NCBI GenBank assembly: GCA_018302335.1
Contig: JAGVZT010000001.1
Span: forward strand, 3,193 to 67,192
Direction of reading: 5' to 3'
DNA: 64,000 nt
Source: Candidatus Woesearchaeota archaeon
Lineage (GTDB): Archaea; Nanobdellota; Nanobdellia; Woesearchaeales; JAGVZT01
Shown here: positions 1-64,000 of the stretch, piece after piece
Layout: the number at the start of each line of letters is the position of its first letter
Position numbering within the stretch: position 1 is the first letter of the stretch
The notes under the pieces: generated by a model
The model's input: the letters and a program-made list of their open reading frames with translations, nothing else
Database searches by the model: none
What the model was told of the DNA's origin: nothing
Made by a program: the position numbers and the translations under genes

Positions 1-254
1 CCGGTGTCCGCGTCCGCGATGCACGGCATGGATGTCCCGAGGGCGATCGCCCCGGAAAGCTCCGCCATCTCGGTCATGGTGAGGAGTTCGATGTCCGGAA
101 GCCCGCGCATCGCGGTGAGCGCCGCGCCCGAGATGTACGCGGCCTTGAATCCCAGACGCTCGGCGAGCTTCGCGGAAAGCGGGGAGAAGCATCCGGGCAT
201 CACCACGATGTCCTTTCCCGCGAGCAGCTTCCTGAAGTCCTCAGCCCTGGTCAT
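1..254 (-). CDS. PEP-mutase / isocitrate-lyase superfamily protein (2-methylisocitrate lyase-like). Only the N-terminal ~84 codons are present; the gene runs off the left edge.
   Basis: Reverse-strand ATG at 252-254 translates to MTRAEDFRKLLAGKDIVVMPGCFSPLSAKLAERLGFKAAYISGAALTAMRGLPDIELLTMTEMAELSGAIALGTSMPCIADADTG. The amphipathic N-terminus and DADTG metal-binding motif are typical of the PEP mutase/ICL family. Tight junction with the upstream ACAD gene. Confidence 0.6.
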   Translation of the reverse strand, partial: MTRAEDFRKLLAGKDIVVMPGCFSPLSAKLAERLGFKAAYISGAALTAMRGLPDIELLTMTEMAELSGAIALGTSMPCIADADT

Positions 255-1410
255 GCTGCGCCTCCTTCAACGCGAATTTCGCTATGACGAGCCGGAGAAT
301 CTCCGAGGTGCCTTCGCCGATGGTCATCAGCCGGGCGTCGCGCCAGTGGCGGTGCACCTCGCCCTCCTCGGTGTAGCCCCTGCCGCCGTGCAACTGGAGC
401 GCGAGGTCGCAGACGCGCAACGCCGCTTCCGACGCCACGAGCTTCGCCTGCGCTGCCTCGCTCGCGGCCTCGTCCCCGCGCCCCTTCAGCGCGCCAGCGT
501 GATAGGTGAGCGCCCGTGCGGCGGCCAGGGAGCTCTGCATCTCCGCGAGCTTCATCTGGCTCTCCTGGAATTCCGCGAGCGGCCTCCCGAACTGCTTCCG
601 TCGGGAGACGTGCAGCAGCGTCTTCTCGAACGCTGCTTGGCCTATACCGAGCGCCTGGGCGGCGATGCTCAGCCTTCCGTGGTTGAGGATGGACTTGGCG
701 ATGTCGAAGCCCTCTCCGGGCTTGCCCAGCATGGCATCCTCCGGGAGCTTGGCGTTCTCGAACAGTATCTCTCGCGTGGAGCTGCCCCGCACTCCCAGGG
801 TCTCGAAGCGGTGGCCGAAGGTCATGCCCTTGACCTTTTCGGTGAGGAAGGCGGTGATGCCCTCGGGAGCGCGGGCGAAGATGAGGTACACCTCGGCCTG
901 GCCGGAATTGGTCGCGTAGGTCTTCTTTCCGCTGAGGGTATAGCCTCCCTTTCCCGGCAGCGCGCTGCACTGGATGCCTCCCGCGTCGGACCCTGCCTCT
1001 GGTTCAGAGAGGGAGAAGCACGCGAGCTTCTTCCCGGAGACCAGTCCGGTGAGAAAGCGCTTCTTCTGCGCAGGAGACCCGAAGCGCTCCACTCCCCTGG
1101 CGACGGCGCCGTGGATGCCGGATGCGAGCGCGGTCGAAGCGCAGGACTTCGCGACGTGCTCGGTGCACGCGAGCGCAACCGGATAGGGAAGCCCCCGGCC
1201 GCCGCTCTCCTTCGCGAAGGACGTCGCGGTGAAGCCCTTCGCAGCGAGCTTCTTCAGGCTCTCGCCGGGAAACTCGCGCTCAGCGTCGATGCGCGCTGCG
1301 CTCGGCGCAATCTCCCTCGCGCAGAACGCCGCGAAGTCCTCCAGCAGGCCGCAGTGCGCCTCGAGGCCCAGGGACACGAGGAGTTTCTTCTGCTCCGCGA
1401 GATGGCTCAT
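241..1410 (-). CDS. acyl-CoA dehydrogenase
   Basis: 389-aa product starting MSHLAEQKKLLVSL at an internal ATG of the 455-aa track ORF; upstream ORF residues are R/G-rich junk. Motifs GIHGAVARG, FSLSEPEAGSD and catalytic-base region YTEEGEV are classic ACAD. ATGA overlap with the DUF35 gene stop. Confidence 0.9.
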   Translation of the reverse strand: MSHLAEQKKLLVSLGLEAHCGLLEDFAAFCAREIAPSAARIDAEREFPGESLKKLAAKGFTATSFAKESGGRGLPYPVALACTEHVAKSCASTALASGIHGAVARGVERFGSPAQKKRFLTGLVSGKKLACFSLSEPEAGSDAGGIQCSALPGKGGYTLSGKKTYATNSGQAEVYLIFARAPEGITAFLTEKVKGMTFGHRFETLGVRGSSTREILFENAKLPEDAMLGKPGEGFDIAKSILNHGRLSIAAQALGIGQAAFEKTLLHVSRRKQFGRPLAEFQESQMKLAEMQSSLAAARALTYHAGALKGRGDEAASEAAQAKLVASEAALRVCDLALQLHGGRGYTEEGEVHRHWRDARLMTIGEGTSEILRLVIAKFALKEAQHDQG

Positions 1411-2099
1411 GCCGGGACGAAGTAGACGTCGCTCGCGAGGAGTTTCGCGTTGCGACGGAACTGCGCCTTCACCTCCATGCCCACGGCGATGCCGTCCTGC
1501 CCGACGCCCACGAGCCGCGAGAGCAGCAGGGTATCCGCTCCCTCGAACTCGACGAGGACGAGATTGAACGGCGTCTCCTTGAGGAACTCCTGGGAGCCGA
1601 AGTAGCATGTCGTCCAGGAGTGCACCTTCCCCTTCAGCGGAAGCTCAATCCAGCGCGTCTTCTCCCCGCAGCGCATGCAGTGTCCCTTGGGCGTCGCAAA
1701 GGTGTAACGGCAGTGGATGCACCGCGTGCCCAGCAGCCTGCCGTTGGCGAGTCCCGCGAAGAACGGCGAGTCCTGGGCGTAGCTGTGCAGGTACTCCATC
1801 TCGTAGTGCCAGCGGATGACCAGCGGCGACATGCCATCGAGATGGGCGAGGTCCTTCGGGAAGGGGATGCGGAACGCCGAGTTTCCGTCCTCGGTCTCCG
1901 GAAGCCTGACCTTGCCCCGGAGATTTCCCGCGCTCACCGTGCCGACGCCCTGGGCCCTCTTGGCTGGCTTCGCCTTCGGCATCCTGCGCAGGGCCTTCTC
2001 CAGCGCTGGCCGCAGAGTCTCCGTGCGATTCCTGCTTGTCGGTCTTCTCGGAGGGCTCTTCCCGGCTTTCTTTTGGATTTTCTTGGACATCGTCACCAC
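1407..2099 (-). CDS. DUF35 OB-fold/zinc-ribbon protein (thiolase/HMG-CoA-synthase-associated scaffold), with an unusual K/R/P-rich N-terminal extension
   Basis: C-terminal ~140 aa carry a CxxC...CxxC ribbon (CIHCRYTF...CMRCGEKT) followed by an OB-fold-like region, as in archaeal DUF35 proteins encoded beside thiolases. 7-bp overlap with the thiolase stop; an internal start (MSPLVIRW, around 1832) is possible. Confidence 0.7.
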   Translation of the reverse strand: MVTMSKKIQKKAGKSPPRRPTSRNRTETLRPALEKALRRMPKAKPAKRAQGVGTVSAGNLRGKVRLPETEDGNSAFRIPFPKDLAHLDGMSPLVIRWHYEMEYLHSYAQDSPFFAGLANGRLLGTRCIHCRYTFATPKGHCMRCGEKTRWIELPLKGKVHSWTTCYFGSQEFLKETPFNLVLVEFEGADTLLLSRLVGVGQDGIAVGMEVKAQFRRNAKLLASDVYFVPA

Positions 2100-3379
2100 C
2101 CCCTCTCCAGCACGCTCACCGCGACATAGGTGCCGGTGCCTGCGTGCGAGTGTATCGCTCCCCGGCGCGGGTCCTTGAGCTGCAGCGAATCGTCACGGAA
2201 ATGCTTCCCTACGGTGCCCTGGAGCTGCCAGAGGGCAAAGACCGACTGCATCAGTCCCGTTGCACCGACCGGATGGCCGCACGCCAGCAGTCCGCCCGAG
2301 GGATTCACCGGGACGACGCCCTGCTCGCCCGTGAATTCGAGGCCATAGCGGACCTTGGGCATGAACGGCGCGCCTGTCTCCACGAAAGGCCCTCCTTCCC
2401 CGTATCTGCAGAGGCCCATGTCCTCGTAGGTCTGGATCTCGCTGCTGGTGTAGGCATCGTGCAGCTCCACGAAGTCGAGCTCCTCCAGGGGATTCTTGAT
2501 GTCTGCCTGCTCGTATGCCATCCTGCTCGCGGCGCGTCCCGCGCGAAAGGAGTGCACCCCTGGGTATTTCAGGTGGGCATAGTCACTTTTCTTCTCGTGC
2601 GGCAGGAGCATGACCTCGCCGTGGGGGCGGTCCGCCATCCGCATCGCGTCCGTGCCCGTGCCTACCCCGGTGATGCGCACCGGCCTCTTGGCGAAAGAAA
2701 ACGCGGTGTCCTTGTCGCACAGGAGCGCGACCGCCGCGCCCTCCGACATGGTGCAGATGTCCAGCAGCGTCAAGGGATATGATACCATCGGGGCGCTGCG
2801 CACCTCCTTCACGGTGTACGTCCCTGGATACTGCGCGTAGGGGTTGTGCTCGGCGTTCTTGTGGTTCTTCACCGAGACCATGGCGAACTGCTCGGGCGTG
2901 GTGCGGAACTCGTGCATGTGCCGCACCGCCATCATCGCGTAGTATCCCGTGTAGAATCCGCCGACCGGATAGTCGAAGTTCGTGTCGGACGCGAGCGCGA
3001 TGAACTCGTTGCCTTTCCAGGTGTTCACGTGCGCCATCGTCTCCCATCCGAGCGCGGCGCAGCACTTCATCCTTCCGGACGCAATCTCACGCCAGGCCGC
3101 CTGGAAGCCCAGGCCCCCGGTGGCGCCTCCGCCCTCGACGCGATGGCCGGGTTTCGGGCAGAGCCCGAGGTAGTCCTGTACCATCGCCCCTCCCATGAGC
3201 TGCCGCAGGAAATGGTCGGAGAAGTACGAGGAGACGCTCCCGTCGATGTCCTTTGTCTCCATCCCGACATCTCCAAGAGCGTAGTCGAAGGCCTCCTTGA
3301 CGAGCACCTGGAAACTCTTCTCCGGATGCGCCTTTGCGAATTTCGTCACACCGCCCGCAATCATATAGACCTCGTTCAT
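2093..3379 (-). CDS. thiolase, archaeal/SCP-x type (acetyl-CoA C-acyltransferase)
   Basis: Product [23 protein letters not shown]... with the thiolase active-site Cys region and C-terminal GHPVGATG. The track ORF (782 aa) is an artefactual fusion; the true start is the ATG in an ATGA overlap with the stop of the next thiolase at 3376-3379. Confidence 0.85.
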
Positions 3380-4599
3380 CTGCTGACCTCCATCGCCACC
3401 GCGCCGCCGCCGCCGAGGCAGAGGGTCGCGAGCCCTCGTTTCTCGCCGCGCTTCTGCATCGCATGCGCCAGCGTGACCAGGATGCGCGCCCCGCTGGCCC
3501 CTATCGGATGGCCGAGCGCCACCGCTCCGCCGTTGACATTGACCCGCTCCTCCTGGAGCCCGAGCTCTCTGACGACCGCGAGGCTCTGGAGCGCGAACGC
3601 CTCGTTCAGCTCCACCAGGCCATAGTCCCCCACGTTGCGACCGGTGCGCGAGGCGAGCTTCCGCACCGCGAGTGTCGGGGCGGTCATGTAGAGCGAGGGC
3701 TGGTGATGCGCGGAGGCATAGCCCTCGATGCGTGCGAGGATCTTGCAGCCGAGCTCCTCTGCCTTCTTCTCCGACATCACCACCACCGCCGCGGCGCCGT
3801 CGCTGAGCTGCGAGGCATTTCCTGCAGTGATGGTCCCCTTCGGAGAGAAGACCGGCTTCAGCGACGCGAGCTTCTCCATCGAGCTGTCGCGGCGGGGTCC
3901 CTCGTCGTGCTCGAGGCCGCCCGCGGGGGCCAGCTCGGCGTTGAATGCGCCGCTGTCCATCGCGGCCACGGCCTTCTGATTGCTTCGCAGCGCGAACGCG
4001 TCCTGCTGCTCCCGCGTGATGCCTCTCGAAGCGAGCCCCTCGGCAAGGGTGCCCATGTGGCAGTCCTGGTAGCAGTCCCAGAGCCCGTCTCTGACCATGG
4101 CGTCCGTCAGCTGGATATCCCCCGTGATGACTGTCTCTCTCTTGCTCAGGGCATCGGCCGCGATGAGCGAATCTTCCCGCGCTGCCACGCGTGCGTCGCC
4201 GAGCTTCTGCCACTGGCGGAAACTGCGTACGAGGTGCGGCGCGTTGCTCATGCTCTCCATGCCTCCCGCGACGATGATATCCGCGTCCCCAGCTGCCAGG
4301 GCCTGGCTCGCGAGGACAATCGCCTTGAGGCCGGAGCCGCACACCTTGTTGACCGTGAACGCGTTCACGCTCTCCGGCAGCTCCGCGAAGAGCGCAGCCT
4401 GGCGAGCTGGATTCTGGGCGAGGCCGGCCTGGAGCGCGCATCCCATGATGACCTCGTCCACCTCGCTGCCCGAGAGGCCGGCGCGCTCCACCGCGGCCCG
4501 CACTGCCACGGCACCAAGTTCAGGGGCGCTCAGCTCAGATAGTGAGCCGAGGAATTTCCCGATTGGCGTCCGCACCGCGGAGACGATGACCGTTTTCAT
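3376..4599 (-). CDS. acetyl-CoA acetyltransferase (thiolase II, bacterial type)
   Basis: [16 protein letters not shown]... with [10 protein letters not shown] (Cys nucleophile), [11 protein letters not shown] and [11 protein letters not shown]. Start ATG at 4597-4599 overlaps the crotonase stop. Confidence 0.9.
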
Positions 4600-5324
4600 C
4601 TGCCACCAGCCAGGAACTCGATGATTTTCTGCTTCGGCTCCCCGGAGGAGAAGCATTCGGTGAAGAGCTGCTGCTCCCGGACAAAGCCGTGGGCGTACCC
4701 TGCGAGGACTGCCAGCTTCGCTCTCCTGAGGGCGGCCTTGCTGTGCCGGGCCATGAGACGCGCGAGCCGCTCCGCTTCCGGCATGAGCTGCTCAGCCTTC
4801 ACGACATGATCCACGAGGCCGATGGCCAGCGCTTGGCTCGCGCTCACCGGCTCTCCGGTCAGTATCATCTCTTTTGCCCGGCCCAGGCCGACGAGACGCG
4901 GGAGACGCTGGGTGCCGCCTGCGCCGGGGATGATGCCGAGCTTGACCTCCGGCTGGCCGAACATCGCGCTCTCGGAGGCGATGCGCAGGTCGCAGGCCAT
5001 GGCAATCTCGTTCCCTCCTCCAAAGCAGTGGCCATTGACCGCGGCGATGATGGGTGGAGCGTCCTCCTCCATCTGCCGGAGGAGGGTGTGGAACAGCCCG
5101 GAATACTCAAGCGCCGTCTCCGGGGAGAGGTCACGGAGCTCCGACAGGTCGGCGCCAGCGCTGAAGGCCTTGCCCCTGCCGGTGAGGATGATGGCCCTCG
5201 CTTCGGTCGAGCAGGCCTCCCGGAGTTCGCGCAGCAGGGCTGAGGAGAGCGCGTTCATCTGCCGCTCCCGGTCAAGGGTGACCACCAGGACATTCCCGCG
5301 CTGCTCAATGGTGACGAATGGCAT
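4596..5324 (-). CDS. enoyl-CoA hydratase/isomerase (crotonase family)
   Basis: 242 aa with [24 protein letters not shown] and [20 protein letters not shown] motifs. Confidence 0.9.
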
Positions 5325-5344
5325 GGCAGGGCCCAGGACGCTGG

Positions 5345-5419
5345 CATATATATATGTTACCCGCGAGGCGGCATCGGGTTCTCCTGGTCGGCTGCGCGCC
5401 GCGAAAACCTTTATTAAGG
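5345..5419. promoter_or_regulatory. bidirectional archaeal promoter region (two TATA-like boxes)
   Basis: catatatatatg at 5345-5356 lies about 25 bp upstream of the minus-strand crotonase ATG (5324). aaaacctttattaagg at 5405-5419 lies about 26 bp upstream of the plus-strand thioesterase ATG (5441), consistent with leaderless transcripts. Confidence 0.5.
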
Positions 5420-5440
5420 GCGTGCCCCGACAGTCTAGGC

Positions 5441-5884
5441 ATGCAAGCGAAGTCGGCGGCCGAGGCCGCGGTGACCATGGTGCGAGAGATGTTCCCGCGG
5501 GACGCCAACGCCAACGGCGACATCTACGGCGGCAGGATTCTGGACCTCTTTGACGAGGTGAGCGGCATCGTGGCGAAGCGCCACGCGCAGTCCCACTGTG
5601 TCACGGCTGCGGTGCACGACATGGTCTTCGAGAAGCCGGTGGCAGTGGGCAATCTCATCCACATCACGGGACGCGTGGTCTACGTCGGGAGGACCTCCAT
5701 GACCCTCCGTATAGAGATGGACCGAGAGGAGCGCGATACCGGAAAGCGGGAGCGCGCGGCCTGGGCGTACTTCACCTATGTCGCGGTGAGGAAGGGCAAG
5801 CCCATTGAGGTCCCGCGTCTCCTCCTGCAGTCGGACGAGGAGAAACGCCTCTGGCACGAGGCGGAAGCCCTGAGGAAGCGCTAG
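5441..5884 (+). CDS. acyl-CoA thioesterase (hotdog fold, YciA-like)
   Basis: 147-aa product [40 protein letters not shown]... with the typical hotdog thioesterase N-terminus. Divergent from the beta-oxidation operon. Confidence 0.8.
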
Positions 5885-6150
5885 TCCTTGCCGGTTCCGC
5901 CGGTATAGGCGCCGTCCGGGAACTGGTACCCCATGTTCCCCAGCGCGTTGAGGTAGCTGCGGACCGCATCCAGGGCCTGCGGCTCCAGGTGCTGGCCCTC
6001 TTCTGGCAGGAGTTGCATGCACAGCCGCTCCAGTCCTCGCAGGTGCGGGCTGTCCATGGTGAACAAGAAGCGTCCCGAGAGGCCTTTGAGATAGCAGTGC
6101 ACATCGGCCGCTGTCACGGTATCATCATGGAGAATTTGGTTTCTAGTCAT
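5881..6150 (-). CDS. hypothetical small protein (89 aa)
   Basis: ORF with an internal ATG at 6150 and an AT-rich promoter-like region upstream; no recognisable domain. Confidence 0.35.
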   Translation of the reverse strand: MTRNQILHDDTVTAADVHCYLKGLSGRFLFTMDSPHLRGLERLCMQLLPEEGQHLEPQALDAVRSYLNALGNMGYQFPDGAYTGGTGKD

Positions 6151-6415
6151 TTTTGTGTATACTTTTTTGTGATGTTGCTGAGATTTCACACACATGGCTG
6201 TCCGTCATAGTATAATAAGCTTTTCCCCCGCATCTGGAAAGGGATTCCATCGGCTGCGCGGCGCACGACATCGGCCGTATTCCATGAGTTTTGGGTATCA
6301 CTGAGGCTTCCCCGGGAGCGTACGGCAACGCGGCCGGAGGTCTGATGGTTCGTCCTGACGAAACATTCTTTAAGGGGTTCCCGTCACCAGAGAGCCGGTT
6401 ATTAACAATAGTTAA

Positions 6416-7756
6416 ATGGGGGGGCAGATGGACCACACGCTTCGCGTCTATGAGAGCATTCTGGAGCTCCTGCCGAGCGAGGAGAACCCCACTCCCTTGG
6501 TCCGGCTGCAGAAGACCGTGCCGGAGCAGTTCCGCGTCTATGCGAAGCTCGAGTGGTACAACCCTTTCGGCGCGGTGAAGGACCGCATCGCAGCGAACAT
6601 GCTCCGCGACGCAGAGCGTCGCGGCCTCACTCCGCTGAAGAGGCTCATCGAGCCGACCAGCGGCAACACGGGCATCGGGCTTGCGATGATGGCCAATGCG
6701 CGCGGCTTCGCTCTGCGGACTCCGGTGAGCCAGGCCATCCCGCAGGAGAAGAAGACCACACTGCGCTTCCTCGGCAGCGATGTCGTGGAGATTCCCGACT
6801 CGCTCTGCCCGGACCCCAGCTCACCTGATGGTGCGATTGCCACGGCAAAGGGCATCGCTCGTTCGAATCCCGACCAGTGGCACATGCTCAACCAGTACGA
6901 GAACGACGCAAACATCGAGGCGCACTACCGCACCACGGGGCCGGAGATATGGCGGCAGACCGCAGGCAGGGTGACGCACTTCATCGCGGCGCTCGGGACC
7001 TGCGGGACCATCACCGGCACGGGGCGCTTCCTCAAGGAGCGCAATCCGGACGTGAAGGTCATCGGGGTGCATCCCCAGGAGGGCCACGAGATACCGGGAG
7101 TGCGGAGCATCAAGCAGCTCCAGGTGACGAAGCTCTTCCATCCTGAGGAGTACGACGCTCTTGTCGAGGTATCGAACGACGAGGCCTACGACCTCTGCCT
7201 CAGGCTCAACCGTGAGGAGAGCGTCATCGCGGGGCCGAGCAGCGGGCTGGCGCTCGCCGGTGCGCTCAAGGCGCTCGGCACCGAGCGGGACGCGCTGGCA
7301 GTGGTGATATTCCCCGACAACATCTTCAAGTACGCCAGTTTCCTGGAGAAGCATTTCCCGCAGTTCGCCGGCGCTGCGCAGCACGCGCCAGTCCCTGCCG
7401 GCCAGGACCCGCTGCTCGCCGCGATGCTCCAGGCCGCGAGGAATCCCCACACCACCCTGGAGGCGGAGGAGGCTCTCCCGCTGGTGACGCAGCAGGCCGC
7501 CGCGCTCGTCGACGTCCGGCCCGCGCAACAGTACCTCCAGGGCCATCTCCCCGGCGCGGTGAACATCCCGCTGCTGGAGCTGTCCAGCCGTGCGGCGCGG
7601 CTTCCGCGAGAGCGCCCGGTCATCACGGTCTGCAATCGCGGCAACGCTTCCATCTCCGGCATGCTCCTCCTGAGAGCGATGGGTTTCCAGGAGGTGCGCT
7701 CCCTGAACGGAGGCACCATCGGCTGGAGAGAGAAAGGATATCCCTTGGAGAGGTGA
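6416..7756 (+). CDS. cysteine synthase / cystathionine-beta-synthase family PLP enzyme fused to a C-terminal rhodanese domain
   Basis: N-terminal ~300 aa have PLP-fold motifs (AKLEWYNPFGAVKDR lysine region, EPTSGNTGIGLA, glycine loop GTCGTITG). C-terminal ~100 aa are a rhodanese module (LVDVRPAQQY...VITVCNRGNASI with the CxRG active-site loop). Alternative start at 6428. Confidence 0.85.
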   Translation: MGGQMDHTLRVYESILELLPSEENPTPLVRLQKTVPEQFRVYAKLEWYNPFGAVKDRIAANMLRDAERRGLTPLKRLIEPTSGNTGIGLAMMANARGFALRTPVSQAIPQEKKTTLRFLGSDVVEIPDSLCPDPSSPDGAIATAKGIARSNPDQWHMLNQYENDANIEAHYRTTGPEIWRQTAGRVTHFIAALGTCGTITGTGRFLKERNPDVKVIGVHPQEGHEIPGVRSIKQLQVTKLFHPEEYDALVEVSNDEAYDLCLRLNREESVIAGPSSGLALAGALKALGTERDALAVVIFPDNIFKYASFLEKHFPQFAGAAQHAPVPAGQDPLLAAMLQAARNPHTTLEAEEALPLVTQQAAALVDVRPAQQYLQGHLPGAVNIPLLELSSRAARLPRERPVITVCNRGNASISGMLLLRAMGFQEVRSLNGGTIGWREKGYPLER

Positions 7757-7761
7757 AACAC

Positions 7762-8625
7762 ATGGCAGAACAGCTGCAGCAGCAACGCTATGCGAACGAG
7801 CAGGCAGTGGTTTCAACGCAATGGGTCGCCGACCGTGTGAAGGACCAGAAGGTGCGCATCGTCGAGGTGGACTACGACCCCAAGAGCGCCTATGAGCTGG
7901 GCCACATCGGAGGGGCTGCCCTCATCCAGTGGGGGAAGGACCTCAATGATGGGGTGAGGCGCGACATCGTCAGCCCGCAGGGCTTTGCCGCGCTTCTCTC
8001 GCGCAATGGCATCACCCGCGAGAGCACGGTCATCCTCTATGGCGACTTCAACAACTGGTTCGCCGCGTTCGGCTACTGGGTCTTCAAGCTGTACGGACAC
8101 AAGGACGTGCGCCTGATGAACGGCGGCCGGAAGAAGTGGGCCGAGGAGAAGCGCTCCTACACCACCGAGGCGCCGAAGCTCGTCAAGAGCGTGTATCCGG
8201 AGCCCAAGGCTGACTGGACCCAGCGGGCGTATCTCCCGCAGGTGCAGGCCGCCCTCGGGAAGAAAGACTGGGGACTCGTCGACGTCCGCTCTCCCGCGGA
8301 GTACAAGGGCGAGATCACCGCTCCTCCGGAATACCAGAACGAGCAGTGCCGGGTCGCCGGCCACATCCCGGGCGCGAAGAGCATCCCGTGGGGCAAGGCA
8401 GTCAACGAGGACGGCACCTTCAAGTCCCAGGCGGAGCTGGAGGCGCTGTATCGCGCCGAGGGCATCACGCGGGACAAGTCCATCATCGCCTACTGCCGCA
8501 TCGGAGAGCGGAGCTCGCACACCTGGTTCGTGCTCAAGGAGCTGCTCGGCTATCCGAAGGTGGTGAATTATGACGGCTCCTGGACCGAGTGGGGCAACGC
8601 CGTGAACACCCCGGTGGAGCGGTGA
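7762..8625 (+). CDS. thiosulfate sulfurtransferase (tandem-domain rhodanese)
   Basis: Two rhodanese domains with active-site loop AYCRIGERSSH (CRxGxR type). The track start is GTG at 7753; ATG at 7762 is preferred. Confidence 0.85.
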   Translation: MAEQLQQQRYANEQAVVSTQWVADRVKDQKVRIVEVDYDPKSAYELGHIGGAALIQWGKDLNDGVRRDIVSPQGFAALLSRNGITRESTVILYGDFNNWFAAFGYWVFKLYGHKDVRLMNGGRKKWAEEKRSYTTEAPKLVKSVYPEPKADWTQRAYLPQVQAALGKKDWGLVDVRSPAEYKGEITAPPEYQNEQCRVAGHIPGAKSIPWGKAVNEDGTFKSQAELEALYRAEGITRDKSIIAYCRIGERSSHTWFVLKELLGYPKVVNYDGSWTEWGNAVNTPVER

Positions 8626-8834
8626 GGATAGATTTGCGGCAGAGCGAGGAGATGTGCGGCGAGTCCGGCGCGGCTCGCGCCATCGCCGCCATCGCCTCGG
8701 CGCACCGAGGGGAGCGCATCGAGGTCCTGAGCGACAACGCGGACCACCTCTTTGCGGTGCGAACCTGGGCGGAGCGCCACGGGCACTCTCTCCGGGAACA
8801 GGATTCCCGGCGCGTGCTCATCGAGGTCGCCTGA
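8622..8834 (+). CDS. TusA-like sulfur-carrier protein
   Basis: ~70 aa starting at GTG 8622: RIDLRQSEEMCGESGAA...GERIEVLSDNADHLFAVRTWAERHGHSL fits the TusA two-layer fold pattern (Cys near the N-terminus, then the evLeVlsDd and w...gH.l pattern). Reading-frame overlap with the rhodanese end; the track ORF begins earlier (8589). Confidence 0.5.
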   Translation: MRIDLRQSEEMCGESGAARAIAAIASAHRGERIEVLSDNADHLFAVRTWAERHGHSLREQDSRRVLIEVA

Positions 8835-9379
8835 TGGCCCTGGTGCGCGAGAGCGGGATGCCAGAGGAAACCCTCTGGGAGGGGTTCTTCGCGTCAGGCC
8901 TGCTGCAGCGGCTCGGCGTCCGCGGAACGGTGGCGGATTTCTGCTGCGGCTATGGCACCTTCAGCATCCCCGCCGCGCGCCTTGCGGAGCGGGTGCTGGC
9001 CTTCGACATCAGCGAGGAGATGGTCTCCCGCACCAGGGAACGCGCCGCTTCGCTCGGGCTCAGCAATCTTACCGCAGAGCGCTGCGACCTCGAGGAGGGA
9101 TGCCCGCTGCAGGAGCGGAGCGTGGACTGGGTGCTCCTGTGCAATATCCTCCACGGGGAGCGGCCTGAGCTGCTCCTCGGTGAGGCGAGGCGGATTCTCC
9201 GGCATGGGGGGAACGCGCTGCTGGTCCACTGGCTGCACGGAGCCACGCCGCGCGGGCCTCCGTTGGCCATCCGCCCCCGCCCGGAGGATCTTGAGAGGCT
9301 CGCCAGGGCTGCCGGATTCACCCGGCTGCAGCGGCGCGACGCCGTGCCGTGGCACTACGCAATCATAGCAGGGAGGTAG
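8834..9379 (+). CDS. class I SAM-dependent methyltransferase
   Basis: 181 aa from MALVRESG; motif I VADFCCGYGTF and post-I LAFDISEEM. ATG overlaps the TusA stop (TGATG). Confidence 0.75.
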   Translation: MALVRESGMPEETLWEGFFASGLLQRLGVRGTVADFCCGYGTFSIPAARLAERVLAFDISEEMVSRTRERAASLGLSNLTAERCDLEEGCPLQERSVDWVLLCNILHGERPELLLGEARRILRHGGNALLVHWLHGATPRGPPLAIRPRPEDLERLARAAGFTRLQRRDAVPWHYAIIAGR

Positions 9380-9382
9380 GAC

Positions 9383-10144
9383 ATGGGAACTGACAAGGGA
9401 ACGACTGCCAAAGCGCTCATCACGACGCTCCATCTGAAGAGCCCTCCGGTGGCCCTCACGAGAGTATCCGCCGCTCCTGCGGGAGTCCCGGCGCTCCGGG
9501 AGAAACTCCCCTCCAGCTGCGCCATGTGGCGACGGGCGGAGCACGGGGTATTCTACGCGAGCGCTGCGCAGCACATGGAATGCGCGGTCGGGGCGATGGT
9601 CATGGGCTTCTCCCTGAGCGGAGAGAAGCAGCAGGAGCTGATGTCGTTGGTGAAGCAGATGTGCGAGGTCTGCTACATCAAGGAGAGCGAGGTCCCGCAC
9701 ATCCCGCACTACACCGCTCCGGCCGATGGCATCGTCTACGGGCCGCTCTCGCGCTTTCCCCTCGAGCCCGACGCCGTGGTGCTGTGGCTTGATGCGCGCG
9801 GCGCGATGCTCCTCCAGGAGGCCCTCGGTGGAGCGGAATGGGGCGCCTCGCCCCAGGGCGCGGTCTTCGGCAGGCCGGGCTGCGCCGCGCTGCCCTTCGC
9901 GAAGGAGCACGGCTCCGCGGTCTCGCTGGGATGTGCAGGCATGCGCACCTTCACCGAGGTCAGCGGCGACCGTATGCTGGCGGTCGTCTCCGGGGAGAGG
10001 CTCTCCACTCTCGGGGAGCGCCTGCAGGTCGTCGCGAAGGCGAACGCGGCCATGCAGCTTCACTACGACCGGAAGAAGCGCGAGGTCAGAGCAGCGTCGG
10101 CAACTTCGCAAAAAACTCGCTCCGTGCATAGACGCGCGCGCTGA
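9383..10144 (+). CDS. conserved hypothetical protein (possibly DUF169 family)
   Basis: 253 aa with several conserved Cys (CAMW, MECAVGAM, CEVCYI, GCAALPF); no enzyme motif recognised. The family assignment is from memory and needs checking. Confidence 0.45.
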   Translation: MGTDKGTTAKALITTLHLKSPPVALTRVSAAPAGVPALREKLPSSCAMWRRAEHGVFYASAAQHMECAVGAMVMGFSLSGEKQQELMSLVKQMCEVCYIKESEVPHIPHYTAPADGIVYGPLSRFPLEPDAVVLWLDARGAMLLQEALGGAEWGASPQGAVFGRPGCAALPFAKEHGSAVSLGCAGMRTFTEVSGDRMLAVVSGERLSTLGERLQVVAKANAAMQLHYDRKKREVRAASATSQKTRSVHRRAR

Positions 10145-10385
10145 GCGCCCGGAGCTGGCCGATGCGCTCCTCAGCGGTGTGGCGCACGAAGGCCCGGCAT
10201 CGCGGCCCGAAGATTCTCGCCACGGAGAGGGCCTGCTGATGGCCGCCGTCCACGAGCACCACCTCGCTCCCCCTCGGGATGGCATCGGGCGAGGAGAAGA
10301 AATGCGCCTCCTTCCCGAGCTGGCGGAGCATCTCCTCGAGCTTCGCCCTGAAGAACAGCTCGTCGCAGAGGCACGCGACGGTCAT
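10086..10385 (-). CDS. hypothetical small protein (99 aa)
   Basis: Start MTVACLCDELFF preceded by GGAGGGAAGGAA (strong SD). 58-bp convergent overlap with the previous gene. Confidence 0.35.
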   Translation of the reverse strand: MTVACLCDELFFRAKLEEMLRQLGKEAHFFSSPDAIPRGSEVVLVDGGHQQALSVARIFGPRCRAFVRHTAEERIGQLRALSARVYARSEFFAKLPTLL

Positions 10386-10792
10386 TTCCTTCCCTCCGGC
10401 GGGATGATGACCCACGCGATGACGTACGCGAGGATGCCGTTGACGAAGCCCGTGAACACCGTGAGGAGCGCGAAGACCAGGCGCACCATGGCGGTGTCAT
10501 AGCCAAGATAGCGTGCGACGCCCGCGCACACTCCCGCGACGATGCGGTTGTCCTTCGGCCGCGCGAGGGCGGGTCTCCTGCCTTTCCGCAAGGCGGGCGC
10601 CTTCTTGTACGCGATGAGCAGATAGAGCGCGGCGCCGATGATGTTCAGGAACACGACGACCAGGACCCAGAGCAGTTTCTCGTCGTTCGGCATGTCGCTC
10701 CGCATGACCTCGACAAGGACCCATATCCAGAAGATGGCAGCGAGGAGGGCGAGGCCCATCATGCCGAACATCCACGTGCCGCTGAGGAACAT
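10382..10792 (-). CDS. small membrane protein with PLD-nuclease N-terminal TM domain plus PspC domain
   Basis: 137 aa from MFLSGTWMFG. N-terminal part LWVLVVVFLNIIGAALYLLIAYKK resembles PLDc_N; the C-terminus IAGVCAGVARYLGYDTAMVRLVFALLTVFTGF is a PspC domain. TATA-like ctttttattgg sits about 30 bp upstream. Confidence 0.6.
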   Translation of the reverse strand: MFLSGTWMFGMMGLALLAAIFWIWVLVEVMRSDMPNDEKLLWVLVVVFLNIIGAALYLLIAYKKAPALRKGRRPALARPKDNRIVAGVCAGVARYLGYDTAMVRLVFALLTVFTGFVNGILAYVIAWVIIPPEGRK

Positions 10793-10956
10793 GGAAGGAG
10801 GGTGCCGGCTGCCAATAAAAAGCTTGCGTCCTGCGCGAGTGGAAGATGAGCGCTTCCTCGGCCGGAAGGCCGTACGGTATCCGGGTGGTCTCGCCGGAAT
10901 CCCGGACACGCTCCCCAGCGCGGCCGACTCTGCCTTTCACTGAGCCGTCCGGCGCG

Positions 10957-12168
10957 TTACGAGACTCGCTCCATGCGACCATGCACCAGCGCGGTGCCCA
11001 GCGTGGCGAACAGGGTGGTGGAGAGGACCAGGAGCAGTACAATCTCCACGAGGTTGTCGATGACCAGGCCCGCCTGGAGGGCGAACAGCGCGATGAGGGT
11101 CGAGGTGAATCCGCGCGCGACCATCACCGTGATGACGGGGACGCCACCCTGGTAGAGAGGGAACAGGCGGACGAGCGCCCTTGCCGCGAGGTAGCGGGCG
11201 GCGAGCTGCGTCAGGGTGAGCATCCCCACCACCAGGAGAATCTCCCCCCGCAGGCTGCTGGGGCTGAACACCACCCCGAGAAAGACGAAGAAGAGGGTGC
11301 GCATCAGGAAGGTCAGCTCGTTGTTCACGGTGCGCACCATCCAGACATCGCGCTGCAGGGGGGTGAGCAGCCTGCCCACGAGCGCCGCATTGTTCAGCTT
11401 GCCCAGGACCGAGGGATAATTCCCGAGGAAGAGGCTGAAGGCCAGGACGACCAGCGCACCGTTGTACCCGAGGAACTGGCTCCCGTCATAGATGACCAGC
11501 GCCATGCCCAGGGTGAAGACATAGGTGAGCCGGTGGCTGGGAAGGTAGCGCAGGAAGAGGAACGCCCAGACCCCTCCGGCGAGCAGGCCGAGCGCCGGGG
11601 ACATGACCAGTTCATTGAACACAAGCCGATGGATTAGGGGGGCGGGGCCTGCCCGCGCCAGGGAGATGAGGATGGTCGCCGCAGCGATGAGCGTCACGTC
11701 ATTGAGGATGCTCTCCAGCACCAGCAGGGTCTTGGTGTCTTCTCCCACCTTCAGCTGCGCGAGGAGGTGGGTCACGGTGATGGTGGTGGTGCCGCTCCCG
11801 ACGATGCCGAGGAAGATGCCGTTGAGCAGCGGCCAGTGGAAGCCGAGGACCGTGACCAGGGTGACCAGCGCCGTGGTGAGCAGCAGCACGAGCACCGTGA
11901 GGAAGAGCGCCCCGCTCGCGTTGCGGATGGTCTTGGCGAGGTCGAGGGACAGCCCGCTCTCCAGCAGGACCAGCACCAGGGCCAGGGAGAGGAGGAAGCC
12001 GGCCTTGTCGAGGAAGAAGGCGGGGGCCACCACGTTGAAGACCGGCCCGACGAGGATGCCGATGACCATCAGGAAGACGGACTCGGGAATCCGGGTCTTG
12101 CTGAAGAGCACGTTCCCCACGAAGCCGACCAGGATGATGACGCCGAGCAGGAGCAGGCCGCTTGCCAT
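10957..12168 (-). CDS. nhaP: Na+/H+ antiporter (CPA1, NhaP type)
   Basis: 404 aa from MASGLLLLGVIILVGF; 11-12 TM helices with CPA1 motifs (ESILNDVTLIAAATI, ATDP-like region). TATA gctttatatg centred about 27 bp upstream of the ATG (leaderless). Confidence 0.85.
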   Translation of the reverse strand: MASGLLLLGVIILVGFVGNVLFSKTRIPESVFLMVIGILVGPVFNVVAPAFFLDKAGFLLSLALVLVLLESGLSLDLAKTIRNASGALFLTVLVLLLTTALVTLVTVLGFHWPLLNGIFLGIVGSGTTTITVTHLLAQLKVGEDTKTLLVLESILNDVTLIAAATILISLARAGPAPLIHRLVFNELVMSPALGLLAGGVWAFLFLRYLPSHRLTYVFTLGMALVIYDGSQFLGYNGALVVLAFSLFLGNYPSVLGKLNNAALVGRLLTPLQRDVWMVRTVNNELTFLMRTLFFVFLGVVFSPSSLRGEILLVVGMLTLTQLAARYLAARALVRLFPLYQGGVPVITVMVARGFTSTLIALFALQAGLVIDNLVEIVLLLVLSTTLFATLGTALVHGRMERVS

Positions 12169-12223
12169 GCCGCCTTCCAGCCGGAGGTGGCATATAAAGC
12201 TTACCGCCCGGAAAGTCCCCATC

Positions 12224-12283
12224 GGCCGCATTGCCGCGCGCTTTCCGCGCTGTCGTGATTCCGCGCTCAGCAACGCGGCCGGC
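12224..12283 (+). repeat. hairpin-forming intergenic element, divergent copy E of the dispersed family
   Basis: cggccgcattgccgcgcg...cgcgctcagcaacgcggccgg: imperfect inverted repeat sharing the CGGCCGCATTGC terminal motif with copies at 20757, 37031, 45414, 46371 and 54607. Confidence 0.5.
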
Positions 12284-12446
12284 TGTCGCCACATTTTTTT
12301 ACACCGCGCGGAGGCAACGTTTAAATATCCGGATGCCGTTCTTCCGTCGGGATGGACAGGCGTGGGAGAATTATGCGCGAAGCCATGAGCACGCTCTCAG
12401 CGACGGCGCTGACGTTCGGGGTGCTCTGGCTCGTGGCGAACGTCAT

Positions 12447-13301
12447 CTAGTAATCGGAGAGAGTTGCTGACCCGGCTCCTCCTTTCACGTATCGTTCTGC
12501 GAAGTCCTTCAGGATATCCGGACCTTTCGACGCGCCGATGCGCACCACGCGGGCGGTGTCTCCGTTGAGCTGCCCTTTCGAGTCGAGGATTCCCGCTGCG
12601 AGGAGCATCTGGAGCGCGGTCCGCGCATCCCCGATGCCGCCCGAGGCCTTCACCCCGATAGGGTTCCTCGCATGGTAGGGTCCCACGGCGTCGCGCATCC
12701 AGGAGATGAATTCGAAGGTCGCGCCCTTGGGGATGCCCGCCTGGGGCTGGCCGAAGCCCGTGGAGCTCTTGACGAAATCAGCATGCTCCTGCTTCGCGAT
12801 GCGGCAGGCCTCCTGGATGAGCTCCTTCTCCTGGAGGTAGCAGGTCTCGATGATGACCTTGACCAGGCGCGGGTCCTGCGCGAGCATGTTGACCCTGTCG
12901 CGGACGGCGAGGACCATGCGTATCTCGTTGCGCACATCCTCGAAGTCGCGCTCCAGCGCGGAGGAGATGTCGATGACCATGTCCACCTCGTGCGCGCCGT
13001 TCATGAAGGCATCCTCGGCCTGCTTGACCTTGACGTGTGGGGTGTCTGCGCCGAGAGGGAAGCCGATGACGGTGCATATCCTCACCGCGGAGTTCTCCAG
13101 GACCTTCCGCGCGAGCAGCACGTCGTCGCCGTTGATGCAGACGCTCGCGGCGCCCATCTCCCTCGCCTCCTGGCAGAGCAGCTCGATGTCCTTCCTGCGC
13201 GCGGTCGCGGAGAGGTTGGTGTGGTCGATGAGGGCCGCGAAGCCCTTGGGGCCGAGCTTGCCGGCGAGGGCCGTCAGGTCACCGTCGGAGGGGAGCTGCA
13301 T
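12447..13301 (-). CDS. deoC: deoxyribose-phosphate aldolase
   Basis: 285 aa from MQLPSDGDLTALAG; FAALIDHTNL, VCTVIGFPLG and Schiff-base lysine region DFVKSSTGFG. TATA gcttaaaatc lies about 30 bp upstream. Confidence 0.8.
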   Translation of the reverse strand: MQLPSDGDLTALAGKLGPKGFAALIDHTNLSATARRKDIELLCQEAREMGAASVCINGDDVLLARKVLENSAVRICTVIGFPLGADTPHVKVKQAEDAFMNGAHEVDMVIDISSALERDFEDVRNEIRMVLAVRDRVNMLAQDPRLVKVIIETCYLQEKELIQEACRIAKQEHADFVKSSTGFGQPQAGIPKGATFEFISWMRDAVGPYHARNPIGVKASGGIGDARTALQMLLAAGILDSKGQLNGDTARVVRIGASKGPDILKDFAERYVKGGAGSATLSDY

Positions 13302-13507
13302 GCTGTTCCGTGACGCGGCCGAGATTTTAAGCGTTGCGCCGGACGCCGGGGAAAACATACCCGTTCGGCCGTGCTGCTGGGAATTTCCGGCATGACGAGA
13401 CCCCCGGGACTTCCGCGTCACTGCGGCCGGCATTTCATGAAGTTCAGCGCTGCCGACGGGAAAACTATTTAAACCACGGCAGGACGGGCTCAGGCGAGGT
13501 GGCGCTC

Positions 13508-14763
<1,256 letters not shown>

Positions 14764-14764
<1 letters not shown>

Positions 14765-14813
14765 GTGGTATCAACTGATACCACTTGAACTATTTTGATA
14801 CCATCTGGTATCA
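14764..14813. promoter_or_regulatory. two adjacent perfect palindromes sharing a GGTATCA core (terminator or DNA-binding site)
   Basis: AGTGGTATCA-AC-TGATACCACT (14764-14785) and TGATACCA-TC-TGGTATCA (14796-14813), separated by a T-rich stretch, lying between convergent ahcY and a minus-strand membrane-protein gene. Confidence 0.5.
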
Positions 14814-14838
14814 GAAAAGTTTATGGCCGCCCAGTGAG

Positions 14839-15480
14839 TCAGTCCGAGACTCGCAGGTACTCCAGTTCCATCTCGCCCGTCCGCGCGTGGTAGCGCAGGA
14901 CCAGCTGGCCGTCAGCGTCGACAGGACAGGCGATGTCCGCGCTCGCCGGGAGGAGGAGCATGCCCTTCACGAGCACGCTGTTTTTACCGCACCACAGCTC
15001 TCCCGTGCCGAGCTGTCCCCAGGGGGTGTACAACTGAACACGCGCCTCGCCCGGTGGAAGGCCTGAGAGCCGGAACTCCAGCGGGGCGCTGTCCGCGGAG
15101 ACCACTTCGTCCAGGCGGATGTCCTGCTCTCCCAGGAGTTCGTACACCACAGCCGTACGTGAGGACTGCGGTTCCTCCTGGGGGAGGTAGCTCAATGCAA
15201 TCCCGCATCCGGCTCCGGCGAGGAAAAGCGGCAGTGCCACTCTGAAGGCGGCGCCCACAAGACGTTGGTAGCACGTCGGAGGAGCTGGCTCGAAGCTCAG
15301 CGCTGGCTGGCCGTTCCTGAGAATTTCAACCTTCCCGTCAGGATGGCGCCGCTGCTCCCATCCCTGGGTGCTCTTCACCACGAGGGTGCCGTCATCCTCG
15401 CGCGTGACGGTATCATCGATGCCAATCCGATGGGGGTCATATGAGAAGACATCGCCGCTGGAATCTATGTCCTTGTCCAT
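14839..15480 (-). CDS. hypothetical single-pass membrane protein
   Basis: 213 aa from MDKDIDSSG, with SD GAGGTGA 8 nt upstream. Central TM helix AAFRVALPLFLAGAGCGIALSYL. Last gene of a four-gene minus-strand operon. Confidence 0.5.
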   Translation of the reverse strand: MDKDIDSSGDVFSYDPHRIGIDDTVTREDDGTLVVKSTQGWEQRRHPDGKVEILRNGQPALSFEPAPPTCYQRLVGAAFRVALPLFLAGAGCGIALSYLPQEEPQSSRTAVVYELLGEQDIRLDEVVSADSAPLEFRLSGLPPGEARVQLYTPWGQLGTGELWCGKNSVLVKGMLLLPASADIACPVDADGQLVLRYHARTGEMELEYLRVSD

Positions 15481-15485
15481 TGCGT

Positions 15486-16382
15486 TCACCTCACGCATGC
15501 TGCCGGCTCGTCCCGGCCGAAGACTTTCTCCACATAGTACATCGTCGCGCAGCTGGCCACTCGGCCGAACATGCCTCCCCGCTCCGTGCCGTAACGCTCC
15601 GTCATGTAGCCGAGCAGGTCGCCCCCGCACGAGACGCCGTTGTACGCGCGAGCCATGACCTCCTCCGGAGCGGTGTACCAGCGGTCGATGAGCACGTCAT
15701 CCCTGCCGTCAGGGTCACCGAAAAAAGGGCCCGCATTCCCGAAGACGCCGACGCAGACGTAATGAATGGCTCCAGCGGGTTCTGCGGCGCTTGCCGGCCT
15801 GGTCTCGAAGCCGTTCGCGGACGCGATGGCGACTCCCTGGCTTCGCTTGCGGAGCAGCACCTGGGCGCCGAGCTCCACGTTGTCCGACTCGTCATACGCG
15901 TCGAGCCGATGGCCATCAACGATACTCTCTCCGGTGACGCCGGGCATGACCTGGCCGATTCCTATCGCTCCGGCGTACGAACGCTTGACCTCTCCTCCGC
16001 TGGTGTGTTGCAGGTTGGATTCGATGCGCCAGAGGTCGGTGAGGAAATCCTCGCGGATGCCATAGAGGCATCCGACGCTCGCGATGCGCTCCTCGACGGA
16101 GCCGGCCTCCGCAGGGATGCCGCAGCTGTTCTGCGGCGCCGCCCTCTCCGGCTCGTCCTGAGGGACCTCCTGCGGGGCCATCAGAATGGGCGTCTCCTGC
16201 TCGACCAGTTGCCAGGCGTCGTCGAGCATGGCCGGGTCGAGGAGGAAGCCCTGCATGTACTCGGGGACCTGCGGTTCCGGCCGCGCGAACAGGGAGGACG
16301 CGCGGTGCGCGCCGTATCCGAGGAGCGCCGCCGCAAGCGCCCCTGCGGCGAGGCGCCTAGCGCCTGCGCTTCCGAAGTGCAT
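15486..16382 (-). CDS. secreted lytic transglycosylase (SLT domain) protein
   Basis: 298 aa from MHFGSAGARRLAAGALAAALLGYGAHRA (signal peptide). SLT signature IESNLQHTSGGEVKRSYAGAIGIGQVMPGVT (catalytic E-S ... S.AGA.G..Q.MP.T) plus downstream AYDESDNVELGAQVL and AYNGVSCGG motifs. Confidence 0.6.
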   Translation of the reverse strand: MHFGSAGARRLAAGALAAALLGYGAHRASSLFARPEPQVPEYMQGFLLDPAMLDDAWQLVEQETPILMAPQEVPQDEPERAAPQNSCGIPAEAGSVEERIASVGCLYGIREDFLTDLWRIESNLQHTSGGEVKRSYAGAIGIGQVMPGVTGESIVDGHRLDAYDESDNVELGAQVLLRKRSQGVAIASANGFETRPASAAEPAGAIHYVCVGVFGNAGPFFGDPDGRDDVLIDRWYTAPEEVMARAYNGVSCGGDLLGYMTERYGTERGGMFGRVASCATMYYVEKVFGRDEPAACVR

Positions 16383-16899
16383 AGGCTCCACCGAGGGCTG
16401 CTGCGCTGAGACCCGCCCAGCATGCGAGGGGTATCCTGCTGTCCTCCGGCGCCTGGCCGGTGAGCCCGAGGGTGCTGCGGATTGCCTCGGTGTCCTCGGA
16501 GAGGCGCGCCGCCTGGAGCCTCTCGGTGACGCGCTCCCGGCACGACAGGATGTCAGCGCGCGCCGCGGGGGAGAGCATGACGTACACGCCAGGCTCCAGT
16601 GAGGCATCGCACTCCGGGGCATAGGGTATCGTTGTGTCCTCCATGGCAGCCGCCTCGAGCGCGAGCCCGTCGCTGTCGTGGGAGCGGAACTGGAGCATCG
16701 CCCCCTGCTCCCCTTCCATGGGAAGCATCACCACATATGATGAGGTCATCCTGCTGCGTTCATCGTCGAGGATCGCCTGCGAGCCCTGTACCCCGCCGAT
16801 GGCGTACGCCGCAGCGAGGGCGAGGGCCGCGCCGCCGAGAAGCGCGATGCGCCTCTCGCCGAGATTCCGGACCTTTTCCATAAGTGCCATGCTGCTCAC
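16357..16899 (-). CDS. hypothetical membrane/secreted protein
   Basis: N-terminal TM/signal IALLGGAALALAAAYAIGG and C-terminal hydrophobic anchor LACWAGLSAAALGGAYAL; no domain recognised. Confidence 0.45.
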   Translation of the reverse strand: MSSMALMEKVRNLGERRIALLGGAALALAAAYAIGGVQGSQAILDDERSRMTSSYVVMLPMEGEQGAMLQFRSHDSDGLALEAAAMEDTTIPYAPECDASLEPGVYVMLSPAARADILSCRERVTERLQAARLSEDTEAIRSTLGLTGQAPEDSRIPLACWAGLSAAALGGAYALRKRRR

Positions 16900-17825
16900 C
16901 TCTCCACGTCGATGCCGCTCAGGGTGATGGTGCCATGCGCCTTCACCTCGATGCGGAGCTCTCCCCCTGCCGGGACCGTCCCGTCAAGGGCGAGGGTGCC
17001 GTCGCCGTACATGCTCTCGCTCTCGCAGGAGCCATTGACGCATGCCTCGATGGTGCCGAAGCCGCTGTCCACTCCGGGCTGGTAGCGCACAAGGACACGG
17101 ACCGAGCCCGGAGCGAGTCCATTGAGCACTGCCTCCGCGCTTCCGGAGGAAGTCCAGATGTAGTCGCCATAGCCGCTCTTGAGCCACTCGCCCGAGCGCC
17201 GTACTTCGTCGTAGGAGAGGTGCACGGTATCGCCCGGACCGCTGTCCGGTGGCGTCGGCTGCTCGCTAGACTCCTGCAGCATGGGCTCCTTCGGGAGGTC
17301 GGCTGCGCGCCGCACCAGCTCGGTGTAGAAGCCGAGCGTCTCGCGCTCGTCGTCGCTCAGCTCCGCGATGGCCGCGCCGAAGGCGTCCCGCCTGATGAGG
17401 GTGGCGAGGTCGGGCGAAGCATATGCGGCGATGCGCTTCCCGTCCACGCTGAGTTCGGCCTGGCACCACGGGCCGAGCTGGGCGCAGGCATTCGCGAGGA
17501 ATGGCAGCTGGATGCCGTCGCTGAAAGGGGAGTCCGCGCGCTGCTCCGCGCCGAGCCACTCCTGAAAACGCCCGCGGTCAAAGCTGAGGAACATCCCGCC
17601 GGTGACATAGGGACTTCCGTCCGCGGACTCCTGCCCGTCCGGGCCCACGCGCACCTCGCGGAACGCAAGCAGATAGTGAGATGGGACCTCCTGGTTGATG
17701 AGCGTATTTCCAGACCTCGCTTCCGCGAGCGCAGGCCCGAGGGTGAGTCTCCCCACGCCGTACGCGGCGCCGAGCGCGGCGATGCCCAGGGCGCCATAGA
17801 GCGCGATTCTGCGGCCGGTGTCCAT
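16896..17825 (-). CDS. hypothetical secreted protein
   Basis: ~309 aa from MDTGRRIALYGALGIAALGAAYG (signal/anchor). SD GGAGGTGA upstream and TATA-like cttttaagtgtttaacc further upstream. First gene of the operon. Confidence 0.5.
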   Translation of the reverse strand: MDTGRRIALYGALGIAALGAAYGVGRLTLGPALAEARSGNTLINQEVPSHYLLAFREVRVGPDGQESADGSPYVTGGMFLSFDRGRFQEWLGAEQRADSPFSDGIQLPFLANACAQLGPWCQAELSVDGKRIAAYASPDLATLIRRDAFGAAIAELSDDERETLGFYTELVRRAADLPKEPMLQESSEQPTPPDSGPGDTVHLSYDEVRRSGEWLKSGYGDYIWTSSGSAEAVLNGLAPGSVRVLVRYQPGVDSGFGTIEACVNGSCESESMYGDGTLALDGTVPAGGELRIEVKAHGTITLSGIDVER

Positions 17826-17928
17826 ATCATTCACCTCCTGAATATCGCCACTATGGAATGGTTAAACACTTAAAAGCGTTTCGGTCAGTTCCTGTCTCTT
17901 GCACAGCCATCCAAACATTTAAGAGGCG

Positions 17929-18366
17929 ATGCGAACCCATGCATCCGACGGCACGCGGCCGAAGACCATGGAGGCAGTCATCCACGGACCGATACGCAAG
18001 AAGCAGCTCCCCCAGGAGATTGAAGTATGGTATGTCCTTCCTGCGTTGCGCCGGGAGTATGCGAAAGTCTTCATCTCCGAGCACCATCTCAGCCAGAGGC
18101 AGGTCGCTGCCAGGCTCAAGGTGACTGAGGCGGCGATATCGCAGTACATCAATGGCAAGCGCGGGGATGTGGTGCACTTCAGCGAGAAGGTGCTCGAGGA
18201 GGTGCGCAAGTCTGCCGCCGCCATCGTGGGCGGCAAGGCAGAGCTGTTCCGTGAGCTCGAGCGCGTCAGCCGCACCATCTCGGTGAAGCGCATTGTCTGC
18301 GAGATGTGCCGCAGCTCGAACCAGGGTCTCGATGACTGCGAGATATGCTTCGATGGAAATCATTAA
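17929..18366 (+). CDS. HTH (XRE-like) transcriptional regulator with C-terminal zinc ribbon
   Basis: 145 aa; helix-turn-helix QRQVAARLKVTEAAISQYINGKRG and a terminal CEMCRSSNQGLDDCEIC ribbon. TATA catttaagag is centred about 23 bp upstream of the ATG (leaderless). Confidence 0.6.
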   Translation: MRTHASDGTRPKTMEAVIHGPIRKKQLPQEIEVWYVLPALRREYAKVFISEHHLSQRQVAARLKVTEAAISQYINGKRGDVVHFSEKVLEEVRKSAAAIVGGKAELFRELERVSRTISVKRIVCEMCRSSNQGLDDCEICFDGNH

Positions 18367-18395
18367 AAACTCCCGACCCCCCATCGTGTACCTTG

Positions 18396-19673
18396 ATGGG
18401 GAGCAGCGCATCTGAGGTGCGGGATGCGCAGAGCTGTCTTCTGCACGGCGCACGGATGCTCGTGCGGGGAAGGCTGCTCCGGCGCGACATTCTCATAGAG
18501 CGCGGGAAGTTCTCGCGAGTGTTCAAGGCGAGCAAGAGCGCGCAGTTCAGCGGAGGGCGGATGGACTGCAGGAATCTCATCGCTCTTCCCGGGCTCATCG
18601 ACGCGCATGTGCACTTCCGGGAGCCCGGTTCCTCGCACAAGGAGGACTGGTATACGGGAAGCGCAGCGGCCGCGGCGGGAGGGGTCACGACGGTGCTGGA
18701 CATGCCCAACACGCTTCCTCCCACCCTGACGTTCGCCGAGCTGGAGCGCAAGCGCGGCCTTGCCCGGAAGAGCCTCGTGGACTACGGCTTCCACCTCGGG
18801 GCGTCGCTCGCTCACCCGAACGCCTGCGCAGACCATCCCCTGCTGGAGCAGGTGGCCGGAGTCAAGTTCTACTTCAACGAGACCACGGGAAACCTGCGCA
18901 TCGCGCTCTACGACAACGGCCGCGACCGGGTGACGTCGATGATGCGCGCCCTCGTCAAGTCGCGCGTTCCTGCGGTGCTGCACGCAGAGGGAAATGCCGC
19001 GCGCGATGCCCTGGAGCTGGTCAGGCGCGCAGGGTGCAGTGCGGTCGTTGCGCACACCCCGGGAAGGGCGGAGCTCTCGCACATCGCCGAGGCCCGGTCG
19101 CGCGGCGCGTCGGTCCGCTGCGAGGTGGCTCCCCATCACCTCTTCCTCAGCAAGGAGAACCTTCGCCAGCTCGGGACATTTGCGGTGATGAAGCCGCCTC
19201 TGGGAAGCAGGCTCGACCAGACCGCGCTCTGGGACGCGGTGCGCTCGCGAACGGCGGACCTCATCGCCAGCGACCACGCCCCGCACACCTCCGCGGAGAA
19301 GCTGCTGGACAAGGCCCCCTTCGGAGTCCCCGGGCTGGAGACCACCCTGCCGCTCCTCCTCGACGCGCAGCACCGCGGACTGCTTTCCCTGCAGGACATC
19401 CAGCGGCTGTGCAGCGAGTCTCCTGCGAGCGTCTTCGGCCTCAAGGAAAAGGGGCGCATCGCCGAGGGCTTCGATGCGGACCTTGTGCTCGTGGACCCCG
19501 GCCTTGAGCAGAAGGTCCAGAATGGGAAGCTGCACACCAAGTGTGGCTGGTCCCCGTTCCACGGCAGGCTGCTGAAAGGCTGGCCGGTGATGACCTTCGT
19601 GCGCGGCCAGCTCGTCTTCCGCCAGGGTGAAGTGCTGCAGTCCTCTGGCAGGGAGGTGCGGTATGCCCGCTGA
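18396..19673 (+). CDS. pyrC: dihydroorotase (cyclic amidohydrolase family)
   Basis: Metal-binding GLIDAHVHFREPG, the hydrophobic VLDMPNT region and C-terminal DHAPH. TATA cattaaaaac is about 26 bp upstream of ATG 18396. The track ORF starts earlier inside the previous gene. Confidence 0.8.
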   Translation: MGSSASEVRDAQSCLLHGARMLVRGRLLRRDILIERGKFSRVFKASKSAQFSGGRMDCRNLIALPGLIDAHVHFREPGSSHKEDWYTGSAAAAAGGVTTVLDMPNTLPPTLTFAELERKRGLARKSLVDYGFHLGASLAHPNACADHPLLEQVAGVKFYFNETTGNLRIALYDNGRDRVTSMMRALVKSRVPAVLHAEGNAARDALELVRRAGCSAVVAHTPGRAELSHIAEARSRGASVRCEVAPHHLFLSKENLRQLGTFAVMKPPLGSRLDQTALWDAVRSRTADLIASDHAPHTSAEKLLDKAPFGVPGLETTLPLLLDAQHRGLLSLQDIQRLCSESPASVFGLKEKGRIAEGFDADLVLVDPGLEQKVQNGKLHTKCGWSPFHGRLLKGWPVMTFVRGQLVFRQGEVLQSSGREVRYAR

Positions 19674-20754
19674 GCTTCCCGGGCCCGGGACGCTGCCGCC
19701 GACCTATGACCATCTGCGCTCCTACGAGGAGAACAGGGATGAGGGGCCGTTCTTCTCGGGCCCGGTTCCTCGACGGAAGATTCCCTCGCGGCGCGTGCGC
19801 TTCCTCGGGTTCCCGGTGAACTCCCCGGTGGGCATCGCCGCCGGCCCCCTGCTGGACTCGAAATGGATTGCGCTGTACGCGAAGCTCGGCTTTGACATCC
19901 TCACCTACAAGACCGTGCGCACCAGGGAGGCGAAGGCGCACAGCCTGCCGAACATCCTCTTCCTCAAGCCCGAGGGACAGGTCTATCCGGGGGAGGCGCC
20001 TCTGGTCGCCTCTTCCGAGAGGAGCCGGTATCCGGTGAGCATCACGAACTCTTTCGGCATGCCCTCGTGGGACCCGGAGCGCTGGATTCCGGACGTGCGG
20101 AAGGCGCGCGCATCGCTCCGGGAGGGCCAGCTCCTCTCCGTCAGCGTGGTGGGCAGCGACACCTCCAGCTTGCAGGCGCTCGCATCGGACTACGCCCGCT
20201 GCGCGGAGCTCGCCTTCGAGGCCGGAGCCCATCTCATCGAGCTGAATCTCTCCTGCCCCAATGTGCACGGCGCCTGCGCCTCGGTGTACCTCGACCCCGA
20301 GAGCGCCGAGGCAGTCTCCCGGGCGGTGCGGGGCGCCGTGGGAAAACAGAAGGTCCTGGTCAAGCTCGGTTACTATGAGGAGCGGCCGAGGCTGGAGATG
20401 GTCCTGCGCGCGGTGCTGCCGCACGTCGATGGGATAGCCGCCATCAACACCGTCTCGCGCCCGGTCCGTTCTCCCGATGGGAAGGTCGCGCTGCCGGGGA
20501 GGGAGCGCAGCGGCATCTGCGGAGCGGCAATCCGGAGCGCCGCGCTCGGCACCGTGGAGCAGCTCTGCTCCCTTCGCGAGAAGCTCCTTGCCGAGTTCGC
20601 GGTCGTTGGTGTCGGGGGCATCATGACGCCGGCGGACGCCATGGCGCATCTCCGCGTCGGGGCAGATGCGGTGATGATGGCCACGGCCCCGATGTACGAC
20701 CCGTATTTGGCGATGCGGCTCCGCGAGGCCGGAGACTGGCCCGCGCGCAGGTGA
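19663..20754 (+). CDS. pyrD: dihydroorotate dehydrogenase family protein (class 1-like)
   Basis: 364 aa from MPAELPG. GIAAGPL, ELNLSCPNVHGA (active-site Cys loop) and VGVGGIMTPADA match the DHODH / dihydropyrimidine dehydrogenase fold; the pyrC neighbour favours PyrD. SD GGGAGGTG lies 5 nt upstream; 11-bp overlap with pyrC. Confidence 0.75.
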   Translation: MPAELPGPGTLPPTYDHLRSYEENRDEGPFFSGPVPRRKIPSRRVRFLGFPVNSPVGIAAGPLLDSKWIALYAKLGFDILTYKTVRTREAKAHSLPNILFLKPEGQVYPGEAPLVASSERSRYPVSITNSFGMPSWDPERWIPDVRKARASLREGQLLSVSVVGSDTSSLQALASDYARCAELAFEAGAHLIELNLSCPNVHGACASVYLDPESAEAVSRAVRGAVGKQKVLVKLGYYEERPRLEMVLRAVLPHVDGIAAINTVSRPVRSPDGKVALPGRERSGICGAAIRSAALGTVEQLCSLREKLLAEFAVVGVGGIMTPADAMAHLRVGADAVMMATAPMYDPYLAMRLREAGDWPARR

Positions 20755-20756
20755 AT

Positions 20757-20805
20757 TCGGCCGCATTGCGGACAATGTCCGGGATTCCGGCCATGCGGCG
20801 CGCGG
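20757..20805 (+). repeat. hairpin-forming intergenic element, copy A
   Basis: cggccgcattgcggacaatgtccgggattccggccatgcggcgcgcgg, immediately after the pyrD stop. Confidence 0.55.
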
Positions 20806-20863
20806 CACCGAGAAGATTTTTGGCGGCACAACCTTTAAATGCACCCGCGCCCGGGGAGGAGCG

Positions 20864-23410
20864 GTGCAACCTGCAGAATCACCCTGGGCGTTCAACGCTG
20901 AAGAGGTGCTCGCTGGCCTCGCCACCTCCCTCTCCGGGCTGTCGGAGCAGGAGGCAGCGGGCCGCGGGAAGGAGCATGGCGCCAACCGCATCCCGCACTC
21001 CGGGCATCGCAGGGCTCCGGCCATCCTGCTCATGCAGGTGATGAATCCGCTCATCCTGGTGCTCGTGTTCTCGGGCACCGTCTCCTTGTTCCTCGGTGAC
21101 AGGGTGACGTTCGCCATCCTGCTCATGACGGTGCTGCTCACGGTCGTTCTTGGCTTCTTCCAGGAGTACCGCGCGGAGAGGGCGCTGCGGGAGCTGCGGA
21201 GCTACCTGACGGACCGAGTCACGGTGGAGCGGGCAGGAACGGTGCGCGAGACGGACAGCGAATCGCTCGTCCCGGGTGACATCGTCCATCTCGGGGTGGG
21301 CGACATGGTTCCGGCGGACATCAGGCTGCTGCAGGTGAACTCCTGCTCGGTGGACGAGAGCTCGCTCACCGGGGAGAGCGTGCCGGAGCCGAAGCACATC
21401 GCCCCGCTGGAGGCGGAGAGGCCGCTGCCGCAGTACCTGGGGAACATGGCCTTCATGGGCACCTCGGTCGCGTCCGGCTCCGCCACGGGGGTGGTCGTGT
21501 TCACCGGGATGCGGACATTCTTCGGGAGGACCGCGGCGCACCTGCAGAAGACCCCGCACGCGGGGGACTTCCAGCGGAATATCCGGCGGTTCAGCGCCTT
21601 CCTCCTCCGGGTCATCATCGCCATGACGCTGTTCGTCTTCCTCACGAACGCACTGCTGGGCAAGGGCATCTTCCCTTCCTTCCTCTTCGCCATCGCGATT
21701 GCGGTGGGCATCACCCCGGAGGTGCTTCCGGTCATCATGACCCTGACCCTCTCCGCGGGCGCGCTCAGGATGGCCCGTGAGAAGGTCATCACGAAGAAAC
21801 TCGCGTCGGTGGAGGACCTGGGCAACATCGACGTGCTGTGCTGCGACAAGACGGGGACGCTCACCACGGGAAAGATTGCGCTGAGGCAGGCCATAGGAGT
21901 CAGGGGAGAGCAGGACGACACACTCGTGCTGCGCGGCCTGCTCTGCAACGCGGCATGGCGGGGGCGCGGGCACCATGCGTTCGGCAATCCGACGGATGCG
22001 GCCATCCGGGAGAGCGGCCTGGCGAAGCGCTTCGAGCCGCAGCTCAGGGAGCACACCATCCTCTCCCACAACGATTTCGACTTCCAGCGGAGGAGGATGA
22101 GCGTCCTGGTCCGCGGGAAGCGCGGCATACGCCTCATCTGCAAGGGCGCCGTGGAATCGGTCCTCGCGGTGAGCAGCTTCCTTCCCGGAGGGAGGCTCAT
22201 CACTCCCGCCGAGCGGCGGCGTCTCCTGGAGGTCGCCGAATCCCACGAGCGCGACGGCTACCGCACCATCGCGGTCGCGGAGAAGGCCATCGGGGCGGTC
22301 AAGGGGAGCAAGGACGACGAATGCGACCTCGTGATGCTGGGTTTCCTCCTCTTCCTCGACCCCGCGAAACGCACTGCCAAGCGCTCCCTCCGGATGCTGC
22401 GCGACCTCGGAGTCGAGATACGCATCCTCTCCGGAGACAGCCCGACGGTGACCCGGAAGATCTGCCGGGATGTGGAGCTGCCCATCGTGGAGGACCGCAT
22501 CCTGACCGGAGAAGAGCTGTACGGCATGAGCGAGGCGGATTTTCTCGTGGTGGTGAAGCGCTACAATGTCTTCGCCCGGGTGACGCCCGAGCAGAAGCAC
22601 CAGATCGTCGCCGCCCTGGAGCTCGCGGACCACGTCGTGGGATTTCTCGGCGATGGCATCAACGACGCGCCGGCCCTCCGCGCCGCGGACGTGGGCATCT
22701 CGGTGGACTCGGGCGTGGGAATCGCGAAGGAGTCCGCGGACATCATCCTCACGAAGAAGAGCCTCCGCGCCCTGGTGCACGGCATCACCGAGGGGCGGAG
22801 GACCTTCGGCAACATCACCAAGTACGTCCTCAACATCACCAGCGGGAACTACGGCAGCATGCTGACCCTGGCGCTCAGCTCCCTCGCGCTGCCCTTCTTC
22901 CCCATGCTCTGGTCCCAGATCCTGCTCCTCAACCTGCTCAGCGACATCCCCCTGCTGGCGCTCGCGACTGACCGCGTCGATCAGGAGTCGCTGCGCAGGC
23001 CGCGCAGGTGGGACCTGCGGTTCATCGGCAGCTTCATGGTGGTGTTTGGGCTGCTCAGCGCCTTCTTCGACCTCACCCTCGTGGTGCCGCTGTACTTCCT
23101 TGGGGTGAGTCCGGCGCTCTTCCGCACCGCGTGGTTCGTCGAGTCCGCTCTCTCGGAGGTTGCGGTGACGTTCGCCATCCGCACGCAGAAGCCGCTCTTC
23201 CGGAGCAGGCCGAGTTCGTTGCTGGTGGTGGCGAGTGTCTTTGCCGGAGTGGCAATCGTGGGGCTGCCGTTCACCGCGTTCGGGCAGAAGTTCCTGGAGT
23301 TCGTGCCCCTGCCGCCGGTGTTCCTGGCTGCGATAGGTGTGGTTGTCGTCGGGTACGTCGCGTCAGCGGAATTCCTGAAGCGCCGCTTCTTCCGCTGGAA
23401 GCCGCTCTAG
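20864..23410 (+). CDS. P-type cation-transporting ATPase (Mg2+/Ca2+ P2/P3-like)
   Basis: 848 aa; DKTGTLT phosphorylation site, TGES, GDGINDAPAL and 10 TM segments. GTG start preceded by GGGGAGGA (SD) and TATA ctttaaat about 28 bp upstream. Confidence 0.9.
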   Translation: MQPAESPWAFNAEEVLAGLATSLSGLSEQEAAGRGKEHGANRIPHSGHRRAPAILLMQVMNPLILVLVFSGTVSLFLGDRVTFAILLMTVLLTVVLGFFQEYRAERALRELRSYLTDRVTVERAGTVRETDSESLVPGDIVHLGVGDMVPADIRLLQVNSCSVDESSLTGESVPEPKHIAPLEAERPLPQYLGNMAFMGTSVASGSATGVVVFTGMRTFFGRTAAHLQKTPHAGDFQRNIRRFSAFLLRVIIAMTLFVFLTNALLGKGIFPSFLFAIAIAVGITPEVLPVIMTLTLSAGALRMAREKVITKKLASVEDLGNIDVLCCDKTGTLTTGKIALRQAIGVRGEQDDTLVLRGLLCNAAWRGRGHHAFGNPTDAAIRESGLAKRFEPQLREHTILSHNDFDFQRRRMSVLVRGKRGIRLICKGAVESVLAVSSFLPGGRLITPAERRRLLEVAESHERDGYRTIAVAEKAIGAVKGSKDDECDLVMLGFLLFLDPAKRTAKRSLRMLRDLGVEIRILSGDSPTVTRKICRDVELPIVEDRILTGEELYGMSEADFLVVVKRYNVFARVTPEQKHQIVAALELADHVVGFLGDGINDAPALRAADVGISVDSGVGIAKESADIILTKKSLRALVHGITEGRRTFGNITKYVLNITSGNYGSMLTLALSSLALPFFPMLWSQILLLNLLSDIPLLALATDRVDQESLRRPRRWDLRFIGSFMVVFGLLSAFFDLTLVVPLYFLGVSPALFRTAWFVESALSEVAVTFAIRTQKPLFRSRPSSLLVVASVFAGVAIVGLPFTAFGQKFLEFVPLPPVFLAAIGVVVVGYVASAEFLKRRFFRWKPL

Positions 23411-24156
23411 GAGTTCGGGCCCCACTGGAGCTTCGCTGGGCTGCTCACGTACCGCTCGAGGAACTCTTCGAGCGGGCCGAGGTCCCTCGCCGTCAGCGGC
23501 CTGCCGTCCGGATGCCAGCACTGTGTCATCGCGACGCATATGCGCGTAAGGCCTATCGCCGTCATGCTGTGCACGTCCTTAATGTGCGCGGCATAGTGGG
23601 GGGCACCTATCCTGCTGGGAAAGGAGCGAACCTCGACGTCGTTGCCGGAGCCCTGCGCTGCCCGGTAAGCTACGGCCTGCTGCTCCGCGCTGAGAGGAGC
23701 GGAGAGCTGGTACGCCCCGCCCTTCTCGGGGGTGCGTGGCAGCTCCAGGATGCCGAACAGCCTCTTGCAGAGGTCAAGGTCCTCGCCCTCGGTGAACAGC
23801 CAGTGGTTGCCGCTCTCCAGCTCAGGAATCTGCTCCAGCGTGGTCTCCTGCGCGGTAAGCTGCCGCCATGCAGTGAGTTGGAAGTTGTCCCCGCCGAAGC
23901 GCTGGAAGAATTCGGCTGCGCCCTCCCTGTTGAGGAGCGGAGCATTATGGGAGACCATCGCCAGCGAGACATTGCCGAGCTCCCGGTCCGGCCGGGTGTA
24001 TTTCGCCGAGGCGCGGAGCAGATGGCCGGTCTTGTCGGTCGCCATCAGGGCAAGCTCCGTGCCGAGCGGGGCATCCCCCCGGTGCTGGATGAGCATCTCG
24101 TACAGACTCGCCACGAGACGAGGATTCCGAAGAGCTTTATATATTTTACTACTCAT
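23407..24156 (-). CDS. hypothetical protein (249 aa)
   Basis: Clean ORF convergent with the ATPase (stop codons overlap); no domain recognised. Confidence 0.45.
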   Translation of the reverse strand: MSSKIYKALRNPRLVASLYEMLIQHRGDAPLGTELALMATDKTGHLLRASAKYTRPDRELGNVSLAMVSHNAPLLNREGAAEFFQRFGGDNFQLTAWRQLTAQETTLEQIPELESGNHWLFTEGEDLDLCKRLFGILELPRTPEKGGAYQLSAPLSAEQQAVAYRAAQGSGNDVEVRSFPSRIGAPHYAAHIKDVHSMTAIGLTRICVAMTQCWHPDGRPLTARDLGPLEEFLERYVSSPAKLQWGPNS

Positions 24157-24294
24157 TGATGGAAACTATACACCCAGAACGCGCCCCCGCGGACACGCGC
24201 CAGGTTGGGCAATGCCCAACGTGCGCCTACTCCTATTTAAATAAGATTGTACTTGAATACAAACACTTATAAATAAAGAACCTCCTTTGGCAGT

Positions 24295-25407
24295 ATGCGA
24301 GAGGCAATACGCGCGGTAGCGCAGACAACGTTCGCCAGCACCGGAATCCTGCGGGAGAAATACGTCGCACCCATCGAAGCTTGGCTCTCCCGTCCTGAAA
24401 TCATTGTCGTCAAAGGCGTTCGCCGCTGCGGCAAATCCATCATCCTGCAGCAGGTGGCATCCCGCCTGCAGGAGAAGGCAGCATATGTGAATTTCGACGA
24501 CTATCGCCTGCTCATGCACCTTGACCTGTCGCTGCTGGATGAGATTCTGGCAGCGTATCCCGAGGTGGATTACTTCTTCTTCGATGAAGTGCAGAAGATT
24601 CCGCAGTTCGAGAGCTGGCTGCGTACCCACTATGACATCAAGACGCACAAGAAATTCATCATCAGCGGATCAAGCATCTCGTTGCTCTCGCCCGGTCTCG
24701 GCACTGTCCTCACTGGCAGGAACATCACCTTTGAGGTCTTCCCGCTTGACTTCGCGGAATTCTGCACGTTCGGCGGAGCATCGCTCGAGACCTACTTGGA
24801 ATGGGGCGGGTTCCCTGAGGTGGTGCTCGAGCCGGACCCTGCCAAGAAGCGGCAGCTCCTCACGCAGTACTTCAACGACATCCTCCTCCGGGACATTCTC
24901 GAGAAGCACGGCATCGCGCCGACACAGCAGTTCAAGGCTTCCGCGCAATACATCCTCGCGAACACCGGCCTCAAAATCAGCGCAAACAGGTTCGCGAAAG
25001 AGCTTGGAATCAACAGCCGCACCGCTGAAAACTACCTCTCACACATGATTGATGCGTACCTGATATTCGAAGTGCCCTTCTTCTCCCATAGCGCAAAGAC
25101 GAAGTACCGCGCCGGTAGGGCCTCCAAGTACTACTCAATCGACAACGGTCTGACGACCGCGCTCTCCACCAGGACCAACAGGGGGCACCTCTTCGAAGCC
25201 GCTGTCGCACACGCGCTGCGTGGGCGCGGCGCCGAACTCTATCACTGGTCCGGGAGCCGGGAGGTGGACTTCGTCCAGGGGGATACCGCATACCAGGCAA
25301 CGCTTACCTCCACCGGGGGGGACGCGTTCGCGGAACTGAGCCGGGAGTTCAAGCATATCAAGCGGACCGTGACTGTCACCCCAGCGGGCCTTGAGGTCCT
25401 TCATTGA
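24295..25407 (+). CDS. ATPase of the archaeal AAA_14/DUF4143 family
   Basis: Walker A VKGVRRCGKS and Walker B YFFFDEVQ; C-terminal DUF4143-like region. TATA cttataaataaag centred about 22 bp upstream of the ATG. Confidence 0.8.
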   Translation: MREAIRAVAQTTFASTGILREKYVAPIEAWLSRPEIIVVKGVRRCGKSIILQQVASRLQEKAAYVNFDDYRLLMHLDLSLLDEILAAYPEVDYFFFDEVQKIPQFESWLRTHYDIKTHKKFIISGSSISLLSPGLGTVLTGRNITFEVFPLDFAEFCTFGGASLETYLEWGGFPEVVLEPDPAKKRQLLTQYFNDILLRDILEKHGIAPTQQFKASAQYILANTGLKISANRFAKELGINSRTAENYLSHMIDAYLIFEVPFFSHSAKTKYRAGRASKYYSIDNGLTTALSTRTNRGHLFEAAVAHALRGRGAELYHWSGSREVDFVQGDTAYQATLTSTGGDAFAELSREFKHIKRTVTVTPAGLEVLH

Positions 25408-25666
25408 TGCTGCCCTGAAGAGTGCGTATCGCGACTGGCCTGCTGAACACGACGCTCGCGATGCGCCTGATGCGAGGGTCGCTCTATTTGTCTTAAGCGT
25501 ACCGGCCGCCAAGCCTGAAAATCTACGAGGTGACAGAACGATAGGCGGTGGCGAGCATGTCCTTGCGCTTCTCCAACAGAAGAATCTTCTGAAAGGTTAT
25601 GGCGGGGATGAGTCCGCTTCCTTATACCTGGTCTCGTGCGCAATGAGCTGCTACAAGACCATCCAG

Positions 25667-26191
25667 TCAGGAATCAAAAAAAGGCCCGTGCTTCTCGGCT
25701 TCTTGAAGGAATCTCAAATCCCTCTTGACGATGAATCTTCCCTGGTAATCCGTTGGCTTTTCCTTCTTCAGCAGTTCGATGGCTTCCTTGAGTAGGTACC
25801 ATTCCACCCTGAAACCTTCCATCTGCTCCTCTTGGGTATAGCTGGGCTCGCCCTCTTCACTCTCCGTGGCCAGGAAGCAGGTTGATGTCTGATGCTCACG
25901 AAGCCGACTCTTGTATTCCACTGTGTGACCAAGATGTTCGCCTATGCGTATTCTTGAGCCGATTTCCTCTTCCACTTCCCTGTGCAGGGCTTCTTCGGAG
26001 GTCTCTCCAATATCAATCCCTCCTCCTGGAAGCTTGTGATAGGAAAGCTTCTGGACGTGCAAAAGTGCAATTTTGTCTCCACGTCTCAGGACGCAGCGTG
26101 CGGCCCTGCGTTCCCTCCACGCACCCACCGTCCGGCTCTTCAACCCCACATCCTCGTCTCTCAACTCCAGGAGGGTTATCATCAGAACCAT
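25667..26191 (-). CDS. NUDIX hydrolase
   Basis: Nudix box GGGIDIGETSEEALHREVEEEIG. TATA ttcttaaac lies about 26 bp upstream (leaderless). Confidence 0.75.
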   Translation of the reverse strand: MVLMITLLELRDEDVGLKSRTVGAWRERRAARCVLRRGDKIALLHVQKLSYHKLPGGGIDIGETSEEALHREVEEEIGSRIRIGEHLGHTVEYKSRLREHQTSTCFLATESEEGEPSYTQEEQMEGFRVEWYLLKEAIELLKKEKPTDYQGRFIVKRDLRFLQEAEKHGPFFDS

Positions 26192-26424
26192 CCCGCCCTT
26201 CCGTGTTTAAGAAACTACTGCCTTCCGAAAGAATGACGAGGTGAAACCATGAATCACAGACAGACGCCCTTCGCGCCGCGCCCATCCCCTTAGAGATGGC
26301 CAAGCCGCAGAAATGTTTGACGCTCTGGATGGAGCAGGCCTTCGCGGGGCGGCGCTGTCCAGGAACCCGCGCTCTCCGTGGGGCAAATGCTTCTCCAACG
26401 CGGGTCTTCCTGTTCAACGCGGCG

Positions 26425-27414
26425 TCACACCGTCTGCCGCACGCCGGTCCGCGACGCCTCGTACGCGGAAAGGATGACTTCGAGATTGCGCCGGCCCTCT
26501 GCGCCAGGCACCGGCGACGGCTCGCCGCGCTGCAGCCGGGAGAAGAAGTCCGAGAACAGCCCCTTGAACCCCCACTCCCAGGGAGGTGCTTTCAGCTCCT
26601 TCCACTCGCCGCGATAGTGCATGAGCTTCCCGCTCTTGCGCGAGAGGGAGAGGGTGCCCTCGCTGCCATACACCTCATAGACCCACTGTCCTCCGCCGGA
26701 CACGGCCCACGAGACCTGCAAGGACGTCGTGCCGAACTCGTGCTGCAGCAGGGCCAGCGCGAGGTCCTCGACCTCATGCTCCTCGCGTTCCGTGCTGACC
26801 GCTGCAGTCACCGTCTTGACCTCGCCGAGCAGCGCCCGTGCGAGGTAGATGTCGTGGTAGCCGTTGTCGAGCAGGCAGCCGAAGCCCGCGATAGCCCGCT
26901 GCGTCCTCCACTCGGGATTGAATTCCGGCGCGCCGTCCCAGTGCGACCCGCCCAGCCCTTCGGTGCGGATGAGGAACGGCTCGCCGATGGCTCCCTGCTG
27001 GACCATCTTTCGGACGAGCTGCATGCTAGGCTGGTAGAGGTAGTTGTGCGCGACGCAGAGCTGCACTCCCGCGCCCGCAACCGCATCAAGCACCTGGTCC
27101 GCCTGCCGGAGCGAGGTCGTGAGGGGCTTCTCGCAGAGGATGTGCTTCTTGCACTGCGCGGCGTCCATCAGGACCTTGTGGTGGTGGAAGTGCGGCACCG
27201 CGATGTCCACCACATCGACGTCGGACTGGCCGAGCAGGAGTTTGTAATCCGCGAAGCGCCTCTCCGACGGAACCCCGAGCATGTCCCCGATTTTCTCGCG
27301 CCTTCGCTCCACCGGGTCGGCGAGCGCTGTGACCGTGACGCCGAGCTCCCTGTAGGCGGGCACATGGCCCTCCTCCACGATGCGGCCGCAGCCGATGATG
27401 CCGACGCGCATCAT
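26425..27414 (-). CDS. Gfo/Idh/MocA-family NAD(P)-dependent oxidoreductase
   Basis: MMRVGIIGCGRI Rossmann N-terminus, the consensus EKP motif (CEKPLTTS) and C-terminal dimerisation domain. ATGA overlap with the upstream isomerase gene. Confidence 0.85.
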   Translation of the reverse strand: MMRVGIIGCGRIVEEGHVPAYRELGVTVTALADPVERRREKIGDMLGVPSERRFADYKLLLGQSDVDVVDIAVPHFHHHKVLMDAAQCKKHILCEKPLTTSLRQADQVLDAVAGAGVQLCVAHNYLYQPSMQLVRKMVQQGAIGEPFLIRTEGLGGSHWDGAPEFNPEWRTQRAIAGFGCLLDNGYHDIYLARALLGEVKTVTAAVSTEREEHEVEDLALALLQHEFGTTSLQVSWAVSGGGQWVYEVYGSEGTLSLSRKSGKLMHYRGEWKELKAPPWEWGFKGLFSDFFSRLQRGEPSPVPGAEGRRNLEVILSAYEASRTGVRQTV

Positions 27415-28172
27415 GCCCTCAGCGCCTCCAGCGCCCGGCTGGCGTGCTCCGCCTGCCGGGACTGGCCGTCGTATTCGACCATCACCCATCCTTTGTAGCC
27501 TGAATAGGCGAGAGTGCCAAGCACGCGGGGAATGTCCAGCTGGCCCTCGCCCAGCGGCCGGAACTCTCCTGACGCGTAGTCCTTGAGGTGCACATAGCCG
27601 ATGCGTCCGGCATGCCGCTTGACCACCTGCGCGGGGTCCATCCCCGCGAGGGCGAGATGCGCGGTGTCCGGGCAGAGCAACACCGCTTTAGGGTCGGTGA
27701 GTGACAGCACCTTCTCGATGCTCTGCTCGTCGTAGACCAGGCAGCCCTGGTGGGGATGGAGCGCGAGGGTCACCGCATGGGGCCAGGCAGCCTGCGCCAT
27801 GGCATCGAGCGTCTTCGCCATCTCCTCTAGCTCCTGCGGCAGCGACTGCAGCTGTCCCCCGCCAACGACCAGTGTGCTCCCACCGAGGCGTTCGAGCAGT
27901 CCCGCGGCTCTCGCGGCGTTCTCGACATGGAGGCTTCGCTGGCCAGGATGGCCGAGCGCGCCATCGTAGTAGAGAGAGGCGAGCGTCATGCGGTGCGAAG
28001 ACAAATGCTCCTCGAGGTCCAGAAGCCGGAAGTCGTCCCACTGCGCGATGTCCGCGAAGCTCTCCGTGCCCGCATATCCCAGCGCGGAGAGGTCGCTGAT
28101 GGCGGTGAAGAGTCCCTGGCCCCAGTTCCAGCTGAGAGAATGGTACCCGACAGGCATGCCGAAGCGTTCCAT
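27411..28172 (-). CDS. sugar phosphate isomerase/epimerase (xylose-isomerase-like TIM barrel)
   Basis: 253 aa from MERFGMPVGYHSLSW with typical HLAL and GYVHLKD motifs. TATA gcttataag about 35 bp upstream. Confidence 0.8.
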   Translation of the reverse strand: MERFGMPVGYHSLSWNWGQGLFTAISDLSALGYAGTESFADIAQWDDFRLLDLEEHLSSHRMTLASLYYDGALGHPGQRSLHVENAARAAGLLERLGGSTLVVGGGQLQSLPQELEEMAKTLDAMAQAAWPHAVTLALHPHQGCLVYDEQSIEKVLSLTDPKAVLLCPDTAHLALAGMDPAQVVKRHAGRIGYVHLKDYASGEFRPLGEGQLDIPRVLGTLAYSGYKGWVMVEYDGQSRQAEHASRALEALRA

Positions 28173-28248
28173 ACAATCCCCCCGGCCGGGAGAAGGCCTC
28201 ACCGCTTATAAGCATTAAGGTTATTAACCTCGCCGTAAAGAGACAGGC

Positions 28249-28416
28249 ATGGCGCGCATCTGCATCGCCTGCGGCGCGGAGATGGTGTACGAGCAGCGGT
28301 TCTGGCGCTGTCCCCGCTGCCGGGCGATGGAGGAGGGCGAAAGTCCGTCTGGCAACGGAAAGCAGCGCTACCGGAGCTACCGCCAGGGCGGCCCGCTGCG
28401 GAGCCAGAAGCGCTGA
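28249..28416 (+). CDS. 55-aa zinc-ribbon mini-protein (not in ORF track)
   Basis: MARICIACGAEMVYEQRFWRCPRCRAMEEGESPSGNGKQRYRSYRQGGPLRSQKR with CxxC-x12-CxxC. TATA ggttattaacc centred about 27 bp upstream of the ATG; divergent from the isomerase gene. Confidence 0.4.
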   Translation: MARICIACGAEMVYEQRFWRCPRCRAMEEGESPSGNGKQRYRSYRQGGPLRSQKR

Positions 28417-28576
28417 GCGCTCGCGCCGCAAAAAGGGAGTATCTTTCGGTCGCCATGCTGGGCAATATCCAGGTTGTCTCGTAGGAATACCGGATATCCT
28501 CAGCAACGCGGCCGATCTCCCCCTCTAAAAGACAGTCGGCACAAGATATTTATGCTCGCTCATGCCGAAAGGCGCG

Positions 28577-31219
28577 ATGAAGGCAGCACTGCTTCTCGCC
28601 GCGTTGCTCCTGGCGGGCTACGCAGCCGCCGCTCCGGATGCATCTTGCGACCTGAAGGATTTCCCGGAGTTGTTCTCTTACGGCGAGGCCAAGAACAGGA
28701 ACCTCGCCACGGCGTTGTACTCCATCAGCGCAGCGTTCAAGGAAAAGGACGTGGCCATGACGCGGGAACTGCTCGCGGCGGTCATGGCCACCCTCGCGAA
28801 GGAAGTCGGCGGGGACGCTTTCCTGCCTGTCGAGGAGAACGGCGATTACGGCATGGGCGACAGCTGCGCCTACCGGATAGGCGGGAACTGCAGGAGTAGT
28901 CCCTATGGCGGTGGGGCGGACTACAAGGGACGAGGGTATATCCAGATAACCCACAAGGAGAACTACGCGAAGTACTGCGGTCCGGAATGCGTAGGAACGT
29001 CGGCTCCGGAGCTTGACGTCTGCGGCTGCAAGCACCAGAAGCGCTGCACCCAGACTGACGAAAGCATCTGCCCGCAGGTCATAGCCCTGCGTCCGGAGTA
29101 TGCCGGGAGAATCTTTGCCGCGTATTACCTCGGGACCAGGTCCGATGGCAGCAACCTTGTCCAGCTGGCGCAGAACAGTGAGTACCGCACGGTCGGCAAG
29201 AAGATAAACGGGGGAAGCGGCTACGCGGACGACTTCTCCGGCAAGGCAGGCGATTTCCTCCAGCTCTTCGAATCACACAGGGTGCAGACGAGGCAACTCC
29301 TGGGCTGTCTGGATGTCAGCTCTGACTATTGCACCGAGAACGGCCTTTGCGGGCCGGGAAAGGAGTGCGACCTCAGCACGCACACGTGCGAACAAAAGCA
29401 GCCGCCCACGGTCCCTGCTCCGGAAGGATGCGAGAGCGGGTATCTGTTCTCCTGCAATGACCGCGTCAGCACCGCCATCCAGAGGTACCTGCCAATCGTC
29501 TTCAGGGTCATCGTGCGGAATTGCCAGGACGGATACCTCTACGGGAGCGACCGGCGCTGCCACCCCGAATGCGGCAGCGGTACCTACTGCGGAGGCGATT
29601 CCGAGTGCTACAACGGCCAGTGCCTCTCCTGCGACTCCGGCCATGCCCTCGGGGAAGATGGCCTGTGCTATCCCGAGCGTGCGAGCACCTGCGAGGCAGG
29701 ATATCTCCTGGGTGAGGACGAACGCTGCCATCCGGAATGCGGCAGCAGGGAGTACTGCATAGGCGATGCCGTCTGCCTCGGCGGAGAATGCCTCTCCTGC
29801 GACCCGGGCTATTACCTGGGAACGGACGGGCTCTGCTATCCGTACAACGGGGGGGAAGACGATGCATGCCCCACGGGTTACGTCTATGGCGATGATGAGC
29901 TCTGCCATCCGGAGTGCGGCAGCGGGACGTACTGCGCGGACGGTGCGGTCTGCTACGACGGAGCATGCCTCTCCTGCGACGGGGGTCATTATCTCGGGAC
30001 CGATGGCCTGTGCTATCCGGACGATGGGGACGGAAGCTCCTGCCCAGTAGGCTATGTCCCCGGCGAGGACGGGCTCTGCCACCTCGAATGCGGGAGCGAG
30101 ACCTACTGCGTCGGGGGGTCCGAATGCTACAACGGAGCATGCCTCATCTGCGACCCGGGCAATTATCTCGGAACCGACGGGATGTGCTATCCGGAGAGAA
30201 CCTGCGATGACGGCTATCTCCTGGGGAACGACGACCTGTGCTATCCGGAGTGCGGCAGCGAGACCTACTGCGCAGGCGATTCTCTCTGCTTCGACGGGGA
30301 ATGCCTCTCCTGCGACGGGGGGTATTACCTAGGAACCGATGGCATGTGCTATCCCGAGGACGGCGGCGCGGGCTCCTGTGCCGCAGGCTACATTCCCGGG
30401 GACGACGGCCTGTGCCATCTGGAGTGCGGCAGCGGGACCTACTGCATCGGCGATTCCTTCTGCTACAACGGGGAGTGCCTCTCCTGCGACCCAGGGTACT
30501 ACCTCGGGAGCGACGGCAACTGCTATCCCGAAGGTGACTGCGATTACGGCTACATCCTGGGCGACGACGGCCTGTGCCACAAGGAATGCGGCATCAGCGA
30601 CACGTACTGCACCGGCGATTCCCAGTGCTTCTTCGGGCGATGCCTCTCCTGTGACCCAGGGTACTACCTCGGGACTGACGGCAGTTGCTATCCCGAAAAC
30701 GGTGGCAGCAGCTGCAACTCGGGTTATATCCTCGGCACCGACGACCTGTGCCACCGTGAGTGCGGCAGCAGCGGGACGTACTGCACGGGCGATGCGCAGT
30801 GCCTCAACGGCCGGTGCCTCTCTTGCGACTATGGGTACTACCTCGGGACCGATGGCAACTGCTATCCCGAAGGCGGCAGCAGCTGCAACTCGGGTTATAT
30901 CCTCGGCAACGATGACCTGTGCCATCCGGAATGTGGCAACAGCGGGACGTACTGTACGGGCGATTCCCAGTGCCTCAACGGCCGATGCCTGAGCTGCGAC
31001 TATGGGTACTATCTCGGGACCGATGGGAATTGCTATCCCGAAAACGGTGGCAGCAGCTGCAACTCGGGTTATATCCTTGGGAACGATGACCTGTGCCATC
31101 CGGAGTGCGGCAACAGCGGGACGTACTGCATCGGGGGCTCCATCTGCTACTACGGCCGATGCCTGAGCTGCGACCCGGGGTACTATCTCGGGACCGACGG
31201 CAATTGCTATCCGTACTAG
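28577..31219 (+). CDS. secreted GH19-like (chitinase/lysozyme family 19) domain protein with ~13 tandem cysteine-rich repeats
   Basis: Signal peptide MKAALLLAALLLAGYAAAA. GH19 signature YKGRGYIQITHKENY (compare [FY]GRGPIQ[IL][ST]xNxNY) and catalytic-Glu region ATLAKEVGGD. From about aa 300 on there are 54-58-aa repeats CHPECGSGTYCxGDSxCYNGxCLSCDxGYYLGTDGxCYPE. TATA atatttat centred about 27 bp upstream of ATG 28577. Confidence 0.8.
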   Translation: MKAALLLAALLLAGYAAAAPDASCDLKDFPELFSYGEAKNRNLATALYSISAAFKEKDVAMTRELLAAVMATLAKEVGGDAFLPVEENGDYGMGDSCAYRIGGNCRSSPYGGGADYKGRGYIQITHKENYAKYCGPECVGTSAPELDVCGCKHQKRCTQTDESICPQVIALRPEYAGRIFAAYYLGTRSDGSNLVQLAQNSEYRTVGKKINGGSGYADDFSGKAGDFLQLFESHRVQTRQLLGCLDVSSDYCTENGLCGPGKECDLSTHTCEQKQPPTVPAPEGCESGYLFSCNDRVSTAIQRYLPIVFRVIVRNCQDGYLYGSDRRCHPECGSGTYCGGDSECYNGQCLSCDSGHALGEDGLCYPERASTCEAGYLLGEDERCHPECGSREYCIGDAVCLGGECLSCDPGYYLGTDGLCYPYNGGEDDACPTGYVYGDDELCHPECGSGTYCADGAVCYDGACLSCDGGHYLGTDGLCYPDDGDGSSCPVGYVPGEDGLCHLECGSETYCVGGSECYNGACLICDPGNYLGTDGMCYPERTCDDGYLLGNDDLCYPECGSETYCAGDSLCFDGECLSCDGGYYLGTDGMCYPEDGGAGSCAAGYIPGDDGLCHLECGSGTYCIGDSFCYNGECLSCDPGYYLGSDGNCYPEGDCDYGYILGDDGLCHKECGISDTYCTGDSQCFFGRCLSCDPGYYLGTDGSCYPENGGSSCNSGYILGTDDLCHRECGSSGTYCTGDAQCLNGRCLSCDYGYYLGTDGNCYPEGGSSCNSGYILGNDDLCHPECGNSGTYCTGDSQCLNGRCLSCDYGYYLGTDGNCYPENGGSSCNSGYILGNDDLCHPECGNSGTYCIGGSICYYGRCLSCDPGYYLGTDGNCYPY
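29555..31216 (+). repeat. coding tandem repeat (~162-174 bp period, ~11-13 copies; the last three copies are nearly identical at DNA level)
   Basis: Visible as recurring tgccatccggaatgcggcagcgggacgtactgc...tgcctctcctgcgac...tgctatccc units. Copies at about 30700-30850, 30850-31000 and 31000-31150 differ by only a few bases, suggesting recent expansion or homogenisation. Confidence 0.85.
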
Positions 31220-31306
31220 GCAACCGCGCTGACGGCAACTTTCACCAGCGCAACAAACTATATAAACGCGCGACGCGCTGAGCACCCTGCGGCAGAGCCG
31301 CGAGAG

Positions 31307-33250
31307 ATGAGACTCATGAAATCCGCAGTCCTGATGATGCTCCTTGCCGCCCTCTTCGCGATGCAGCTCGCCTCCGCCGCCACGGTCATTGTCCTCAACG
31401 AGACCGAACCGCAGATCTATTCCCTGCAGAGCGTCCTGGTCTCGGGAGACCTCGGCGCGAACTCCCTGAGCGTCATCGGCGGCGGGGAAGTCCTTTCCGG
31501 CAGCCTGGTGAAGGTCTATCTCTTCGGGCCGAGCCGGGACCTGCTCATCAAGGGCCTCTCGGTGAACGGCAGGTCCCGCTCCCTCTCCTTCGACGAGCAG
31601 GGCTACTACTTCCTCGCGGAGAAGGGCGACTTCGGCTTCTCTGCGGACATGGAGATTCGCACCATCGGCCAGGTCCGCCTGCACGTGCCCGGCCCGATGA
31701 ACGAGCTCACCTTCAAGCTCCAGCACGGCTACGCCATCGATGGTGACCGCTTCGGCGTCAAGGATGAGGATGTCATCATCCAGCGCTCCGAGAAGGTTGC
31801 GATGCTCTCGAACGGCAATTTCCGCTTCTCCTACGGCCTGCGCAACGAGTTCACCTACGATATCGCGTTCAGGGCCTTCGGCAAGTCCCTGGGCAGCTAC
31901 GTCCTCCCCCTCCGCAACGGGGAGACCGTCACGTCGGTGAGCGGCGCGCTCAACTGGGACCAGCAGGGAAGCCAGCTCCTTCTCGATCTCGCGGACAGCC
32001 AGGCGGAGGTCATCGTCAGGGGCTTCTTCAGCTCAGCCTCGCTGCGGGTCCCGCTCTCCGAGGACACGCACCATGTCCTGATAGAGTCCGACCCTGAGAA
32101 GAAGCTCACGGTCTCGACGGCCGCGAAGGAGATCGACCTCCAGGAGATACCCCTCGTCCCCCAGTACGGCAACGCGCGCGCCTTCCTTGCGGACGCGAAC
32201 GACAACTTTGAGGTGAGCGTGCAGAAGCTCGGCCTCCTGCCCTCGCTCGCTGCCGCAGTCCGGAGCGCCACGAACGTCGTCGCGGTGACCCCGAAGGGCA
32301 GCATCATCGGCGAGATGATTTATAACTATGCCAACACTGGGGTCGATTACCTCGAGGTGGACACGCCGGGCCAGCCCCTGTATGCCTCGACCGCGAGCAG
32401 TCCTGTCAAGCTCACGAAGGAAGAGAAGCTCCTGCTCGCCTTCCCCAAGGACGAGTACGGCACCCTGGACCTCGTGTACTTCACGACCAGGCACTCCATC
32501 CTTCCTGTCGACCTCATCAGCGTGCCGCTCGCGAGGACCGAGCTCCCCATCACCACGATGACGACGCAGATTCACCTGCCTGGGGATGTCTTCGTCCTGG
32601 AGACTTTCGGCGCGCAGGGCGGGAGCGAGCTGCCGGACCTGTGGACGGTCGTCGTCCTGGTCGCAATCCTCGCGTTCCTCGGCTACCTGCTGGTCAACGA
32701 CAGGAGGTTCATCGCGGCGTACGTGTTGTTGGCGACGAGCCTCCTCATCCTGGACGGCCGTCTGCTGCTGCTGCTCATCGCGGGGACGATTTACCTCAAG
32801 GTGCGCGACCGCCTCTCTGCTGGCGTCCTCAAGTGGCTCCTCGCAGGTGCGGGGATTCTCCTCGTCATCGTCCTCGTTGTCGGAGGGCTGATCTCCCTCC
32901 TGGGAGGCCTCGGGGGAACTCAGTACGCTGCGAGCGGGGTGTACGAGAGCTCGGCGGACAGCGGCATCATGGCCTCAGCGCCCGCTCCATTCTTCGAGGG
33001 CATGAGGAAGATAGGCGCGGATGAGGAAGCCGCAATCACCGTGCCCACGCGCGAGGGCGTCCTCCCGGTGAAACTGGAGATTCCCGAGCTCGGCAAGCAG
33101 GTCACCGTGACAAACGACCTCGTCACCAAGGAGAACCCGGTCAGCCTGCACGTGCTCGTGGTCGCGTCCTGGCTGAAGTACCTCTTCGTGGTTGCTGCGG
33201 TGCTTGCGGGCCTCTTCTGCCGTCGCGAGTACCGCGCCCGAAACCGCTAG
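31307..33250 (+). CDS. large secreted/membrane protein (signal peptide, ~430-aa extracellular beta-rich domain, several C-terminal TM helices)
   Basis: MRLMKSAVLMMLLAALFAMQLASAATVIV signal; hydrophobic helices at about aa 440-560 and 620-640; no catalytic motif recognised. TATA ctatataaac upstream. Confidence 0.65.
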   Translation: MRLMKSAVLMMLLAALFAMQLASAATVIVLNETEPQIYSLQSVLVSGDLGANSLSVIGGGEVLSGSLVKVYLFGPSRDLLIKGLSVNGRSRSLSFDEQGYYFLAEKGDFGFSADMEIRTIGQVRLHVPGPMNELTFKLQHGYAIDGDRFGVKDEDVIIQRSEKVAMLSNGNFRFSYGLRNEFTYDIAFRAFGKSLGSYVLPLRNGETVTSVSGALNWDQQGSQLLLDLADSQAEVIVRGFFSSASLRVPLSEDTHHVLIESDPEKKLTVSTAAKEIDLQEIPLVPQYGNARAFLADANDNFEVSVQKLGLLPSLAAAVRSATNVVAVTPKGSIIGEMIYNYANTGVDYLEVDTPGQPLYASTASSPVKLTKEEKLLLAFPKDEYGTLDLVYFTTRHSILPVDLISVPLARTELPITTMTTQIHLPGDVFVLETFGAQGGSELPDLWTVVVLVAILAFLGYLLVNDRRFIAAYVLLATSLLILDGRLLLLLIAGTIYLKVRDRLSAGVLKWLLAGAGILLVIVLVVGGLISLLGGLGGTQYAASGVYESSADSGIMASAPAPFFEGMRKIGADEEAAITVPTREGVLPVKLEIPELGKQVTVTNDLVTKENPVSLHVLVVASWLKYLFVVAAVLAGLFCRREYRARNR

Positions 33251-34416
33251 ACCTGCGCGAGGAGGTGGCCGAGCTTCTCCTTCTTCGAGCGGAGATACGC
33301 CCGGTTGGTCCGCGTGGGCCGGACCTCGAGAGGAACGCGCTCAATCACGCGGATTCCCGCTTCTTCCAGAGCGGAGATTTTCGCGGGATTGTTGGTCATC
33401 AGCCGCACGGAGCGCACCCCGAGGTCGGCCAGCATCGCCGCCGCGACGCCGTAGTCACGCTCGTCCGGGCGGAAGCCGAGATGCTCATTGGCCTGCACCG
33501 TATCGAGCCCGCGGTCCTGTAGGGCGTACGCACGGAGCTTGTTCGCGAGCCCGATGCCGCGGCCCTCCTGCCGGATGTAGAGCAGCACTCCCCCCTCTTT
33601 TGCGACAGCGCGCATCGCCTGCCGGAGCTGGGGCCCGCAGTCGCAGCGCTGCGAGAGCAGCGCCTCTCCGGTGAGGCATTCCGAGTGCACGCGGACAAGC
33701 GCTCCGTCCTTGACCTCGCCGCTGACGAGCGCGAGGTGGTGGGTGTCCGCGCGGTAGAGATGCAGGTCGAAGCTGCCGAACGGCGTCGGCAGGACAGTCA
33801 GGGCCTCCCATGCGGAGCGCTTCCGGAAGGCGATGAGGTCCGCGATGGAGACTATCTTGAGCCCATGCCGATGTGAGAACTCCTCAAGCTGCGGTATGCG
33901 CATCATCCCGCCATCGTCCGCGCAGAGCTCGCAGATGACTCCCGCGGGAGAGAGGCCGGCGAGGGAGCAGAGGTCCACCGCAGCCTCGGTATGCCCTGGA
34001 CGCGAGAGCACCCCTCCCGTTTCGGCGTGCAGGGGGAAGACATGCCCTGGCCTCCGGAGGTCTCCGGGCTTGGTGTCCGGAGCGAGCAGGGCCAGGATGG
34101 TCCGCGCCCGGTCTGCTGCGGAGACCCCGCTGGCCGTCCCGTGCCGGGCGTCCACGCTGACGGTGAACTTGCACTGCTGGCTCTCGGTGTTCGCTGCGAC
34201 CATCTCCGGCAGCTCCAGCGCAGCGAGACGCTGAGCGTTCATCGGGACGCAGACCAGTCCGGAAGCATGGCGCATCATGAACGTCAGTTTCTCAGCAGAG
34301 GCGAACTGCGCTGCAAGGAGCAGGTCGCCTTCGTTCTCGCGCTCGGTGCTGTCCACCACGATGAGCATCTCTCCTCGGCGCAGCGCATCGAGCGCCTCGG
34401 GGATGGGGCAGCTCAT
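33247..34416 (-). CDS. ribBA: bifunctional 3,4-dihydroxy-2-butanone-4-phosphate synthase / GTP cyclohydrolase II
   Basis: N-terminal RibB motifs (RENEGDL, HTEAAVDL) and C-terminal RibA motifs (zinc-site CxxC, Q...LMTNNPAK). Confidence 0.9.
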   Translation of the reverse strand: MSCPIPEALDALRRGEMLIVVDSTERENEGDLLLAAQFASAEKLTFMMRHASGLVCVPMNAQRLAALELPEMVAANTESQQCKFTVSVDARHGTASGVSAADRARTILALLAPDTKPGDLRRPGHVFPLHAETGGVLSRPGHTEAAVDLCSLAGLSPAGVICELCADDGGMMRIPQLEEFSHRHGLKIVSIADLIAFRKRSAWEALTVLPTPFGSFDLHLYRADTHHLALVSGEVKDGALVRVHSECLTGEALLSQRCDCGPQLRQAMRAVAKEGGVLLYIRQEGRGIGLANKLRAYALQDRGLDTVQANEHLGFRPDERDYGVAAAMLADLGVRSVRLMTNNPAKISALEEAGIRVIERVPLEVRPTRTNRAYLRSKKEKLGHLLAQV

Positions 34417-35489
34417 GGCCGCGCCTCCACCAAGATGTCCGTTCCGCTCCTGCTGACGGAGAGCGACGTGAGGCGGAGAGCGTCCGCGAGCGCGGGAGTC
34501 TCCCCGCCGACGAGGCCCTTGGCATCGCCGCCGATGAGCAGGGGCGCGACGAAGAGCAGCACCCGGTCCACCAGGCCTTCTGCGAGCATCGCGGCGTTGA
34601 GCTCGCTGCCGCCTTCGAGGAGCACGCTTGCGATGCCTTGCTGGCCCAGCTTGCCGAGCAGGTCCTTCAGGCTCACCCTGCCGTTCACCGCATCGCAGAG
34701 CAGCACCTCCGCTCCGGCCGCAGCCAGCGCCTCTGCCCGGAGGAGCGGCGCATGCTCCGTCACCGCCACGATGGTCCTGCCGGTTTCGTGAAGCATGGAC
34801 GCATCCGGCGGAAGTCGGGCGGAGCTGTCCACCACCACGCGCACGGGACTGCGTCCTTCAGGGATGCGGCAGGTCAGTCTTGGATTGTCACGGAGGGCGG
34901 TCCCGATGCCCACCATCACGGCATCGTGCTGGTCCCGCAGGCGGTGGGCTGCCTCGCGGCTCTCCTCGCAGGATATCCAGCGGGACTCTCCGTGCGCGGC
35001 CGTGAGCTTGCCGTCGAGCGAGGTCGCTGCCTTCATGGTGACGAACGGCATCGCGGTGGTGACGTGCTTGGCGAAGAAGCGGATGATATCCCGGCACCGT
35101 TCCTCGAGGACCCCGGTGGTGACCTCGATGCCTGCGGCGCGCAATGCCGCGGCTCCCCTGCCGCTCACCTTCGGGTTGGGGTCGGTGCAGCCGAAGACCA
35201 CCTGCGAGATTCCCGCGCGGATGATGGCCTCGGTGCACGGTCCGGTCCGTCCGGTGTGGCAGCAGGGCTCCAGGGTGCAGAAAAGAGTCGCTCCTTGGAC
35301 ATCGTTGCCGCGCGAGGCCGCGTCGGCAATCGCCTCGACCTCGGCGTGCGGCAGTCCCGCCTTGCAGTGGAAGCCTTCACCGATGACCCTGCCATCGCGG
35401 ACCAGCACCGCCCCGACCGGAGGATTCGGCGAGGTCCGGCCGAGTCCGCGCTCCGCGAGGGCCAGCGCCAGCTCCATGAACTCGCTCAT
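34413..35489 (-). CDS. ribD: riboflavin biosynthesis deaminase/reductase
   Basis: 359 aa from MSEFMELALALAE; CMP/dCMP-deaminase zinc motif HAEVEAI...LEPCCHTGRTGPC and a C-terminal RibD reductase domain. The N-terminal 99 track codons are out-of-context junk; ATGA overlap with ribH. Confidence 0.85.
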   Translation of the reverse strand: MSEFMELALALAERGLGRTSPNPPVGAVLVRDGRVIGEGFHCKAGLPHAEVEAIADAASRGNDVQGATLFCTLEPCCHTGRTGPCTEAIIRAGISQVVFGCTDPNPKVSGRGAAALRAAGIEVTTGVLEERCRDIIRFFAKHVTTAMPFVTMKAATSLDGKLTAAHGESRWISCEESREAAHRLRDQHDAVMVGIGTALRDNPRLTCRIPEGRSPVRVVVDSSARLPPDASMLHETGRTIVAVTEHAPLLRAEALAAAGAEVLLCDAVNGRVSLKDLLGKLGQQGIASVLLEGGSELNAAMLAEGLVDRVLLFVAPLLIGGDAKGLVGGETPALADALRLTSLSVSRSGTDILVEARP

Positions 35490-35881
35490 TGCTTCACCAT
35501 GGCCAGCGCCGCCTCGACTCCGTGCTGGGCGTAGGGCTCCGCGCGCTTCGTCGCCTGGTCCCAGGTGACATCGGGGCCGATGATGCTCAGCGTCACCGGA
35601 GTGTCGAAGCGGAGCATCAGCTCCATCAGGGCGTTCGCCACCGACTTCGCGATGACCTCGTCGTGGGACGTCTCTCCCTTGATGATGGCTCCGAGCACGA
35701 CGACCGCGCCGACCTCTTTGCATGAGAGCATACGCTGCACGGCAAGAGGGAGCTCGAACGCGCCCGGGACATGCGCGATGACGCACTCGGCCTTCCTGCG
35801 CTTCGCCTCAGCCTGCGCTGCCGCGAGCATGAGGGAGGTGATTCCTTCGTTGAAATCCGCGACCACAATGCCAAGTTTCAT
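35486..35881 (-). CDS. ribH: 6,7-dimethyl-8-ribityllumazine synthase
   Basis: 131 aa MKLGIVVADFNEGITSLM...; lumazine synthase fold motifs. Confidence 0.85.
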   Translation of the reverse strand: MKLGIVVADFNEGITSLMLAAAQAEAKRRKAECVIAHVPGAFELPLAVQRMLSCKEVGAVVVLGAIIKGETSHDEVIAKSVANALMELMLRFDTPVTLSIIGPDVTWDQATKRAEPYAQHGVEAALAMVKQ

Positions 35882-36342
35882 GGGCGCACCTCGATTGCCC
35901 CTGCGTCCGGATAGCCCTGCCTTCGGCCCTGGCCGGCGAAGGGCGTCAGGCCCGTGCCGTCCCGCAGCAGCAGCGCGTTGAGCGCGTGCTTCCGCGCGCG
36001 GTCCAGCGCGATTTCCGCCTGGCGCCGCTCGTCCCCGGGCGCCTCGCTCTCATGGAAGAAGACCTTGAGGATGTGCTTGCCCTCCTGGACCTCGGCCATG
36101 ATGAGACCGATGTTCGCCTCGTGCGCGCAGCGCTCGTCGATATCCTTGCCTCCTACCCACCCCAGGGCGATGACCAGGTCGCAGCCCTGCTCCCGGAGGA
36201 GCCGCACCGAGGCTGCGGGAAGGTCCTTCATCCCCGGGACCGTGTAGCGGGAGAGCTCCACGGTCGCGCTGCGGAGCGCATCTATGGCCTCTGCTGCCAT
36301 GTCCACGCGCGCGAAGGTGGTGTCTGCGATGCCTATTTTCAT
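35878..36342 (-). CDS. ribC: riboflavin synthase, archaeal type (lumazine-synthase-like fold)
   Basis: 154 aa MKIGIADTTFARVDMA..., resembling the MJ1184-type archaeal riboflavin synthase; sits between ribH and rbkR. Confidence 0.7.
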   Translation of the reverse strand: MKIGIADTTFARVDMAAEAIDALRSATVELSRYTVPGMKDLPAASVRLLREQGCDLVIALGWVGGKDIDERCAHEANIGLIMAEVQEGKHILKVFFHESEAPGDERRQAEIALDRARKHALNALLLRDGTGLTPFAGQGRRQGYPDAGAIEVRP

Positions 36343-36974
36343 GGGGACACCTCCACTGTCTGGCCATCCTTCAGGTTGAGCGCCTTCCTGAGGAAGACAG
36401 GCGCGATGAGCTCAAGAGTGTCCCTCTTGTGCGCAGTCCGGTCCGGAACGAGCGCTGCGCCATGCACCCTGCGCTGGATGCTCAGGGGGTAGCAGTGCAC
36501 CGCTCCGTAGGTGCGCTGGCTGGTGGAGAACCCGTCGACGGTGACTTTCCGCAGGGGGGAGAGGAAGCGGCGAGCGTCCTCTTCGCGGACCTGGAGGTTG
36601 AGCGTCCCGGGATAGGGCGTGAAGCCCAGCGCCTTTGCGATGCGGCTGCTGTACACCTTCACGTAGAAGGCCCCTTCTCCGAGGCCGCTGGCCACCTTGC
36701 CGGCGAGGGCGGGGGTCTTCCGGTCAAGAAGCCCCTCGAGGCGGCCCTTCTCCTCGCGCAGCGTGGACCAGCCCTGCTCGGTCAGGGAGAGCTGCTGGCC
36801 CTGCGAGGCGAGCTTGCGCGCGATGAGGCCGCGCTCCTCCATCGCGCGGATGTGGCGCGAGGCGCTCTGCTGGGAGACTCCCCAGAGTATGCCCAGCTCC
36901 GCCGTCGATACCGGCTTCTGCCCGTGAGCGAGAAGCTCCGCCAGCAGGCGGAGCTCGATGTATATCCCCCCCAT
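36339..36974 (-). CDS. rbkR: RbkR: winged-HTH regulator fused to CTP-dependent riboflavin kinase
   Basis: N-terminal HTH (VSTAELGILWGVSQQSASRHIRAMEERGLI) plus C-terminal archaeal riboflavin kinase domain (GTLNLQV...PLRKVTVDGF...HGAALVPDRTAHKRDTLELIAP). First gene of the rib operon. Confidence 0.75.
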   Translation of the reverse strand: MGGIYIELRLLAELLAHGQKPVSTAELGILWGVSQQSASRHIRAMEERGLIARKLASQGQQLSLTEQGWSTLREEKGRLEGLLDRKTPALAGKVASGLGEGAFYVKVYSSRIAKALGFTPYPGTLNLQVREEDARRFLSPLRKVTVDGFSTSQRTYGAVHCYPLSIQRRVHGAALVPDRTAHKRDTLELIAPVFLRKALNLKDGQTVEVSP

Positions 36975-36990
36975 CTCCTCGCAAAAAGGA

Positions 36991-37008
36991 GTAGCTACTT
37001 AAAAATGT
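36991..37008 (-). promoter_or_regulatory. rib operon promoter: GTAGCTAC palindrome abutting a TATA box
   Basis: On the coding strand this reads aacATTTTTAAGTAGCTACtcctttttgcgagATG. The TATA is about 22-28 bp upstream of the rbkR ATG, and the perfect 8-bp palindrome GTAGCTAC (36991-36998) sits between TATA and start, a candidate autoregulatory operator. Confidence 0.45.
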
Positions 37009-37030
37009 TACGCATGGTGCAGGTCCCGAA

Positions 37031-37100
37031 GCGGCCGCATTGCAGGGAATATCCGGCATTCCTGTGAGGCCATCCGGAGCCCCTGCGGCATTCCGGCCGG
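37031..37100 (+). repeat. hairpin-forming intergenic element, copy B
   Basis: gcggccgcattgcagggaatatccggcattcctgtgagg...cctgcggcattccggccggg, between the rib promoter and the next minus-strand ORF. Confidence 0.55.
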
Positions 37101-37123
37101 GTTGTTTCACGATGGAGCGAGAA

Positions 37124-37354
37124 TCAGCGCCCGAGGATATTGGCGAGGAGAGCGACGCAGAGCAGCGCGAGGAGGAACGCGAGCATGAAATTCAGCCGCT
37201 TGTTCGGCTCTCCGTCCACCGTGCCGAGGATGCGCGTCTTCTGCAGCAGCGCGAACATGAGGGTGAAGACGATGAGGAAGGGCAACACCACATCGTAGAG
37301 GCCGATGGCGTTCAGGGTGTCCAGGATGCCGCGGATGCTGGTCGGTTCAGCCAC
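37124..37354 (-). CDS. possible small membrane protein (~76 aa, GTG start)
   Basis: The track ORF (37124-37486) would overlap tRNA-His. An internal GTG start gives a two-helix hydrophobic peptide, LPFLIVFTLMFALL and FMLAFLLALLCVALLANIL. Weak. Confidence 0.25.
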   Translation of the reverse strand: MAEPTSIRGILDTLNAIGLYDVVLPFLIVFTLMFALLQKTRILGTVDGEPNKRLNFMLAFLLALLCVALLANILGR

Positions 37355-37437
37355 GAAGGCATCATGCCGTTGGCCTTCATAAATCTTGCGTCTCGCGGCC
37401 GCGGAGAATCGTGGGGATGATGGGCCAGCTGCCGGAA

Positions 37438-37509
37438 AGCGGTAGGCGAGAATCGAACTCGCGACAAGGGATCCACAGTCCCCCATTTTACCACTAAACT
37501 ACTACCGCC
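37438..37509 (-). tRNA. tRNA-His (anticodon GUG)
   Basis: Reverse strand reads G-GCGGTAG TA GTTT AGTGGTA AAAT G GGGGA CTGTGGA TCCCT TGTC GCGAG TTCGATT CTCGC CTACCGC T. That gives a 7-bp acceptor stem, a 5-bp anticodon stem with loop CU-GUG-GA, a perfect 5-bp T-stem, and the extra 5-prime G(-1) typical of tRNA-His. Confidence 0.75.
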
Positions 37510-37635
37510 ATACCTGCCGGTGGCGCGAGAATCAGCGCCTATGAAGACAACCACCAGGCATGCACTCCGGTGATGGCCGGCCGCTTTTAAACGTTTCGCG
37601 GCAATGTTTATTAACGGCGCTGTCCAGGGGAAGGC

Positions 37636-39099
37636 ATGCGCATTGGTGGCAGGCTCTCGGTGGCGGACGTCGTGTCCGTGGCACGGGACCGCGGACACGT
37701 GGCGCTCTCTGTGGCCGCAAGAGAACGGATGGCACGCTCTTCAGCGCACGTCGCACGCATCGTGGAAAGCGGTGAGCGCGTCTACGGAGTGAACACCGGT
37801 TTCGGGGCGCTCGCCGATGTCAGCATCCCCGCGGACAGGCTCGTGGAACTCCAGCGCAGCCTCGTGCGTAGCCACGCCTCGGGCGCAGGTGAGCCGCTGC
37901 CAGAAGAGGCAGTCCGCGGAGCGATGCTCCTCGCGGCGAACAGCTTCGGTAAGGGCCTGTCCGGAGTGCGTCCGGCGGTCGCGCAGTCGCTCATCGCTTT
38001 CCTCAACCGCGGCGTCACCCCGCTCGTGCCGGAGCACGGCTCCCTCGGAGCGAGCGGGGACCTCGCGCCACTCGCGCACATCGCGCTCGTGCTCATCGGA
38101 GAGGGCGAGGCAATCGTCCAGAGAAGGCGCGTCTCCGGAAAGCAGGCGCTGCGCATCGCTCGTCTGAAACCCCTGACATTGCGGCCGAAGGAGGGCCTCG
38201 CCCTGGTCAACGGCACTCACGTCAGCGCGTCGATGGCAGCCCTCGCGGTCCATGACGCTGCGGCGCTCCTGCGGCAGGCGCATCTTGCCGCAGCGGCGAG
38301 CTTCGAGGCGCTGCTGGCGCACCGCGCGCCGCTCGACAGCCGCATCCACCGCGCGAGGCCGCACCGTGGCCAGCAGGAGAGCGCCGCGCTCCTCCGCTCC
38401 CTCCTGCAGGGCAGCGCCCTGCTGGACAGCGTCCCGCACGTGCAGGACCCGTACTCGCTCAGATGCGCCCCCCAGGTGCTCGGCGCATCCCTCGCCGCGC
38501 TCCACCATGCGACGCGCGTGGTGGAGACCGAGCTGAACAGCGTCACCGACAACCCGCTCTTTTTTGATGGCGCGTTGAGCGGCGGCAATTTCCACGGCCA
38601 GCCCCTCGCCCTGGTGCTCGACTACCTCGCCATCGCTCTCGCGGAGGCGGCCAGCATCGCCGAGCGAAGGGTCGCGCTGCTCATGGACAAGCATCACAGC
38701 CGCGGGCTTCCCGCGTTCCTCGCCGGAAATCCTGGGAGAGAGAGCGGCTTCATGGTGGCGCACTACACTGCCGCGTCGCTCGTGAGCGAGAGCAAGATTC
38801 TCTGCCATCCCGCGTCGGTGGACAGCATCCCGACGAGCGCGGGCCAGGAGGACCACGTGAGCATGTCCCTCGTGGCCGGAAGGAAGTGCCTGCGCGTCCT
38901 TGAGAACACGAGGAGCGTTGTTGCCATCGAGTTGCTCGCGGCCCTGCAGGGTGTCGAGCTGCGCGACGGAAAGCCCGGAAGGGGGGTCTCGGCCGCGCTG
39001 AGGAACATTCGCCGGGATGTTCCGCCGCTGAGGCGCGACCGCTCCCTCGCGCCGGACATCGAGAAGGTGCGGGGACTGATGCGCGCGGGCCGCCTCTGA
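37636..39099 (+). CDS. hutH: histidine ammonia-lyase
   Basis: 487 aa; MIO-forming GSLGASGDLAPLAH (Ala-Ser-Gly) and conserved NTGFGALAD, HQDAVS-like regions. TATA gtttattaac about 26 bp upstream. Confidence 0.9.
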   Translation: MRIGGRLSVADVVSVARDRGHVALSVAARERMARSSAHVARIVESGERVYGVNTGFGALADVSIPADRLVELQRSLVRSHASGAGEPLPEEAVRGAMLLAANSFGKGLSGVRPAVAQSLIAFLNRGVTPLVPEHGSLGASGDLAPLAHIALVLIGEGEAIVQRRRVSGKQALRIARLKPLTLRPKEGLALVNGTHVSASMAALAVHDAAALLRQAHLAAAASFEALLAHRAPLDSRIHRARPHRGQQESAALLRSLLQGSALLDSVPHVQDPYSLRCAPQVLGASLAALHHATRVVETELNSVTDNPLFFDGALSGGNFHGQPLALVLDYLAIALAEAASIAERRVALLMDKHHSRGLPAFLAGNPGRESGFMVAHYTAASLVSESKILCHPASVDSIPTSAGQEDHVSMSLVAGRKCLRVLENTRSVVAIELLAALQGVELRDGKPGRGVSAALRNIRRDVPPLRRDRSLAPDIEKVRGLMRAGRL

Positions 39100-39162
39100 G
39101 CCCGGAATCCTTCCGTTGTCGGGAGCGCAGAGTATAAATTCAGGCCGGATGGTCTGCGTCCC

Positions 39163-39639
39163 GTGGAGGGAAGTTCTTTTGCGCGGCGGCACGCCCATAG
39201 ACCGAAGCGCGTCGTCGACGCGTGCGTCATTCTTGCCTCTCCGGTAGAGCCTTCCTGCGCCCGATGTCTTGTAGGGCTGTCTTTTGAGTTCCATGGCTAT
39301 ATCACTCATCAGCTCCTCGGAGAGGTGGTGCACGGGGCATGCGAGAACATTCCTGAAGTCCATCTGCGGCACCAGCTGCTCGTGTACCTCGCGGAGCTGA
39401 TTGCTCTGCGGCGCCTCGCGGTGCTGCCCATCGTGTGGATACCCCCTGAGCGGCTTGAAAAAGTGAGAGAAAAGCTTCCCTATGTCACCAGCGACGATGC
39501 GGTGCATCTGGCAGAGATGCAGGCGCACGGCATACGCGAATTCGTCACGATTGACAATGAGTTGACCAGCAGGAAGAACGGAAATAGGATGGCCCAGCTC
39601 GGCCTGAAGATAATCGACCCCCGCTCAGGAGAGCTTTAG
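39163..39639 (+). CDS. PIN-domain protein (VapC-like ribonuclease)
   Basis: N-terminal VVDACVIL, central acidic residues and GIREFVTIDNEL fit the PIN fold. GTG start with TATA gtataaat about 27 bp upstream. Confidence 0.6.
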   Translation: MEGSSFARRHAHRPKRVVDACVILASPVEPSCARCLVGLSFEFHGYITHQLLGEVVHGACENIPEVHLRHQLLVYLAELIALRRLAVLPIVWIPPERLEKVREKLPYVTSDDAVHLAEMQAHGIREFVTIDNELTSRKNGNRMAQLGLKIIDPRSGEL

Positions 39640-39744
39640 CTTCTTGAGAGTAAGGCCCGCCTTCCTGTATCCGGCGACCAACTCTTCGTAGAGGCACTGG
39701 AGCCTTTCGTCCTGGAAATCCACGGTGACAGGCTTCTTTGGCAT
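39624..39744 (-). CDS. 39-aa leaderless mini-ORF convergent with the PIN gene (not in ORF track)
   Basis: MPKKPVTVDFQDERLQCLYEELVAGYRKAGLTLKKLKLS. TATA TATTTAAA (rc of cgctttaaatagg, around 39765-39776) is centred about 26 bp upstream of the ATG; its 3-prime end overlaps the PIN gene by 16 bp. Confidence 0.35.
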
Positions 39745-39827
39745 GGGTGACAGAGGGCGGCCGCGCTTTAAATAGGTTGCTGCATCCCACGCGGAAGCCT
39801 TCCGGCGCCGCCCGGGAAAGGTCTAGG

Positions 39828-40586
39828 TTATTCCCTGCGGCAGACATAGAACACCGGAGGATGCGTCATGATGTCCTGTGCAGAAATCTGCAGCTCGCCG
39901 TTCGCCTCGAGAAGGGCGAGTCCGGCGTCCGCAATCTGGGCGCAGACCTCCCCGCGCGAGGGGATGTGGATGTACTGCGTGGTGCGGTGCGTGCTGCCAG
40001 GCTCGCTGGGCTCTCGCTCGAAGAACCGGTCCCCGTAGTCCACCTCAGGGATATCGAAGCCGAGCGGCTTCATCACAGAGAAGCGCAGCGCCTGTTGCAG
40101 CCAGAACAGGGCGAACCTTCGCGCGTACACGCGCGGATGCGCGGTGAAGATGAGCACCCCCTCGGGGCGGAGGACTCGACGCATCTCCCGCAGCGCCGCA
40201 AGACGCTGTGCGCTCCCGGGAATCTGGGTCCATCCCTGGTTGGAGAACAGCACGTAATCGAAGGAGCAGTCCGGGAAGCGCAGGGAGGTGGCATCTCCCG
40301 CTTCATAATGGATTTCTTTGCCCTTGGCGCGCGCGATGCGTCTCGCGCTCTCCACCATCGCAGGCACCAGGTCCACACCAACCACCCGGTAACCCTTCTC
40401 ATGGAGGGGGAGAGTCGTGCGGCCAGTGCCGCAGCCCATGTCGAGCAGTTTCCCGCGGCGGTTGGTGAAATATTTCTGGATGAAATGCCGTTCGGAGTCC
40501 CAGAGTCCCTCCTCGGCCTTCTGGGCGTAGAATTTCTGCGCGTTCTCCCCGGAGAACTCATCGATGACCAGTTGCCTGAGGTCCAT
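39828..40586 (-). CDS. class I SAM-dependent methyltransferase
   Basis: Motif I LLDMGCGTGRTT and motif II VVGVDLVPAMV. Confidence 0.8.
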   Translation of the reverse strand: MDLRQLVIDEFSGENAQKFYAQKAEEGLWDSERHFIQKYFTNRRGKLLDMGCGTGRTTLPLHEKGYRVVGVDLVPAMVESARRIARAKGKEIHYEAGDATSLRFPDCSFDYVLFSNQGWTQIPGSAQRLAALREMRRVLRPEGVLIFTAHPRVYARRFALFWLQQALRFSVMKPLGFDIPEVDYGDRFFEREPSEPGSTHRTTQYIHIPSRGEVCAQIADAGLALLEANGELQISAQDIMTHPPVFYVCRRE

Positions 40587-40611
40587 CAGAGGGAAAGGGC
40601 TGCCAGGCTAA

Positions 40612-43098
40612 TTAAGGTTTACGACGCCGCGCGATGATGCGCTGCCGCTCCAGCACGCGCTTCCTCCCGTCGGGCAGGAACTCAGCGGCGCGCGTCCTCA
40701 CCCGGGCATCGGCGATGCGGTGCACCTCGACCTCGAATCCGAGCGCGAGCAGCTTCGGGAAGCACTTCTTCTGCCGTAGGGAGAGCTGCTCGTGCTGCAG
40801 CTTGCACTCGACGAACACGAACCTGCCAGACTTGAGGCACAGGAAATCCGGCATGCCGTGATGCACCGCGCAGAGGTACTGGAGCTCCTCCAGCTTTCCG
40901 GGATGGTGCGCGTTGAGCAGGGCGCAGAGCCGCGCGTACTTCCTGCGCACCGCAGGATACTCGCTGCCGAGGCGTCGCGTGATGTCCAGGATGCCCCCGC
41001 GCCAGACCTCATACCCCCGCTTCTCTAGCCGGCGTCTCGCCAGGCGCTCCGAGAGCCCGGTCCTCTTCGGACTGTCGTGCACAGGAAGAGTGCGCTCACG
41101 GACGCGTGGCGCGTAGTCCTGCAGGAGAGCCTGGCGCTCCTGCGCCGCGAGCGCAAGGACGTCCTTTCTGGAGAGGCCGAAGGGCTGCAGCAGCACATGG
41201 AGCGAGCGCGCGAGCAGCCTGGTATAGCGCTCGATGTCCGGCCGCGCTGAGAAGCGCTCCGCGAGCTGCACCCCGTCCTCGGTGAAGACAAAGCTGGCAG
41301 GTTCCCCCGCATGCCACTCCGTTCCACGGAGCTGCTCCACGATGGCCTTCTGCGGAATGTCTCGCGAATACTCCGTCTTCGAGAGGGTGATGGTGCACGC
41401 GAGCTCCTCTGCGCCCATTCCGGGGATGGTGGCGATGGTCTCGCGCAGCAGCCCCCCGAGCTGAGGGATGCGCGCCTTGATGTCTCTCGCGGTCTCGCAG
41501 GGCGCGAGCGTCTCCAGGCAGCGCTGCTGGAACGCGCGCACCGCACGCGGAGAGGACCGCTGCCTGACCTCGATGCCCCGCGCCTTGATTCTCCCGTCGG
41601 AAAAGACCCCGAAATACCGTGCGGGCACCGGGCGCCTGGAGTCGTTGACGCTCGGCAGGAACACCACCCACCTGAACACCCCTTCCAAGCTGACGGGGAT
41701 GCCTGCGAGCGCCGCGATATCATCGCGGAGCCCTTCCAGCTCGGTCATCCCCCGCTTCTTCACGTAGAGCGCGTCCACGATGCCATGCACCACCTCGAAG
41801 CCGCGCTCCTCCGCGAGCTGCTTCGCCTGCAGAAGGGTCTCCCGGGCGTACGCGCAGACCGCCATGTGGCTCGCGGGGAGGCCGAGCTTGAACTCCCGGA
41901 AGCGCAGGTAGCCGTTGCTGCTCACGAGAACCGCCTTGAGGCCTGCCGCGCGCCGCTTGTTCACCGCAGTCGGATTCCGCTTGTACTCCATCCTGCGCTC
42001 CAGGAACGGGCGCACGGCGATGGGCACCAGCCCCTCGTGATGGCGCGATATGGTGAGCGGCAATCCTGGAACATGCTCCAGCGGCTCCTCGGCCGAGAGG
42101 AGCATCTCCGCGCTCACGTTGCGGTTGACCATAAGCCAGGGGAACATGCTCGCGAAGTCCAGCTCGGCGACGTCTCGGTGGAAGCCGAGCATCGGGTCGA
42201 GGGTCAGCCCCGCGCGGTCTCCCTTGAGGAGGGTCGCCATGCTCAACGGTGGAGAGAGGGGTTTTTCCTTGTGGGGGATGAGGTATCCCCGTTGATACAT
42301 CTCGCGGAGGAGGGCGAACTGGAACACCGCCCCGGCGCTTCGTGAGGCGAGCTGCTGCAATCTCGCTCCGGACAGGCGGCAGAGTTCCATCAGCGCGTCC
42401 GGCTCGAGATGGCCGAGCGTGCTCGCGCTGTCGAGGAGGAACCGTCCATGGAGCCTGAATGCGTAGTCCCGGAAGTCGACCCTGCCGTAGGTGAAAAAAG
42501 CGCGGCCTCCGCGATAGCGCAGCGGCATGGCGTCCCAGCGGTGGAAGTCGCAGCCGCTCAGCTTCGGGAGCTCCCGGAAGGCGCGGGGCATCACCAGCGC
42601 GTCCGGGTCGCGCTCGCGGAGCAGCGCGGGAAGCTCCTCCAGCGCGGCTGGCTCATTGTCCACGAAGAGCTGCGCCCCTTCCCGAGAGAGTTCCATGACG
42701 CGCAGGGGGGGATAGCCGCCCTCTGCGGGAAGGACGCTGCCGTGATGGATGCGCACCGCTGCGCACGGTAGCAGGTTGTTCGCGAAGAGGTACTGCATCT
42801 CGGGAGCGATGTCCGCGTCGTACAGCGGGACGCGCCATCCGGTCTCGCGCTCGAGCCAGCGCACGAACGCAGAGAAGCGGTCCAGCCGCTCCACGGGGAT
42901 GGCAAGCACCTCTTTCCAGCCGAAGCAGGTCTGCCGCTTGACCGCGCTGAACGCGACGTTCGCCCTCTCCAGCACCGGCCTCGCGCCAGGGGCGGCGTAG
43001 AGCGTCGCGACGAAGGGGACCTCGACGCGCTCGTCCCGCTTCCCCTTCAGCCAGAGCACCACGCTCCTGCCCTTGGGATACGCGTCCATCAGCCACAT
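40612..43098 (-). CDS. family-B DNA polymerase homolog with degenerate catalytic motifs (iPolB-like) fused to a C-terminal VRR-NUC nuclease domain
   Basis: PolB motif A LDFASMFPWLMV (DxxSLYPS, Tyr to Phe) and motif B region KAVLVSSNGYL. Motif C reads VVHGIVDALYV instead of YGDTDS, with one catalytic Asp lost. No DxE exonuclease motifs in the N-terminal half. The last ~120 aa, HHGMPDFLCLKSGRFVFVECKLQHEQLSLRQKKCFPKLLALGFEVEV, match the VRR-NUC PD-(D/E)xK pattern (G.PD...FvEvK...ls..Q...l..lG). Confidence 0.75.
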   Translation of the reverse strand: MWLMDAYPKGRSVVLWLKGKRDERVEVPFVATLYAAPGARPVLERANVAFSAVKRQTCFGWKEVLAIPVERLDRFSAFVRWLERETGWRVPLYDADIAPEMQYLFANNLLPCAAVRIHHGSVLPAEGGYPPLRVMELSREGAQLFVDNEPAALEELPALLRERDPDALVMPRAFRELPKLSGCDFHRWDAMPLRYRGGRAFFTYGRVDFRDYAFRLHGRFLLDSASTLGHLEPDALMELCRLSGARLQQLASRSAGAVFQFALLREMYQRGYLIPHKEKPLSPPLSMATLLKGDRAGLTLDPMLGFHRDVAELDFASMFPWLMVNRNVSAEMLLSAEEPLEHVPGLPLTISRHHEGLVPIAVRPFLERRMEYKRNPTAVNKRRAAGLKAVLVSSNGYLRFREFKLGLPASHMAVCAYARETLLQAKQLAEERGFEVVHGIVDALYVKKRGMTELEGLRDDIAALAGIPVSLEGVFRWVVFLPSVNDSRRPVPARYFGVFSDGRIKARGIEVRQRSSPRAVRAFQQRCLETLAPCETARDIKARIPQLGGLLRETIATIPGMGAEELACTITLSKTEYSRDIPQKAIVEQLRGTEWHAGEPASFVFTEDGVQLAERFSARPDIERYTRLLARSLHVLLQPFGLSRKDVLALAAQERQALLQDYAPRVRERTLPVHDSPKRTGLSERLARRRLEKRGYEVWRGGILDITRRLGSEYPAVRRKYARLCALLNAHHPGKLEELQYLCAVHHGMPDFLCLKSGRFVFVECKLQHEQLSLRQKKCFPKLLALGFEVEVHRIADARVRTRAAEFLPDGRKRVLERQRIIARRRKP

Positions 43099-43334
43099 GG
43101 CCGGCCCTCGAGCTGGCGCAGGCGCTTCTCCTGTTCCAGCATCACGCTCAGGACGAGGAAGGCCCAGGAGTGGAAGCTGCTCGCGGAAGAGACTGCCCCG
43201 TAATGCCGGTACGCCTGGGCGAGCAGGCCGTCAAGGAGTTCCTGCTCCTCCGGCCGGAGGGCCCGGCCGAAGGCGCGCATCTCGACCATCAGCAGGTCGA
43301 GAGCAACGCGCTGGCTGGACACGATGTGCCCCAT
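43089..43334 (-). CDS. hypothetical small helical protein (81 aa)
   Basis: Immediately upstream of, and overlapping, the iPolB gene start; no domain recognised. Confidence 0.4.
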   Translation of the reverse strand: MGHIVSSQRVALDLLMVEMRAFGRALRPEEQELLDGLLAQAYRHYGAVSSASSFHSWAFLVLSVMLEQEKRLRQLEGRPCG

Positions 43335-43714
43335 GGGTGCCCCTCCTTCACCCCCACCAAGACGTCGCGGCGCTCTCCAAGAGCGGAGAAGAGCTCCCAG
43401 ATGTGCCCCACCACCGCGGCGTTCTCTGCCTCGTCCTGGTAATGGAACAGGTGGTGGAACGTCGTGACGATGACGACGCGCGCATCGAGCGCAGAAGCCA
43501 GCGCATCTGCCTGCAAGAGGGCGTCCCGCAGGGAGTAGAGCAGGTCAATCTCCACCACGAAGACTGCCTCAAGCTCCTCCTGGCTCGCGAACGGCAGCGC
43601 CATGGGGTCTGCGCATGCAGCGCAGTCCAGCACCAGCGATGGCAGCCGCTCGAACGCGAGCCTGAGGAGCCGTGCGTTGACCTCCCTCGTCTTGCCCCGG
43701 AAGGCTGCGAGCAT
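43289..43714 (-). CDS. hypothetical protein (141 aa)
   Basis: First gene of the three-gene minus-strand unit ending in iPolB. TATA cttataacc (rc ggttataag) about 35 bp upstream. Confidence 0.4.
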   Translation of the reverse strand: MLAAFRGKTREVNARLLRLAFERLPSLVLDCAACADPMALPFASQEELEAVFVVEIDLLYSLRDALLQADALASALDARVVIVTTFHHLFHYQDEAENAAVVGHIWELFSALGERRDVLVGVKEGHPWGTSCPASALLSTC

Positions 43715-43812
43715 ACGTATTGTCGGGGAAGACGCCCTTATAACCCCTGCGCGCGGATGTCCAGTGGGGAGTGATTGTTGCCGAGGGTTTCATACCCCGG
43801 CCTTCAGCCCGT

Positions 43813-44787
43813 TCACCTCTCGAGCTCGCTGAGCTTCTCCTCGAACTCGTAGAGGTCGCGCACGACATGCGGCTCCTTCCGGTAGCCGCGCCGGTCGATG
43901 AGGAAGGCGTGCATACCGGCCGCGGTGGGCACCGCATAGTCGCGCTCCGCGTCGTCCCCGAGGTGGCACACCTCCTCGGGCAGAACTCCGAGTTCCTCGC
44001 ATAATTCCCGGCACACCGCCGGGGTGATGACCATCTTCCTGAAGTCGGATGAGACGCTGTACACCCGGAGGAACCGCTTCTGCATCTTTCCGGCCGAGAG
44101 CTTGATGTCCAGCATCTTGCGCTCGGCGTGGGTGAGGAGGACCAGGTGATATCTCCGGGAAAGGCGCTCGAGCGTCGGCTGCACGTCCGGGTAGAGGGTG
44201 ATGTCCTTCCTCAGCCCGCAGATGAGGGTCTCGAACGTCGTTTTCAGCCGGAAATGCTTTATCCAGAAATCCGGGTCGCGCCATGCGCGGACCTTGCCCC
44301 ACAGTCTCCGGTATTCACCCGTGACGATGGAGAAAGCCTTCTCCTTGGTGACCCTGTACTGCTTCGCGTACGCGTTCGGGAATTCCCGCCTCCAGAGCAG
44401 CTCGTCAAACTGCGTGTCGAACAGGGTGTCGTCCATGTCGAGGCACAGGACCTTGATGCGTCTGCTCCTGAACAGGGGTTTCCTGCGCTCGAGCTCGTGC
44501 AGCATGCGGTCGCGTTCCTTCAGCCTCCCCCGCGCGGACGCGACGAAGGACTCCATCTCGCCAAGCCAATCCTCGTCGATGCTGTATTCAAGACGGTCTT
44601 TCCGGAGCTGTCCCTGCTCGCGCATGTGTTGCAGCTTCTTGTGCACCGCCTGGTAGCTCACCGAGATGCCGCACCGCGAGCGGACCTTGTAGTAGATCTG
44701 GCGCGCGGTGAGAGGCTGAGCGAGCAGCAGCACGTCGAGCATCGCCCCTCCGAGACCCTCCGGCTGCATCGCGTCCGCTCCGGCCAT
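43813..44787 (-). CDS. winged-helix DNA-binding domain fused to HAD-superfamily hydrolase
   Basis: N-terminal wHTH (LTARQIYYKVRSRCGISVSYQAVHKKLQHMREQGQL) and C-terminal HAD motifs (LCLDMDDTLFD motif I, LVLLTHAERK, GDDAERD). Confidence 0.7.
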   Translation of the reverse strand: MAGADAMQPEGLGGAMLDVLLLAQPLTARQIYYKVRSRCGISVSYQAVHKKLQHMREQGQLRKDRLEYSIDEDWLGEMESFVASARGRLKERDRMLHELERRKPLFRSRRIKVLCLDMDDTLFDTQFDELLWRREFPNAYAKQYRVTKEKAFSIVTGEYRRLWGKVRAWRDPDFWIKHFRLKTTFETLICGLRKDITLYPDVQPTLERLSRRYHLVLLTHAERKMLDIKLSAGKMQKRFLRVYSVSSDFRKMVITPAVCRELCEELGVLPEEVCHLGDDAERDYAVPTAAGMHAFLIDRRGYRKEPHVVRDLYEFEEKLSELER

Positions 44788-44807
44788 GCCGGAGGGGAAG
44801 CGCCCGG

Positions 44808-44849
44808 GGTATAAGAATCTTCGGATGAAATCAACCAGATGGTTGATTT
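44808..44849 (+). promoter_or_regulatory. shared divergent promoter with a perfect 10-bp-arm palindrome (candidate Lrp operator)
   Basis: gggtataagaatc TATA box followed by AAATCAACCA-GA-TGGTTGATTT (44828-44849), about 55 bp upstream of the lrp-family gene's ATG. Confidence 0.5.
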
Positions 44850-44905
44850 ACTGCAAGGGTAGGTTCATCATCCACCCCGCATTCTCCGGAAGCAGAGGTG
44901 GGAAC

Positions 44906-45385
44906 ATGTCACAGAAAAGAGATGCGTTGCAGAAAAGAGATTTGCTCATCGTGTGCAACCTGCGCCAGAACGCGCGGGAGACGCTCACGAGGATGAGCCG
45001 CAAGACCAACATTCCGATCAGCACCATCTACGACCGGCTGAAGCACCATGAGCGGGACCTCATCACCAGGCACACTTCGCTCATCGACTTCGCGAAGCTG
45101 GGATACTCCACGCGTGCTATTGTCCTGCTGTCGGTCGCGCGCGAGCAGCGCGATGCGCTCCGCGATTATCTCGCCACGCATCACAGCGTGAACACCCTCA
45201 TCAAGATCAACGACGAGTACGATTATCTCGCGGAGCTCATCTGCAAGCAGATACGTGACATCGAGGAGTTCATGGAGCGCACCGAGGAGCGCTTCAGGGT
45301 GAAAAGGAAGAAGGTCTACTACGTCACGGACGAGGTGAAGCGCGAGGGATTCCTCAGCGACCCCAAGCTGGTCAGTATGCTGTGA
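44906..45385 (+). CDS. Lrp/AsnC-family transcriptional regulator
   Basis: 159 aa from MSQKRDALQKRDLLIVCNLRQNARETLTRMSRKTNIPISTIYDRLKH (HTH) with a C-terminal RAM domain (AIVLLSV...NTLIKINDEYDYLAELICK). SD AGAGGTGGG 4-5 nt upstream. Confidence 0.8.
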   Translation: MSQKRDALQKRDLLIVCNLRQNARETLTRMSRKTNIPISTIYDRLKHHERDLITRHTSLIDFAKLGYSTRAIVLLSVAREQRDALRDYLATHHSVNTLIKINDEYDYLAELICKQIRDIEEFMERTEERFRVKRKKVYYVTDEVKREGFLSDPKLVSML

Positions 45386-45413
45386 ATGGGGATGGCTCTG
45401 GGAGCGCACACGA

Positions 45414-45490
45414 CGGCCGCACTGCGAAGAATTTCCGGGATTCCTGCGAGACAGACCGGAACTTGCACGGGATTCCGGCCTGGATACGGA
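45414..45490 (+). repeat. hairpin-forming intergenic element, copy D
   Basis: cggccgcactgcgaagaatttccgggattcctgcgagacagaccggaacttgcacgggattccggcc, downstream of the lrp-family gene. Confidence 0.55.
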
Positions 45491-45649
45491 AGATTTCCTG
45501 CAGAGTCGCGGGAGATTGCCCATTTTTAAACAAGATGGAAATAGCGAGTATATCCCCTTAAAATAAACAAAAGCACCTATACCACCAAATTTACTCCCGA
45601 AATATTCAAATAGGGGTTGGCTCTACCCCCGGAGAAGCGGGTGAGATCG

Positions 45650-46363
45650 ATGTACCTGAAGCAGAAGGGCAACCGGTGCGGTCTGTACTCGTATTACAAC
45701 CTTGCCAACGAGCTCCACCTCCCGACGAGGGCTGAGATACGCCGCATCCTTTCGGAACGGGAGTTGTGTGTGGCGAACTATCGCTTCTATCCCGGGCAGG
45801 GACTCTATCCGGAGCAGCTTGCCATGGTCATCTCGGAGCACCTCCCCAAGGGATACGATGCGCATCTCATCAGCAACGACTGGAACATCTTCCCGCCCAA
45901 CTGCAACGCCAGAGAGGTCAGGAAGCACCTGGAAAAGATTCTCCGCCACAAGGGCTCGTTCCGGGAGACGCATGCGAAGCGCCAGGCGAAGAGCTATCTC
46001 GAGCTGATGCGGAAGTGGAAATGGAAGATCACCACCGAGCAGATCACCCTTGACGTGCTGGAGCGGCGGACCGACCGCGCGCCGCTGCTCGCGAGCTGCC
46101 TTCCGATGCTGCTGCACCCGCAGATGCGCCGGGGCAAGGATTTCCTGCGCACCGCGCGCGCCCTCCGCTGGGACCCCGAGCGGGAGGACAGCCACTTCTT
46201 CGTCGTAGGACGTGCGACGCGCCATGAGTTCAAGGTCATCGACTCCAGCACCTGCTCAGGTGAACGCTGCAGCTGGCGCATCACGAAGAAGGATGTGCAC
46301 GCGAGCATCGCGATGGACGACCAGCCGACGCTCATCCAGATCGTGCCGCGGCGGACTCCGTAA
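45650..46363 (+). CDS. hypothetical protein (237 aa), possibly a papain-like Cys/His peptidase fold
   Basis: MYLKQKGNRCGLYSYYNLANEL... has a conserved Cys near the N-terminus and a His (EDSHFFVVG) later. Assignment is speculative. The TTG-start track ORF is extended; ATG 45650 is preferred (SD GGTGAG). Confidence 0.5.
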   Translation: MYLKQKGNRCGLYSYYNLANELHLPTRAEIRRILSERELCVANYRFYPGQGLYPEQLAMVISEHLPKGYDAHLISNDWNIFPPNCNAREVRKHLEKILRHKGSFRETHAKRQAKSYLELMRKWKWKITTEQITLDVLERRTDRAPLLASCLPMLLHPQMRRGKDFLRTARALRWDPEREDSHFFVVGRATRHEFKVIDSSTCSGERCSWRITKKDVHASIAMDDQPTLIQIVPRRTP

Positions 46364-46370
46364 GGACAAT

Positions 46371-46438
46371 CGGCCGCATTGCGGAGAATGTCCGTCATTC
46401 CGGTGAGACAACCCGGATATTGCGCGGCATTGCGGCCG
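46371..46438 (+). repeat. hairpin-forming intergenic element, copy C (most complete, with terminal inverted repeats)
   Basis: cggccgcattgcggagaatgtccgtcattccggtgagacaacccggatattgcgcggcattgcggccgag. The ends CGGCCGCATTGCGG and CGGCATTGCGGCCG are near reverse complements. Confidence 0.6.
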
Positions 46439-46500
46439 AGAAACGCCGACTACATCGCCCGGCGATAGGGTTTATATATGCCGTCCGCGCGTATATCCCC

Positions 46501-48666
46501 ATGAGGCGCGCGGGCATCCTCCTTGCATTCCTGCTCCTCGCGGGAAGCGCGGCCGCCGACTGCCGCGTGCTGAACGCCGACATCTTCCTCGCCGGAGACG
46601 TGGCGGACTGCTACATCGTCAATGCCCCGCTGCGCATCGATGGCCGCAACCACACCCTCATCGGCAGGGGGGGCATCGGCATCGACAACCGGGCGGGCCA
46701 CGGCCTGACTGTCGAGAACCTGCGGCTCACCAACGTCACGGTGGGGCTCTGGGCCAGGGGGATGCGCTTCTCCCTCCTGGATTCCATCCTGGTGGAGACG
46801 CTCGACGCGCCGAACAGCTACGGCGTCGTGCTCGAACAGAGCGAGGAGAACCTCCTCCAGCACAGCTCCATCGTGACGCGCGGGGCGTGGGGGCACGGCA
46901 TCGCCGTCTCCGGGGGGAGAAACAACCGCGTCCTCAACACCTCGGTGCGCACCCTGGGCCAGAGTGCGCATGGCGTGTTCATTCTGAGCTCGCGCGGGAA
47001 CCGCTTTGACGACCTCTCGATTGCTGCGCACGGCGACTCCATCGTGCTCGACCGCTCAAGCGGCAATCTCTTCGCCGGTGGAAGCGCAAGCGGCCAGGAG
47101 GCGCTCCTCGTCCTGCCGGGCTCCGCAGGAAACCGGCTGGAGGATGTCTCCCTTGATGGCCTGTCTCTCTCGGTGCATGAGATTGCCTCTCGCGCGCTCT
47201 ACCGCGATGTCACGGCGGTGCTGAAGCCAGGTCTCGTCGAGCTCACCACCGCGCTCGGGGTGCGGGAGCTCGGACAGGGCCTGGTGGACTTCTCTCTCGG
47301 CTATGAGGACACCCTCCGAGTCATGGAAGCAACCATCACCCTCTTTCAGTATGACCCCGCGCGTGGCGCGTGGTATGCCCTCTCCAATGAGCTGGACAGC
47401 GTGGGCAACACGGTCCGCTCGGGCAATCTCAGCTCTCCCGGGCTCTTTGTCCTGCTCGGTGAGGCCCCGCAGCCGGACCTCAGCGGGGTCTACCTTCCGG
47501 TCCGGGTCATCGGCGGACTGGACGTCGAGGTGTTCCTGAGCGGCCGCCGCGCTCCTGTCTTCCTCCGCCGGATGGAGAATGCATCCATCGTCATGACCAT
47601 CACCGAGGAGCAGAGGGAGCGGCTCGCGAACCGCAGCGGAGCGGCGTCTGACGGCTATGCCGTCCCGGGCTCGAGCGTGGAAATCATCAGGGAGCAGGGT
47701 GATGCTCCCGCAGAAAGCGAGGCCAGCGGGATGGAGAGCTATTTCGTTCCGACCGCCGGGAGGGACAACCAGACCGCCGCCAATCTCACCGGCAGTACGG
47801 AGCGTGCGGGCGCTTTCCCCTGGGTCGCGCTCCTGGCAATCGGAGCGGTCGTCACGGGCCTGCTCTACGCCGTGCTCCGGCGGAGCCGCGTGCGCGCGTC
47901 CTGGGATGACGCAGGTTCTGCGGACGCCGCGACGCTGGAAGGCGCTTCGACCGCGGAGAGCGCGCTGGAGCTCATGGCGGTCGAGGGGTCGCGCGACATA
48001 CTCGTCATGCAGGAAGGCCGTGCGCTTGGCATCCTCATGCGGCGCACCGTCGTCCGCGAGGTGGCTGCCGGACGGGACCCTCGGAGCATCCATGTCCGGG
48101 AGCTCGTCAGGCCGGTCCAGTCCGTGTCACCCGGTGCCTCCATGCGGGCTGTCCTGCGCATCGCCGTCCGGCAGGCTGCAACTCCCGTCCGGCGCGGGAG
48201 TGCAATCACCGGAGTACTGAGCAGGAGCGAGTTTCTCCGGCAGGTGGTGGAGATGCTGTCGCGCAGGCAGTTCCGACCCGGCGAGATTCCCTCAGCCAGC
48301 CAGGCGAGGGTCTACAACTACCTGACAGCCGACGGAAGCCAGCCGATGGGCACCCTTGTGGAGAAGATGGTGCAGGAGACGGCGGACTGCATCCTGGTGA
48401 TGGACGATGCGCATGTCACGGGCATCATCACGGACCGTGATATCCTCAAGGAGTACCTGCGAAGCCCCTCGGGGCTCCGGTCCGCCCTTGCGGAGCACAT
48501 CATGTGCAAGGGCGTGCTCACTGTCCAGAGCGCCGACACCGCGCTCCAGGCCGCCAGGGAACTGGTCGCGAGCGGAGTGCGCCGCGCCCCTGTCCTCTAC
48601 AAGGGGAAAGTGGTGGGAATCGTCACCGAGCGTTCCCTGTTGGTGGCACTCGATAGGCTGCTGTGA
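46501..48666 (+). CDS. membrane protein with extracellular right-handed beta-helix (pectate-lyase/NosD-like) domain and two cytoplasmic CBS pairs
   Basis: Signal MRRAGILLAFLLLAGSAAA; repeated NxxG/beta-helix rungs (GIGIDNRAGHGLTVENLRLTNVTVGL, GIAVSGGRNNRVLNTSV...); TM helix AFPWVALLAIGAVVTGLLYAVL; then four CBS motifs. TATA gggtttatatatg centred about 26 bp upstream (leaderless). Confidence 0.75.
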   Translation: MRRAGILLAFLLLAGSAAADCRVLNADIFLAGDVADCYIVNAPLRIDGRNHTLIGRGGIGIDNRAGHGLTVENLRLTNVTVGLWARGMRFSLLDSILVETLDAPNSYGVVLEQSEENLLQHSSIVTRGAWGHGIAVSGGRNNRVLNTSVRTLGQSAHGVFILSSRGNRFDDLSIAAHGDSIVLDRSSGNLFAGGSASGQEALLVLPGSAGNRLEDVSLDGLSLSVHEIASRALYRDVTAVLKPGLVELTTALGVRELGQGLVDFSLGYEDTLRVMEATITLFQYDPARGAWYALSNELDSVGNTVRSGNLSSPGLFVLLGEAPQPDLSGVYLPVRVIGGLDVEVFLSGRRAPVFLRRMENASIVMTITEEQRERLANRSGAASDGYAVPGSSVEIIREQGDAPAESEASGMESYFVPTAGRDNQTAANLTGSTERAGAFPWVALLAIGAVVTGLLYAVLRRSRVRASWDDAGSADAATLEGASTAESALELMAVEGSRDILVMQEGRALGILMRRTVVREVAAGRDPRSIHVRELVRPVQSVSPGASMRAVLRIAVRQAATPVRRGSAITGVLSRSEFLRQVVEMLSRRQFRPGEIPSASQARVYNYLTADGSQPMGTLVEKMVQETADCILVMDDAHVTGIITDRDILKEYLRSPSGLRSALAEHIMCKGVLTVQSADTALQAARELVASGVRRAPVLYKGKVVGIVTERSLLVALDRLL

Positions 48667-48764
48667 ATCCAGCGGGACGCGATGACGCGCGCTGCGTTGT
48701 CTCGCAGTGATTCGTTCTCAGCATCAGGCTGTCTCCATACTTTTCCTGCAACGCCCTGCCGACA

Positions 48765-48774
48765 CGTTTAAAAA
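48765..48774 (+). promoter_or_regulatory. TATA box for tRNA-Glu
   Basis: gtttaaaaag about 30 bp upstream of the mature tRNA 5-prime end. Confidence 0.55.
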
Positions 48775-48798
48775 GCACCTGCGCTTCCGCCACGGCAC

Positions 48799-48873
48799 GC
48801 CCTGGTGGTGTAGTCCGGTCAATCATTCCGCCCTCTCGAGGCGGAGACCCGGGTTCAAATCCCGGCCGGGGCA
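48799..48873 (+). tRNA. tRNA-Glu (anticodon CUC)
   Basis: GCCCTGG TG GTGTAGTCCGGTCAATCAT TCCGCC CTCTCGA GGCGGA GACCC GGGTTCAAATCCCGG CCGGGGC A closely matches archaeal tRNA-Glu (GUGUAGUCCGG.CAAUCAU; T-arm GGGUUCAAAUCCC). Anticodon loop is CU-CUC-GA. No CCA encoded. Confidence 0.9.
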
Positions 48874-48879
48874 TACCTA

Positions 48880-48887
48880 GTTTTTCT
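48880..48887 (+). terminator. oligo-T archaeal terminator after tRNA-Glu
   Basis: tttttctt seven nucleotides after the tRNA 3-prime end. Confidence 0.55.
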
Positions 48888-49028
48888 TACAAAGAAGGGC
48901 ATAACTCCGCAGCGCCACAACGCAAGAGATTGCTAACAGAACATCCTAACCAGGGTTATAGGTTCTGCTGCTGGATGATGAGTTACTTTAAATAACTTTA
49001 AATACTTTAAGTCATTATTGGTTAAAGT

Positions 49029-50405
49029 ATGGAACAGAGCCTTTTCAAGGAGCTTGCCGCACTGGATGAGGGCGCCTCGCTTGAATTCAAGCGGTCCCTT
49101 TCTGATTCCGACAAGATATGCCAGACAATCTGCGCCTTTGCCAACACCACGGGCGGCCTCGTCGTCTTCGGCATACAGAAGCAGGGAAGAAAGCCTATCT
49201 TCGCCGGGATAGGAGATACGGACGCAGCGCAGAGGGAACTCCAGAACTGGATTCACAACAATCTCAGGCCGCAGCTCCGCTACAGCCTTGACACCGCCCG
49301 CTTGGAAGGCAGGCAGTTCGTGCTGCTCACCATCGAGCCGCTTCCCCTCTCCGAGATATGCTCGTTCAAGCATGGCGTCTGGCGGAGGTCGGGCTCTGCG
49401 AATATCGAGCTTTCAGGGGAGCATCTCGTCACCTTCCTGCGCGAGAGGGGCATGCTGTCCTTTGAGGAGCTGCACTCCCCTGCCCGCCTGGGGGACATGG
49501 ATACCGGGAAGATTAGGAATCTCCTCCGTGCGAGGCGCGTCGTGCCGGAAGAGCATGAGCCAATCAACTACCGGACAGTCCTTGAGAGCATGGGTGTTGC
49601 GGTCACCCTTGACAGGTTCATCCTCAAGAAGTCCGCACCCCTCTTCTTCGCGAAGGATGTATCGAAATTCCAGCCCAACTGCGAAGTCAGGATTGTAAGG
49701 TTCCGGGGCGGCGAGCATACCCTCGAGGCGAAGGATGAGGACAAACGGCATGTGGACACGATACCGGAACTCCTGCGGACGGCATTCGATGCTATCATCC
49801 GGATGGTCGGTGCAGTTTCTGCCATCAAGCACGGCCAGAGGGCCGACATCCCCGCCCTCCCCGCTGAGGTGGTCAGAGAGGCGCTGACCAATGCGGTCGG
49901 CCATCGCGATTATATCGACCCCAATGGGATTCTCGTGGAGGTATATGACGACAGGCTGCAGATTACGAATCCTGGCAGCCTGCTCTCCGGCCAGACCATC
50001 AAGAACTTTGCTGACACAAGGCGCCACCGCAACCCTACTGTGCACAGGCTGCTGAATGATGCTGGCTGGGGGGAAGGCCTGTACTTCGGCATCAAGCTGA
50101 TGTACCGCAAGATGCGGGAGGGTGGCTTTCCCGACCCCGAGTTCCAGGACCTGGGCGGCTATTTCAGGGTTGTCCTTCACACTGCACGGTCGCACAGGAA
50201 GCGGAAACCGATGGATGTGGTGAACGAGCGCCAGGCGAAGGCGATAGCCTACCTGGAGAGGCACAAGTCAATCCGCACCAGCGAGTATGCACGCATCGTA
50301 GAAGTCTCCACCGTCACAGCAGTGAAGGACCTCAACGAGCTCGTCCGGCAGGGAAGGCTGAAGAAAGTTGGGACATACCGCGGCGCCCACTACACGAAGT
50401 CGTAG
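49029..50405 (+). CDS. AlbA_2 (Schlafen-like DNA-binding) plus HATPase_c_4 (RecG-C-terminal-like) domain protein with C-terminal wHTH
   Basis: N-terminal EGASLEFKRSL...ICAFANTTGGLVVFGI (AlbA_2 signature), central REALTNAVGHRDY...ITNPG (HATPase_c_4) and a C-terminal HTH. Lower-GC flank with repeated ACTTTAAATA upstream; immediately downstream of tRNA-Glu. Confidence 0.75.
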   Translation: MEQSLFKELAALDEGASLEFKRSLSDSDKICQTICAFANTTGGLVVFGIQKQGRKPIFAGIGDTDAAQRELQNWIHNNLRPQLRYSLDTARLEGRQFVLLTIEPLPLSEICSFKHGVWRRSGSANIELSGEHLVTFLRERGMLSFEELHSPARLGDMDTGKIRNLLRARRVVPEEHEPINYRTVLESMGVAVTLDRFILKKSAPLFFAKDVSKFQPNCEVRIVRFRGGEHTLEAKDEDKRHVDTIPELLRTAFDAIIRMVGAVSAIKHGQRADIPALPAEVVREALTNAVGHRDYIDPNGILVEVYDDRLQITNPGSLLSGQTIKNFADTRRHRNPTVHRLLNDAGWGEGLYFGIKLMYRKMREGGFPDPEFQDLGGYFRVVLHTARSHRKRKPMDVVNERQAKAIAYLERHKSIRTSEYARIVEVSTVTAVKDLNELVRQGRLKKVGTYRGAHYTKS

Positions 50406-50564
50406 GTTGCTTTAAGGATTTTAAGCCTTAAAGTTCTTGGAGTAAGTTAAAGTGCTGTGAGCCATCGGCTGAAACGACATACACTCCTGGGAAAGTGAAT
50501 CCCTAACCTAACTTCGTAAACAGAACATCCTAAACTTATGTTAGTAATCCCGGCCGGGGCATAC

Positions 50565-50981
50565 TCACAGGTCCTTCAGATATGCCTCCGTGAGGGTGCG
50601 GATGAGTTTCTGGATTCCTTCAGCGTGCTCCGCCACTTCCGCTACGGAAATGTTCTGACCATAGTAGTTGATCCGGTTCCTGATGCGTCTGAAGCGGTCA
50701 TACTTTTCTGCTGCCAGCGACTCGCCCTTCTCCTTGAGATAGAAGGTGAACGCCTCATGGGAATAGACCTTGTAGCCATCCAGCACGGCCATTGCCTCTA
50801 CGATGGCTCTCAAGGTGTCGTAGTAATTGCTCATCATCTTGCGCGCGGCCTTTTCGTCCAGGGGGACGGTATCGAGGAACGCCAGGTCCTCGTGTGCGGT
50901 GGTCAGAAGCGATCTTGCGAGCTGGACGTCGCGGGATGATTTCCTGACAGAGCCGCTCTTCAGGAAATCCGAGAACGTCAC
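50565..50981 (-). CDS. HEPN-domain protein (putative toxin of a HEPN/MNT pair)
   Basis: 138-aa all-helical protein with the C-terminal R..RN..NYYG region typical of the HEPN superfamily. ATGA overlap with the upstream MNT gene, the canonical MNT-HEPN arrangement. Confidence 0.55.
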   Translation of the reverse strand: MTFSDFLKSGSVRKSSRDVQLARSLLTTAHEDLAFLDTVPLDEKAARKMMSNYYDTLRAIVEAMAVLDGYKVYSHEAFTFYLKEKGESLAAEKYDRFRRIRNRINYYGQNISVAEVAEHAEGIQKLIRTLTEAYLKDL

Positions 50982-51520
50982 AAGAAGACCTCCCAGAAAC
51001 CATGGAGCACCACGCCATTCACGAAATTGTTCAGCAACTCCATATTCTGGTCCTTCAGTCTGTCAATCTCCTGCCTGGAATGCACGAACAACTGAATTTC
51101 CTGGCCTATCTTCTTCTCGAAGGCCGAAACATCAGCAGTCCTCTTCGCGGGAGTGATAATAAGCAGGTCGACATCGCTCTGCGGGGTGCTCTCGCCTTTC
51201 CTGCATGAACCGAAGAGCACGATGGCCTCAGGATTGTTGAATCGGTCAATCAGGTAATCAATGAGTCCGGAGGACCACAGCTGCTCAATGTGGAAGCAGA
51301 GTTTCCGGTGACGATAAAGGGGATTCTGGGCATTTGCCCTGAATACCTGTGCCTGGAGCCTTTTCTCACGGACCAGAAGTCCCTGCCTCTCCAGGCTGCG
51401 AAGGTACTTCGAGGCTGTCGTTGGAGAGATGCCCAGTCTCAGCGCAAGGTTACGTACATGGAACTCGGTCCCGGGATCGCGGAGGAAGGTTTCGAGCAGC
51501 CTGTTGTGGTTTCTGTCCAT
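50978..51520 (-). CDS. minimal nucleotidyltransferase (MNT) with N-terminal wHTH
   Basis: LFGSCRKGESTPQSDVDLLI is the GS-x9-DxD nucleotidyltransferase signature; the N-terminal HVRNLALRLGISPTTASKYLRSLERQGLL is a wHTH. Confidence 0.7.
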   Translation of the reverse strand: MDRNHNRLLETFLRDPGTEFHVRNLALRLGISPTTASKYLRSLERQGLLVREKRLQAQVFRANAQNPLYRHRKLCFHIEQLWSSGLIDYLIDRFNNPEAIVLFGSCRKGESTPQSDVDLLIITPAKRTADVSAFEKKIGQEIQLFVHSRQEIDRLKDQNMELLNNFVNGVVLHGFWEVFL

Positions 51521-51546
51521 TTTTTAGGGTAACTGTTCATCTTGTT

Positions 51547-51567
51547 GGACAGTTGTCCATATAAATG
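51547..51567 (-). promoter_or_regulatory. palindrome GGACA-GT-TGTCC abutting a TATA box upstream of the HTH-MNT gene
   Basis: ggacagttgtccatataaatg on the plus strand; on the coding strand it reads catttatatgGACAACTGTCC, about 30-45 bp upstream of ATG 51520. A likely autoregulatory operator. Confidence 0.4.
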
Positions 51568-51692
51568 TTTTGGTCTCTGAGGCGCCCATTGCTGGGGTCG
51601 GCGGTGAACTCGGATTCCGGTCGGGGCATGGTTCACCGCCGTGGACACCAGGCAGCGCAATAGTTAATAAGCACCGTCCCCGACTGAGCGGC

Positions 51693-51848
51693 ATGACCAA
51701 GAGAACACTGGCATCGTACGAGAAGCCGTTGCCGAGGCAGGTCAAGAGGAGCACGGAAGGGACATGCCCCTATTGCCACAAGCATGTCCAGGCCCTGGAG
51801 CTTCATATCCATGACAAGCACCTGCGGGAAAAGCGGGTCAGGCGCTGA
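51693..51848 (+). CDS. 51-aa C2H2-type zinc-finger mini-protein
   Basis: MTKRTLASYEKPLPRQVKRSTEGTCPYCHKHVQALELHIHDKHLREKRVRR has CxxC-x12-HxxxH. TATA gttaataagc centred 26 bp upstream of the ATG (leaderless). The track ORF is longer (from 51570). Confidence 0.45.
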   Translation: MTKRTLASYEKPLPRQVKRSTEGTCPYCHKHVQALELHIHDKHLREKRVRR

Positions 51849-51928
51849 ACGCGAGCTCATCCCGTGCCGGTCCCCGCTGTCGATGGAAACTCTCCTGGAA
51901 ACCCTTAAGAACCCGGCCGATTCCATGA

Positions 51929-52669
51929 GTGGCATCTTGGACAGGAATGCATGAGACCATCGTCGCGGTGGCGGACAGCGCGGTCCGCATCCTTTCCCCG
52001 TGGAAGCTGGACCTCTCACGCTACTACGAGACTGCGGAATCGTCCGAGCTGAGCATCATCTTGCAGGACGCGGACAGCTATTCCGCGGTGTTCGAGCCTC
52101 CATACCGGGAGCTGCGCTGCTCCACTCCAGGGAACCTGGAGCAACTGGCGCGGCAGCTGGCGCTCTATCTCGGCTGCTTCCACTCGGAGCGCTACCAGGC
52201 GGTGCACGGTTGCGGACTCGTCGCGGATGGAGCCGGGATCCTCTTCTCCGGCAATTCCGGCTCCGGGAAATCGCTCATGCGCGAGCTGCACCCCCGTGCG
52301 CAGGTCCTCGATGATGATATCCTGATGCTGGATACGCTCGGGGGGAGGATGCTGGTGACAGGAAAGCGCGGGACCGTGACCGATGAAGTGGAGACGGCCC
52401 GCATCCTGGTCGAGCCTCGAAGTCCGCTGCGCGAGGCAACGCTCGACCTTGTGGTGCTGCTGGACAGCGCGCTGCCGAGCGGACATCTGGAGCGGAGAGA
52501 GGCGATTCCCAGGAGCTATGCGAAGCTGGACGCCCTGCCGGACGTGCTGCAGTCGGCCTACTGCGCGCTGCCGGACATAGAGAGCACGGTTCCGGTGCAT
52601 CTACTGGGAACGAAAGGAAAGCGGAGGGAGCTGCTCGCTGAGGCAGTGCGCTCCCTCATGTCGCGTTGA
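51929..52669 (+). CDS. P-loop protein resembling the HPr-kinase/phosphorylase C-terminal domain
   Basis: GCGLVADGAGILFSGNSGSGKS resembles the HprK-C pattern [24 protein letters not shown]. No further assignment. Confidence 0.5.
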   Translation: MASWTGMHETIVAVADSAVRILSPWKLDLSRYYETAESSELSIILQDADSYSAVFEPPYRELRCSTPGNLEQLARQLALYLGCFHSERYQAVHGCGLVADGAGILFSGNSGSGKSLMRELHPRAQVLDDDILMLDTLGGRMLVTGKRGTVTDEVETARILVEPRSPLREATLDLVVLLDSALPSGHLERREAIPRSYAKLDALPDVLQSAYCALPDIESTVPVHLLGTKGKRRELLAEAVRSLMSR

Positions 52670-54581
52670 GTATCTCCTTCCGCAGGCGCTCAATCTCCTT
52701 CAGGAGCAGCTGTCTCGTCGGGCCCGCAGAGCCCTTGTACAGCTCGTTCGCGAGATGGTAGAGCTCCTTCACTCCGGGCTCGCGGGAGCGGACTCTCCGG
52801 GAGATTTCCTCCGAGATGGCCCGCGCCAGGCTCACCGCGTCCGCCGCTGCCGAGGCCGCCGCGCTGTTGTACCGCTCGAGTTGCTTCCTCACCGCGTCAG
52901 GTGCGCCTTCCACCGAGACAGCGCCGCCGACCTGCGAAAGGGTAATCCGCTTGGCCGGTTCCGGGCGCTTCTGCCGGGAGAGCTCCTCCTCCCTCTTCCG
53001 GAGCGCGGCTTTCAGCGAGGCTACCTCCTGCTCGTTCTTCGGCATGCTAGCCTGGGCGGAGCGCGCAGCTCGCTGCAGCTGCGCTTTCTTCTTCTCGAGG
53101 GATGGCAGCGCGGCGTTGAGGGCGACCAGCCGCTCCCGAAGACGGGCCTGCTGTGCCCGGAGAGCTGCGCTCTGCTGGGCAAGCCGTTCCTTCAGTACCT
53201 GCAGCTTCCGCACCTCGGCGTGTGCCGAGCGTAAGACGGTATCCTGTCGGGAGACCAGCGCGCCCTGGGCCTGGGCGCGCCGTGAGGCGTCCGCTTCCTT
53301 CTTCCGAAGCGCCGAGACTGATGAGCCTAGAGCCCTTTCCCGGCCGCGCAGGGATGCGATATGCGAGAGAGCGGAGTGTGCCTTGCGTTTCTCGGCCGAG
53401 GCCGCCGCGAGGGCGGCACGATGCCTGCGCTCCATCGCGGTCAGCCTGTGGCGGAGCGAGGTCAGGAGGGCTTTCCCCTTCGTGAAATCCCGAGAGGAGC
53501 GGAGAGCCGCATTGCGCTGAGATGCAAGCTCGCGCCGCAGTGCGTCCAGCTCGCTCTGTTTCTGCGCGGCCTTCTTCTCGACCGACGCTGCGTCCTTGCG
53601 CTCCATGCGGGCCGCGGAGGCGTTCTGCCGCATCTGTGCCCTGGTCTCCTTCAGCCGGGCTTCCATCTGGACAAGGCGCTCCTGGCGCTCGTTGAGCATG
53701 GTCCGCGCGTGCTTCAGGTCCTGGCCGGCGCTGACCAGCGCGGCATTCCGGCCGTCGACGGCACGCCTCGCCGCGGAGAGCTTGTTGGATAGCTCCTTCC
53801 GCTTGGCTTCGAGGGATGCAAGGCGCTGATGCTCGTCCGTCTCCTCCTTGCGTGCGGCGAGGAGCTGCTGTCTGGCCTCCTCGAGGGAAAGACGGAGCTT
53901 CTCTTTCTCCTTCCGGAGCCTGTCCGCGTCGGTGGCGAGCTGGGCGTGATGCCGCTCGGCATCCTTCAGGGACTCTTCCTGTGCGGCGATGTGCGCCCGC
54001 AAGGATGACTCCTCTTGCTTGAGTCGCTCATCCTTCTCCTCATGGCGCTGGCCGAGCACATGGAGCTTCTCGCGCGCTGAGCCGAGCTCCTTCTGCAGGG
54101 CGGCGAGCGCGGCCTTCTTTTCGGAGAGATCCTTCTCCGCTGAGTCCGTCTGCTTGGATGCGGAGAGGAACTCCTTCTCCCGAGCATCCGTGCGCTTCTG
54201 CAGCCCCTCGGATTTCCTCTTCAGGCCGGCAATCCGGCGCTCGAGGCGCTGCTCCTCATCGCGGGAAGCGGCCATCTGCTCCCCGAGTGCCGCAAGCTGT
54301 GCTTCCTCGCGGCGCTTCTCCTCCTGGAACGCCGACTTCTGCCCGGCAAGCGCCTTCTCCTTCCTGGCAAGCGCTTCGTCCAGCGCGGAGAGGCGCTGCT
54401 GCTTCTCGTCCTTCTCCCGCTCCAGGCGCCTGATATGCGCCTCCCGGGAGGAGAGCTCCTTCTGCAGGCCGTCAATCTCGCGCGTGACCGAGGACAGGTA
54501 CTCCTCCAGAACCCGGACGTCGCCCTCGATGAGAGAGTGCATCTCCTTGAAACTCTCGAGCGGGCCCGGCATGCCTCCCAC
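52656..54581 (-). CDS. 641-aa coiled-coil protein (SMC/myosin-tail-like heptad repeats)
   Basis: More than 500 aa of continuous E/K/R/A/L/Q-rich heptads (LQKELSSREAHIRRLEREKDEKQQRLSAL...). Short non-coiled N- and C-termini. GTG start. Confidence 0.7.
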   Translation of the reverse strand: MGGMPGPLESFKEMHSLIEGDVRVLEEYLSSVTREIDGLQKELSSREAHIRRLEREKDEKQQRLSALDEALARKEKALAGQKSAFQEEKRREEAQLAALGEQMAASRDEEQRLERRIAGLKRKSEGLQKRTDAREKEFLSASKQTDSAEKDLSEKKAALAALQKELGSAREKLHVLGQRHEEKDERLKQEESSLRAHIAAQEESLKDAERHHAQLATDADRLRKEKEKLRLSLEEARQQLLAARKEETDEHQRLASLEAKRKELSNKLSAARRAVDGRNAALVSAGQDLKHARTMLNERQERLVQMEARLKETRAQMRQNASAARMERKDAASVEKKAAQKQSELDALRRELASQRNAALRSSRDFTKGKALLTSLRHRLTAMERRHRAALAAASAEKRKAHSALSHIASLRGRERALGSSVSALRKKEADASRRAQAQGALVSRQDTVLRSAHAEVRKLQVLKERLAQQSAALRAQQARLRERLVALNAALPSLEKKKAQLQRAARSAQASMPKNEQEVASLKAALRKREEELSRQKRPEPAKRITLSQVGGAVSVEGAPDAVRKQLERYNSAAASAAADAVSLARAISEEISRRVRSREPGVKELYHLANELYKGSAGPTRQLLLKEIERLRKEILNAT

Positions 54582-54606
54582 TGGGAAGGCATGGTTTAAA
54601 TAGATT

Positions 54607-54668
54607 TCTCAGCAGCCGGCCGCGATACCGTGCGACGCCGGCATGCCGGACATTCTCCGCAAAGCGGC
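54607..54668 (-). repeat. hairpin-forming intergenic element, copy G (reverse orientation)
   Basis: rc of 54640-54668 is gcggccgctttgcggagaatgtccgg..., matching copy C. Lies between two co-directional genes of the minus-strand operon. Confidence 0.55.
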
Positions 54669-54671
54669 CGC

Positions 54672-56141
54672 TCAGCGCTTCTCGACTTGCAGCCCGGCGA
54701 GCTCCACGGCGCCGGGACGCGTTTCCGCGAGATAGAGATTGACCCAGGGATTCTGCTCGTCGGCGTAGCTCCAGCGCGATGACACCGCTCGGAGCCACTC
54801 CCCTACCATCTGGTCGCCGGCCTTCTCGATGAACGCGATGGCCTCCCCGGTGGACCGGTAGCGCACCACGTCAGGGTCCTGGTCCTGCATCCTGGACAGA
54901 AGGTCGAAGAGCACCGGGTCCTTGCGCACCGGATAGACCATGGAGAGCTTGACATCTCCTGAGCATGAGGAGAAGTGCCCGTATGCTGCAGCTTCATCCC
55001 TGGCGCCCTCGATGGCTGCGATTGCCTCCTCCAATTCCCGCACAGTCTCCGGAGCCCGGGCGCTGTCCACCCGCCTGAAGAGGTCGGAGACGCTCGCGGC
55101 GCTCTTGAGGTCCCCTGCCTCAGCCTGGCGCGCGGCTCGGCGGAGGGTCTGGAGCCGTTCCCTGCCGGCAGAGGCAGAGTAGAAGAGGAAGCCCTCCCGG
55201 ATGAGCGCGTCGAGAAGGTCATCGGTCTCTCTGCCGTTCACGACGGCATACTGTTCGGTGCGGCGGCTCTCGCCGTTCCCTGCGCCGTGCTGGAAGTAAA
55301 CCATGAGCGGCTTCGTCCCGGTGAGAGAATACAGGTCCATGCTGTCTCCGCGGAGTTTGTAGCTCGCAGATTGCATCTTCACCGGGAATACCCCGTCCGG
55401 CCGGATGAGCCTCAGGTTCCCCAGGCCCGGGCGGCTGCCCTCTGCGCCGTACTTGAGGGTGAAGGCGTCCAGCACGGCCTGCTGCGTCTCCGCGGAGAGG
55501 ATGGAGCGGTAGTCCTCTTTCGCGTCCTGCACCACGCGATGGAGCTTCGCGAACGCCTCGAGGGCGCGAGTCGGAGTCTCGAGGGTCACCGAGAGGGAGA
55601 GACCTCCCTCGCCGAGCATTGCCGACGCGATGAGCGCCGTGGGGGTCAGCGCGGGCCCCGTGACTCTTCCGTAGAGCGCCTCTCCGAGGGTCACCTGCTG
55701 GATGAGCGGGCCCGCCTTCGCATGCACCTCGCTGAGGAGCTGCTCCATGAAGGAGAACTCGTCGCTGATGATGTCGCATTCCCGCTGCTGCGGGGAGACG
55801 ATGATGAGCCAGTCGTCGAGATCATAGCCCAGGGCGCTGCCCCCCTTGTCGATGCGGAAGCTCTCGTCCGCGACCTCTCGGCCGAGGATGTCCTGGAGCG
55901 CGGCTCGGTATCTCTCGGCGTCGCGCCCGGTGAGGGTGAGCAGACGCTTGTCGGGTATGAGCAGCACGCTGTCTTCCACGTGCTCGCGGGAGTTGAGGTA
56001 GCGCTTGCGCAGGTGCTTACCCGCGATGTCCTGCAGGATATTCCTTCCTGCTGGAGGGACAGCGCCGGCAGGCTTGCTTGCCTCCTTCTTCGTGCGCAGG
56101 CTGCGCGCGTACTCTCCCAGGTCGCTAGGCTTCCGCGTCAT
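54672..56141 (-). CDS. hypothetical protein (489 aa)
   Basis: Clean ORF; 4-bp overlap with the upstream AAA ATPase gene. No domain recognised. Confidence 0.6.
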   Translation of the reverse strand: MTRKPSDLGEYARSLRTKKEASKPAGAVPPAGRNILQDIAGKHLRKRYLNSREHVEDSVLLIPDKRLLTLTGRDAERYRAALQDILGREVADESFRIDKGGSALGYDLDDWLIIVSPQQRECDIISDEFSFMEQLLSEVHAKAGPLIQQVTLGEALYGRVTGPALTPTALIASAMLGEGGLSLSVTLETPTRALEAFAKLHRVVQDAKEDYRSILSAETQQAVLDAFTLKYGAEGSRPGLGNLRLIRPDGVFPVKMQSASYKLRGDSMDLYSLTGTKPLMVYFQHGAGNGESRRTEQYAVVNGRETDDLLDALIREGFLFYSASAGRERLQTLRRAARQAEAGDLKSAASVSDLFRRVDSARAPETVRELEEAIAAIEGARDEAAAYGHFSSCSGDVKLSMVYPVRKDPVLFDLLSRMQDQDPDVVRYRSTGEAIAFIEKAGDQMVGEWLRAVSSRWSYADEQNPWVNLYLAETRPGAVELAGLQVEKR

Positions 56142-58003
56142 TGCTTCCTCTGCTTCTTGGCCTTCTCCAGCTCGGTCATGAGCTTGTCCAGCATCTCCAT
56201 GGGCATGGTCTCGAAGCTGTACTCTGCAGCCACGACGCTTGGGTCTCCCCGCGCCATGGCGGCGAGGCGGTACTGCTTCACGTGGCGCTGGAACTCCGCT
56301 TCGTCCGCCGCCACCACATCCTTGTCGCGCGTCTCATGGTAGCTGCGGATTCCACTCTCGATGGCGTCCGTATAGACCTGGGTGAGGAAGGTCGCGTACT
56401 TCGTCTGGAAAGCGGGGATGTCCGTGCGCCGGAGCTCGTCCAGCTCGCTCCTGGCCTCCGCGGGTATCTTGAGCCCCTTGGCAGCCTCCAGCTCGAGCCG
56501 GCGGCAGAGGTTCCGGACGTCCCTGCCGGAGAGGCTGTGCGCGTAATCGTCCGGGAAGTCCGGATGGAAGCACAGCGCCCCGAGGTCCGTCCACTTCTTC
56601 TCCGGGATCTCTGCGCTCTTCTTGCTCAGGCGGACGTAGCCATGCTTGATGCCTCGCTTGAGCTCCAGCTGGAGGAGCTTCCCGAAGTCCTCGGGTGTCT
56701 CCGGGCCGGTGACGAACATCTCGTTCTGCCTCAGGCGCGATGAGAGCGCGTCGTCCAGCGTGAGCGGCTTGTTGGTCGTCGCGATGAGGAGGTAGTTGCC
56801 CAGGGTGCTCGATGCGACTCCCTCGAGCTGGTTGAGCAGCTCCTGCATGAGCCCCCGTTCCGGGGAGTCCTCACGCATATCCTCGCGGGAGGCGAGCAGC
56901 GCGTCGATGTCCTCCACGACGATGAGGTAGACCTTGTCCCCGCTGTGCACCTTGGCGAATTCCTTCCGGATGAGGTCTTCCCCCTCTCCGAACCACTTGC
57001 TCTTGATGCGGGAGTCGATGAACAGCGTCTCGAAGGGAAGACTGCGCTCCTCGGACATCCGGCTCAGGTGGGAGACCATCCCCTGGATGGTCAGCGTCTT
57101 CCCCGTTCCCGGCCTCCCTTTCAGGAGGTAGGTGTTCGGCAGCCGCACGACGTCGAGCGCAGGATTCCCGCCCTTGTCGTACCATCCCAGGAAGTTGTCC
57201 GCGATGGAGATGAGCGACTCCTTGAGGTCGGTGTTCCCGATGATCTGGTCCCATTCCACGCGCTCCACCACGGTCGCCTGGGAGAATCCCGGGCGGAACT
57301 CGAAGCCGGTGATGACCACATCGCTGACTCCCCAGGGCTCGCCCTCGAGGACCCAGCTCGCGTTGCCAAGATTGTACCGCTGCACCACGTCGCTGAAGCG
57401 GTCCTTCTCCCAGCGCACCTGGTTGATGAGGAAGCTGTACGCGCCCTGGAGGACCTTGCGCAGGTTCTCGTCGTCGATGGTGCCAAGCTTGACGTGCTGG
57501 CGCGCGAGGCCCCTGAGCACGATGTGCGTCAGGTTGTCCATCAGCTCGTCCTTCTCCAGGCTGAAATCCACGTTGAGATAGTCGTTATCCCGGTCGAGGA
57601 GGTCCGCCTCGAGGCTCTGGAGGCCCGCGCACGCCCCGGAGAAGAGGGCGTAGGCGTTGATGAACGCGCGCTCCTGCTTGGCCGCTGCCGCGTCGCCTTC
57701 GGGCTTGATGAGCTGCTCGAGACCGTCGTGTACCGCGAGGTAGGTGCCGAGGGCGCGCTTGTAGCTGGTGAGCGCGGCTATCTGCTCGGGGCTGTTCATG
57801 CACTGGTCTGCGGTCCCTGGGTCGCCGACCTGCTCCAGGACGTACTGGTAGAGGGAGAACTTCCGGTTCTGTTGGATTCCCGGCGGGAGCTTGTCCGGAG
57901 TGAACTCCGCATACGGGAAGAACGCGTTGCCCTTCAGCCAGACGCGCACTGCCTTCTCGCACTGCTTCCAAGTCGCTGGCTTCACTCTACGTGCTGTGCT
58001 CAT
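56138..58003 (-). CDS. classic AAA-family ATPase (Cdc48/FtsH-like module) with 330-aa N-terminal domain
   Basis: Walker A LLKGRPGTGKTL; SKWFGEGEDLIRKEF (compare SKWVGESEKLVRxLF); Walker B YLIVVEDIDAL; SRH-like region ATTNKPLTLDDALSSRLRQNEMF. 4-bp overlaps with both neighbours. Confidence 0.85.
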   Translation of the reverse strand: MSTARRVKPATWKQCEKAVRVWLKGNAFFPYAEFTPDKLPPGIQQNRKFSLYQYVLEQVGDPGTADQCMNSPEQIAALTSYKRALGTYLAVHDGLEQLIKPEGDAAAAKQERAFINAYALFSGACAGLQSLEADLLDRDNDYLNVDFSLEKDELMDNLTHIVLRGLARQHVKLGTIDDENLRKVLQGAYSFLINQVRWEKDRFSDVVQRYNLGNASWVLEGEPWGVSDVVITGFEFRPGFSQATVVERVEWDQIIGNTDLKESLISIADNFLGWYDKGGNPALDVVRLPNTYLLKGRPGTGKTLTIQGMVSHLSRMSEERSLPFETLFIDSRIKSKWFGEGEDLIRKEFAKVHSGDKVYLIVVEDIDALLASREDMREDSPERGLMQELLNQLEGVASSTLGNYLLIATTNKPLTLDDALSSRLRQNEMFVTGPETPEDFGKLLQLELKRGIKHGYVRLSKKSAEIPEKKWTDLGALCFHPDFPDDYAHSLSGRDVRNLCRRLELEAAKGLKIPAEARSELDELRRTDIPAFQTKYATFLTQVYTDAIESGIRSYHETRDKDVVAADEAEFQRHVKQYRLAAMARGDPSVVAAEYSFETMPMEMLDKLMTELEKAKKQRKQ

Positions 58004-59151
58004 CGTGCCACCTCATGGTATATCTTGAGCGGGCTTCCCTTGGTGAGCTCCGCCAGGACCGCTCTCGCCTGCGCGTCGCAGACCGCAAGCTCGTCCGACG
58101 CGACGTCCTCCCTGCGGTAATCCTCGCGGAAGGAGTCCTTGCGGAGGCGGAGGGGCTTCCGTATCGTCCCCCTGCTCGAGAGGTAGTCCCGCCGGTAGCG
58201 GAGGAATGCGATGTCAGGATTCGCTTCGAGAAGCTCGCGCAGCGCGCGCCCTTCCCTTCCCCGCATGGTGCTGAGGTCGCGGACGTTTGCGCTGTAGAAA
58301 GGCCCGTACACCCCGATGGAGACGTGCTTCGGGTGCAGCGCCTCGATGCTGTCCAGGCCCTCCATGAGGTCGTAGGGAGTTCCCCAGAATTTCCGGGTGA
58401 GCATATCGGAGAGTTCCGCGGAGATGACCGCGCTCTTTCCTTCCATGCGGAGATCCTTCGCCGTCCCGCGCATCGGGATATCCTGGTCAAGGATGATGAT
58501 GCAGCTGTTGTATGCAGCCTGCGGCAGATTGTATGCGGTGAACACCAGCTTGAAGCGCTCGGTCGACATCCCGTCAGGGGTGAGATTACCCTTGCCCACG
58601 CGCATTGCGCGCAGGTCGGTGTGCAGGTCGCTCTTCGACGCAAGGGGGATGTCCAGCGTCTTTGTCCGGCGCGAGAAGTCGAGTTCCCGGACCGCAGCCG
58701 TAAGCTCCTCGAAGCGCCCCGCGTACGCATTCCCCGGGAGATTCTCGTCGAAGAGCAGGTCCTCCAGGGCAGCAGCAAGCGCGGCTTCCCGATGGGGCTC
58801 CGGAGCGTTGCGCACGTCCGACAGCCTGGTCAGGAGATAGTCGAAACGCGGCAGGCCGCTCTCGGTATCCACGCTTACCTCGCGCCAGACTCCTGTGTTC
58901 TCGTGGAAGTCCTCAGCTCCGCTGATGTACCGCAGCGCTCCCATCGCGGCCCGGACTCGGTTGAGTTCTTTTGCGAGGTCAGCCAGCACCCCGCGATGCA
59001 GCTTCCTGCTCTCTTCGGGGATGCCTGGGGCGGTGGGAAGTCCAGGGTCCGACGCGAGCTGCTCCGCAAGCTGCCCGGTCTGTCCGAGCAGCTTCGCGAG
59101 GTAGCGCTCTTTCTCCTCTCCCTTGAGGGAGACAAAGCCCGAGGGGCTCAT
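58000..59151 (-). CDS. hypothetical protein (383 aa)
   Basis: Start MSPSGFVSLKGEEKERYLAKLLGQ with GGGAGG 8 nt upstream. The 95 extra track codons upstream are R/S/P-rich junk overlapping the previous gene. Confidence 0.6.
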   Translation of the reverse strand: MSPSGFVSLKGEEKERYLAKLLGQTGQLAEQLASDPGLPTAPGIPEESRKLHRGVLADLAKELNRVRAAMGALRYISGAEDFHENTGVWREVSVDTESGLPRFDYLLTRLSDVRNAPEPHREAALAAALEDLLFDENLPGNAYAGRFEELTAAVRELDFSRRTKTLDIPLASKSDLHTDLRAMRVGKGNLTPDGMSTERFKLVFTAYNLPQAAYNSCIIILDQDIPMRGTAKDLRMEGKSAVISAELSDMLTRKFWGTPYDLMEGLDSIEALHPKHVSIGVYGPFYSANVRDLSTMRGREGRALRELLEANPDIAFLRYRRDYLSSRGTIRKPLRLRKDSFREDYRREDVASDELAVCDAQARAVLAELTKGSPLKIYHEVAR

Positions 59152-59155
59152 GTAT

Positions 59156-60478
59156 TCAGCCTCCCTGCGGCGCGGTCTCCTCCTTCTCCTGCCGCTCGAT
59201 ATCGGCGAGGATCTGGTCGATGCGCTTGGGCTTCTCCGCCTTCGTGGGGTCCGCCACGTAGGCAGGGTCCACATAGATTCCCTGCTGCGTGAGATGGTAC
59301 GCGTTGGAGAAACGCCGCTGCTCATCCTGGGTCTCGCGGGAGTAGGCCTTGACCTGCTCCATAACTTCTTCCTCGAAGAAGGGTTTCGCGAGCATCTCCA
59401 TCGCCTCGTGGGCGATTCCCCGCGCAGCAAGCACATTCATCATCATGACCTCGTTGGCCGCCTTCATGGTGCGGTTGTAGAGGTTGATGAGACGCGTCGC
59501 GTGCATCGCGCTCGCTGCGGTCTTGCCGTTCTGCTGGAAGATGGGCATCGAGTACTTGATTTGCGCCTCGTACCCTATCTGCATCATCTCATACGACGCG
59601 ACGAGACTCTGCACCGTCAGGAGAGTCGCCTCCTGTGCGCGACTGGAGTTCTCGGACTGGTCCAGCAGCTTGTCCGCGCGGTTGCGCTCATTCCGCAGGT
59701 TGTTCACCGTCAGCTCCTTCTGCTGGAGTTCGCCCTGCGCAGCGGTCACGCTGCGCCCGAACTCTTCCCTGGCGAGCTTCTCCGCATCGTTGAGCATCGG
59801 CATCTGCTCCCACTGGGAGACCAGTGTGTCATACTCTCCTTTCTTGGTTTCCATCTCGCGCTCGGCGCCGAGCACCACCTGGTCGAGCCTGGTGGATTCT
59901 CCTCGCCAGTGGTCTGACTCTTCATGGAGGTAGTCGAGATGGGAATGGCCATCTGCCTCGAGCGTCTGGAGCTGCTTGAGCGAGCCCTTGATACTGTTCC
60001 CTGCGCCGGTGAAGTTGCGTATAGTGTCCCCGATGATAGAGTCCAGGAGGCCGCCGCTCCGCTCCGCGCGGTCGAGCATCTTGTTCTTGCCGTAGGTCTT
60101 CAGGAACGGCACCCCGCTGAGGAAGCCCCGATGCATCGAGCGGTACAGGCCCCACATGACGCCCTTCGCGCGCATCCTGCCCAACGCGCCCTGCCAGTTG
60201 GAGGAGAGGTCCTTGTGCTGCTCAACGAGGTCGTCGAGCTCAAGGGCGTACTCGGCCATCATCCTTGCGAAGTTCTCGACAGTGATGCCGCTCTTCCCGA
60301 AAAGCGTGGTCTGCTCGCCGAGGGACTGCTGCTGGTCAGCTCTGCTCCGGCGGCCGCGCTCCAGCACGTCGCGCGGATTCTCCATGCTGCGCTCGCCCGA
60401 GAGCGTGTCGTAGAGGCTCATCCCCCCGCGGCGAACCTGCTTCAAATCTTCCATTGCGGTGTCCTGCTTCTTGGCCAT
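59156..60478 (-). CDS. hypothetical coiled-coil protein (440 aa), possibly TelA-like (toxic anion resistance family). This is a recollection-level guess.
   Basis: Largely helical with long Q/E/R-rich segments. First gene of the minus-strand operon; TATA TATTTAGT and SD GAGGTGAGG upstream. Confidence 0.55.
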   Translation of the reverse strand: MAKKQDTAMEDLKQVRRGGMSLYDTLSGERSMENPRDVLERGRRSRADQQQSLGEQTTLFGKSGITVENFARMMAEYALELDDLVEQHKDLSSNWQGALGRMRAKGVMWGLYRSMHRGFLSGVPFLKTYGKNKMLDRAERSGGLLDSIIGDTIRNFTGAGNSIKGSLKQLQTLEADGHSHLDYLHEESDHWRGESTRLDQVVLGAEREMETKKGEYDTLVSQWEQMPMLNDAEKLAREEFGRSVTAAQGELQQKELTVNNLRNERNRADKLLDQSENSSRAQEATLLTVQSLVASYEMMQIGYEAQIKYSMPIFQQNGKTAASAMHATRLINLYNRTMKAANEVMMMNVLAARGIAHEAMEMLAKPFFEEEVMEQVKAYSRETQDEQRRFSNAYHLTQQGIYVDPAYVADPTKAEKPKRIDQILADIERQEKEETAPQGG

Positions 60479-60885
60479 CCCTTCCTCACCTCATTTGGAT
60501 ACCGGGCGATGACGCCATCCCCCGTTTGTACACTAAATATGTACTACGCAGGGGTGAATCTATATTCACTTAAAAGGTTTACTATGGTTGGCACCCTCCT
60601 GTACAATGCGCCTCTCACCCCGCGTAGGGATTACCGCCCTTTCAGGGTGCATCTCGTCGGTGGGCGTGGCCGCGTTAAAAACATTCCCACTGAAAATTCA
60701 GCGTAATCGGAATTTGCAGGCTGTTCATATCTGATTTCACGGGAATCTTTGGCAGAGCATTCAAATGGTGGCGGGACTTGCCGTCGCCAGTGAGGGAAAA
60801 TCAGGAAGCGGAGGCGGAACCTTTATATTGCAATGAAAATTCCTAAAATCACCACTGTCAGATACCAAATAGGGAGGGACCAAGA

Positions 60886-61542
60886 ATGAACGATGCGCCG
60901 GCTGACCCGCTTCAAGACCTGCCGCCCGAGCGGCCGCTCGAATTCCGCACCGACGACGCGCTGTACGTCTTCCTCATCGGTCCGGGCGTCGCGAGAGTCG
61001 AGGAGAACTACCGCGTCGCGTGGGAGGCCGAATCCCGCGCCGGAGATACCGTCTGGCGGCTGAGCGAGCCGGAGCTTGCGAAGGCCCCGACGCTCCGTGG
61101 CAAGGGCCCGCTGGGGATGACTCTCCGGGAACTGCTCACCGAGTACGTGATGAACTTCCAGGGCGACCGCATCGCGGACGCCCAGCAGAAGCTGCTCTGG
61201 AGGACAGCGAGGGATTTTATTGGAAGGGAGCAGCGTGGTGGAAGAAGCCTGCGTGAGCCCGGCGTCCAAGATCAGCGTCAGGACATCGTGTACACCCTCA
61301 CTCCGCTCTCCGGGATGGACAAGCCGAAGCCAATCACCTCGCTGGATGAGCAGGTGGGCGAGAACTGCTGGCTCACGAAGCTGGTGCCGAGCAACCTTGG
61401 CCACCCGCCGAGCGACGACGAGGTCGCGATGTGGATGTACGGCTTTCGCCTCGTGTACTCGGAGCATCAGGCAGGCGGGCTCATCATCGGACCTCTCGGG
61501 GGAGAGGAGATAGCGAGGCTCTCCGAGCATTATACGAAGTGA
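60886..61542 (+). CDS. hypothetical protein (218 aa)
   Basis: TATA cctttatattgc (around 60822-60832) and SD GGGAGGGA 10 nt upstream of the ATG. Normal composition, unlike the overlapping antisense ORF. Confidence 0.6.
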   Translation: MNDAPADPLQDLPPERPLEFRTDDALYVFLIGPGVARVEENYRVAWEAESRAGDTVWRLSEPELAKAPTLRGKGPLGMTLRELLTEYVMNFQGDRIADAQQKLLWRTARDFIGREQRGGRSLREPGVQDQRQDIVYTLTPLSGMDKPKPITSLDEQVGENCWLTKLVPSNLGHPPSDDEVAMWMYGFRLVYSEHQAGGLIIGPLGGEEIARLSEHYTK

Positions 61543-61546
61543 GCGC

Positions 61547-62866
61547 ATGGCACTGGAAGAACCCTACATCAGGCATCTGCTCGAGGACGGAGCCGTCGTT
61601 CTCGGAGGACGGTTGTACAAGCCGAGCGGGAACGAGCAAGCGATGGAGGGTGATGCGGTGCTCGCCATCGGCGCGAGGAGCCTGAAGCTGGAGCCGCTCG
61701 CACTGGCCTTCGATATCGAGCGCGCGTACTTCGAGGACCCGGTCGTGAGCGAGCAGATGCAGGAGATGCAGATGAAACTGCTGAAGAAGTACTCCTCGCA
61801 GCTCGGGACCAAGGTCAAGGACCTGTTCATCGAGCAGGAGCTGCTCGCGTTCATCTCAGAGGAAGTTCTCCCGTACTTCGCGACGAGCGGAGATGAGCTT
61901 GCCCGCATCGCGGGACGCAGGCTCCAGCCCGCGAAGGAGAAGAAGTCCTCAAAGGGGCTGCGCGCTCTCGGCGTCCGGCCCACGCGCCAGAGACCCGCAC
62001 CGCTTCGAGAGGCCAGCCTCCTCGAAGATACCCTTGCCGAGCTTTCCCTCGGCGACGTGTGCACCGCGCGCGCGGGAGGCGGGACGCTCGTATACTCGCT
62101 TGCCCTCACGGATGCTCCGAGCGGGCCGTCGGTCTCCGTCGGCGGCAGGATTTACTCGCTCGTGTACCGGATGCCGTTTGAGAAGTTCGCGCAGGCGTAC
62201 AATCAGCGGCTCGCGAGGAAGCTCCAGCAGGATGCCCTTGCGGGCGAGGAGGGCGCTGCTGATGCGTTGAGCGAGAAACGCACGCTGGAGCAGCGCGTCC
62301 GGGAGAGTGTCTCGAAGGTGCAGGACCTCAGGGTGGAGCGCCTCGCGCCGGACAAGTACCTGCTCACCCTGGGGGTGCCCCAGTTCGCGAACCGAGGGGA
62401 GGACGGCGGTATCTACGTCTTCCCCCCGTGCGAGGTCTCCGTGGCGCTTTACGCGGTACGAGTCCAGCCGGGCAAGCCCTGCGATATCCGCTATGTGAAG
62501 CCCTTTGTCAAAGGGGCGTATCTCCATCCCTTCGTGCAGCACCACAGGAAGCTTGAGCAGGGCATCATCGAGGAGAACAAGTCCATCTGCCTCGATGATG
62601 ACCTGGAGAAGGACCGCTCGCGATGGGCGACCGCGCGGCTGGAGAGCATGTCCCTCGGCCAGAAGGTCGCAGGATATCTGATGCTCGGCCGCGACATCCT
62701 GGTCACCGGCTACAAGCTGGAGGGCAGTCCTGGTAAGTACAAGCTGCTCAACAGGCCGCGCAGCGCCTTCGTCTATGACAGGCAGGCCTACCTTCCGCTC
62801 AAGAAAGACGAGAAATGGCTCAGAGAGCATGGCATGGTCGTCAGCAACACCCAGGAGGAGGTATGA
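61547..62866 (+). CDS. hypothetical protein (439 aa) with a C-terminal UBC/E2-like HPx...G...ICLD motif
   Basis: YLHPFVQHHRKLEQGIIEENKSICLDDDL resembles the E2 active-site block HPN[IV]...G.ICLD[IL]. The Asn is replaced by Phe and the spacing is longer, so this is only suggestive. 4-nt spacer after the previous gene. Confidence 0.6.
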   Translation: MALEEPYIRHLLEDGAVVLGGRLYKPSGNEQAMEGDAVLAIGARSLKLEPLALAFDIERAYFEDPVVSEQMQEMQMKLLKKYSSQLGTKVKDLFIEQELLAFISEEVLPYFATSGDELARIAGRRLQPAKEKKSSKGLRALGVRPTRQRPAPLREASLLEDTLAELSLGDVCTARAGGGTLVYSLALTDAPSGPSVSVGGRIYSLVYRMPFEKFAQAYNQRLARKLQQDALAGEEGAADALSEKRTLEQRVRESVSKVQDLRVERLAPDKYLLTLGVPQFANRGEDGGIYVFPPCEVSVALYAVRVQPGKPCDIRYVKPFVKGAYLHPFVQHHRKLEQGIIEENKSICLDDDLEKDRSRWATARLESMSLGQKVAGYLMLGRDILVTGYKLEGSPGKYKLLNRPRSAFVYDRQAYLPLKKDEKWLREHGMVVSNTQEEV

Positions 62867-64000
62867 ACATGAGTGACATCGCTGCCTATATGACGAAGAA
62901 GATGCAGGAGCGCGGCAAGGAGCGCACAATCATCATCCCCGCGACGCAGGAGATAGAGATGGTCCGCATCTCTCCAGGGGCAGTGGCGAAATTCTACGCC
63001 ATACGGGACATCTACCGGGACATGCTCCGGGAGTCCGGCGCGAGGAGCGAAGTGGAGGCGAGCCAGGAGTTCTATACCTGGGGAGTCCGCCAGCGAGGAG
63101 AGGACATCACACGGGACTTCTACCTGCCGCACCAGACGGAGAACACCACCGTCCGCACGAACTTCGACCCGCTGGAGGAGGCGCTCACCTCCGACCTGAG
63201 GCAGTATCTCGAAGGAACCGACCTCGAGGTGTACTGCTGGACGCATATCCATCCATGGCCGCAGTCCTATGCCTCTGTAGTTCACCCGAGTTCGACCGAC
63301 AGGGAGAACAACAAGCGCATCCTGAGCTGGCTCGCAGGCCAGGAGGGCAGCCGCCTCCGCGGCTATGACGTGACCAAGATGCCGTCCCTCAAGAGGACGC
63401 TCGAAGGCGAGGTCCTGGAGCTTTCGGACGAGACCAGCCTGAACGTCTACCGCGTCCGGCTGGACCGCAGCGGGCTTTCGGCTGCCCTGCAGGAAAGCCT
63501 CGGCAAGCGGGGACTCAAGGCAGACAAGGAGAAGACGGACGCTGCGTTGCAGGAGGCGCTGGAGCATTCGGGGCTCGTCGCGTCCCTGGAGGACCACTCT
63601 CCGGTGTACATCGCGTACAGCAAGAGCCTCATCTTCAATTGCCGGGCGTCTCCCGCGGAGCTGGCAGGGCTCTTCTCCCCCGAGAGCGGAAGGACCGACG
63701 AGAGCCATCTCTACGGGGAAGTGTTCGGATACCTCCTCGACAGCCACGGCAGGATTGTGCAGGACTCCTATTTCTGCCAGGAAGTTCCCGTCCGGGTCGT
63801 TCCCGTCGCGGGAGACTTCGAGCTGACCGCGGAGGGGACGCTCGCTCCGAAATATCTCGGCGCGCTGGAGGCCGAGGTGCGGAAGCGCATCAACCTCGAC
63901 CGCAGGACCCGCCGGGCGACCGAGGTGGAGAAGGCAATCAAGGAGGCAGCAACACCCATTCCCATCGTGGAGCCCGCGGACGTGATGGTTCCGGTGCAGG
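62863..64000 (+). CDS. hypothetical protein, partial (runs off right edge), with a JAB/MPN-like HxH-x7-S-xx-H motif
   Basis: Not in the ORF track because it is incomplete. ATG in an ATGA overlap with the previous stop; SD CAGGAGGAGG. Translation MNMSDIAAYMTKKMQERGKERTIIIPATQEIEMVRISPG...EVEASQEFYTWGV...LEVYCWTHIHPWPQSYASVVHPSSTD... The block EVEASQEFYTWGV ... HIHPWPQSYASVVH parallels the JAMM E...HxHx7SxxD pattern, with His in place of Asp. Confidence 0.5.
   Translation, partial: MNMSDIAAYMTKKMQERGKERTIIIPATQEIEMVRISPGAVAKFYAIRDIYRDMLRESGARSEVEASQEFYTWGVRQRGEDITRDFYLPHQTENTTVRTNFDPLEEALTSDLRQYLEGTDLEVYCWTHIHPWPQSYASVVHPSSTDRENNKRILSWLAGQEGSRLRGYDVTKMPSLKRTLEGEVLELSDETSLNVYRVRLDRSGLSAALQESLGKRGLKADKEKTDAALQEALEHSGLVASLEDHSPVYIAYSKSLIFNCRASPAELAGLFSPESGRTDESHLYGEVFGYLLDSHGRIVQDSYFCQEVPVRVVPVAGDFELTAEGTLAPKYLGALEAEVRKRINLDRRTRRATEVEKAIKEAATPIPIVEPADVMVPVQ

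Follow-up and report, generated by a model that had tools for sequence, protein, structure and literature searches.

The genes that follow a tRNA-Glu(CUC) gene in the window analyzed here, a 64,000-nt stretch of a Candidatus Woesearchaeota contig, raise the question of whether they were acquired at an integration hot-spot and, if so, whether as one island or in separate steps. A sequence-only reading had proposed a hot-spot or defence islet spanning 48874–52669. The tRNA gene and the oligo-T run behind it were recovered as that reading described (Table 1), as was the lower GC content that follows: GC falls from ~0.65 to 0.49–0.60 across 48.8–51.8 kb, GC3 is depressed in the AlbA_2 (0.76), HEPN (0.75), MNT (0.69), and zinc-finger (0.77) genes compared to their neighbours (0.80–0.90), and the 4-mer distance peaks at 49.5–52.0 kb (z ~3). 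The GC3 and 4-mer anomalies are confined to 48.9–51.6 kb and so leave the P-loop gene outside, short of the far end of the proposed islet.

Table 1. Features at the tRNA-Glu locus, in window positions.
Feature	Position	Strand	Basis or detail
tRNA-Glu(CUC), integration target	48799..48873	+	ARAGORN; Rfam tRNA, 58 bits
att copy 1 (attL), AATCCCGGCCGGGGCATAC, tRNA 3′ end plus 3 nt	48858..48876	+	Exact 19-nt direct repeat
Left spacer of unit	48877..48982	+	Terminator-like T5 run at 48881-48885; 15-nt repeat AACAGAACATCCTAA at 48935-48949, containing CCTAAC
Upstream motif array and promoter	48983..49028	+	CTTTAA at 48986, 48996, 49005; inverted TTAAAG at 49022
AlbA_2 (Schlafen-like), HATPase_c_4, and DeoR-type wHTH protein, 458 aa	49029..50405	+	Pfam, PHROG, and PDB profiles
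Downstream motif array	50406..50454	+	CTTTAA at 50410; TTAAAG at 50428, 50447
Right spacer	50455..50545	+	CCTAAC at 50502, 50507; second 15-nt repeat copy at 50519-50533
att copy 2 (attR), abutting the HEPN stop codon	50546..50564	+	Exact 19-nt repeat
Predicted HEPN-fold protein, 138 aa, non-canonical R101-x4-Y106	50565..50981	-	Remote evidence
wHTH-MNT nucleotidyltransferase, 180 aa, intact GS...DVD motif	50978..51520	-	Pfam, PADLOC
MNT promoter: TATA 51559-51566 (ATATAAAT on + strand), then palindrome GGACAGTTGTCC 51547-51558	51547..51566	-	Sequence reading
Candidate degenerate att copy 3	51613..51631	+	Loop of a perfect 10-bp inverted repeat (51600-51609 / 51631-51640)
Cys2-His-rich mini-protein, 51 aa, adjoining the islet	51693..51848	+	Gene calls; zf-Di19 only at E=0.003
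P-loop ORFan, 240 aa, GNSGSGKS...LDDD	51947..52669	+	GC3 0.80, normal 4-mer profile

The 3′ end of a tRNA gene is a classic integration target, and a direct repeat of this end, which the sequence-only reading suggested looking for downstream, is present as an exact 19-nt copy. Leaving aside repeats internal to one repetitive ORF, the pair is the sole long exact direct repeat of the window. None of the window's shuffles matched the 24-nt tRNA end a second time, and 0.09 matches to the 18-nt core (≤3 mismatches) are expected per window. Where the final 2 nt of attL differ (L003 and L010), a 17-nt repeat remains. The perfect repeats bound 48858–50564 and enclose a unit of 1688 bp, measured from repeat start to repeat start (48877–50564 including attR), with the AlbA_2 gene as its sole gene. 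Three contigs of the same population, each from a different metagenome sample (L012, ENA; L013 and L019, JGI), have GGGGCATAC followed directly by TCACAGG, joining the tRNA to the HEPN stop with one repeat copy, so that exactly the AlbA_2 unit is missing. The flanks of these empty sites are otherwise 99.7–100% identical to the window, the filled site was found in at least 18 contigs, and flanking haplotypes are common to both alleles; the AlbA_2 unit is still segregating in the population, by gain or loss. Insert-free variants are thus available within the population, and the flanking genes have no relatives beyond the window's own species. The repeat and the empty alleles support the idea of an integration hot-spot, but within the proposed span the perfect repeat delimits the AlbA_2 cassette alone.

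The explanation that we favour, with moderate confidence, is an att-bounded miniature integrative element without an integrase, stacked at a tRNA-Glu hot-spot of an uncultured DPANN archaeon and either moved in trans or decayed. The newest layer would be 48877–50564, and its entry would have been integrase-mediated, with a copy of the tRNA 3′ end borne by the element recombining with the tRNA gene to leave the 19-nt direct repeat; the circular junction of the unit would read CTTATGTTAGT-AATCCCGGCCGGGGCATAC-CTAGTTTTTC. Since the unit has no recombinase, it may have been moved by an integrase encoded elsewhere (on a helper virus, plasmid, or island) or may be what is left of a decayed element, still open to loss through recombination between its own repeats. 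No similarity to tyrosine integrases was detected within the window. Neither an integrase nor an excisionase nor a circular attP junction came to light, and scans of JGI and IMG/VR were negative too. Two IMG/VR matches to the att core, both inside coding sequence, were attributed to chance. Archaeal att sites typically exceed 19 nt of identity, and the short repeat is a point against this reading.

The pair of wHTH-MNT and HEPN genes, together with the palindromic operator, would form the next layer; it probably inserted earlier and is now fixed, with a distal att that has decayed. The MNT matches NTP_transf_2 (6e-10) and HTH_24 in Pfam and PDC-M05A in PADLOC (4e-20), with a match to the MntA equivalog (6e-7) that is below threshold (29 bits vs a cut-off of 60). 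Its gene overlaps the HEPN gene as proposed from sequence, though through GTGA (MNT TGA stop, HEPN GTG start) and not ATGA. The HEPN gene itself lacks a direct Pfam match, and the assignment of its product is supported remotely, by PADLOC PDC-M05B (1e-9), a profile match to a PDB HEPN protein (1.3e-3), matches to PF05168 in 7 of 54 relatives, and an AF2 model (pLDDT 98) with HEPN proteins as top Foldseek matches. The palindrome described as overlapping the MNT promoter follows immediately on the MNT TATA and is likely an operator. At the candidate third att copy, the window haplotype matches 14 of 19 positions, which is chance level, while the L004, L012, and L013 haplotypes match 15 of 19 with an exact 13-mer, CCGGCCGGGGCAT (0.475 sites as good expected by chance per 64 kb, both strands). 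This weaker copy suggests that HEPN/MNT was an earlier insertion; the pair lies outside the perfect-repeat unit, and its tie to the hot-spot consists of the degenerate third att and atypical composition. A role in defence is plausible from the PDC-M05A/B matches and the resemblance of the AlbA_2 domain to a pAgo-fused domain (PADLOC).

Beyond the pair, one of two anticipated zinc mini-proteins was found, and the second was not. Four of the five population SNPs in the 51-aa ORF are synonymous, marking it as a real gene, and TTAATAA centred at about -26 agrees with the TATA placed there earlier; by adjacency it is a putative, unproven member of the islet. The P-loop protein, for which no homologues outside this species were found, does carry a Walker A motif, but the HprK-C-like label given to it is weak, as matches to Pfam HprK-like (16.1 bits, cut-off 33.3) and TIGR00679 (E=0.004) are sub-threshold and lie around Walker A only; its structure model was unusable (pLDDT 33). 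This gene is probably host backbone, and nothing pointing to a foreign origin was found for the zinc-finger and P-loop genes. A single acquisition of the entire 48874–52669 span, as first proposed, would be in keeping with the lower GC from 48.8 to about 51.8 kb, the clustering of accessory-type genes (HEPN/MNT matching PDC-M05), and the joint travel of wHTH-MNT and AlbA_2 genes in a related unit (L083), but is unlikely given the perfect internal att copy at 50546–50564, empty alleles without the AlbA_2 unit only, the absence of a tRNA-end repeat near 52669, and the host-like GC3 and 4-mer content of the P-loop gene.

Within the AlbA_2 unit, the three domains read from the sequence were matched in Pfam (SLFN_AlbA_2, 5.5e-20; HATPase_c_4, 1.8e-18; HTH_DeoR, 1e-6), with a full-length match to PHROG 12156 (1.4e-59) and PDB profile matches to SLFN13/14 and 3LMM. 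The repeated sequence previously noted at 48981–49010 corresponds to ACTTTAAATA, present twice at 48985–49004 and followed by CTTTAAG; the upstream CTTTAA copies have a 10-nt phasing and overlap the TATA TTTAAATA at 48997–49004, and 7 of the 10 CTTTAA/TTAAAG hexamers in the window flank the AlbA_2 gene. The gene has its own TATA promoter within these phased repeats, and the motif recurs in inverted orientation by the start codon and again past the stop codon. The arrays are most likely operators for the wHTH of the encoded protein, which would then repress its own gene. The downstream spacers, AT-rich as reported (GC 0.33–0.43 over 50406–50545), and the left spacer hold the 15-nt repeats, placed in the same orientation just inside both unit ends, as are all three CCTAAC hexamers of the window; these repeats are candidate arm-type recombinase sites. 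The left spacer shares no homology with the regions that flank related cassettes.

The same design recurs in related DPANN contigs, where three further units have duplicated target sequence at their borders and no integrase: one of 1609 bp bounded by a decayed rnhB 3′ end (L085), one of 2362 bp with a 66-nt repeat of the rpe 3′ end (26-nt exact core) that also contains a wHTH-MNT gene (L083), and one of 1574 bp with a 27-nt repeat inside an ORF, where removing the unit restores one open reading frame (L014). Three single-gene units at different targets are of near-equal size (1574, 1609, and 1688 bp), which is awkward both for independent decay of larger elements and for one helper integrase of fixed specificity and counts against the favoured mini-element, as do the five of ten homologous loci that show no flanking repeat. 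Homology between cassettes (proteins 85, 63, and 61% identical) begins at 48983 and stops at 50454, exactly at the motif arrays. Such arrays flank the gene on both sides at each of the 10 homologous loci examined, and their motif, CTTTAA or ATTAAAT, is specific to the clade. To our knowledge, clade-specific arrays on both gene flanks have not been described.

These observations could be read as an autonomous single-gene mobile element, in which the AlbA_2/HATPase_c_4/wHTH protein, together with the inverted arrays, directs or catalyses insertion into gene 3′ ends. At least four repeat-bounded units without a recombinase at four different targets, three of them holding the AlbA_2 gene only at near-equal size, would fit, as would arrays at both gene ends that vary with protein clade, homology breakpoints at the outermost motif copies, and an N-terminal domain whose alignment to the Schlafen nuclease core takes in two catalytic glutamates. 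We nonetheless consider it improbable: non-homologous spacers of 20–200 nt separate arrays from repeats, the repeats, as long and diverged copies of gene 3′ ends, bear the mark of attP x attB recombination rather than transposition and are absent from half of the loci (5 of 10), the third Schlafen catalytic residue is Gln here, and the arrays overlap the TATA box as in plain autoregulation. The family is widespread and we know of no recombinase activity in it, which also counts against autonomy. Very doubtful, too, is a locus without mobility, its 19-nt repeat fortuitous or a replication-slippage duplicate and its empty alleles simple deletions between copies: the polymorphism may be gain or loss, deletion between short repeats is common, and neither an integrase (window) nor a circular form (JGI and IMG/VR scans) was found, but the repeat coincides exactly with the tRNA 3′ end and sits precisely where the single-gene unit, atypical in composition, begins and ends, an exact 19-mer is not expected by chance (shuffles; 0.09 per window), and other genomes show this architecture at rnhB, at rpe, and at an ORF.

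Among known systems, the AlbA_2 unit resembles bacterial CIMEs, defined by the retention of attL and attR with integration and transfer genes absent (PMC5704250), in its position at a tRNA 3′ end, and tandem accretion in possibly standing in tandem with an older insertion. It differs in its DPANN archaeal host, with no known conjugative parent, and in being a single-gene unit of only 1.7 kb, and the near-identical designs at several target genes argue against simple ICE/IME decay. Archaeal viruses and plasmids with integrases of the SSV and pNOB8 types enter the 3′ part of tRNA genes and leave the tRNA end directly repeated, as here, but the AlbA_2 unit has att sites without an integrase gene or split int(N)/int(C) fragments, a 19-nt identity that is shorter than typical, and no viral or plasmid backbone genes. 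The HEPN/MNT pair, a putative toxin-antitoxin-like module, shares with type VII HepT/MntA and the PADLOC candidate system PDC-M05 an MNT gene upstream of and overlapping the HEPN gene, an intact nucleotidyltransferase motif, and a supported HEPN fold; it differs in that its HEPN motif is R-x4-Y and not Rx4-6H and its MNT has an N-terminal wHTH. The 458-aa protein has the AlbA_2, HATPase_c_4, and HTH architecture of COG2865-type proteins, a prokaryotic family for which we know of no function, and its EGxxLEFK aligns with the active-site glutamates of SLFN13/14, though the third acidic residue of the eukaryotic Schlafen core is replaced by Gln. In being small, single-gene, and without its own recombinase, the AlbA_2 unit is also like integron cassettes, including those of archaeal integrons (PMC9668308), but neither an attC-like hairpin nor an array is present in the window, the cassette comes with a promoter of its own, and the tRNA end is duplicated on insertion, which integron recombination does not do. 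The likeness to integrons extends to a relative (L081), where two genes of the family belong to a cassette array delimited by repeats, with a tyrosine integrase at its end.

The AlbA_2 gene downstream of tRNA-Glu(CUC) is bounded by two copies of an exact 19-nt direct repeat, AATCCCGGCCGGGGCATAC, at 48858–48876 (the tRNA end plus 3 nt; attL) and 50546–50564 (attR), the second of which adjoins the stop codon of the HEPN gene. Setting aside repeats within one repetitive ORF, this is the sole long exact direct repeat in the window, and its copies lie 1688 bp apart with AlbA_2 as the only gene between them. The empty site was found on three contigs from three metagenome samples (L012 from ENA, L013 and L019 from JGI), which lack the AlbA_2 unit and hold a single att copy, reading GGGGCATAC followed directly by TCACAGG; that one copy links the tRNA to the stop codon of the HEPN gene, with flanks 99.7–100% identical to the window. 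Because a 19-nt repeat cannot collapse an assembly made at k=141, this is a genuine presence/absence polymorphism with its borders exactly at the repeat. The sequence-only reading had treated 48874–52669 as a likely integration hot-spot, to be checked by a downstream repeat of the tRNA 3′ end and by relatives without the insert; the repeat and population alleles without the insert were found, and the idea holds for a smaller unit than proposed, that of AlbA_2. Little is known of mobile elements in DPANN archaea, and the locus supplies a clean natural pair of alleles, before and after an insertion at a tRNA gene, for such a host.

The gene set of the region agrees with gene calls on 18 metagenome contigs encoding an identical AlbA_2 protein. 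NCBI labels this identical protein Candidatus Woesearchaeota, while its closest relatives are mostly Candidatus Micrarchaeota, and the host is therefore taken to be an uncultured DPANN archaeon found in sets of related metagenome samples. As a description of the locus the sequence-only reading was largely correct, including the order of tRNA-Glu(CUC) and oligo-T run. It had counted two zinc mini-proteins, of which one is present and a second was not found among ORFs ≥20 aa. The 51-aa Cys/His ORF is considered a real gene because 4/5 population SNPs are synonymous, in Cys, Tyr and His codons. The label of HprK-C-like P-loop protein is weak, with scores below the curated Pfam and NCBIfam cut-offs (16.1 bits against 33.3; 16.5 against 240), a PDB match to 1knx at E=0.67 and a likeness to HPr kinase confined to the GxSGxGKS...DD stretch; a single-sequence structure model was unusable (pLDDT 33), and the protein remains an ORFan with sub-threshold HprK-like similarity only.

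Features of the tRNA-Glu region in window coordinates
Feature	Position	Strand	Domains or basis
tRNA-Glu(CUC)	48799–48873	+	ARAGORN, Rfam
T5 run after tRNA-Glu	48881–48885		
AlbA_2 protein, 458 aa	49029–50405	+	SLFN_AlbA_2, HATPase_c_4, DeoR-type wHTH
HEPN-fold partner, 138 aa	50565–50981	-	no direct Pfam match
MNT protein, 180 aa	50978–51520	-	wHTH, NTP_transf_2
Cys/His mini-protein, 51 aa	51693–51848	+	
P-loop protein, 240 aa	51947–52669	+	

The window and one other contig with the unit (L006) have the same alleles at 51042–51785 as the empty contigs L012 and L013, and other filled contigs differ. Such haplotypes, common to filled and empty alleles, point to population recombination or to repeated gain and loss. 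Further variation was observed around the site. In two filled contigs (L003 and L010) the attL junction at 48875–48878 carries GGTC in place of ACCT, four adjacent substitutions that sit exactly at the element border and shorten the repeat to 17 nt. In the empty-site allele (L013:1300–1340) the tRNA has no oligo-T after it, since the HEPN stop codon follows at once, and the T5 run in the window comes from the inserted unit (48874–48900 compared to L013). On a JGI contig (L020:1657–2836) the AlbA_2 gene is broken at window position 49886 by a stretch of low GC that codes, on the other strand, for an IS4-like DDE transposase; either the contig is chimeric or the IS insertion is real, and the break is consistent with a dispensable AlbA_2 gene. 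Upstream of the tRNA, the NosD/CBS gene (46501–48666) has a strain-level indel in L019, where 93 nt are missing in-frame at 47852–47942, giving a protein of 690 aa (P0122) compared to 721 aa.

Just within both ends of the unit is a copy of a 15-nt direct repeat, AACAGAACATCCTAA, and the two spacers contain every CCTAAC hexamer (three) of the 64-kb window; in a circular form the 15-nt repeats would flank the core in the same orientation, as putative attP arm-type sites. Closer to the gene, CTTTAA occurs upstream at -43, -33 and -24, phased by 10 nt, and overlaps a TTTAAATA TATA box whose centre is near -28; an inverted TTAAAG is at -7 and more motif copies lie up to 49 nt past the stop codon. 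Of the 10 CTTTAA/TTAAAG hexamers in the window, 7 lie in the two patches bracketing the gene. With AlbA_2 as its only gene, the unit encodes no integrase, and tblastn with the tyrosine integrase of a Micrarchaeota homologue locus (L081) gave no match in the window. A circle or tandem form would carry the junction CTTATGTTAGT-AATCCCGGCCGGGGCATAC-CTAGTTTTTC; searched as right arm plus att core, it had no match in IMG/VR or in JGI metagenomes, a JGI set without even the integrated right end, and no helper or parent element was found in either collection. The att core alone matched two GC-rich phage contigs in IMG/VR, inside coding sequence, and these are chance matches.

Cassettes encoding 85%, 63% and 61% identical proteins are homologous to the window from 48983/48984 to 50452–50454, limits that are the exact outer edges of the motif arrays. 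The array layout was common to 10/10 homologous loci examined, with CTTTAA in the closest relatives (61–85% protein identity) and ATTAAAT in a 45–50% clade, which suggests that the protein and its putative sites co-evolve; these clade-specific arrays provide a concrete starting point for working out which DNA the family binds and what it does. Duplicated host sequence again bounds several units. At L014, a 27-nt repeat lies inside an ORF, which becomes a single open frame once the 1574-bp unit is taken out; L085 has a 1609-bp unit bounded by the rnhB 3′ end, copied in decayed form; and L083 has a 2362-bp unit bounded by a 66-nt copy of the rpe 3′ end (26-nt exact core), a unit that also holds a wHTH-MNT gene 27% identical to that of the window. 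None of the three units has an integrase. The Schlafen-like family thus travels as ~1.6–2.4-kb, mostly single-gene, integrase-less units at several different host genes. At L081, two AlbA_2-family genes and two toxin-antitoxin pairs form a repeat-delimited array that ends at the tyrosine integrase. No flanking repeat was found at 5/10 homologous loci, tRNA adjacency is not a rule (no tRNA beside the gene in L014–L018 and L081–L084), and the tRNAs at L085 and L087 had no downstream repeat. Viral relatives in IMG/VR were distant only (at most about 26% identity over near-full-length matches), with no close ones there. Scans of GTDB genomes, by protein pattern with the NosD/CBS gene and by exact tRNA-Glu, were both empty, and the NosD/CBS and P-loop proteins had no homologues outside the species.

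Where diverged duplicates of a gene 3′ end frame an insert, they are the hallmark of attP x attB recombination by an integrase. The best reading of the AlbA_2 unit is that it would be a miniature att-bounded integrative element, either moved in trans or a remnant, and it may be lost by recombination between its own repeats. It resembles site-specific integrative elements at tRNA genes in its border repeats and empty allele, and differs from them in having no integrase. The unit also fits the bacterial definition of a CIME, in which attL and attR are kept and the genes for integration and transfer are absent (PMC5704250), though the uniform ~1.6-kb units at L014 and L085 argue against an origin by simple ICE or IME decay. 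That near-constant size at different targets, for which neither independent decay nor one helper with fixed specificity is an easy explanation, is also why we assign a small probability to self-insertion, by which the AlbA_2/HATPase_c_4/wHTH genes of DPANN archaea with clade-specific inverted arrays would form an unrecognised class of autonomous single-gene mobile elements, guided by their own protein into the 3′ ends of tRNA genes and of protein-coding genes, with no canonical integrase or transposase; as the duplicated, diverged 3′ ends bear the integrase signature, we consider this very improbable. Both the trans-moved element and self-insertion lead to the question of whether the mover is a helper integrase of unseen viruses or plasmids or the AlbA_2 protein itself. 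A transposon with target-site duplication is unlikely, since no terminal inverted repeats were seen by eye at the unit ends. An integron gene cassette is rejected: such cassettes have an attC hairpin at the 3′ end, a promoterless ORF and an array next to intI. The unit has tRNA-derived direct repeats as borders and a gene with its own TATA promoter, and the window holds no array or integrase.

An integron-like arrangement was observed in L081:1800–10000 (GCA_043807785.1, Ca. Micrarchaeota), where 161-nt repeat units, each of paired 55-nt hairpin-like repeats (ACTCAGAAG...CTTCTGAGT), separate cassettes in the order AlbA_2 #1 plus ParE pair, PIN/MazE pair, AlbA_2 #2 and tyrosine integrase. At L087, a distant AlbA_2 homologue adjoins a DDE transposase, with tRNA-Leu 2.7 kb away, and three CCTAAC copies just past its downstream array (6425–6460) echo the spacers of the window.

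In the N-terminal domain of the AlbA_2 protein, the two catalytic glutamates of SLFN13/14 have E14 and E19 as their counterparts in the alignment, and the third acidic position, E in the family consensus, is Q50, compared to the Glu-Glu-Asp triad of Schlafen-type RNases (SLFN11/13/14 core). AlbA_2 Schlafen-like regulators are widespread and common in defence islands, and we know of no role for the family. The full-length protein matches a phage protein family and a pAgo-fused domain, which makes a role in defence or exclusion plausible.

Compositional anomalies extend to the right of attR. The drop in GC after the tRNA, noted from the sequence alone, was confirmed (~0.65 to 0.49–0.60 across 48.8–51.8 kb), 4-mer distance has its peak (z about 3) at 49.5–52.0 kb and normal values at 51.5 kb and beyond, and GC3 is 0.76 for AlbA_2, 0.75 for HEPN, 0.69 for MNT and 0.77 for the zinc finger, compared to 0.80–0.90 for neighbours and 0.80 for the P-loop gene. 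For the zinc-finger and P-loop genes there was no evidence of foreign origin. Between the zinc-finger gene and the promoter of MNT, a 10-bp inverted repeat has a third att-like site (51613–51631) in its loop. As it stands in the haplotype of the window, the site matches at 14/19 positions, which is chance level (six such sites besides the two exact copies, 4.35 expected), and is rejected as an att copy. L004, L012 and L013 have haplotypes in which C replaces T, raising the match to 15/19 with an exact 13-mer common with the tRNA end, expected by chance at ~0.5 sites per 64 kb on both strands and ~0.01–0.02 on this strand of the islet, on the strength of which it is kept as a candidate att copy. 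The arrangement is suggestive of two layers, with HEPN/MNT as an older, fixed insertion and the AlbA_2 unit entering later where the tRNA copy was intact, as is usual when elements accrete in tandem. The inverted repeat itself (GGCGGTGAAC / GTTCACCGCC, 21-nt loop; 51600–51640) is perfect and lies in the divergent intergenic region of MNT and zinc finger, which has an ordinary fold energy, no better than that of shuffled sequence (z = -0.55); Rfam finds no structured RNA in the islet except the tRNA.

The HEPN/MNT pair named in the sequence-only reading was upheld, with an overlap of GTGA in place of the ATGA reported there. The MNT, encoded upstream, has an N-terminal wHTH, an NTP_transf_2 match and an intact GS...DVD, the G[GS]x9-13 D-x-D nucleotidyltransferase motif being present as LFGSCRKGESTPQSDVDLL. 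Its 138-aa partner is a HEPN fold by four remote lines: adjacent matches to both models of PADLOC PDC-M05 (A, MNT, 3.8e-20; B, HEPN, 9.7e-10), a system whose defence activity is itself candidate; a family profile match to a PDB 'HEPN domain-containing protein' (E=1.3e-3); Pfam HEPN in 7/54 relatives; and an AF2 model (pLDDT 98) that Foldseek matches best to AF_0298 and to HEPN toxins from HEPN/MNT systems. Gene order, overlap, MNT motif and HEPN fold are those of type VII HepT/MntA, but the Rx4-6H RNase motif is absent from the partner, the family consensus being R101-N-x-I-N-Y106-Y-G with Tyr in place of His in at least 90% of the 54 relatives; because of this R-x4-Y the partner is not filed as a canonical type VII toxin. 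The palindrome noted at the MNT promoter, GGACAGTTGTCC, does lie between the TATA box and the gene start, a position that fits a predicted operator for the wHTH.

Elsewhere in the window, a minus-strand operon of five genes (52656–60478) encodes a 638-aa coiled-coil protein, a 489-aa protein, a 621-aa AAA ATPase and proteins of 383 and 440 aa, with an AAA domain as the only Pfam match and weak PADLOC matches to JetC and TRIP13/IetA only. By 4-mer composition, an 885-aa ORF (28562–31219) deviates most in the window (z = 4.2); it has no Pfam match and is internally repetitive, with exact repeats of 18–48 nt spaced about 340–510 nt apart and a 19-nt repeat with a spacing of about 1190 nt.

Follow-up and report, generated by a model that had tools for sequence, protein, structure and literature searches.

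Background

BilABCD systems of types I and II, described by Chambers et al. (PMC10557695) and summarised in PMC11601596, follow a four-gene logic: a ubiquitin-like protein (Ubl) that has a conserved C-terminal Gly, with or without a removable short tail, is accompanied by a JAB/JAMM peptidase, a diverged E2 and an E1 in which an inactive and an active adenylation domain share a single chain. A second type of system is found in an operon of the archaeon Caldiarchaeum subterraneum, which encodes Ub, E1, E2, a RING E3 and Rpn11 (PMC5654768, PMC6043591). Ubl-conjugation modules are also embedded in the FtsH ternary conflict systems (Kaur et al. 2020; PMC7159879, section 21), in which a classic-clade AAA+ ATPase (FtsH-type) accompanies a full set of Ubl, E1, E2 and JAB, along with a number of alpha-helical proteins unique to these systems. 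Here we describe an archaeal locus that looks like an apparently full ubiquitin-type tagging pathway beside an unfoldase, in a form previously unannotated, and compare it with these systems.

Organization of the locus

The locus lies in a 64,000-nt stretch of DNA from Candidatus Woesearchaeota archaeon (GCA_018302335.1 JAGVZT010000001.1:3193-67192), which was analysed as a whole and is called the window. Recomputation of the ORFs returned the same eight genes, P1 to P8, with the same gaps and overlaps as had been described in an earlier note made from this DNA, and a match to PF00004 indicates that the AAA ATPase among them is likewise genuine (Table 1). Gaps of 4 nt separate P5 from P4 and P6 from P7, and overlaps of 4 bp occur at P4/P3, P3/P2 and P7/P8; for P4 we used an internal ATG as the start, the same choice as in the public gene calls. 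The control region between the two operons and the tRNA-Glu gene adjoining a lower-GC islet were both recovered as first reported. The sequence past the window end was taken from identical contigs and gave the full length of P8 as well as the genes downstream, with the result that the system occupies positions 54672-64000 of the window and ~8 kb more on the same contig.

Table 1. Positions of genes, motifs and flanking elements, counted from the first letter of the window.
Feature	Position	Strand	Description
tRNA-Glu	48799-48873		adjoins lower-GC islet
P1	52656-54581	minus	641 aa, coiled-coil protein
P2	54672-56141	minus	489 aa, no family; conservation of the leftward operon ends with this gene
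P3	56138-58003	minus	621 aa, classic-clade AAA+ ATPase
P3 Walker B	56903-56920	minus	VVEDID
P3 pore loop	56987-56998	minus	KWFG
P3 Walker A	57095-57118	minus	GRPGTGKT
P4	58000-59151	minus	383 aa, no family
P5	59156-60478	minus	440 aa, mostly helical, no family; leads the leftward operon
Divergent control region between both operons	60479-60885	.	A/T-rich TATA-like boxes and strong Shine-Dalgarno (SD) sites in both directions
P6	60886-61542	plus	218 aa, candidate ubiquitin-like modifier precursor
P6 Gly197-Gly198 codons	61474-61479	plus	predicted processing and activation site
P7	61547-62866	plus	439 aa, E2-like protein
P7 putative active-site segment, His327-Pro328-Phe329 to Cys348	62525-62590	plus	
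P8	62863-64000, runs past window end	plus	predicted JAMM/MPN+ metalloprotease, 421 aa complete
P8 JAMM motif	63067-63300	plus	E69 ... W126-x-H128-x-H130 ... S143-x-x-D146

P1 is probably not a part of the system. Its probable start (ATG at 54572) is preceded by a TATA-like box and an SD site of its own, hence it likely forms a separate transcription unit, and no homologue was found among the ORFs of the second lineage discussed below (L004), where the available sequence reaches only ~400 nt past the orthologue of P2. P1 had been called SMC-like, of which only the coiled coil holds: its sole matches are to coiled-coil regions of SMC/JetC, far below the curated cut-offs, and it carries no Walker A motif.

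The JAMM protease and the E1 enzyme

P8 can be assigned from its sequence as a JAMM/MPN+ metalloprotease. The profile of its family matches the Rpn11 of Caldiarchaeum (CsRpn11, E-value 1.6e-9), its closest solved relative, as well as BRCC36, JAMM1, CSN5 and Rpn11. In the Pfam analysis the P8 sequence alone hits neither PF14464 (Prok-JAB) nor PF01398, but among the 24 family members the former was detected in 13 and the latter in 7. The earlier JAB-like call for this protein thus agrees with the profile searches, although the motif on which it had been based (HxH-x7-S-xx-H) has to be redrawn: in the alignment of the 24-member family the invariant or nearly invariant residues are E69, H128, H130, S143 and D146, i.e. 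E69...H128-x-H130...S143-x-x-D146.

No E1 had been recognised in the window, and it is indeed encoded just past its end: on the extended contigs the gene directly 3' of P8 specifies a protein of 471 aa with two ThiF-like domains (PF00899, E-value 3.6e-46, two matched stretches). Its profile matches MoeB (9e-36) and Uba1/Uba7/SAE2 (~1e-33). The N-terminal half alone (residues 1-225) matches residues 13-191 of ThiF, and also Uba4 and MoeB, and the residues invariant in the family (GxGxxG, N283, R286, Q287, K301, D334, D341, C402) all fall in the C-terminal half. This protein is a single-chain pseudo-dimer, like conjugating E1s, in which the first adenylation domain lacks the catalytic motifs and is predicted to be inactive, and the second to be active. 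Between the latter (aa 227-453) and residues 26-247 of MoeB the alignment shows no long insertion, and the invariant Cys402 is located in a short crossover loop. On the 3' side of E1 there are two conserved single-pass membrane proteins and, in this lineage, six tandem membrane paralogues. An E3 is not evident, and no RING protein was seen at the locus.

The candidate modifier and the E2-like protein

P6, the 218-aa protein listed as an unknown when the locus was said to have no recognisable Ubl, is a likely Gly-Gly modifier (tag). Its Gly197-Gly198 pair is followed by a 20-aa tail, the GG column is invariant in the alignment with the orthologues from L004 and L009, and the C-terminus of the latter (from Chloroflexi) is positioned exactly at GG. 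Of 20 loci examined, 19-20 have, 5' of their P7 homologue, a small ORF whose product carries GG at or close to its end. The GG pair lies no more than 23 residues from the end in 19-20 of the 20 homologues or analogues of P6, compared with 14.7% of background ORFs, and in four of the 20 it is the exact C-terminus. The two groups of these small GG proteins are mutually homologous (hhalign 91%). P6 shows no detectable sequence similarity to the others. By analogy with BilA/BilC and CsUb/CsRpn11 (PMC10557695, PMC6043591), P6 may be cleaved at Gly-Gly. As to the small beta-grasp protein ending in GG that was looked for, P6 supplies the GG end, and its beta-grasp is putative: hhalign revealed no significant match to ubiquitin, NEDD8, SUMO or Urm1, and the AlphaFold model, for which the input alignment consisted of two sequences, was unusable (pLDDT 33.7).

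P7 begins with a pair of repeat modules that are homologous to each other, and its C-terminal domain (~aa 256-410) is of a catalytic type. Members of its family range in size from 380 to 675 aa, contain extra domains, and exhibit a His-Pro 20 residues before an invariant Cys, with no conserved E/H after it. A P7-family protein with the invariant Cys is tied to a GG protein, a JAB and an E1 in ~30 loci; an exception is L088, where the tag and E2-like genes have neither JAB nor E1 adjacent. The E2/UBC-like block proposed previously (HPxV...ICLD) forms the conserved core, of a catalytic type, of this family. Profile searches show no affiliation with UBC. Neither P7 nor any of 27 family members has a match in Pfam, PF00179 included, the P7 profile found nothing significant among PDB sequences, Bil proteins included, and the comparison with four human E2s gave an hhalign probability of 0.35%. 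The only local hhalign match to a small UBC alignment, which places HPF...IC onto HPN...ICL, is not significant. Structure comparison gives a faint hint that P7 may possess a UBC (E2) fold, which consists of a four-stranded meander sheet, a His-Pro-x loop, the catalytic Cys and, after it, a long helix. With the locus of Caldiarchaeum this one has in common that an operon of an archaeon encodes a JAMM protease and a precursor of a tag (here the candidate P6), but it differs in that the Ub, E2 and E1 of the former are recognisably eukaryote-like and accompanied by an E3, while neither P6 nor P7 is matched by a model of Ub or UBC.

The AAA+ ATPase and conservation of the gene neighbourhood

Among the proteins of the locus, a P-loop occurs in P3 alone. 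P3 matches PF00004 at 1.1e-18, with Cdc48/VAT/p97 as the top solved relatives, and contains a second region of homology (TTNKP...SSRLRQ) and a D2-like pore loop (SKWFGEGE) resembling that of p97, while its N-terminal region of ~285 aa is not AAA-like according to hhalign. For P5 there is no match in Pfam, NCBIfam, PHROG or PDB, nor does its profile match the PDB at E<=5; the TelA-like character suggested for it finds no echo in Pfam, which gives neither TelA (PF05816) nor a PspA/Snf7 family at E<=1. P4 and P2 likewise have no family and no PDB match.

Conservation of the gene neighbourhood had been set beforehand as the test on which the proposal of an undescribed multi-gene system could fail. 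The outcome was in favour of the proposal. Synteny with a second lineage (L004) extends over the two divergent operons, at 41-58% identity and among different surrounding genes; the orthologue of P3 is found there at 5e-164, together with those of P5 (41% identical), P4 (41%) and P2 (47%). The leftward operon of the P2-P5 type is known from these two lineages only, and no relatives of P2, P4 and P5 were detected elsewhere. An AAA+ ATPase is present within the related cluster in 17 loci, often between the E2-like and JAB genes, and these ATPases belong to three families: Cdc48-like (P3), PAN-like with a proteasomal OB domain, and AAA_2 + ClpB_D2-small (ClpX/HslU-like). Some relatives (e.g. L007) have no adjacent AAA+ ATPase despite full flanks. 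The distribution is patchy and crosses phyla, with representatives mainly in DPANN and other archaea, Chloroflexi and Desulfobacterota.

The nearest precedent for an AAA+ ATPase coupled to a Ubl system is provided by the FtsH ternary systems, with which the locus shares its general parts list. Those systems, however, are defined by MoxR and vWA, a two-domain FtsH ATPase whose N-terminal AAA domain is inactive, a fusion of Ubl with E2, caspase-like effectors and a RING E3. None of these hallmarks turned up at the locus: vWA and MoxR gave no Pfam match, the N-terminus of P3 is of a different kind (see above), and the E2-like protein and the candidate Ubl are encoded separately.

Alternative explanations

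Altogether, the JAB, the E1, the GG protein, the E2-like family, the synteny and the recurrent linkage to AAA+ ATPases strengthen the original suggestion of an undescribed system that joins the parts of Ubl conjugation to an unfoldase-type AAA ATPase, and we regard it as rather probable that the locus couples an AAA+ unfoldase to protein conjugation of the ubiquitin-like kind.

It is unlikely, in comparison, that we are dealing with a divergent Bil (bacterial ISG15-like) antiviral system, which would attach the Ubl to virion proteins and so block assembly, with the AAA operon as an add-on. The same four parts are found in both (a Ubl with a C-terminal Gly and a short tail, for which P6 would qualify by its primary structure, an E2-like protein, a JAB, and an inactive plus an active E1 domain; PMC10557695), the locus adjoins the tRNA-Glu islet with its Schlafen/AlbA_2 regulator and MNT nucleotidyltransferase, and the distribution is patchy across phyla. 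However, membership is not seen at the sequence level: the P8 family profile matches BilC only with an E-value of 0.42 (as against that of CsRpn11), no Bil E1 appears in the best 60 solved matches of the E1 profile, PADLOC matches none of P6, P7 and P8, and no link to viruses was found. The Bil E1 carries a helical, mobile CYS domain of ~80 aa in the crossover loop, for which the MoeB-like active domain has no room, and in BilB the Cys is followed by a conserved His (C-E-H-H in type II), in contrast to the upstream His-Pro of the P7 family. The E2-like protein is here 2-4 times larger, with its extra domains, the candidate tag measures 116-220 aa, an AAA+ unfoldase is a recurrent partner, and the hosts are those listed above rather than Rhizobiaceae.

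We find it improbable that the two operons are neighbours without being related, the plus strand encoding a Ubl system and the minus strand a self-contained AAA ATPase module. The divergent transcription, the restriction of detectable P2, P4 and P5 relatives to two lineages and the related Ubl clusters with no AAA+ ATPase would fit such a view, but the divergent pair has stayed intact in L004 despite the different surroundings, and three AAA+ families have been recruited elsewhere into the same Ubl-E2L-JAB-E1 cluster. Least probable of all is a ThiS/MoaD/CysO-type pathway, sulfur-carrier or biosynthetic, in which the E1 would activate a GG carrier and the JAB release it with no protein conjugation and P7 would not be an E2: the active domain of E1 is nearest to MoeB and ThiF, the E2 fold of P7 is putative, and trios of E1, JAB and GG protein were reportedly found by Iyer et al. 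in 2006 in cysteine and siderophore biosynthesis, but neither the window locus nor its closest relative contains a rhodanese domain, a sulfurtransferase or a biosynthetic enzyme, the invariant-Cys protein is strictly linked to the trio in the ~30 loci, the E1 is a pseudo-dimer of the conjugating kind, and AAA+ unfoldases recur.

Proposed mechanism and implications

The best reading of the locus is that of a new variant of the prokaryotic Ubl-E1-E2-JAB systems, nearest to BilABCD and coupled to an unfoldase. We propose that P6 is made as a precursor, from which P8 would trim the 20-residue tail to expose Gly197-Gly198. E1 would adenylate the C-terminus of P6 and then hold it as a thioester on Cys402, from where the tag could move to the invariant Cys348 of P7 and then onto target proteins. 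To judge from the gene order, P3 would be coupled to the tagging system: aided by P5, P4 and P2, it may recognise tagged proteins and unfold or extract them. P8 could also remove the tag in the manner of proteasomal Rpn11, and the membrane proteins 3' of E1 might be targets, anchors or effectors. The proposed logic, in which a tag leads to a hexameric AAA+ unfoldase and an Rpn11-type JAMM removes it, connects the locus with the eukaryotic ubiquitin-Cdc48/proteasome, archaeal SAMP-PAN/Cdc48 and bacterial Pup-Mpa pathways, as do the p97-like pore loop of P3 and the PAN-like ATPases of its relatives. It differs from them in that the tag and the E2-like protein are unrelated to theirs in sequence and that no gene for a 20S proteasome or another protease is found at the locus; no target, E3 or protease partner of the system was identified. 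An accessory function in stress or conflict is the most likely role, as suggested by the patchy spread across phyla.

More speculatively, and with considerable doubt, the locus and its relatives could represent a separate tag-and-unfold pathway scattered among prokaryotes, in which a single-chain E1, together with an E2-like family not recognised before, would attach a GG modifier unlike ubiquitin in sequence, independently recruited Cdc48-, PAN- or ClpX-like unfoldases would read the conjugates, and an Rpn11-like JAMM would recycle the tag. If true, this would mean that ubiquitin-proteasome-style logic exists in bacteria and in archaea, DPANN among them, having arisen outside the eukaryote-like Ub systems.

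Organization and genomic setting of the locus

The locus comprises two divergent operons, with P5, P4, the AAA ATPase P3 and P2 read leftwards (P1, a coiled-coil gene that is probably separate, lies beyond them) and the candidate tag P6, the E2-like protein P7 and the JAB/JAMM protein P8 read rightwards (see the Table). The true frames of P1-P8 are set apart by their third-position GC (0.78-0.89). The ORF list reproduced the reading frames of the earlier note and their tight junctions (4-nt gaps or 4-bp overlaps), and the intergenic control region (60479-60885) indeed carries A/T-rich TATA-like boxes and strong Shine-Dalgarno sites in both orientations. By exact look-up of P7, longer public contigs containing this locus were retrieved (L001-L003; window coordinate = L002 coordinate + 51546), which complete P8 and encode an E1 just off the window; the earlier note had recognized no E1.

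Table. Features of the locus and its surroundings in window coordinates, unless L002 is indicated (P1-P8 are from the six-frame ORF list; features beyond the window are in order, from the longer contigs)
Feature	Position	Strand	Length	Remarks
Mg-translocating P-type ATPase	20678-23410	plus		
Family B DNA polymerase	40612-43230	minus		archaeal type
Schlafen AlbA_2 + HATPase_c_4 + HTH protein	49029-50405			tRNA-Glu islet
HTH-MNT nucleotidyltransferase	50978-51520	minus		tRNA-Glu islet
P1	52656-54581	minus	641 aa	
P2	54672-56141	minus	489 aa	
P3	56138-58003	minus	621 aa	
P4	58000-59151	minus	383 aa	
P5	59156-60478	minus	440 aa	
P6	60886-61542	plus	218 aa	
P7	61547-62866	plus	439 aa	
P8	62863 to past window end	plus	421 aa	full length on longer contigs
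E1	start 2 nt after P8 end		471 aa	ThiF family
Two single-pass membrane proteins	after E1		204 and 517 aa	
Six tandem paralogues	L002 16142-19928		~200 aa each	~3.7-7.5 kb beyond window end
VKOR-like membrane protein	after the paralogues		small	

The earlier note could name no family with confidence for any of the eight proteins. P3 belongs to PF00004; P1, P2 and P4-P8 matched no Pfam, NCBIfam, PADLOC or PHROG family (P1 gave coiled-coil noise only). Profiles of P5, P4 and P2 found no match in the PDB, and matches to virus families were not seen. The C-terminus of P5 (59156-59170) reads APQGG before the stop codon, much as the small tag proteins of related loci end in PQEGG; this ending is not shared by the orthologue in L004, a syntenic locus of a second lineage, and may be due to chance.

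The family B DNA polymerase and the Mg-translocating P-type ATPase are ordinary chromosomal genes and identify the window as part of the host chromosome, not of a virus or plasmid. The polymerase is of archaeal type and marks the host as an archaeon; identical proteins in NCBI carry the label "Candidatus Woesearchaeota archaeon". The region to the right of a tRNA-Glu gene (48799-48873) includes a stretch of lower GC content (0.55-0.60), and the segment 48799-52669 looks like an integrated islet with genes of the toxin-antitoxin or defence type. A 246-aa ORF (51929-52669, plus strand) possesses an HprK-like P-loop (GNSGSGKS) and found no match in Pfam, NCBIfam or PHROGs; 14 nt at its 3' end are shared with the end of P1.

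Related loci and their distribution

Full-length relatives of the E1 are few. Their contigs were gathered by exact look-up and a one-genome-per-species scan, which gave ~30 non-redundant loci; ORFs were called in every locus, and iterated HMM searches were carried out within this small database. The loci are labeled as archaeal (Woese-, Pace- and Nanoarchaeota, Aenigmatarchaeota, Methanosarcinales and the Asgard-labeled Promethearchaeota) or bacterial (Chloroflexia, Syntrophobacterales and other Desulfobacterota); DPANN are among the archaeal hosts. An exhaustive phmmer search with P6 and P7 against 1.84 billion representatives reported 15 matches, of which a single one was a relative of P6, while word-indexed homology searches reported P7 itself only (P7 as the query) or five proteins (the P7 family profile). 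All family-specific proteins checked in NCBI, P6 and P7 included, are named "hypothetical protein".

Both divergent operons are conserved gene for gene in L004, one comprising P2, P3, P4 and P5 and the other P6, P7, P8, E1 and the two single-pass membrane proteins, thus bearing out the gene-neighborhood conservation that the earlier note had proposed to look for. Identity amounts to 58% for the E1 proteins and 41-47% for the remaining ones, and the two loci have different neighbors (TrmO, NOG1 and Nuo in L004). The six tandem paralogues were not found in L004, and neither was P1, in a sequence that reaches ~400 nt past the P2 orthologue. The paralogues are 26-37% identical to one another, share an N-terminal "RWSNxKL" segment and, in five of the six, exhibit a predicted C-terminal membrane segment; being lineage-specific, they were dropped as candidate core components.

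Several loci show a variant arrangement. L005 (ERZ21878447) encodes two paralogues of the P7 family (6370-8040 and 11664-13337) that flank the JAB and E1 genes, with radical-SAM and sigma-54-DBD-like genes after this group. L088 (3087-5770) and L089 (2931-5614) contain a pair of genes for a P6-like protein of 196 aa and a P7-like protein of 666 aa, followed by genes for an ArsA-type ATPase and a sigma-70 factor; no JAB or E1 gene is adjacent, which indicates that the pair of tag and E2-like protein is separable from the rest of the system. Two loci from Promethearchaeota (L029, 3670-6094; L034, 912-3479) exhibit a compact version, in which the P7-like protein measures 264-267 aa, the JAB protein 244-254 aa and the E1 ORF 288-327 aa; a crude ORF caller detected no GG ORF upstream.

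Predicted functions of the components

E1 matches PF00899 (E-value 3.6e-46) over two stretches. Its 225 N-terminal residues alone match ThiF (residues 13-191), Uba4 and MoeB, while the family-invariant catalytic residues all reside in the C-terminal half (GxGxxG 251-256, N283, R286, Q287, K301, D334 and D341). Since both halves are ThiF-like and the invariant residues are confined to the second one, E1 is a pseudo-dimer that combines an inactive with an active adenylation domain in one chain, an architecture known from eukaryotic E1s and from BilD, the E1 of the bacterial ISG15-like (Bil) systems (PMC10557695). The active half (residues 227-453) aligns to residues 26-247 of MoeB, so that the ~80-aa CYS domain found in BilD and Uba1 would not fit. 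Cys402 of E1 is invariant and lies in the short crossover loop, the site of the reactive cysteine in MoeB, ThiF and Uba5-type enzymes.

P8 is a JAMM protease by motif and family profile. Its 200 N-terminal residues define a family that adjoins E1 in the related loci, in which E69, W126, H128, H130, S143 and D146 are invariant or nearly so and form the E...HxH...SxxD signature of JAMM/MPN+ proteins. The original JAB assignment is thereby retained, although its motif, HxH-x7-S-xx-H, was mis-spaced. The family profile matches Rpn11 from Caldiarchaeum (1.6e-9) as well as BRCC36, Pyrococcus JAMM1, CSN5, Rpn11 and AMSH, and 13 of the 24 family members match Prok-JAB; BilC, the JAB protein of the Bil systems, matches the profile with an E-value of 0.42 only.

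P7 is a putative E2-like partner, with a firm caveat on its fold. Its ~180 C-terminal residues define a family found beside E1 in ~30 loci, with an invariant Cys348, a nearly invariant His327-Pro328 and the consensus P-x-V-x3-Y-x-H-P-F-(L/V)-x(6-18)-Q-x-I-C-x-G, after which comes a helix with G-Y at its end. The order of these elements mirrors the UBC segment "PxVxFxTxIYHPNI...G.ICL". The E2-like block of the earlier note is substantiated as a conserved His-Pro...Cys core next to E1, but not, at the sequence level, as a UBC domain: comparison with four human E2s by hhalign gave a single, non-significant local alignment (HPF...IC onto HPN...ICL, probability 0.35%), and searches of Pfam and PDB sequences found no match for any of the 27 family members. 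An AlphaFold model built from 17 sequences (mean pLDDT 79.7) comprises two N-terminal modules, each a four-strand meander with helices, that are homologous to each other (hhalign 66%, E-value 5.6e-5), and a third module (aa 261-390) in which a meander sheet, the His-Pro loop and Cys348 precede a long helix. Foldseek found nothing significant for this model in the PDB.

P6 is likely the tag, judging from its C-terminus and genomic position. Its detectable relatives are two, in L004 and in the Chloroflexi locus L009; in all three proteins a Gly-Gly (197-198 in P6) is invariant after a hydrophobic strand-like segment, FRLVYSEHQAGG. The L009 protein ends exactly at GG, while P6 and the L004 orthologue extend 20 and 11 residues beyond it. 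Elsewhere, the ORF immediately preceding the P7 homolog encodes a protein of 116-220 aa whose C-terminus reads "...YLYVxxRAIKPQEGG" or "...LEIEVSAVQQGG", in some cases extended by a short tail. The earlier note had suggested a search for a small beta-grasp ORF ending in GG: GG occurs in the last 23 residues of 19 of the 20 upstream ORFs (background: 14.7% of 2624 ORFs of similar size) and before a longer tail in the twentieth, and four of the 20 end exactly at GG (background: 1.3%). These small proteins fall into two sequence groups, between which hhalign detects homology (91%, E-value 1e-6); it revealed no significant relation of P6 to the small GG proteins of other loci, and the comparison of GG proteins with ubiquitin-type proteins was non-significant. 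The AlphaFold model of P6, from two sequences, has a pLDDT of 33.7. The GG end of P6 and of the small proteins is established at the sequence level; the name "Ubl" is what we infer from it.

Association with AAA+ ATPases

P3 is a member of the classic clade of AAA ATPases (PF00004, 1.1e-18), with Cdc48, VAT and p97 as the best solved relatives. Its Walker A (GRPGTGKT) and Walker B (VVEDID) motifs and a pore loop (SKWFGEGE) as in p97 D2 fit a putative substrate-threading unfoldase. The interpretation of its N-terminal region as a degenerate AAA domain, as in FtsH ternary ATPases, was not supported. In L005, L012, L013 and L016 the gene of a PAN-like ATPase immediately precedes that of the GG protein (its proteasomal OB domain scored 23.9-27 bits, cut-off 23, in two of the three scanned), and in L020, L024-L026, L028, L031, L033, L040, L073 and L075 a ClpX/HslU-like protein (AAA_2 + ClpB_D2-small) is encoded between the E2-like and JAB genes. 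Altogether, 17 loci have a linked AAA+ ATPase; many others are cut contigs, and at least L007 has full flanks without an AAA+ gene. The strongest case for joint action of tagging and unfolding is that one conjugation cassette has recruited unfoldases of three families.

Proposed mechanism and relationship to known systems

We propose that P8 would trim P6 to expose GG, E1 would adenylate P6 and form a thioester at Cys402, and the tag would be passed to Cys348 of P7 and conjugated to target proteins; P3, with P5, P4 and P2 as cofactors, may then engage the conjugates, and P8 may recycle the tag. The parts and motifs are found in the locus, and the chemistry and direction of coupling are proposed by analogy to the Bil, Caldiarchaeum, SAMP and proteasome precedents. 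The patchy phyletic pattern, the rarity of the system and the neighboring tRNA-Glu islet point to an accessory function in conflict or stress, rather than a housekeeping one.

BilABCD is the closest known kind, with the same four functions and the same domain plan of E1; however, the locus differs from it in the CYS domain, the E2 motif and sequence, which places it outside that group. FtsH ternary systems likewise join a classic-clade AAA+ ATPase to a Ubl system and unique helical proteins (Kaur et al., PMC7159879), but none of the parts that define them (MoxR, vWA, RING and a Ubl-E2 fusion) was found in this locus. A full-text literature search in a limited collection found no description of the family or its coupling to AAA+ proteins. 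The family contributes an E2-like protein and a putative Gly-Gly tag, both unrecognized by current Pfam, NCBIfam and PADLOC models; it also adds a eukaryote-style single-chain E1 without a CYS domain, and a recurrent genetic association with AAA+ unfoldases of three kinds, the functional hallmark of ubiquitin-proteasome and Cdc48 biology.

True protein conjugation by prokaryotic E1/E2/JAB/Ubl operons (CBASS Cap2/Cap3, Bil and Bub) has been demonstrated only recently, and which of these operons sit near the roots of eukaryotic ubiquitin is an open question. Subject to firm caveats regarding how P6 and P7 fold, the family is of interest for how ubiquitin-unfoldase coupling evolved. Should this coupling be real, the system would provide a compact, testable model of the linkage between tagging and unfolding, and it may yield an orthogonal conjugation toolkit.
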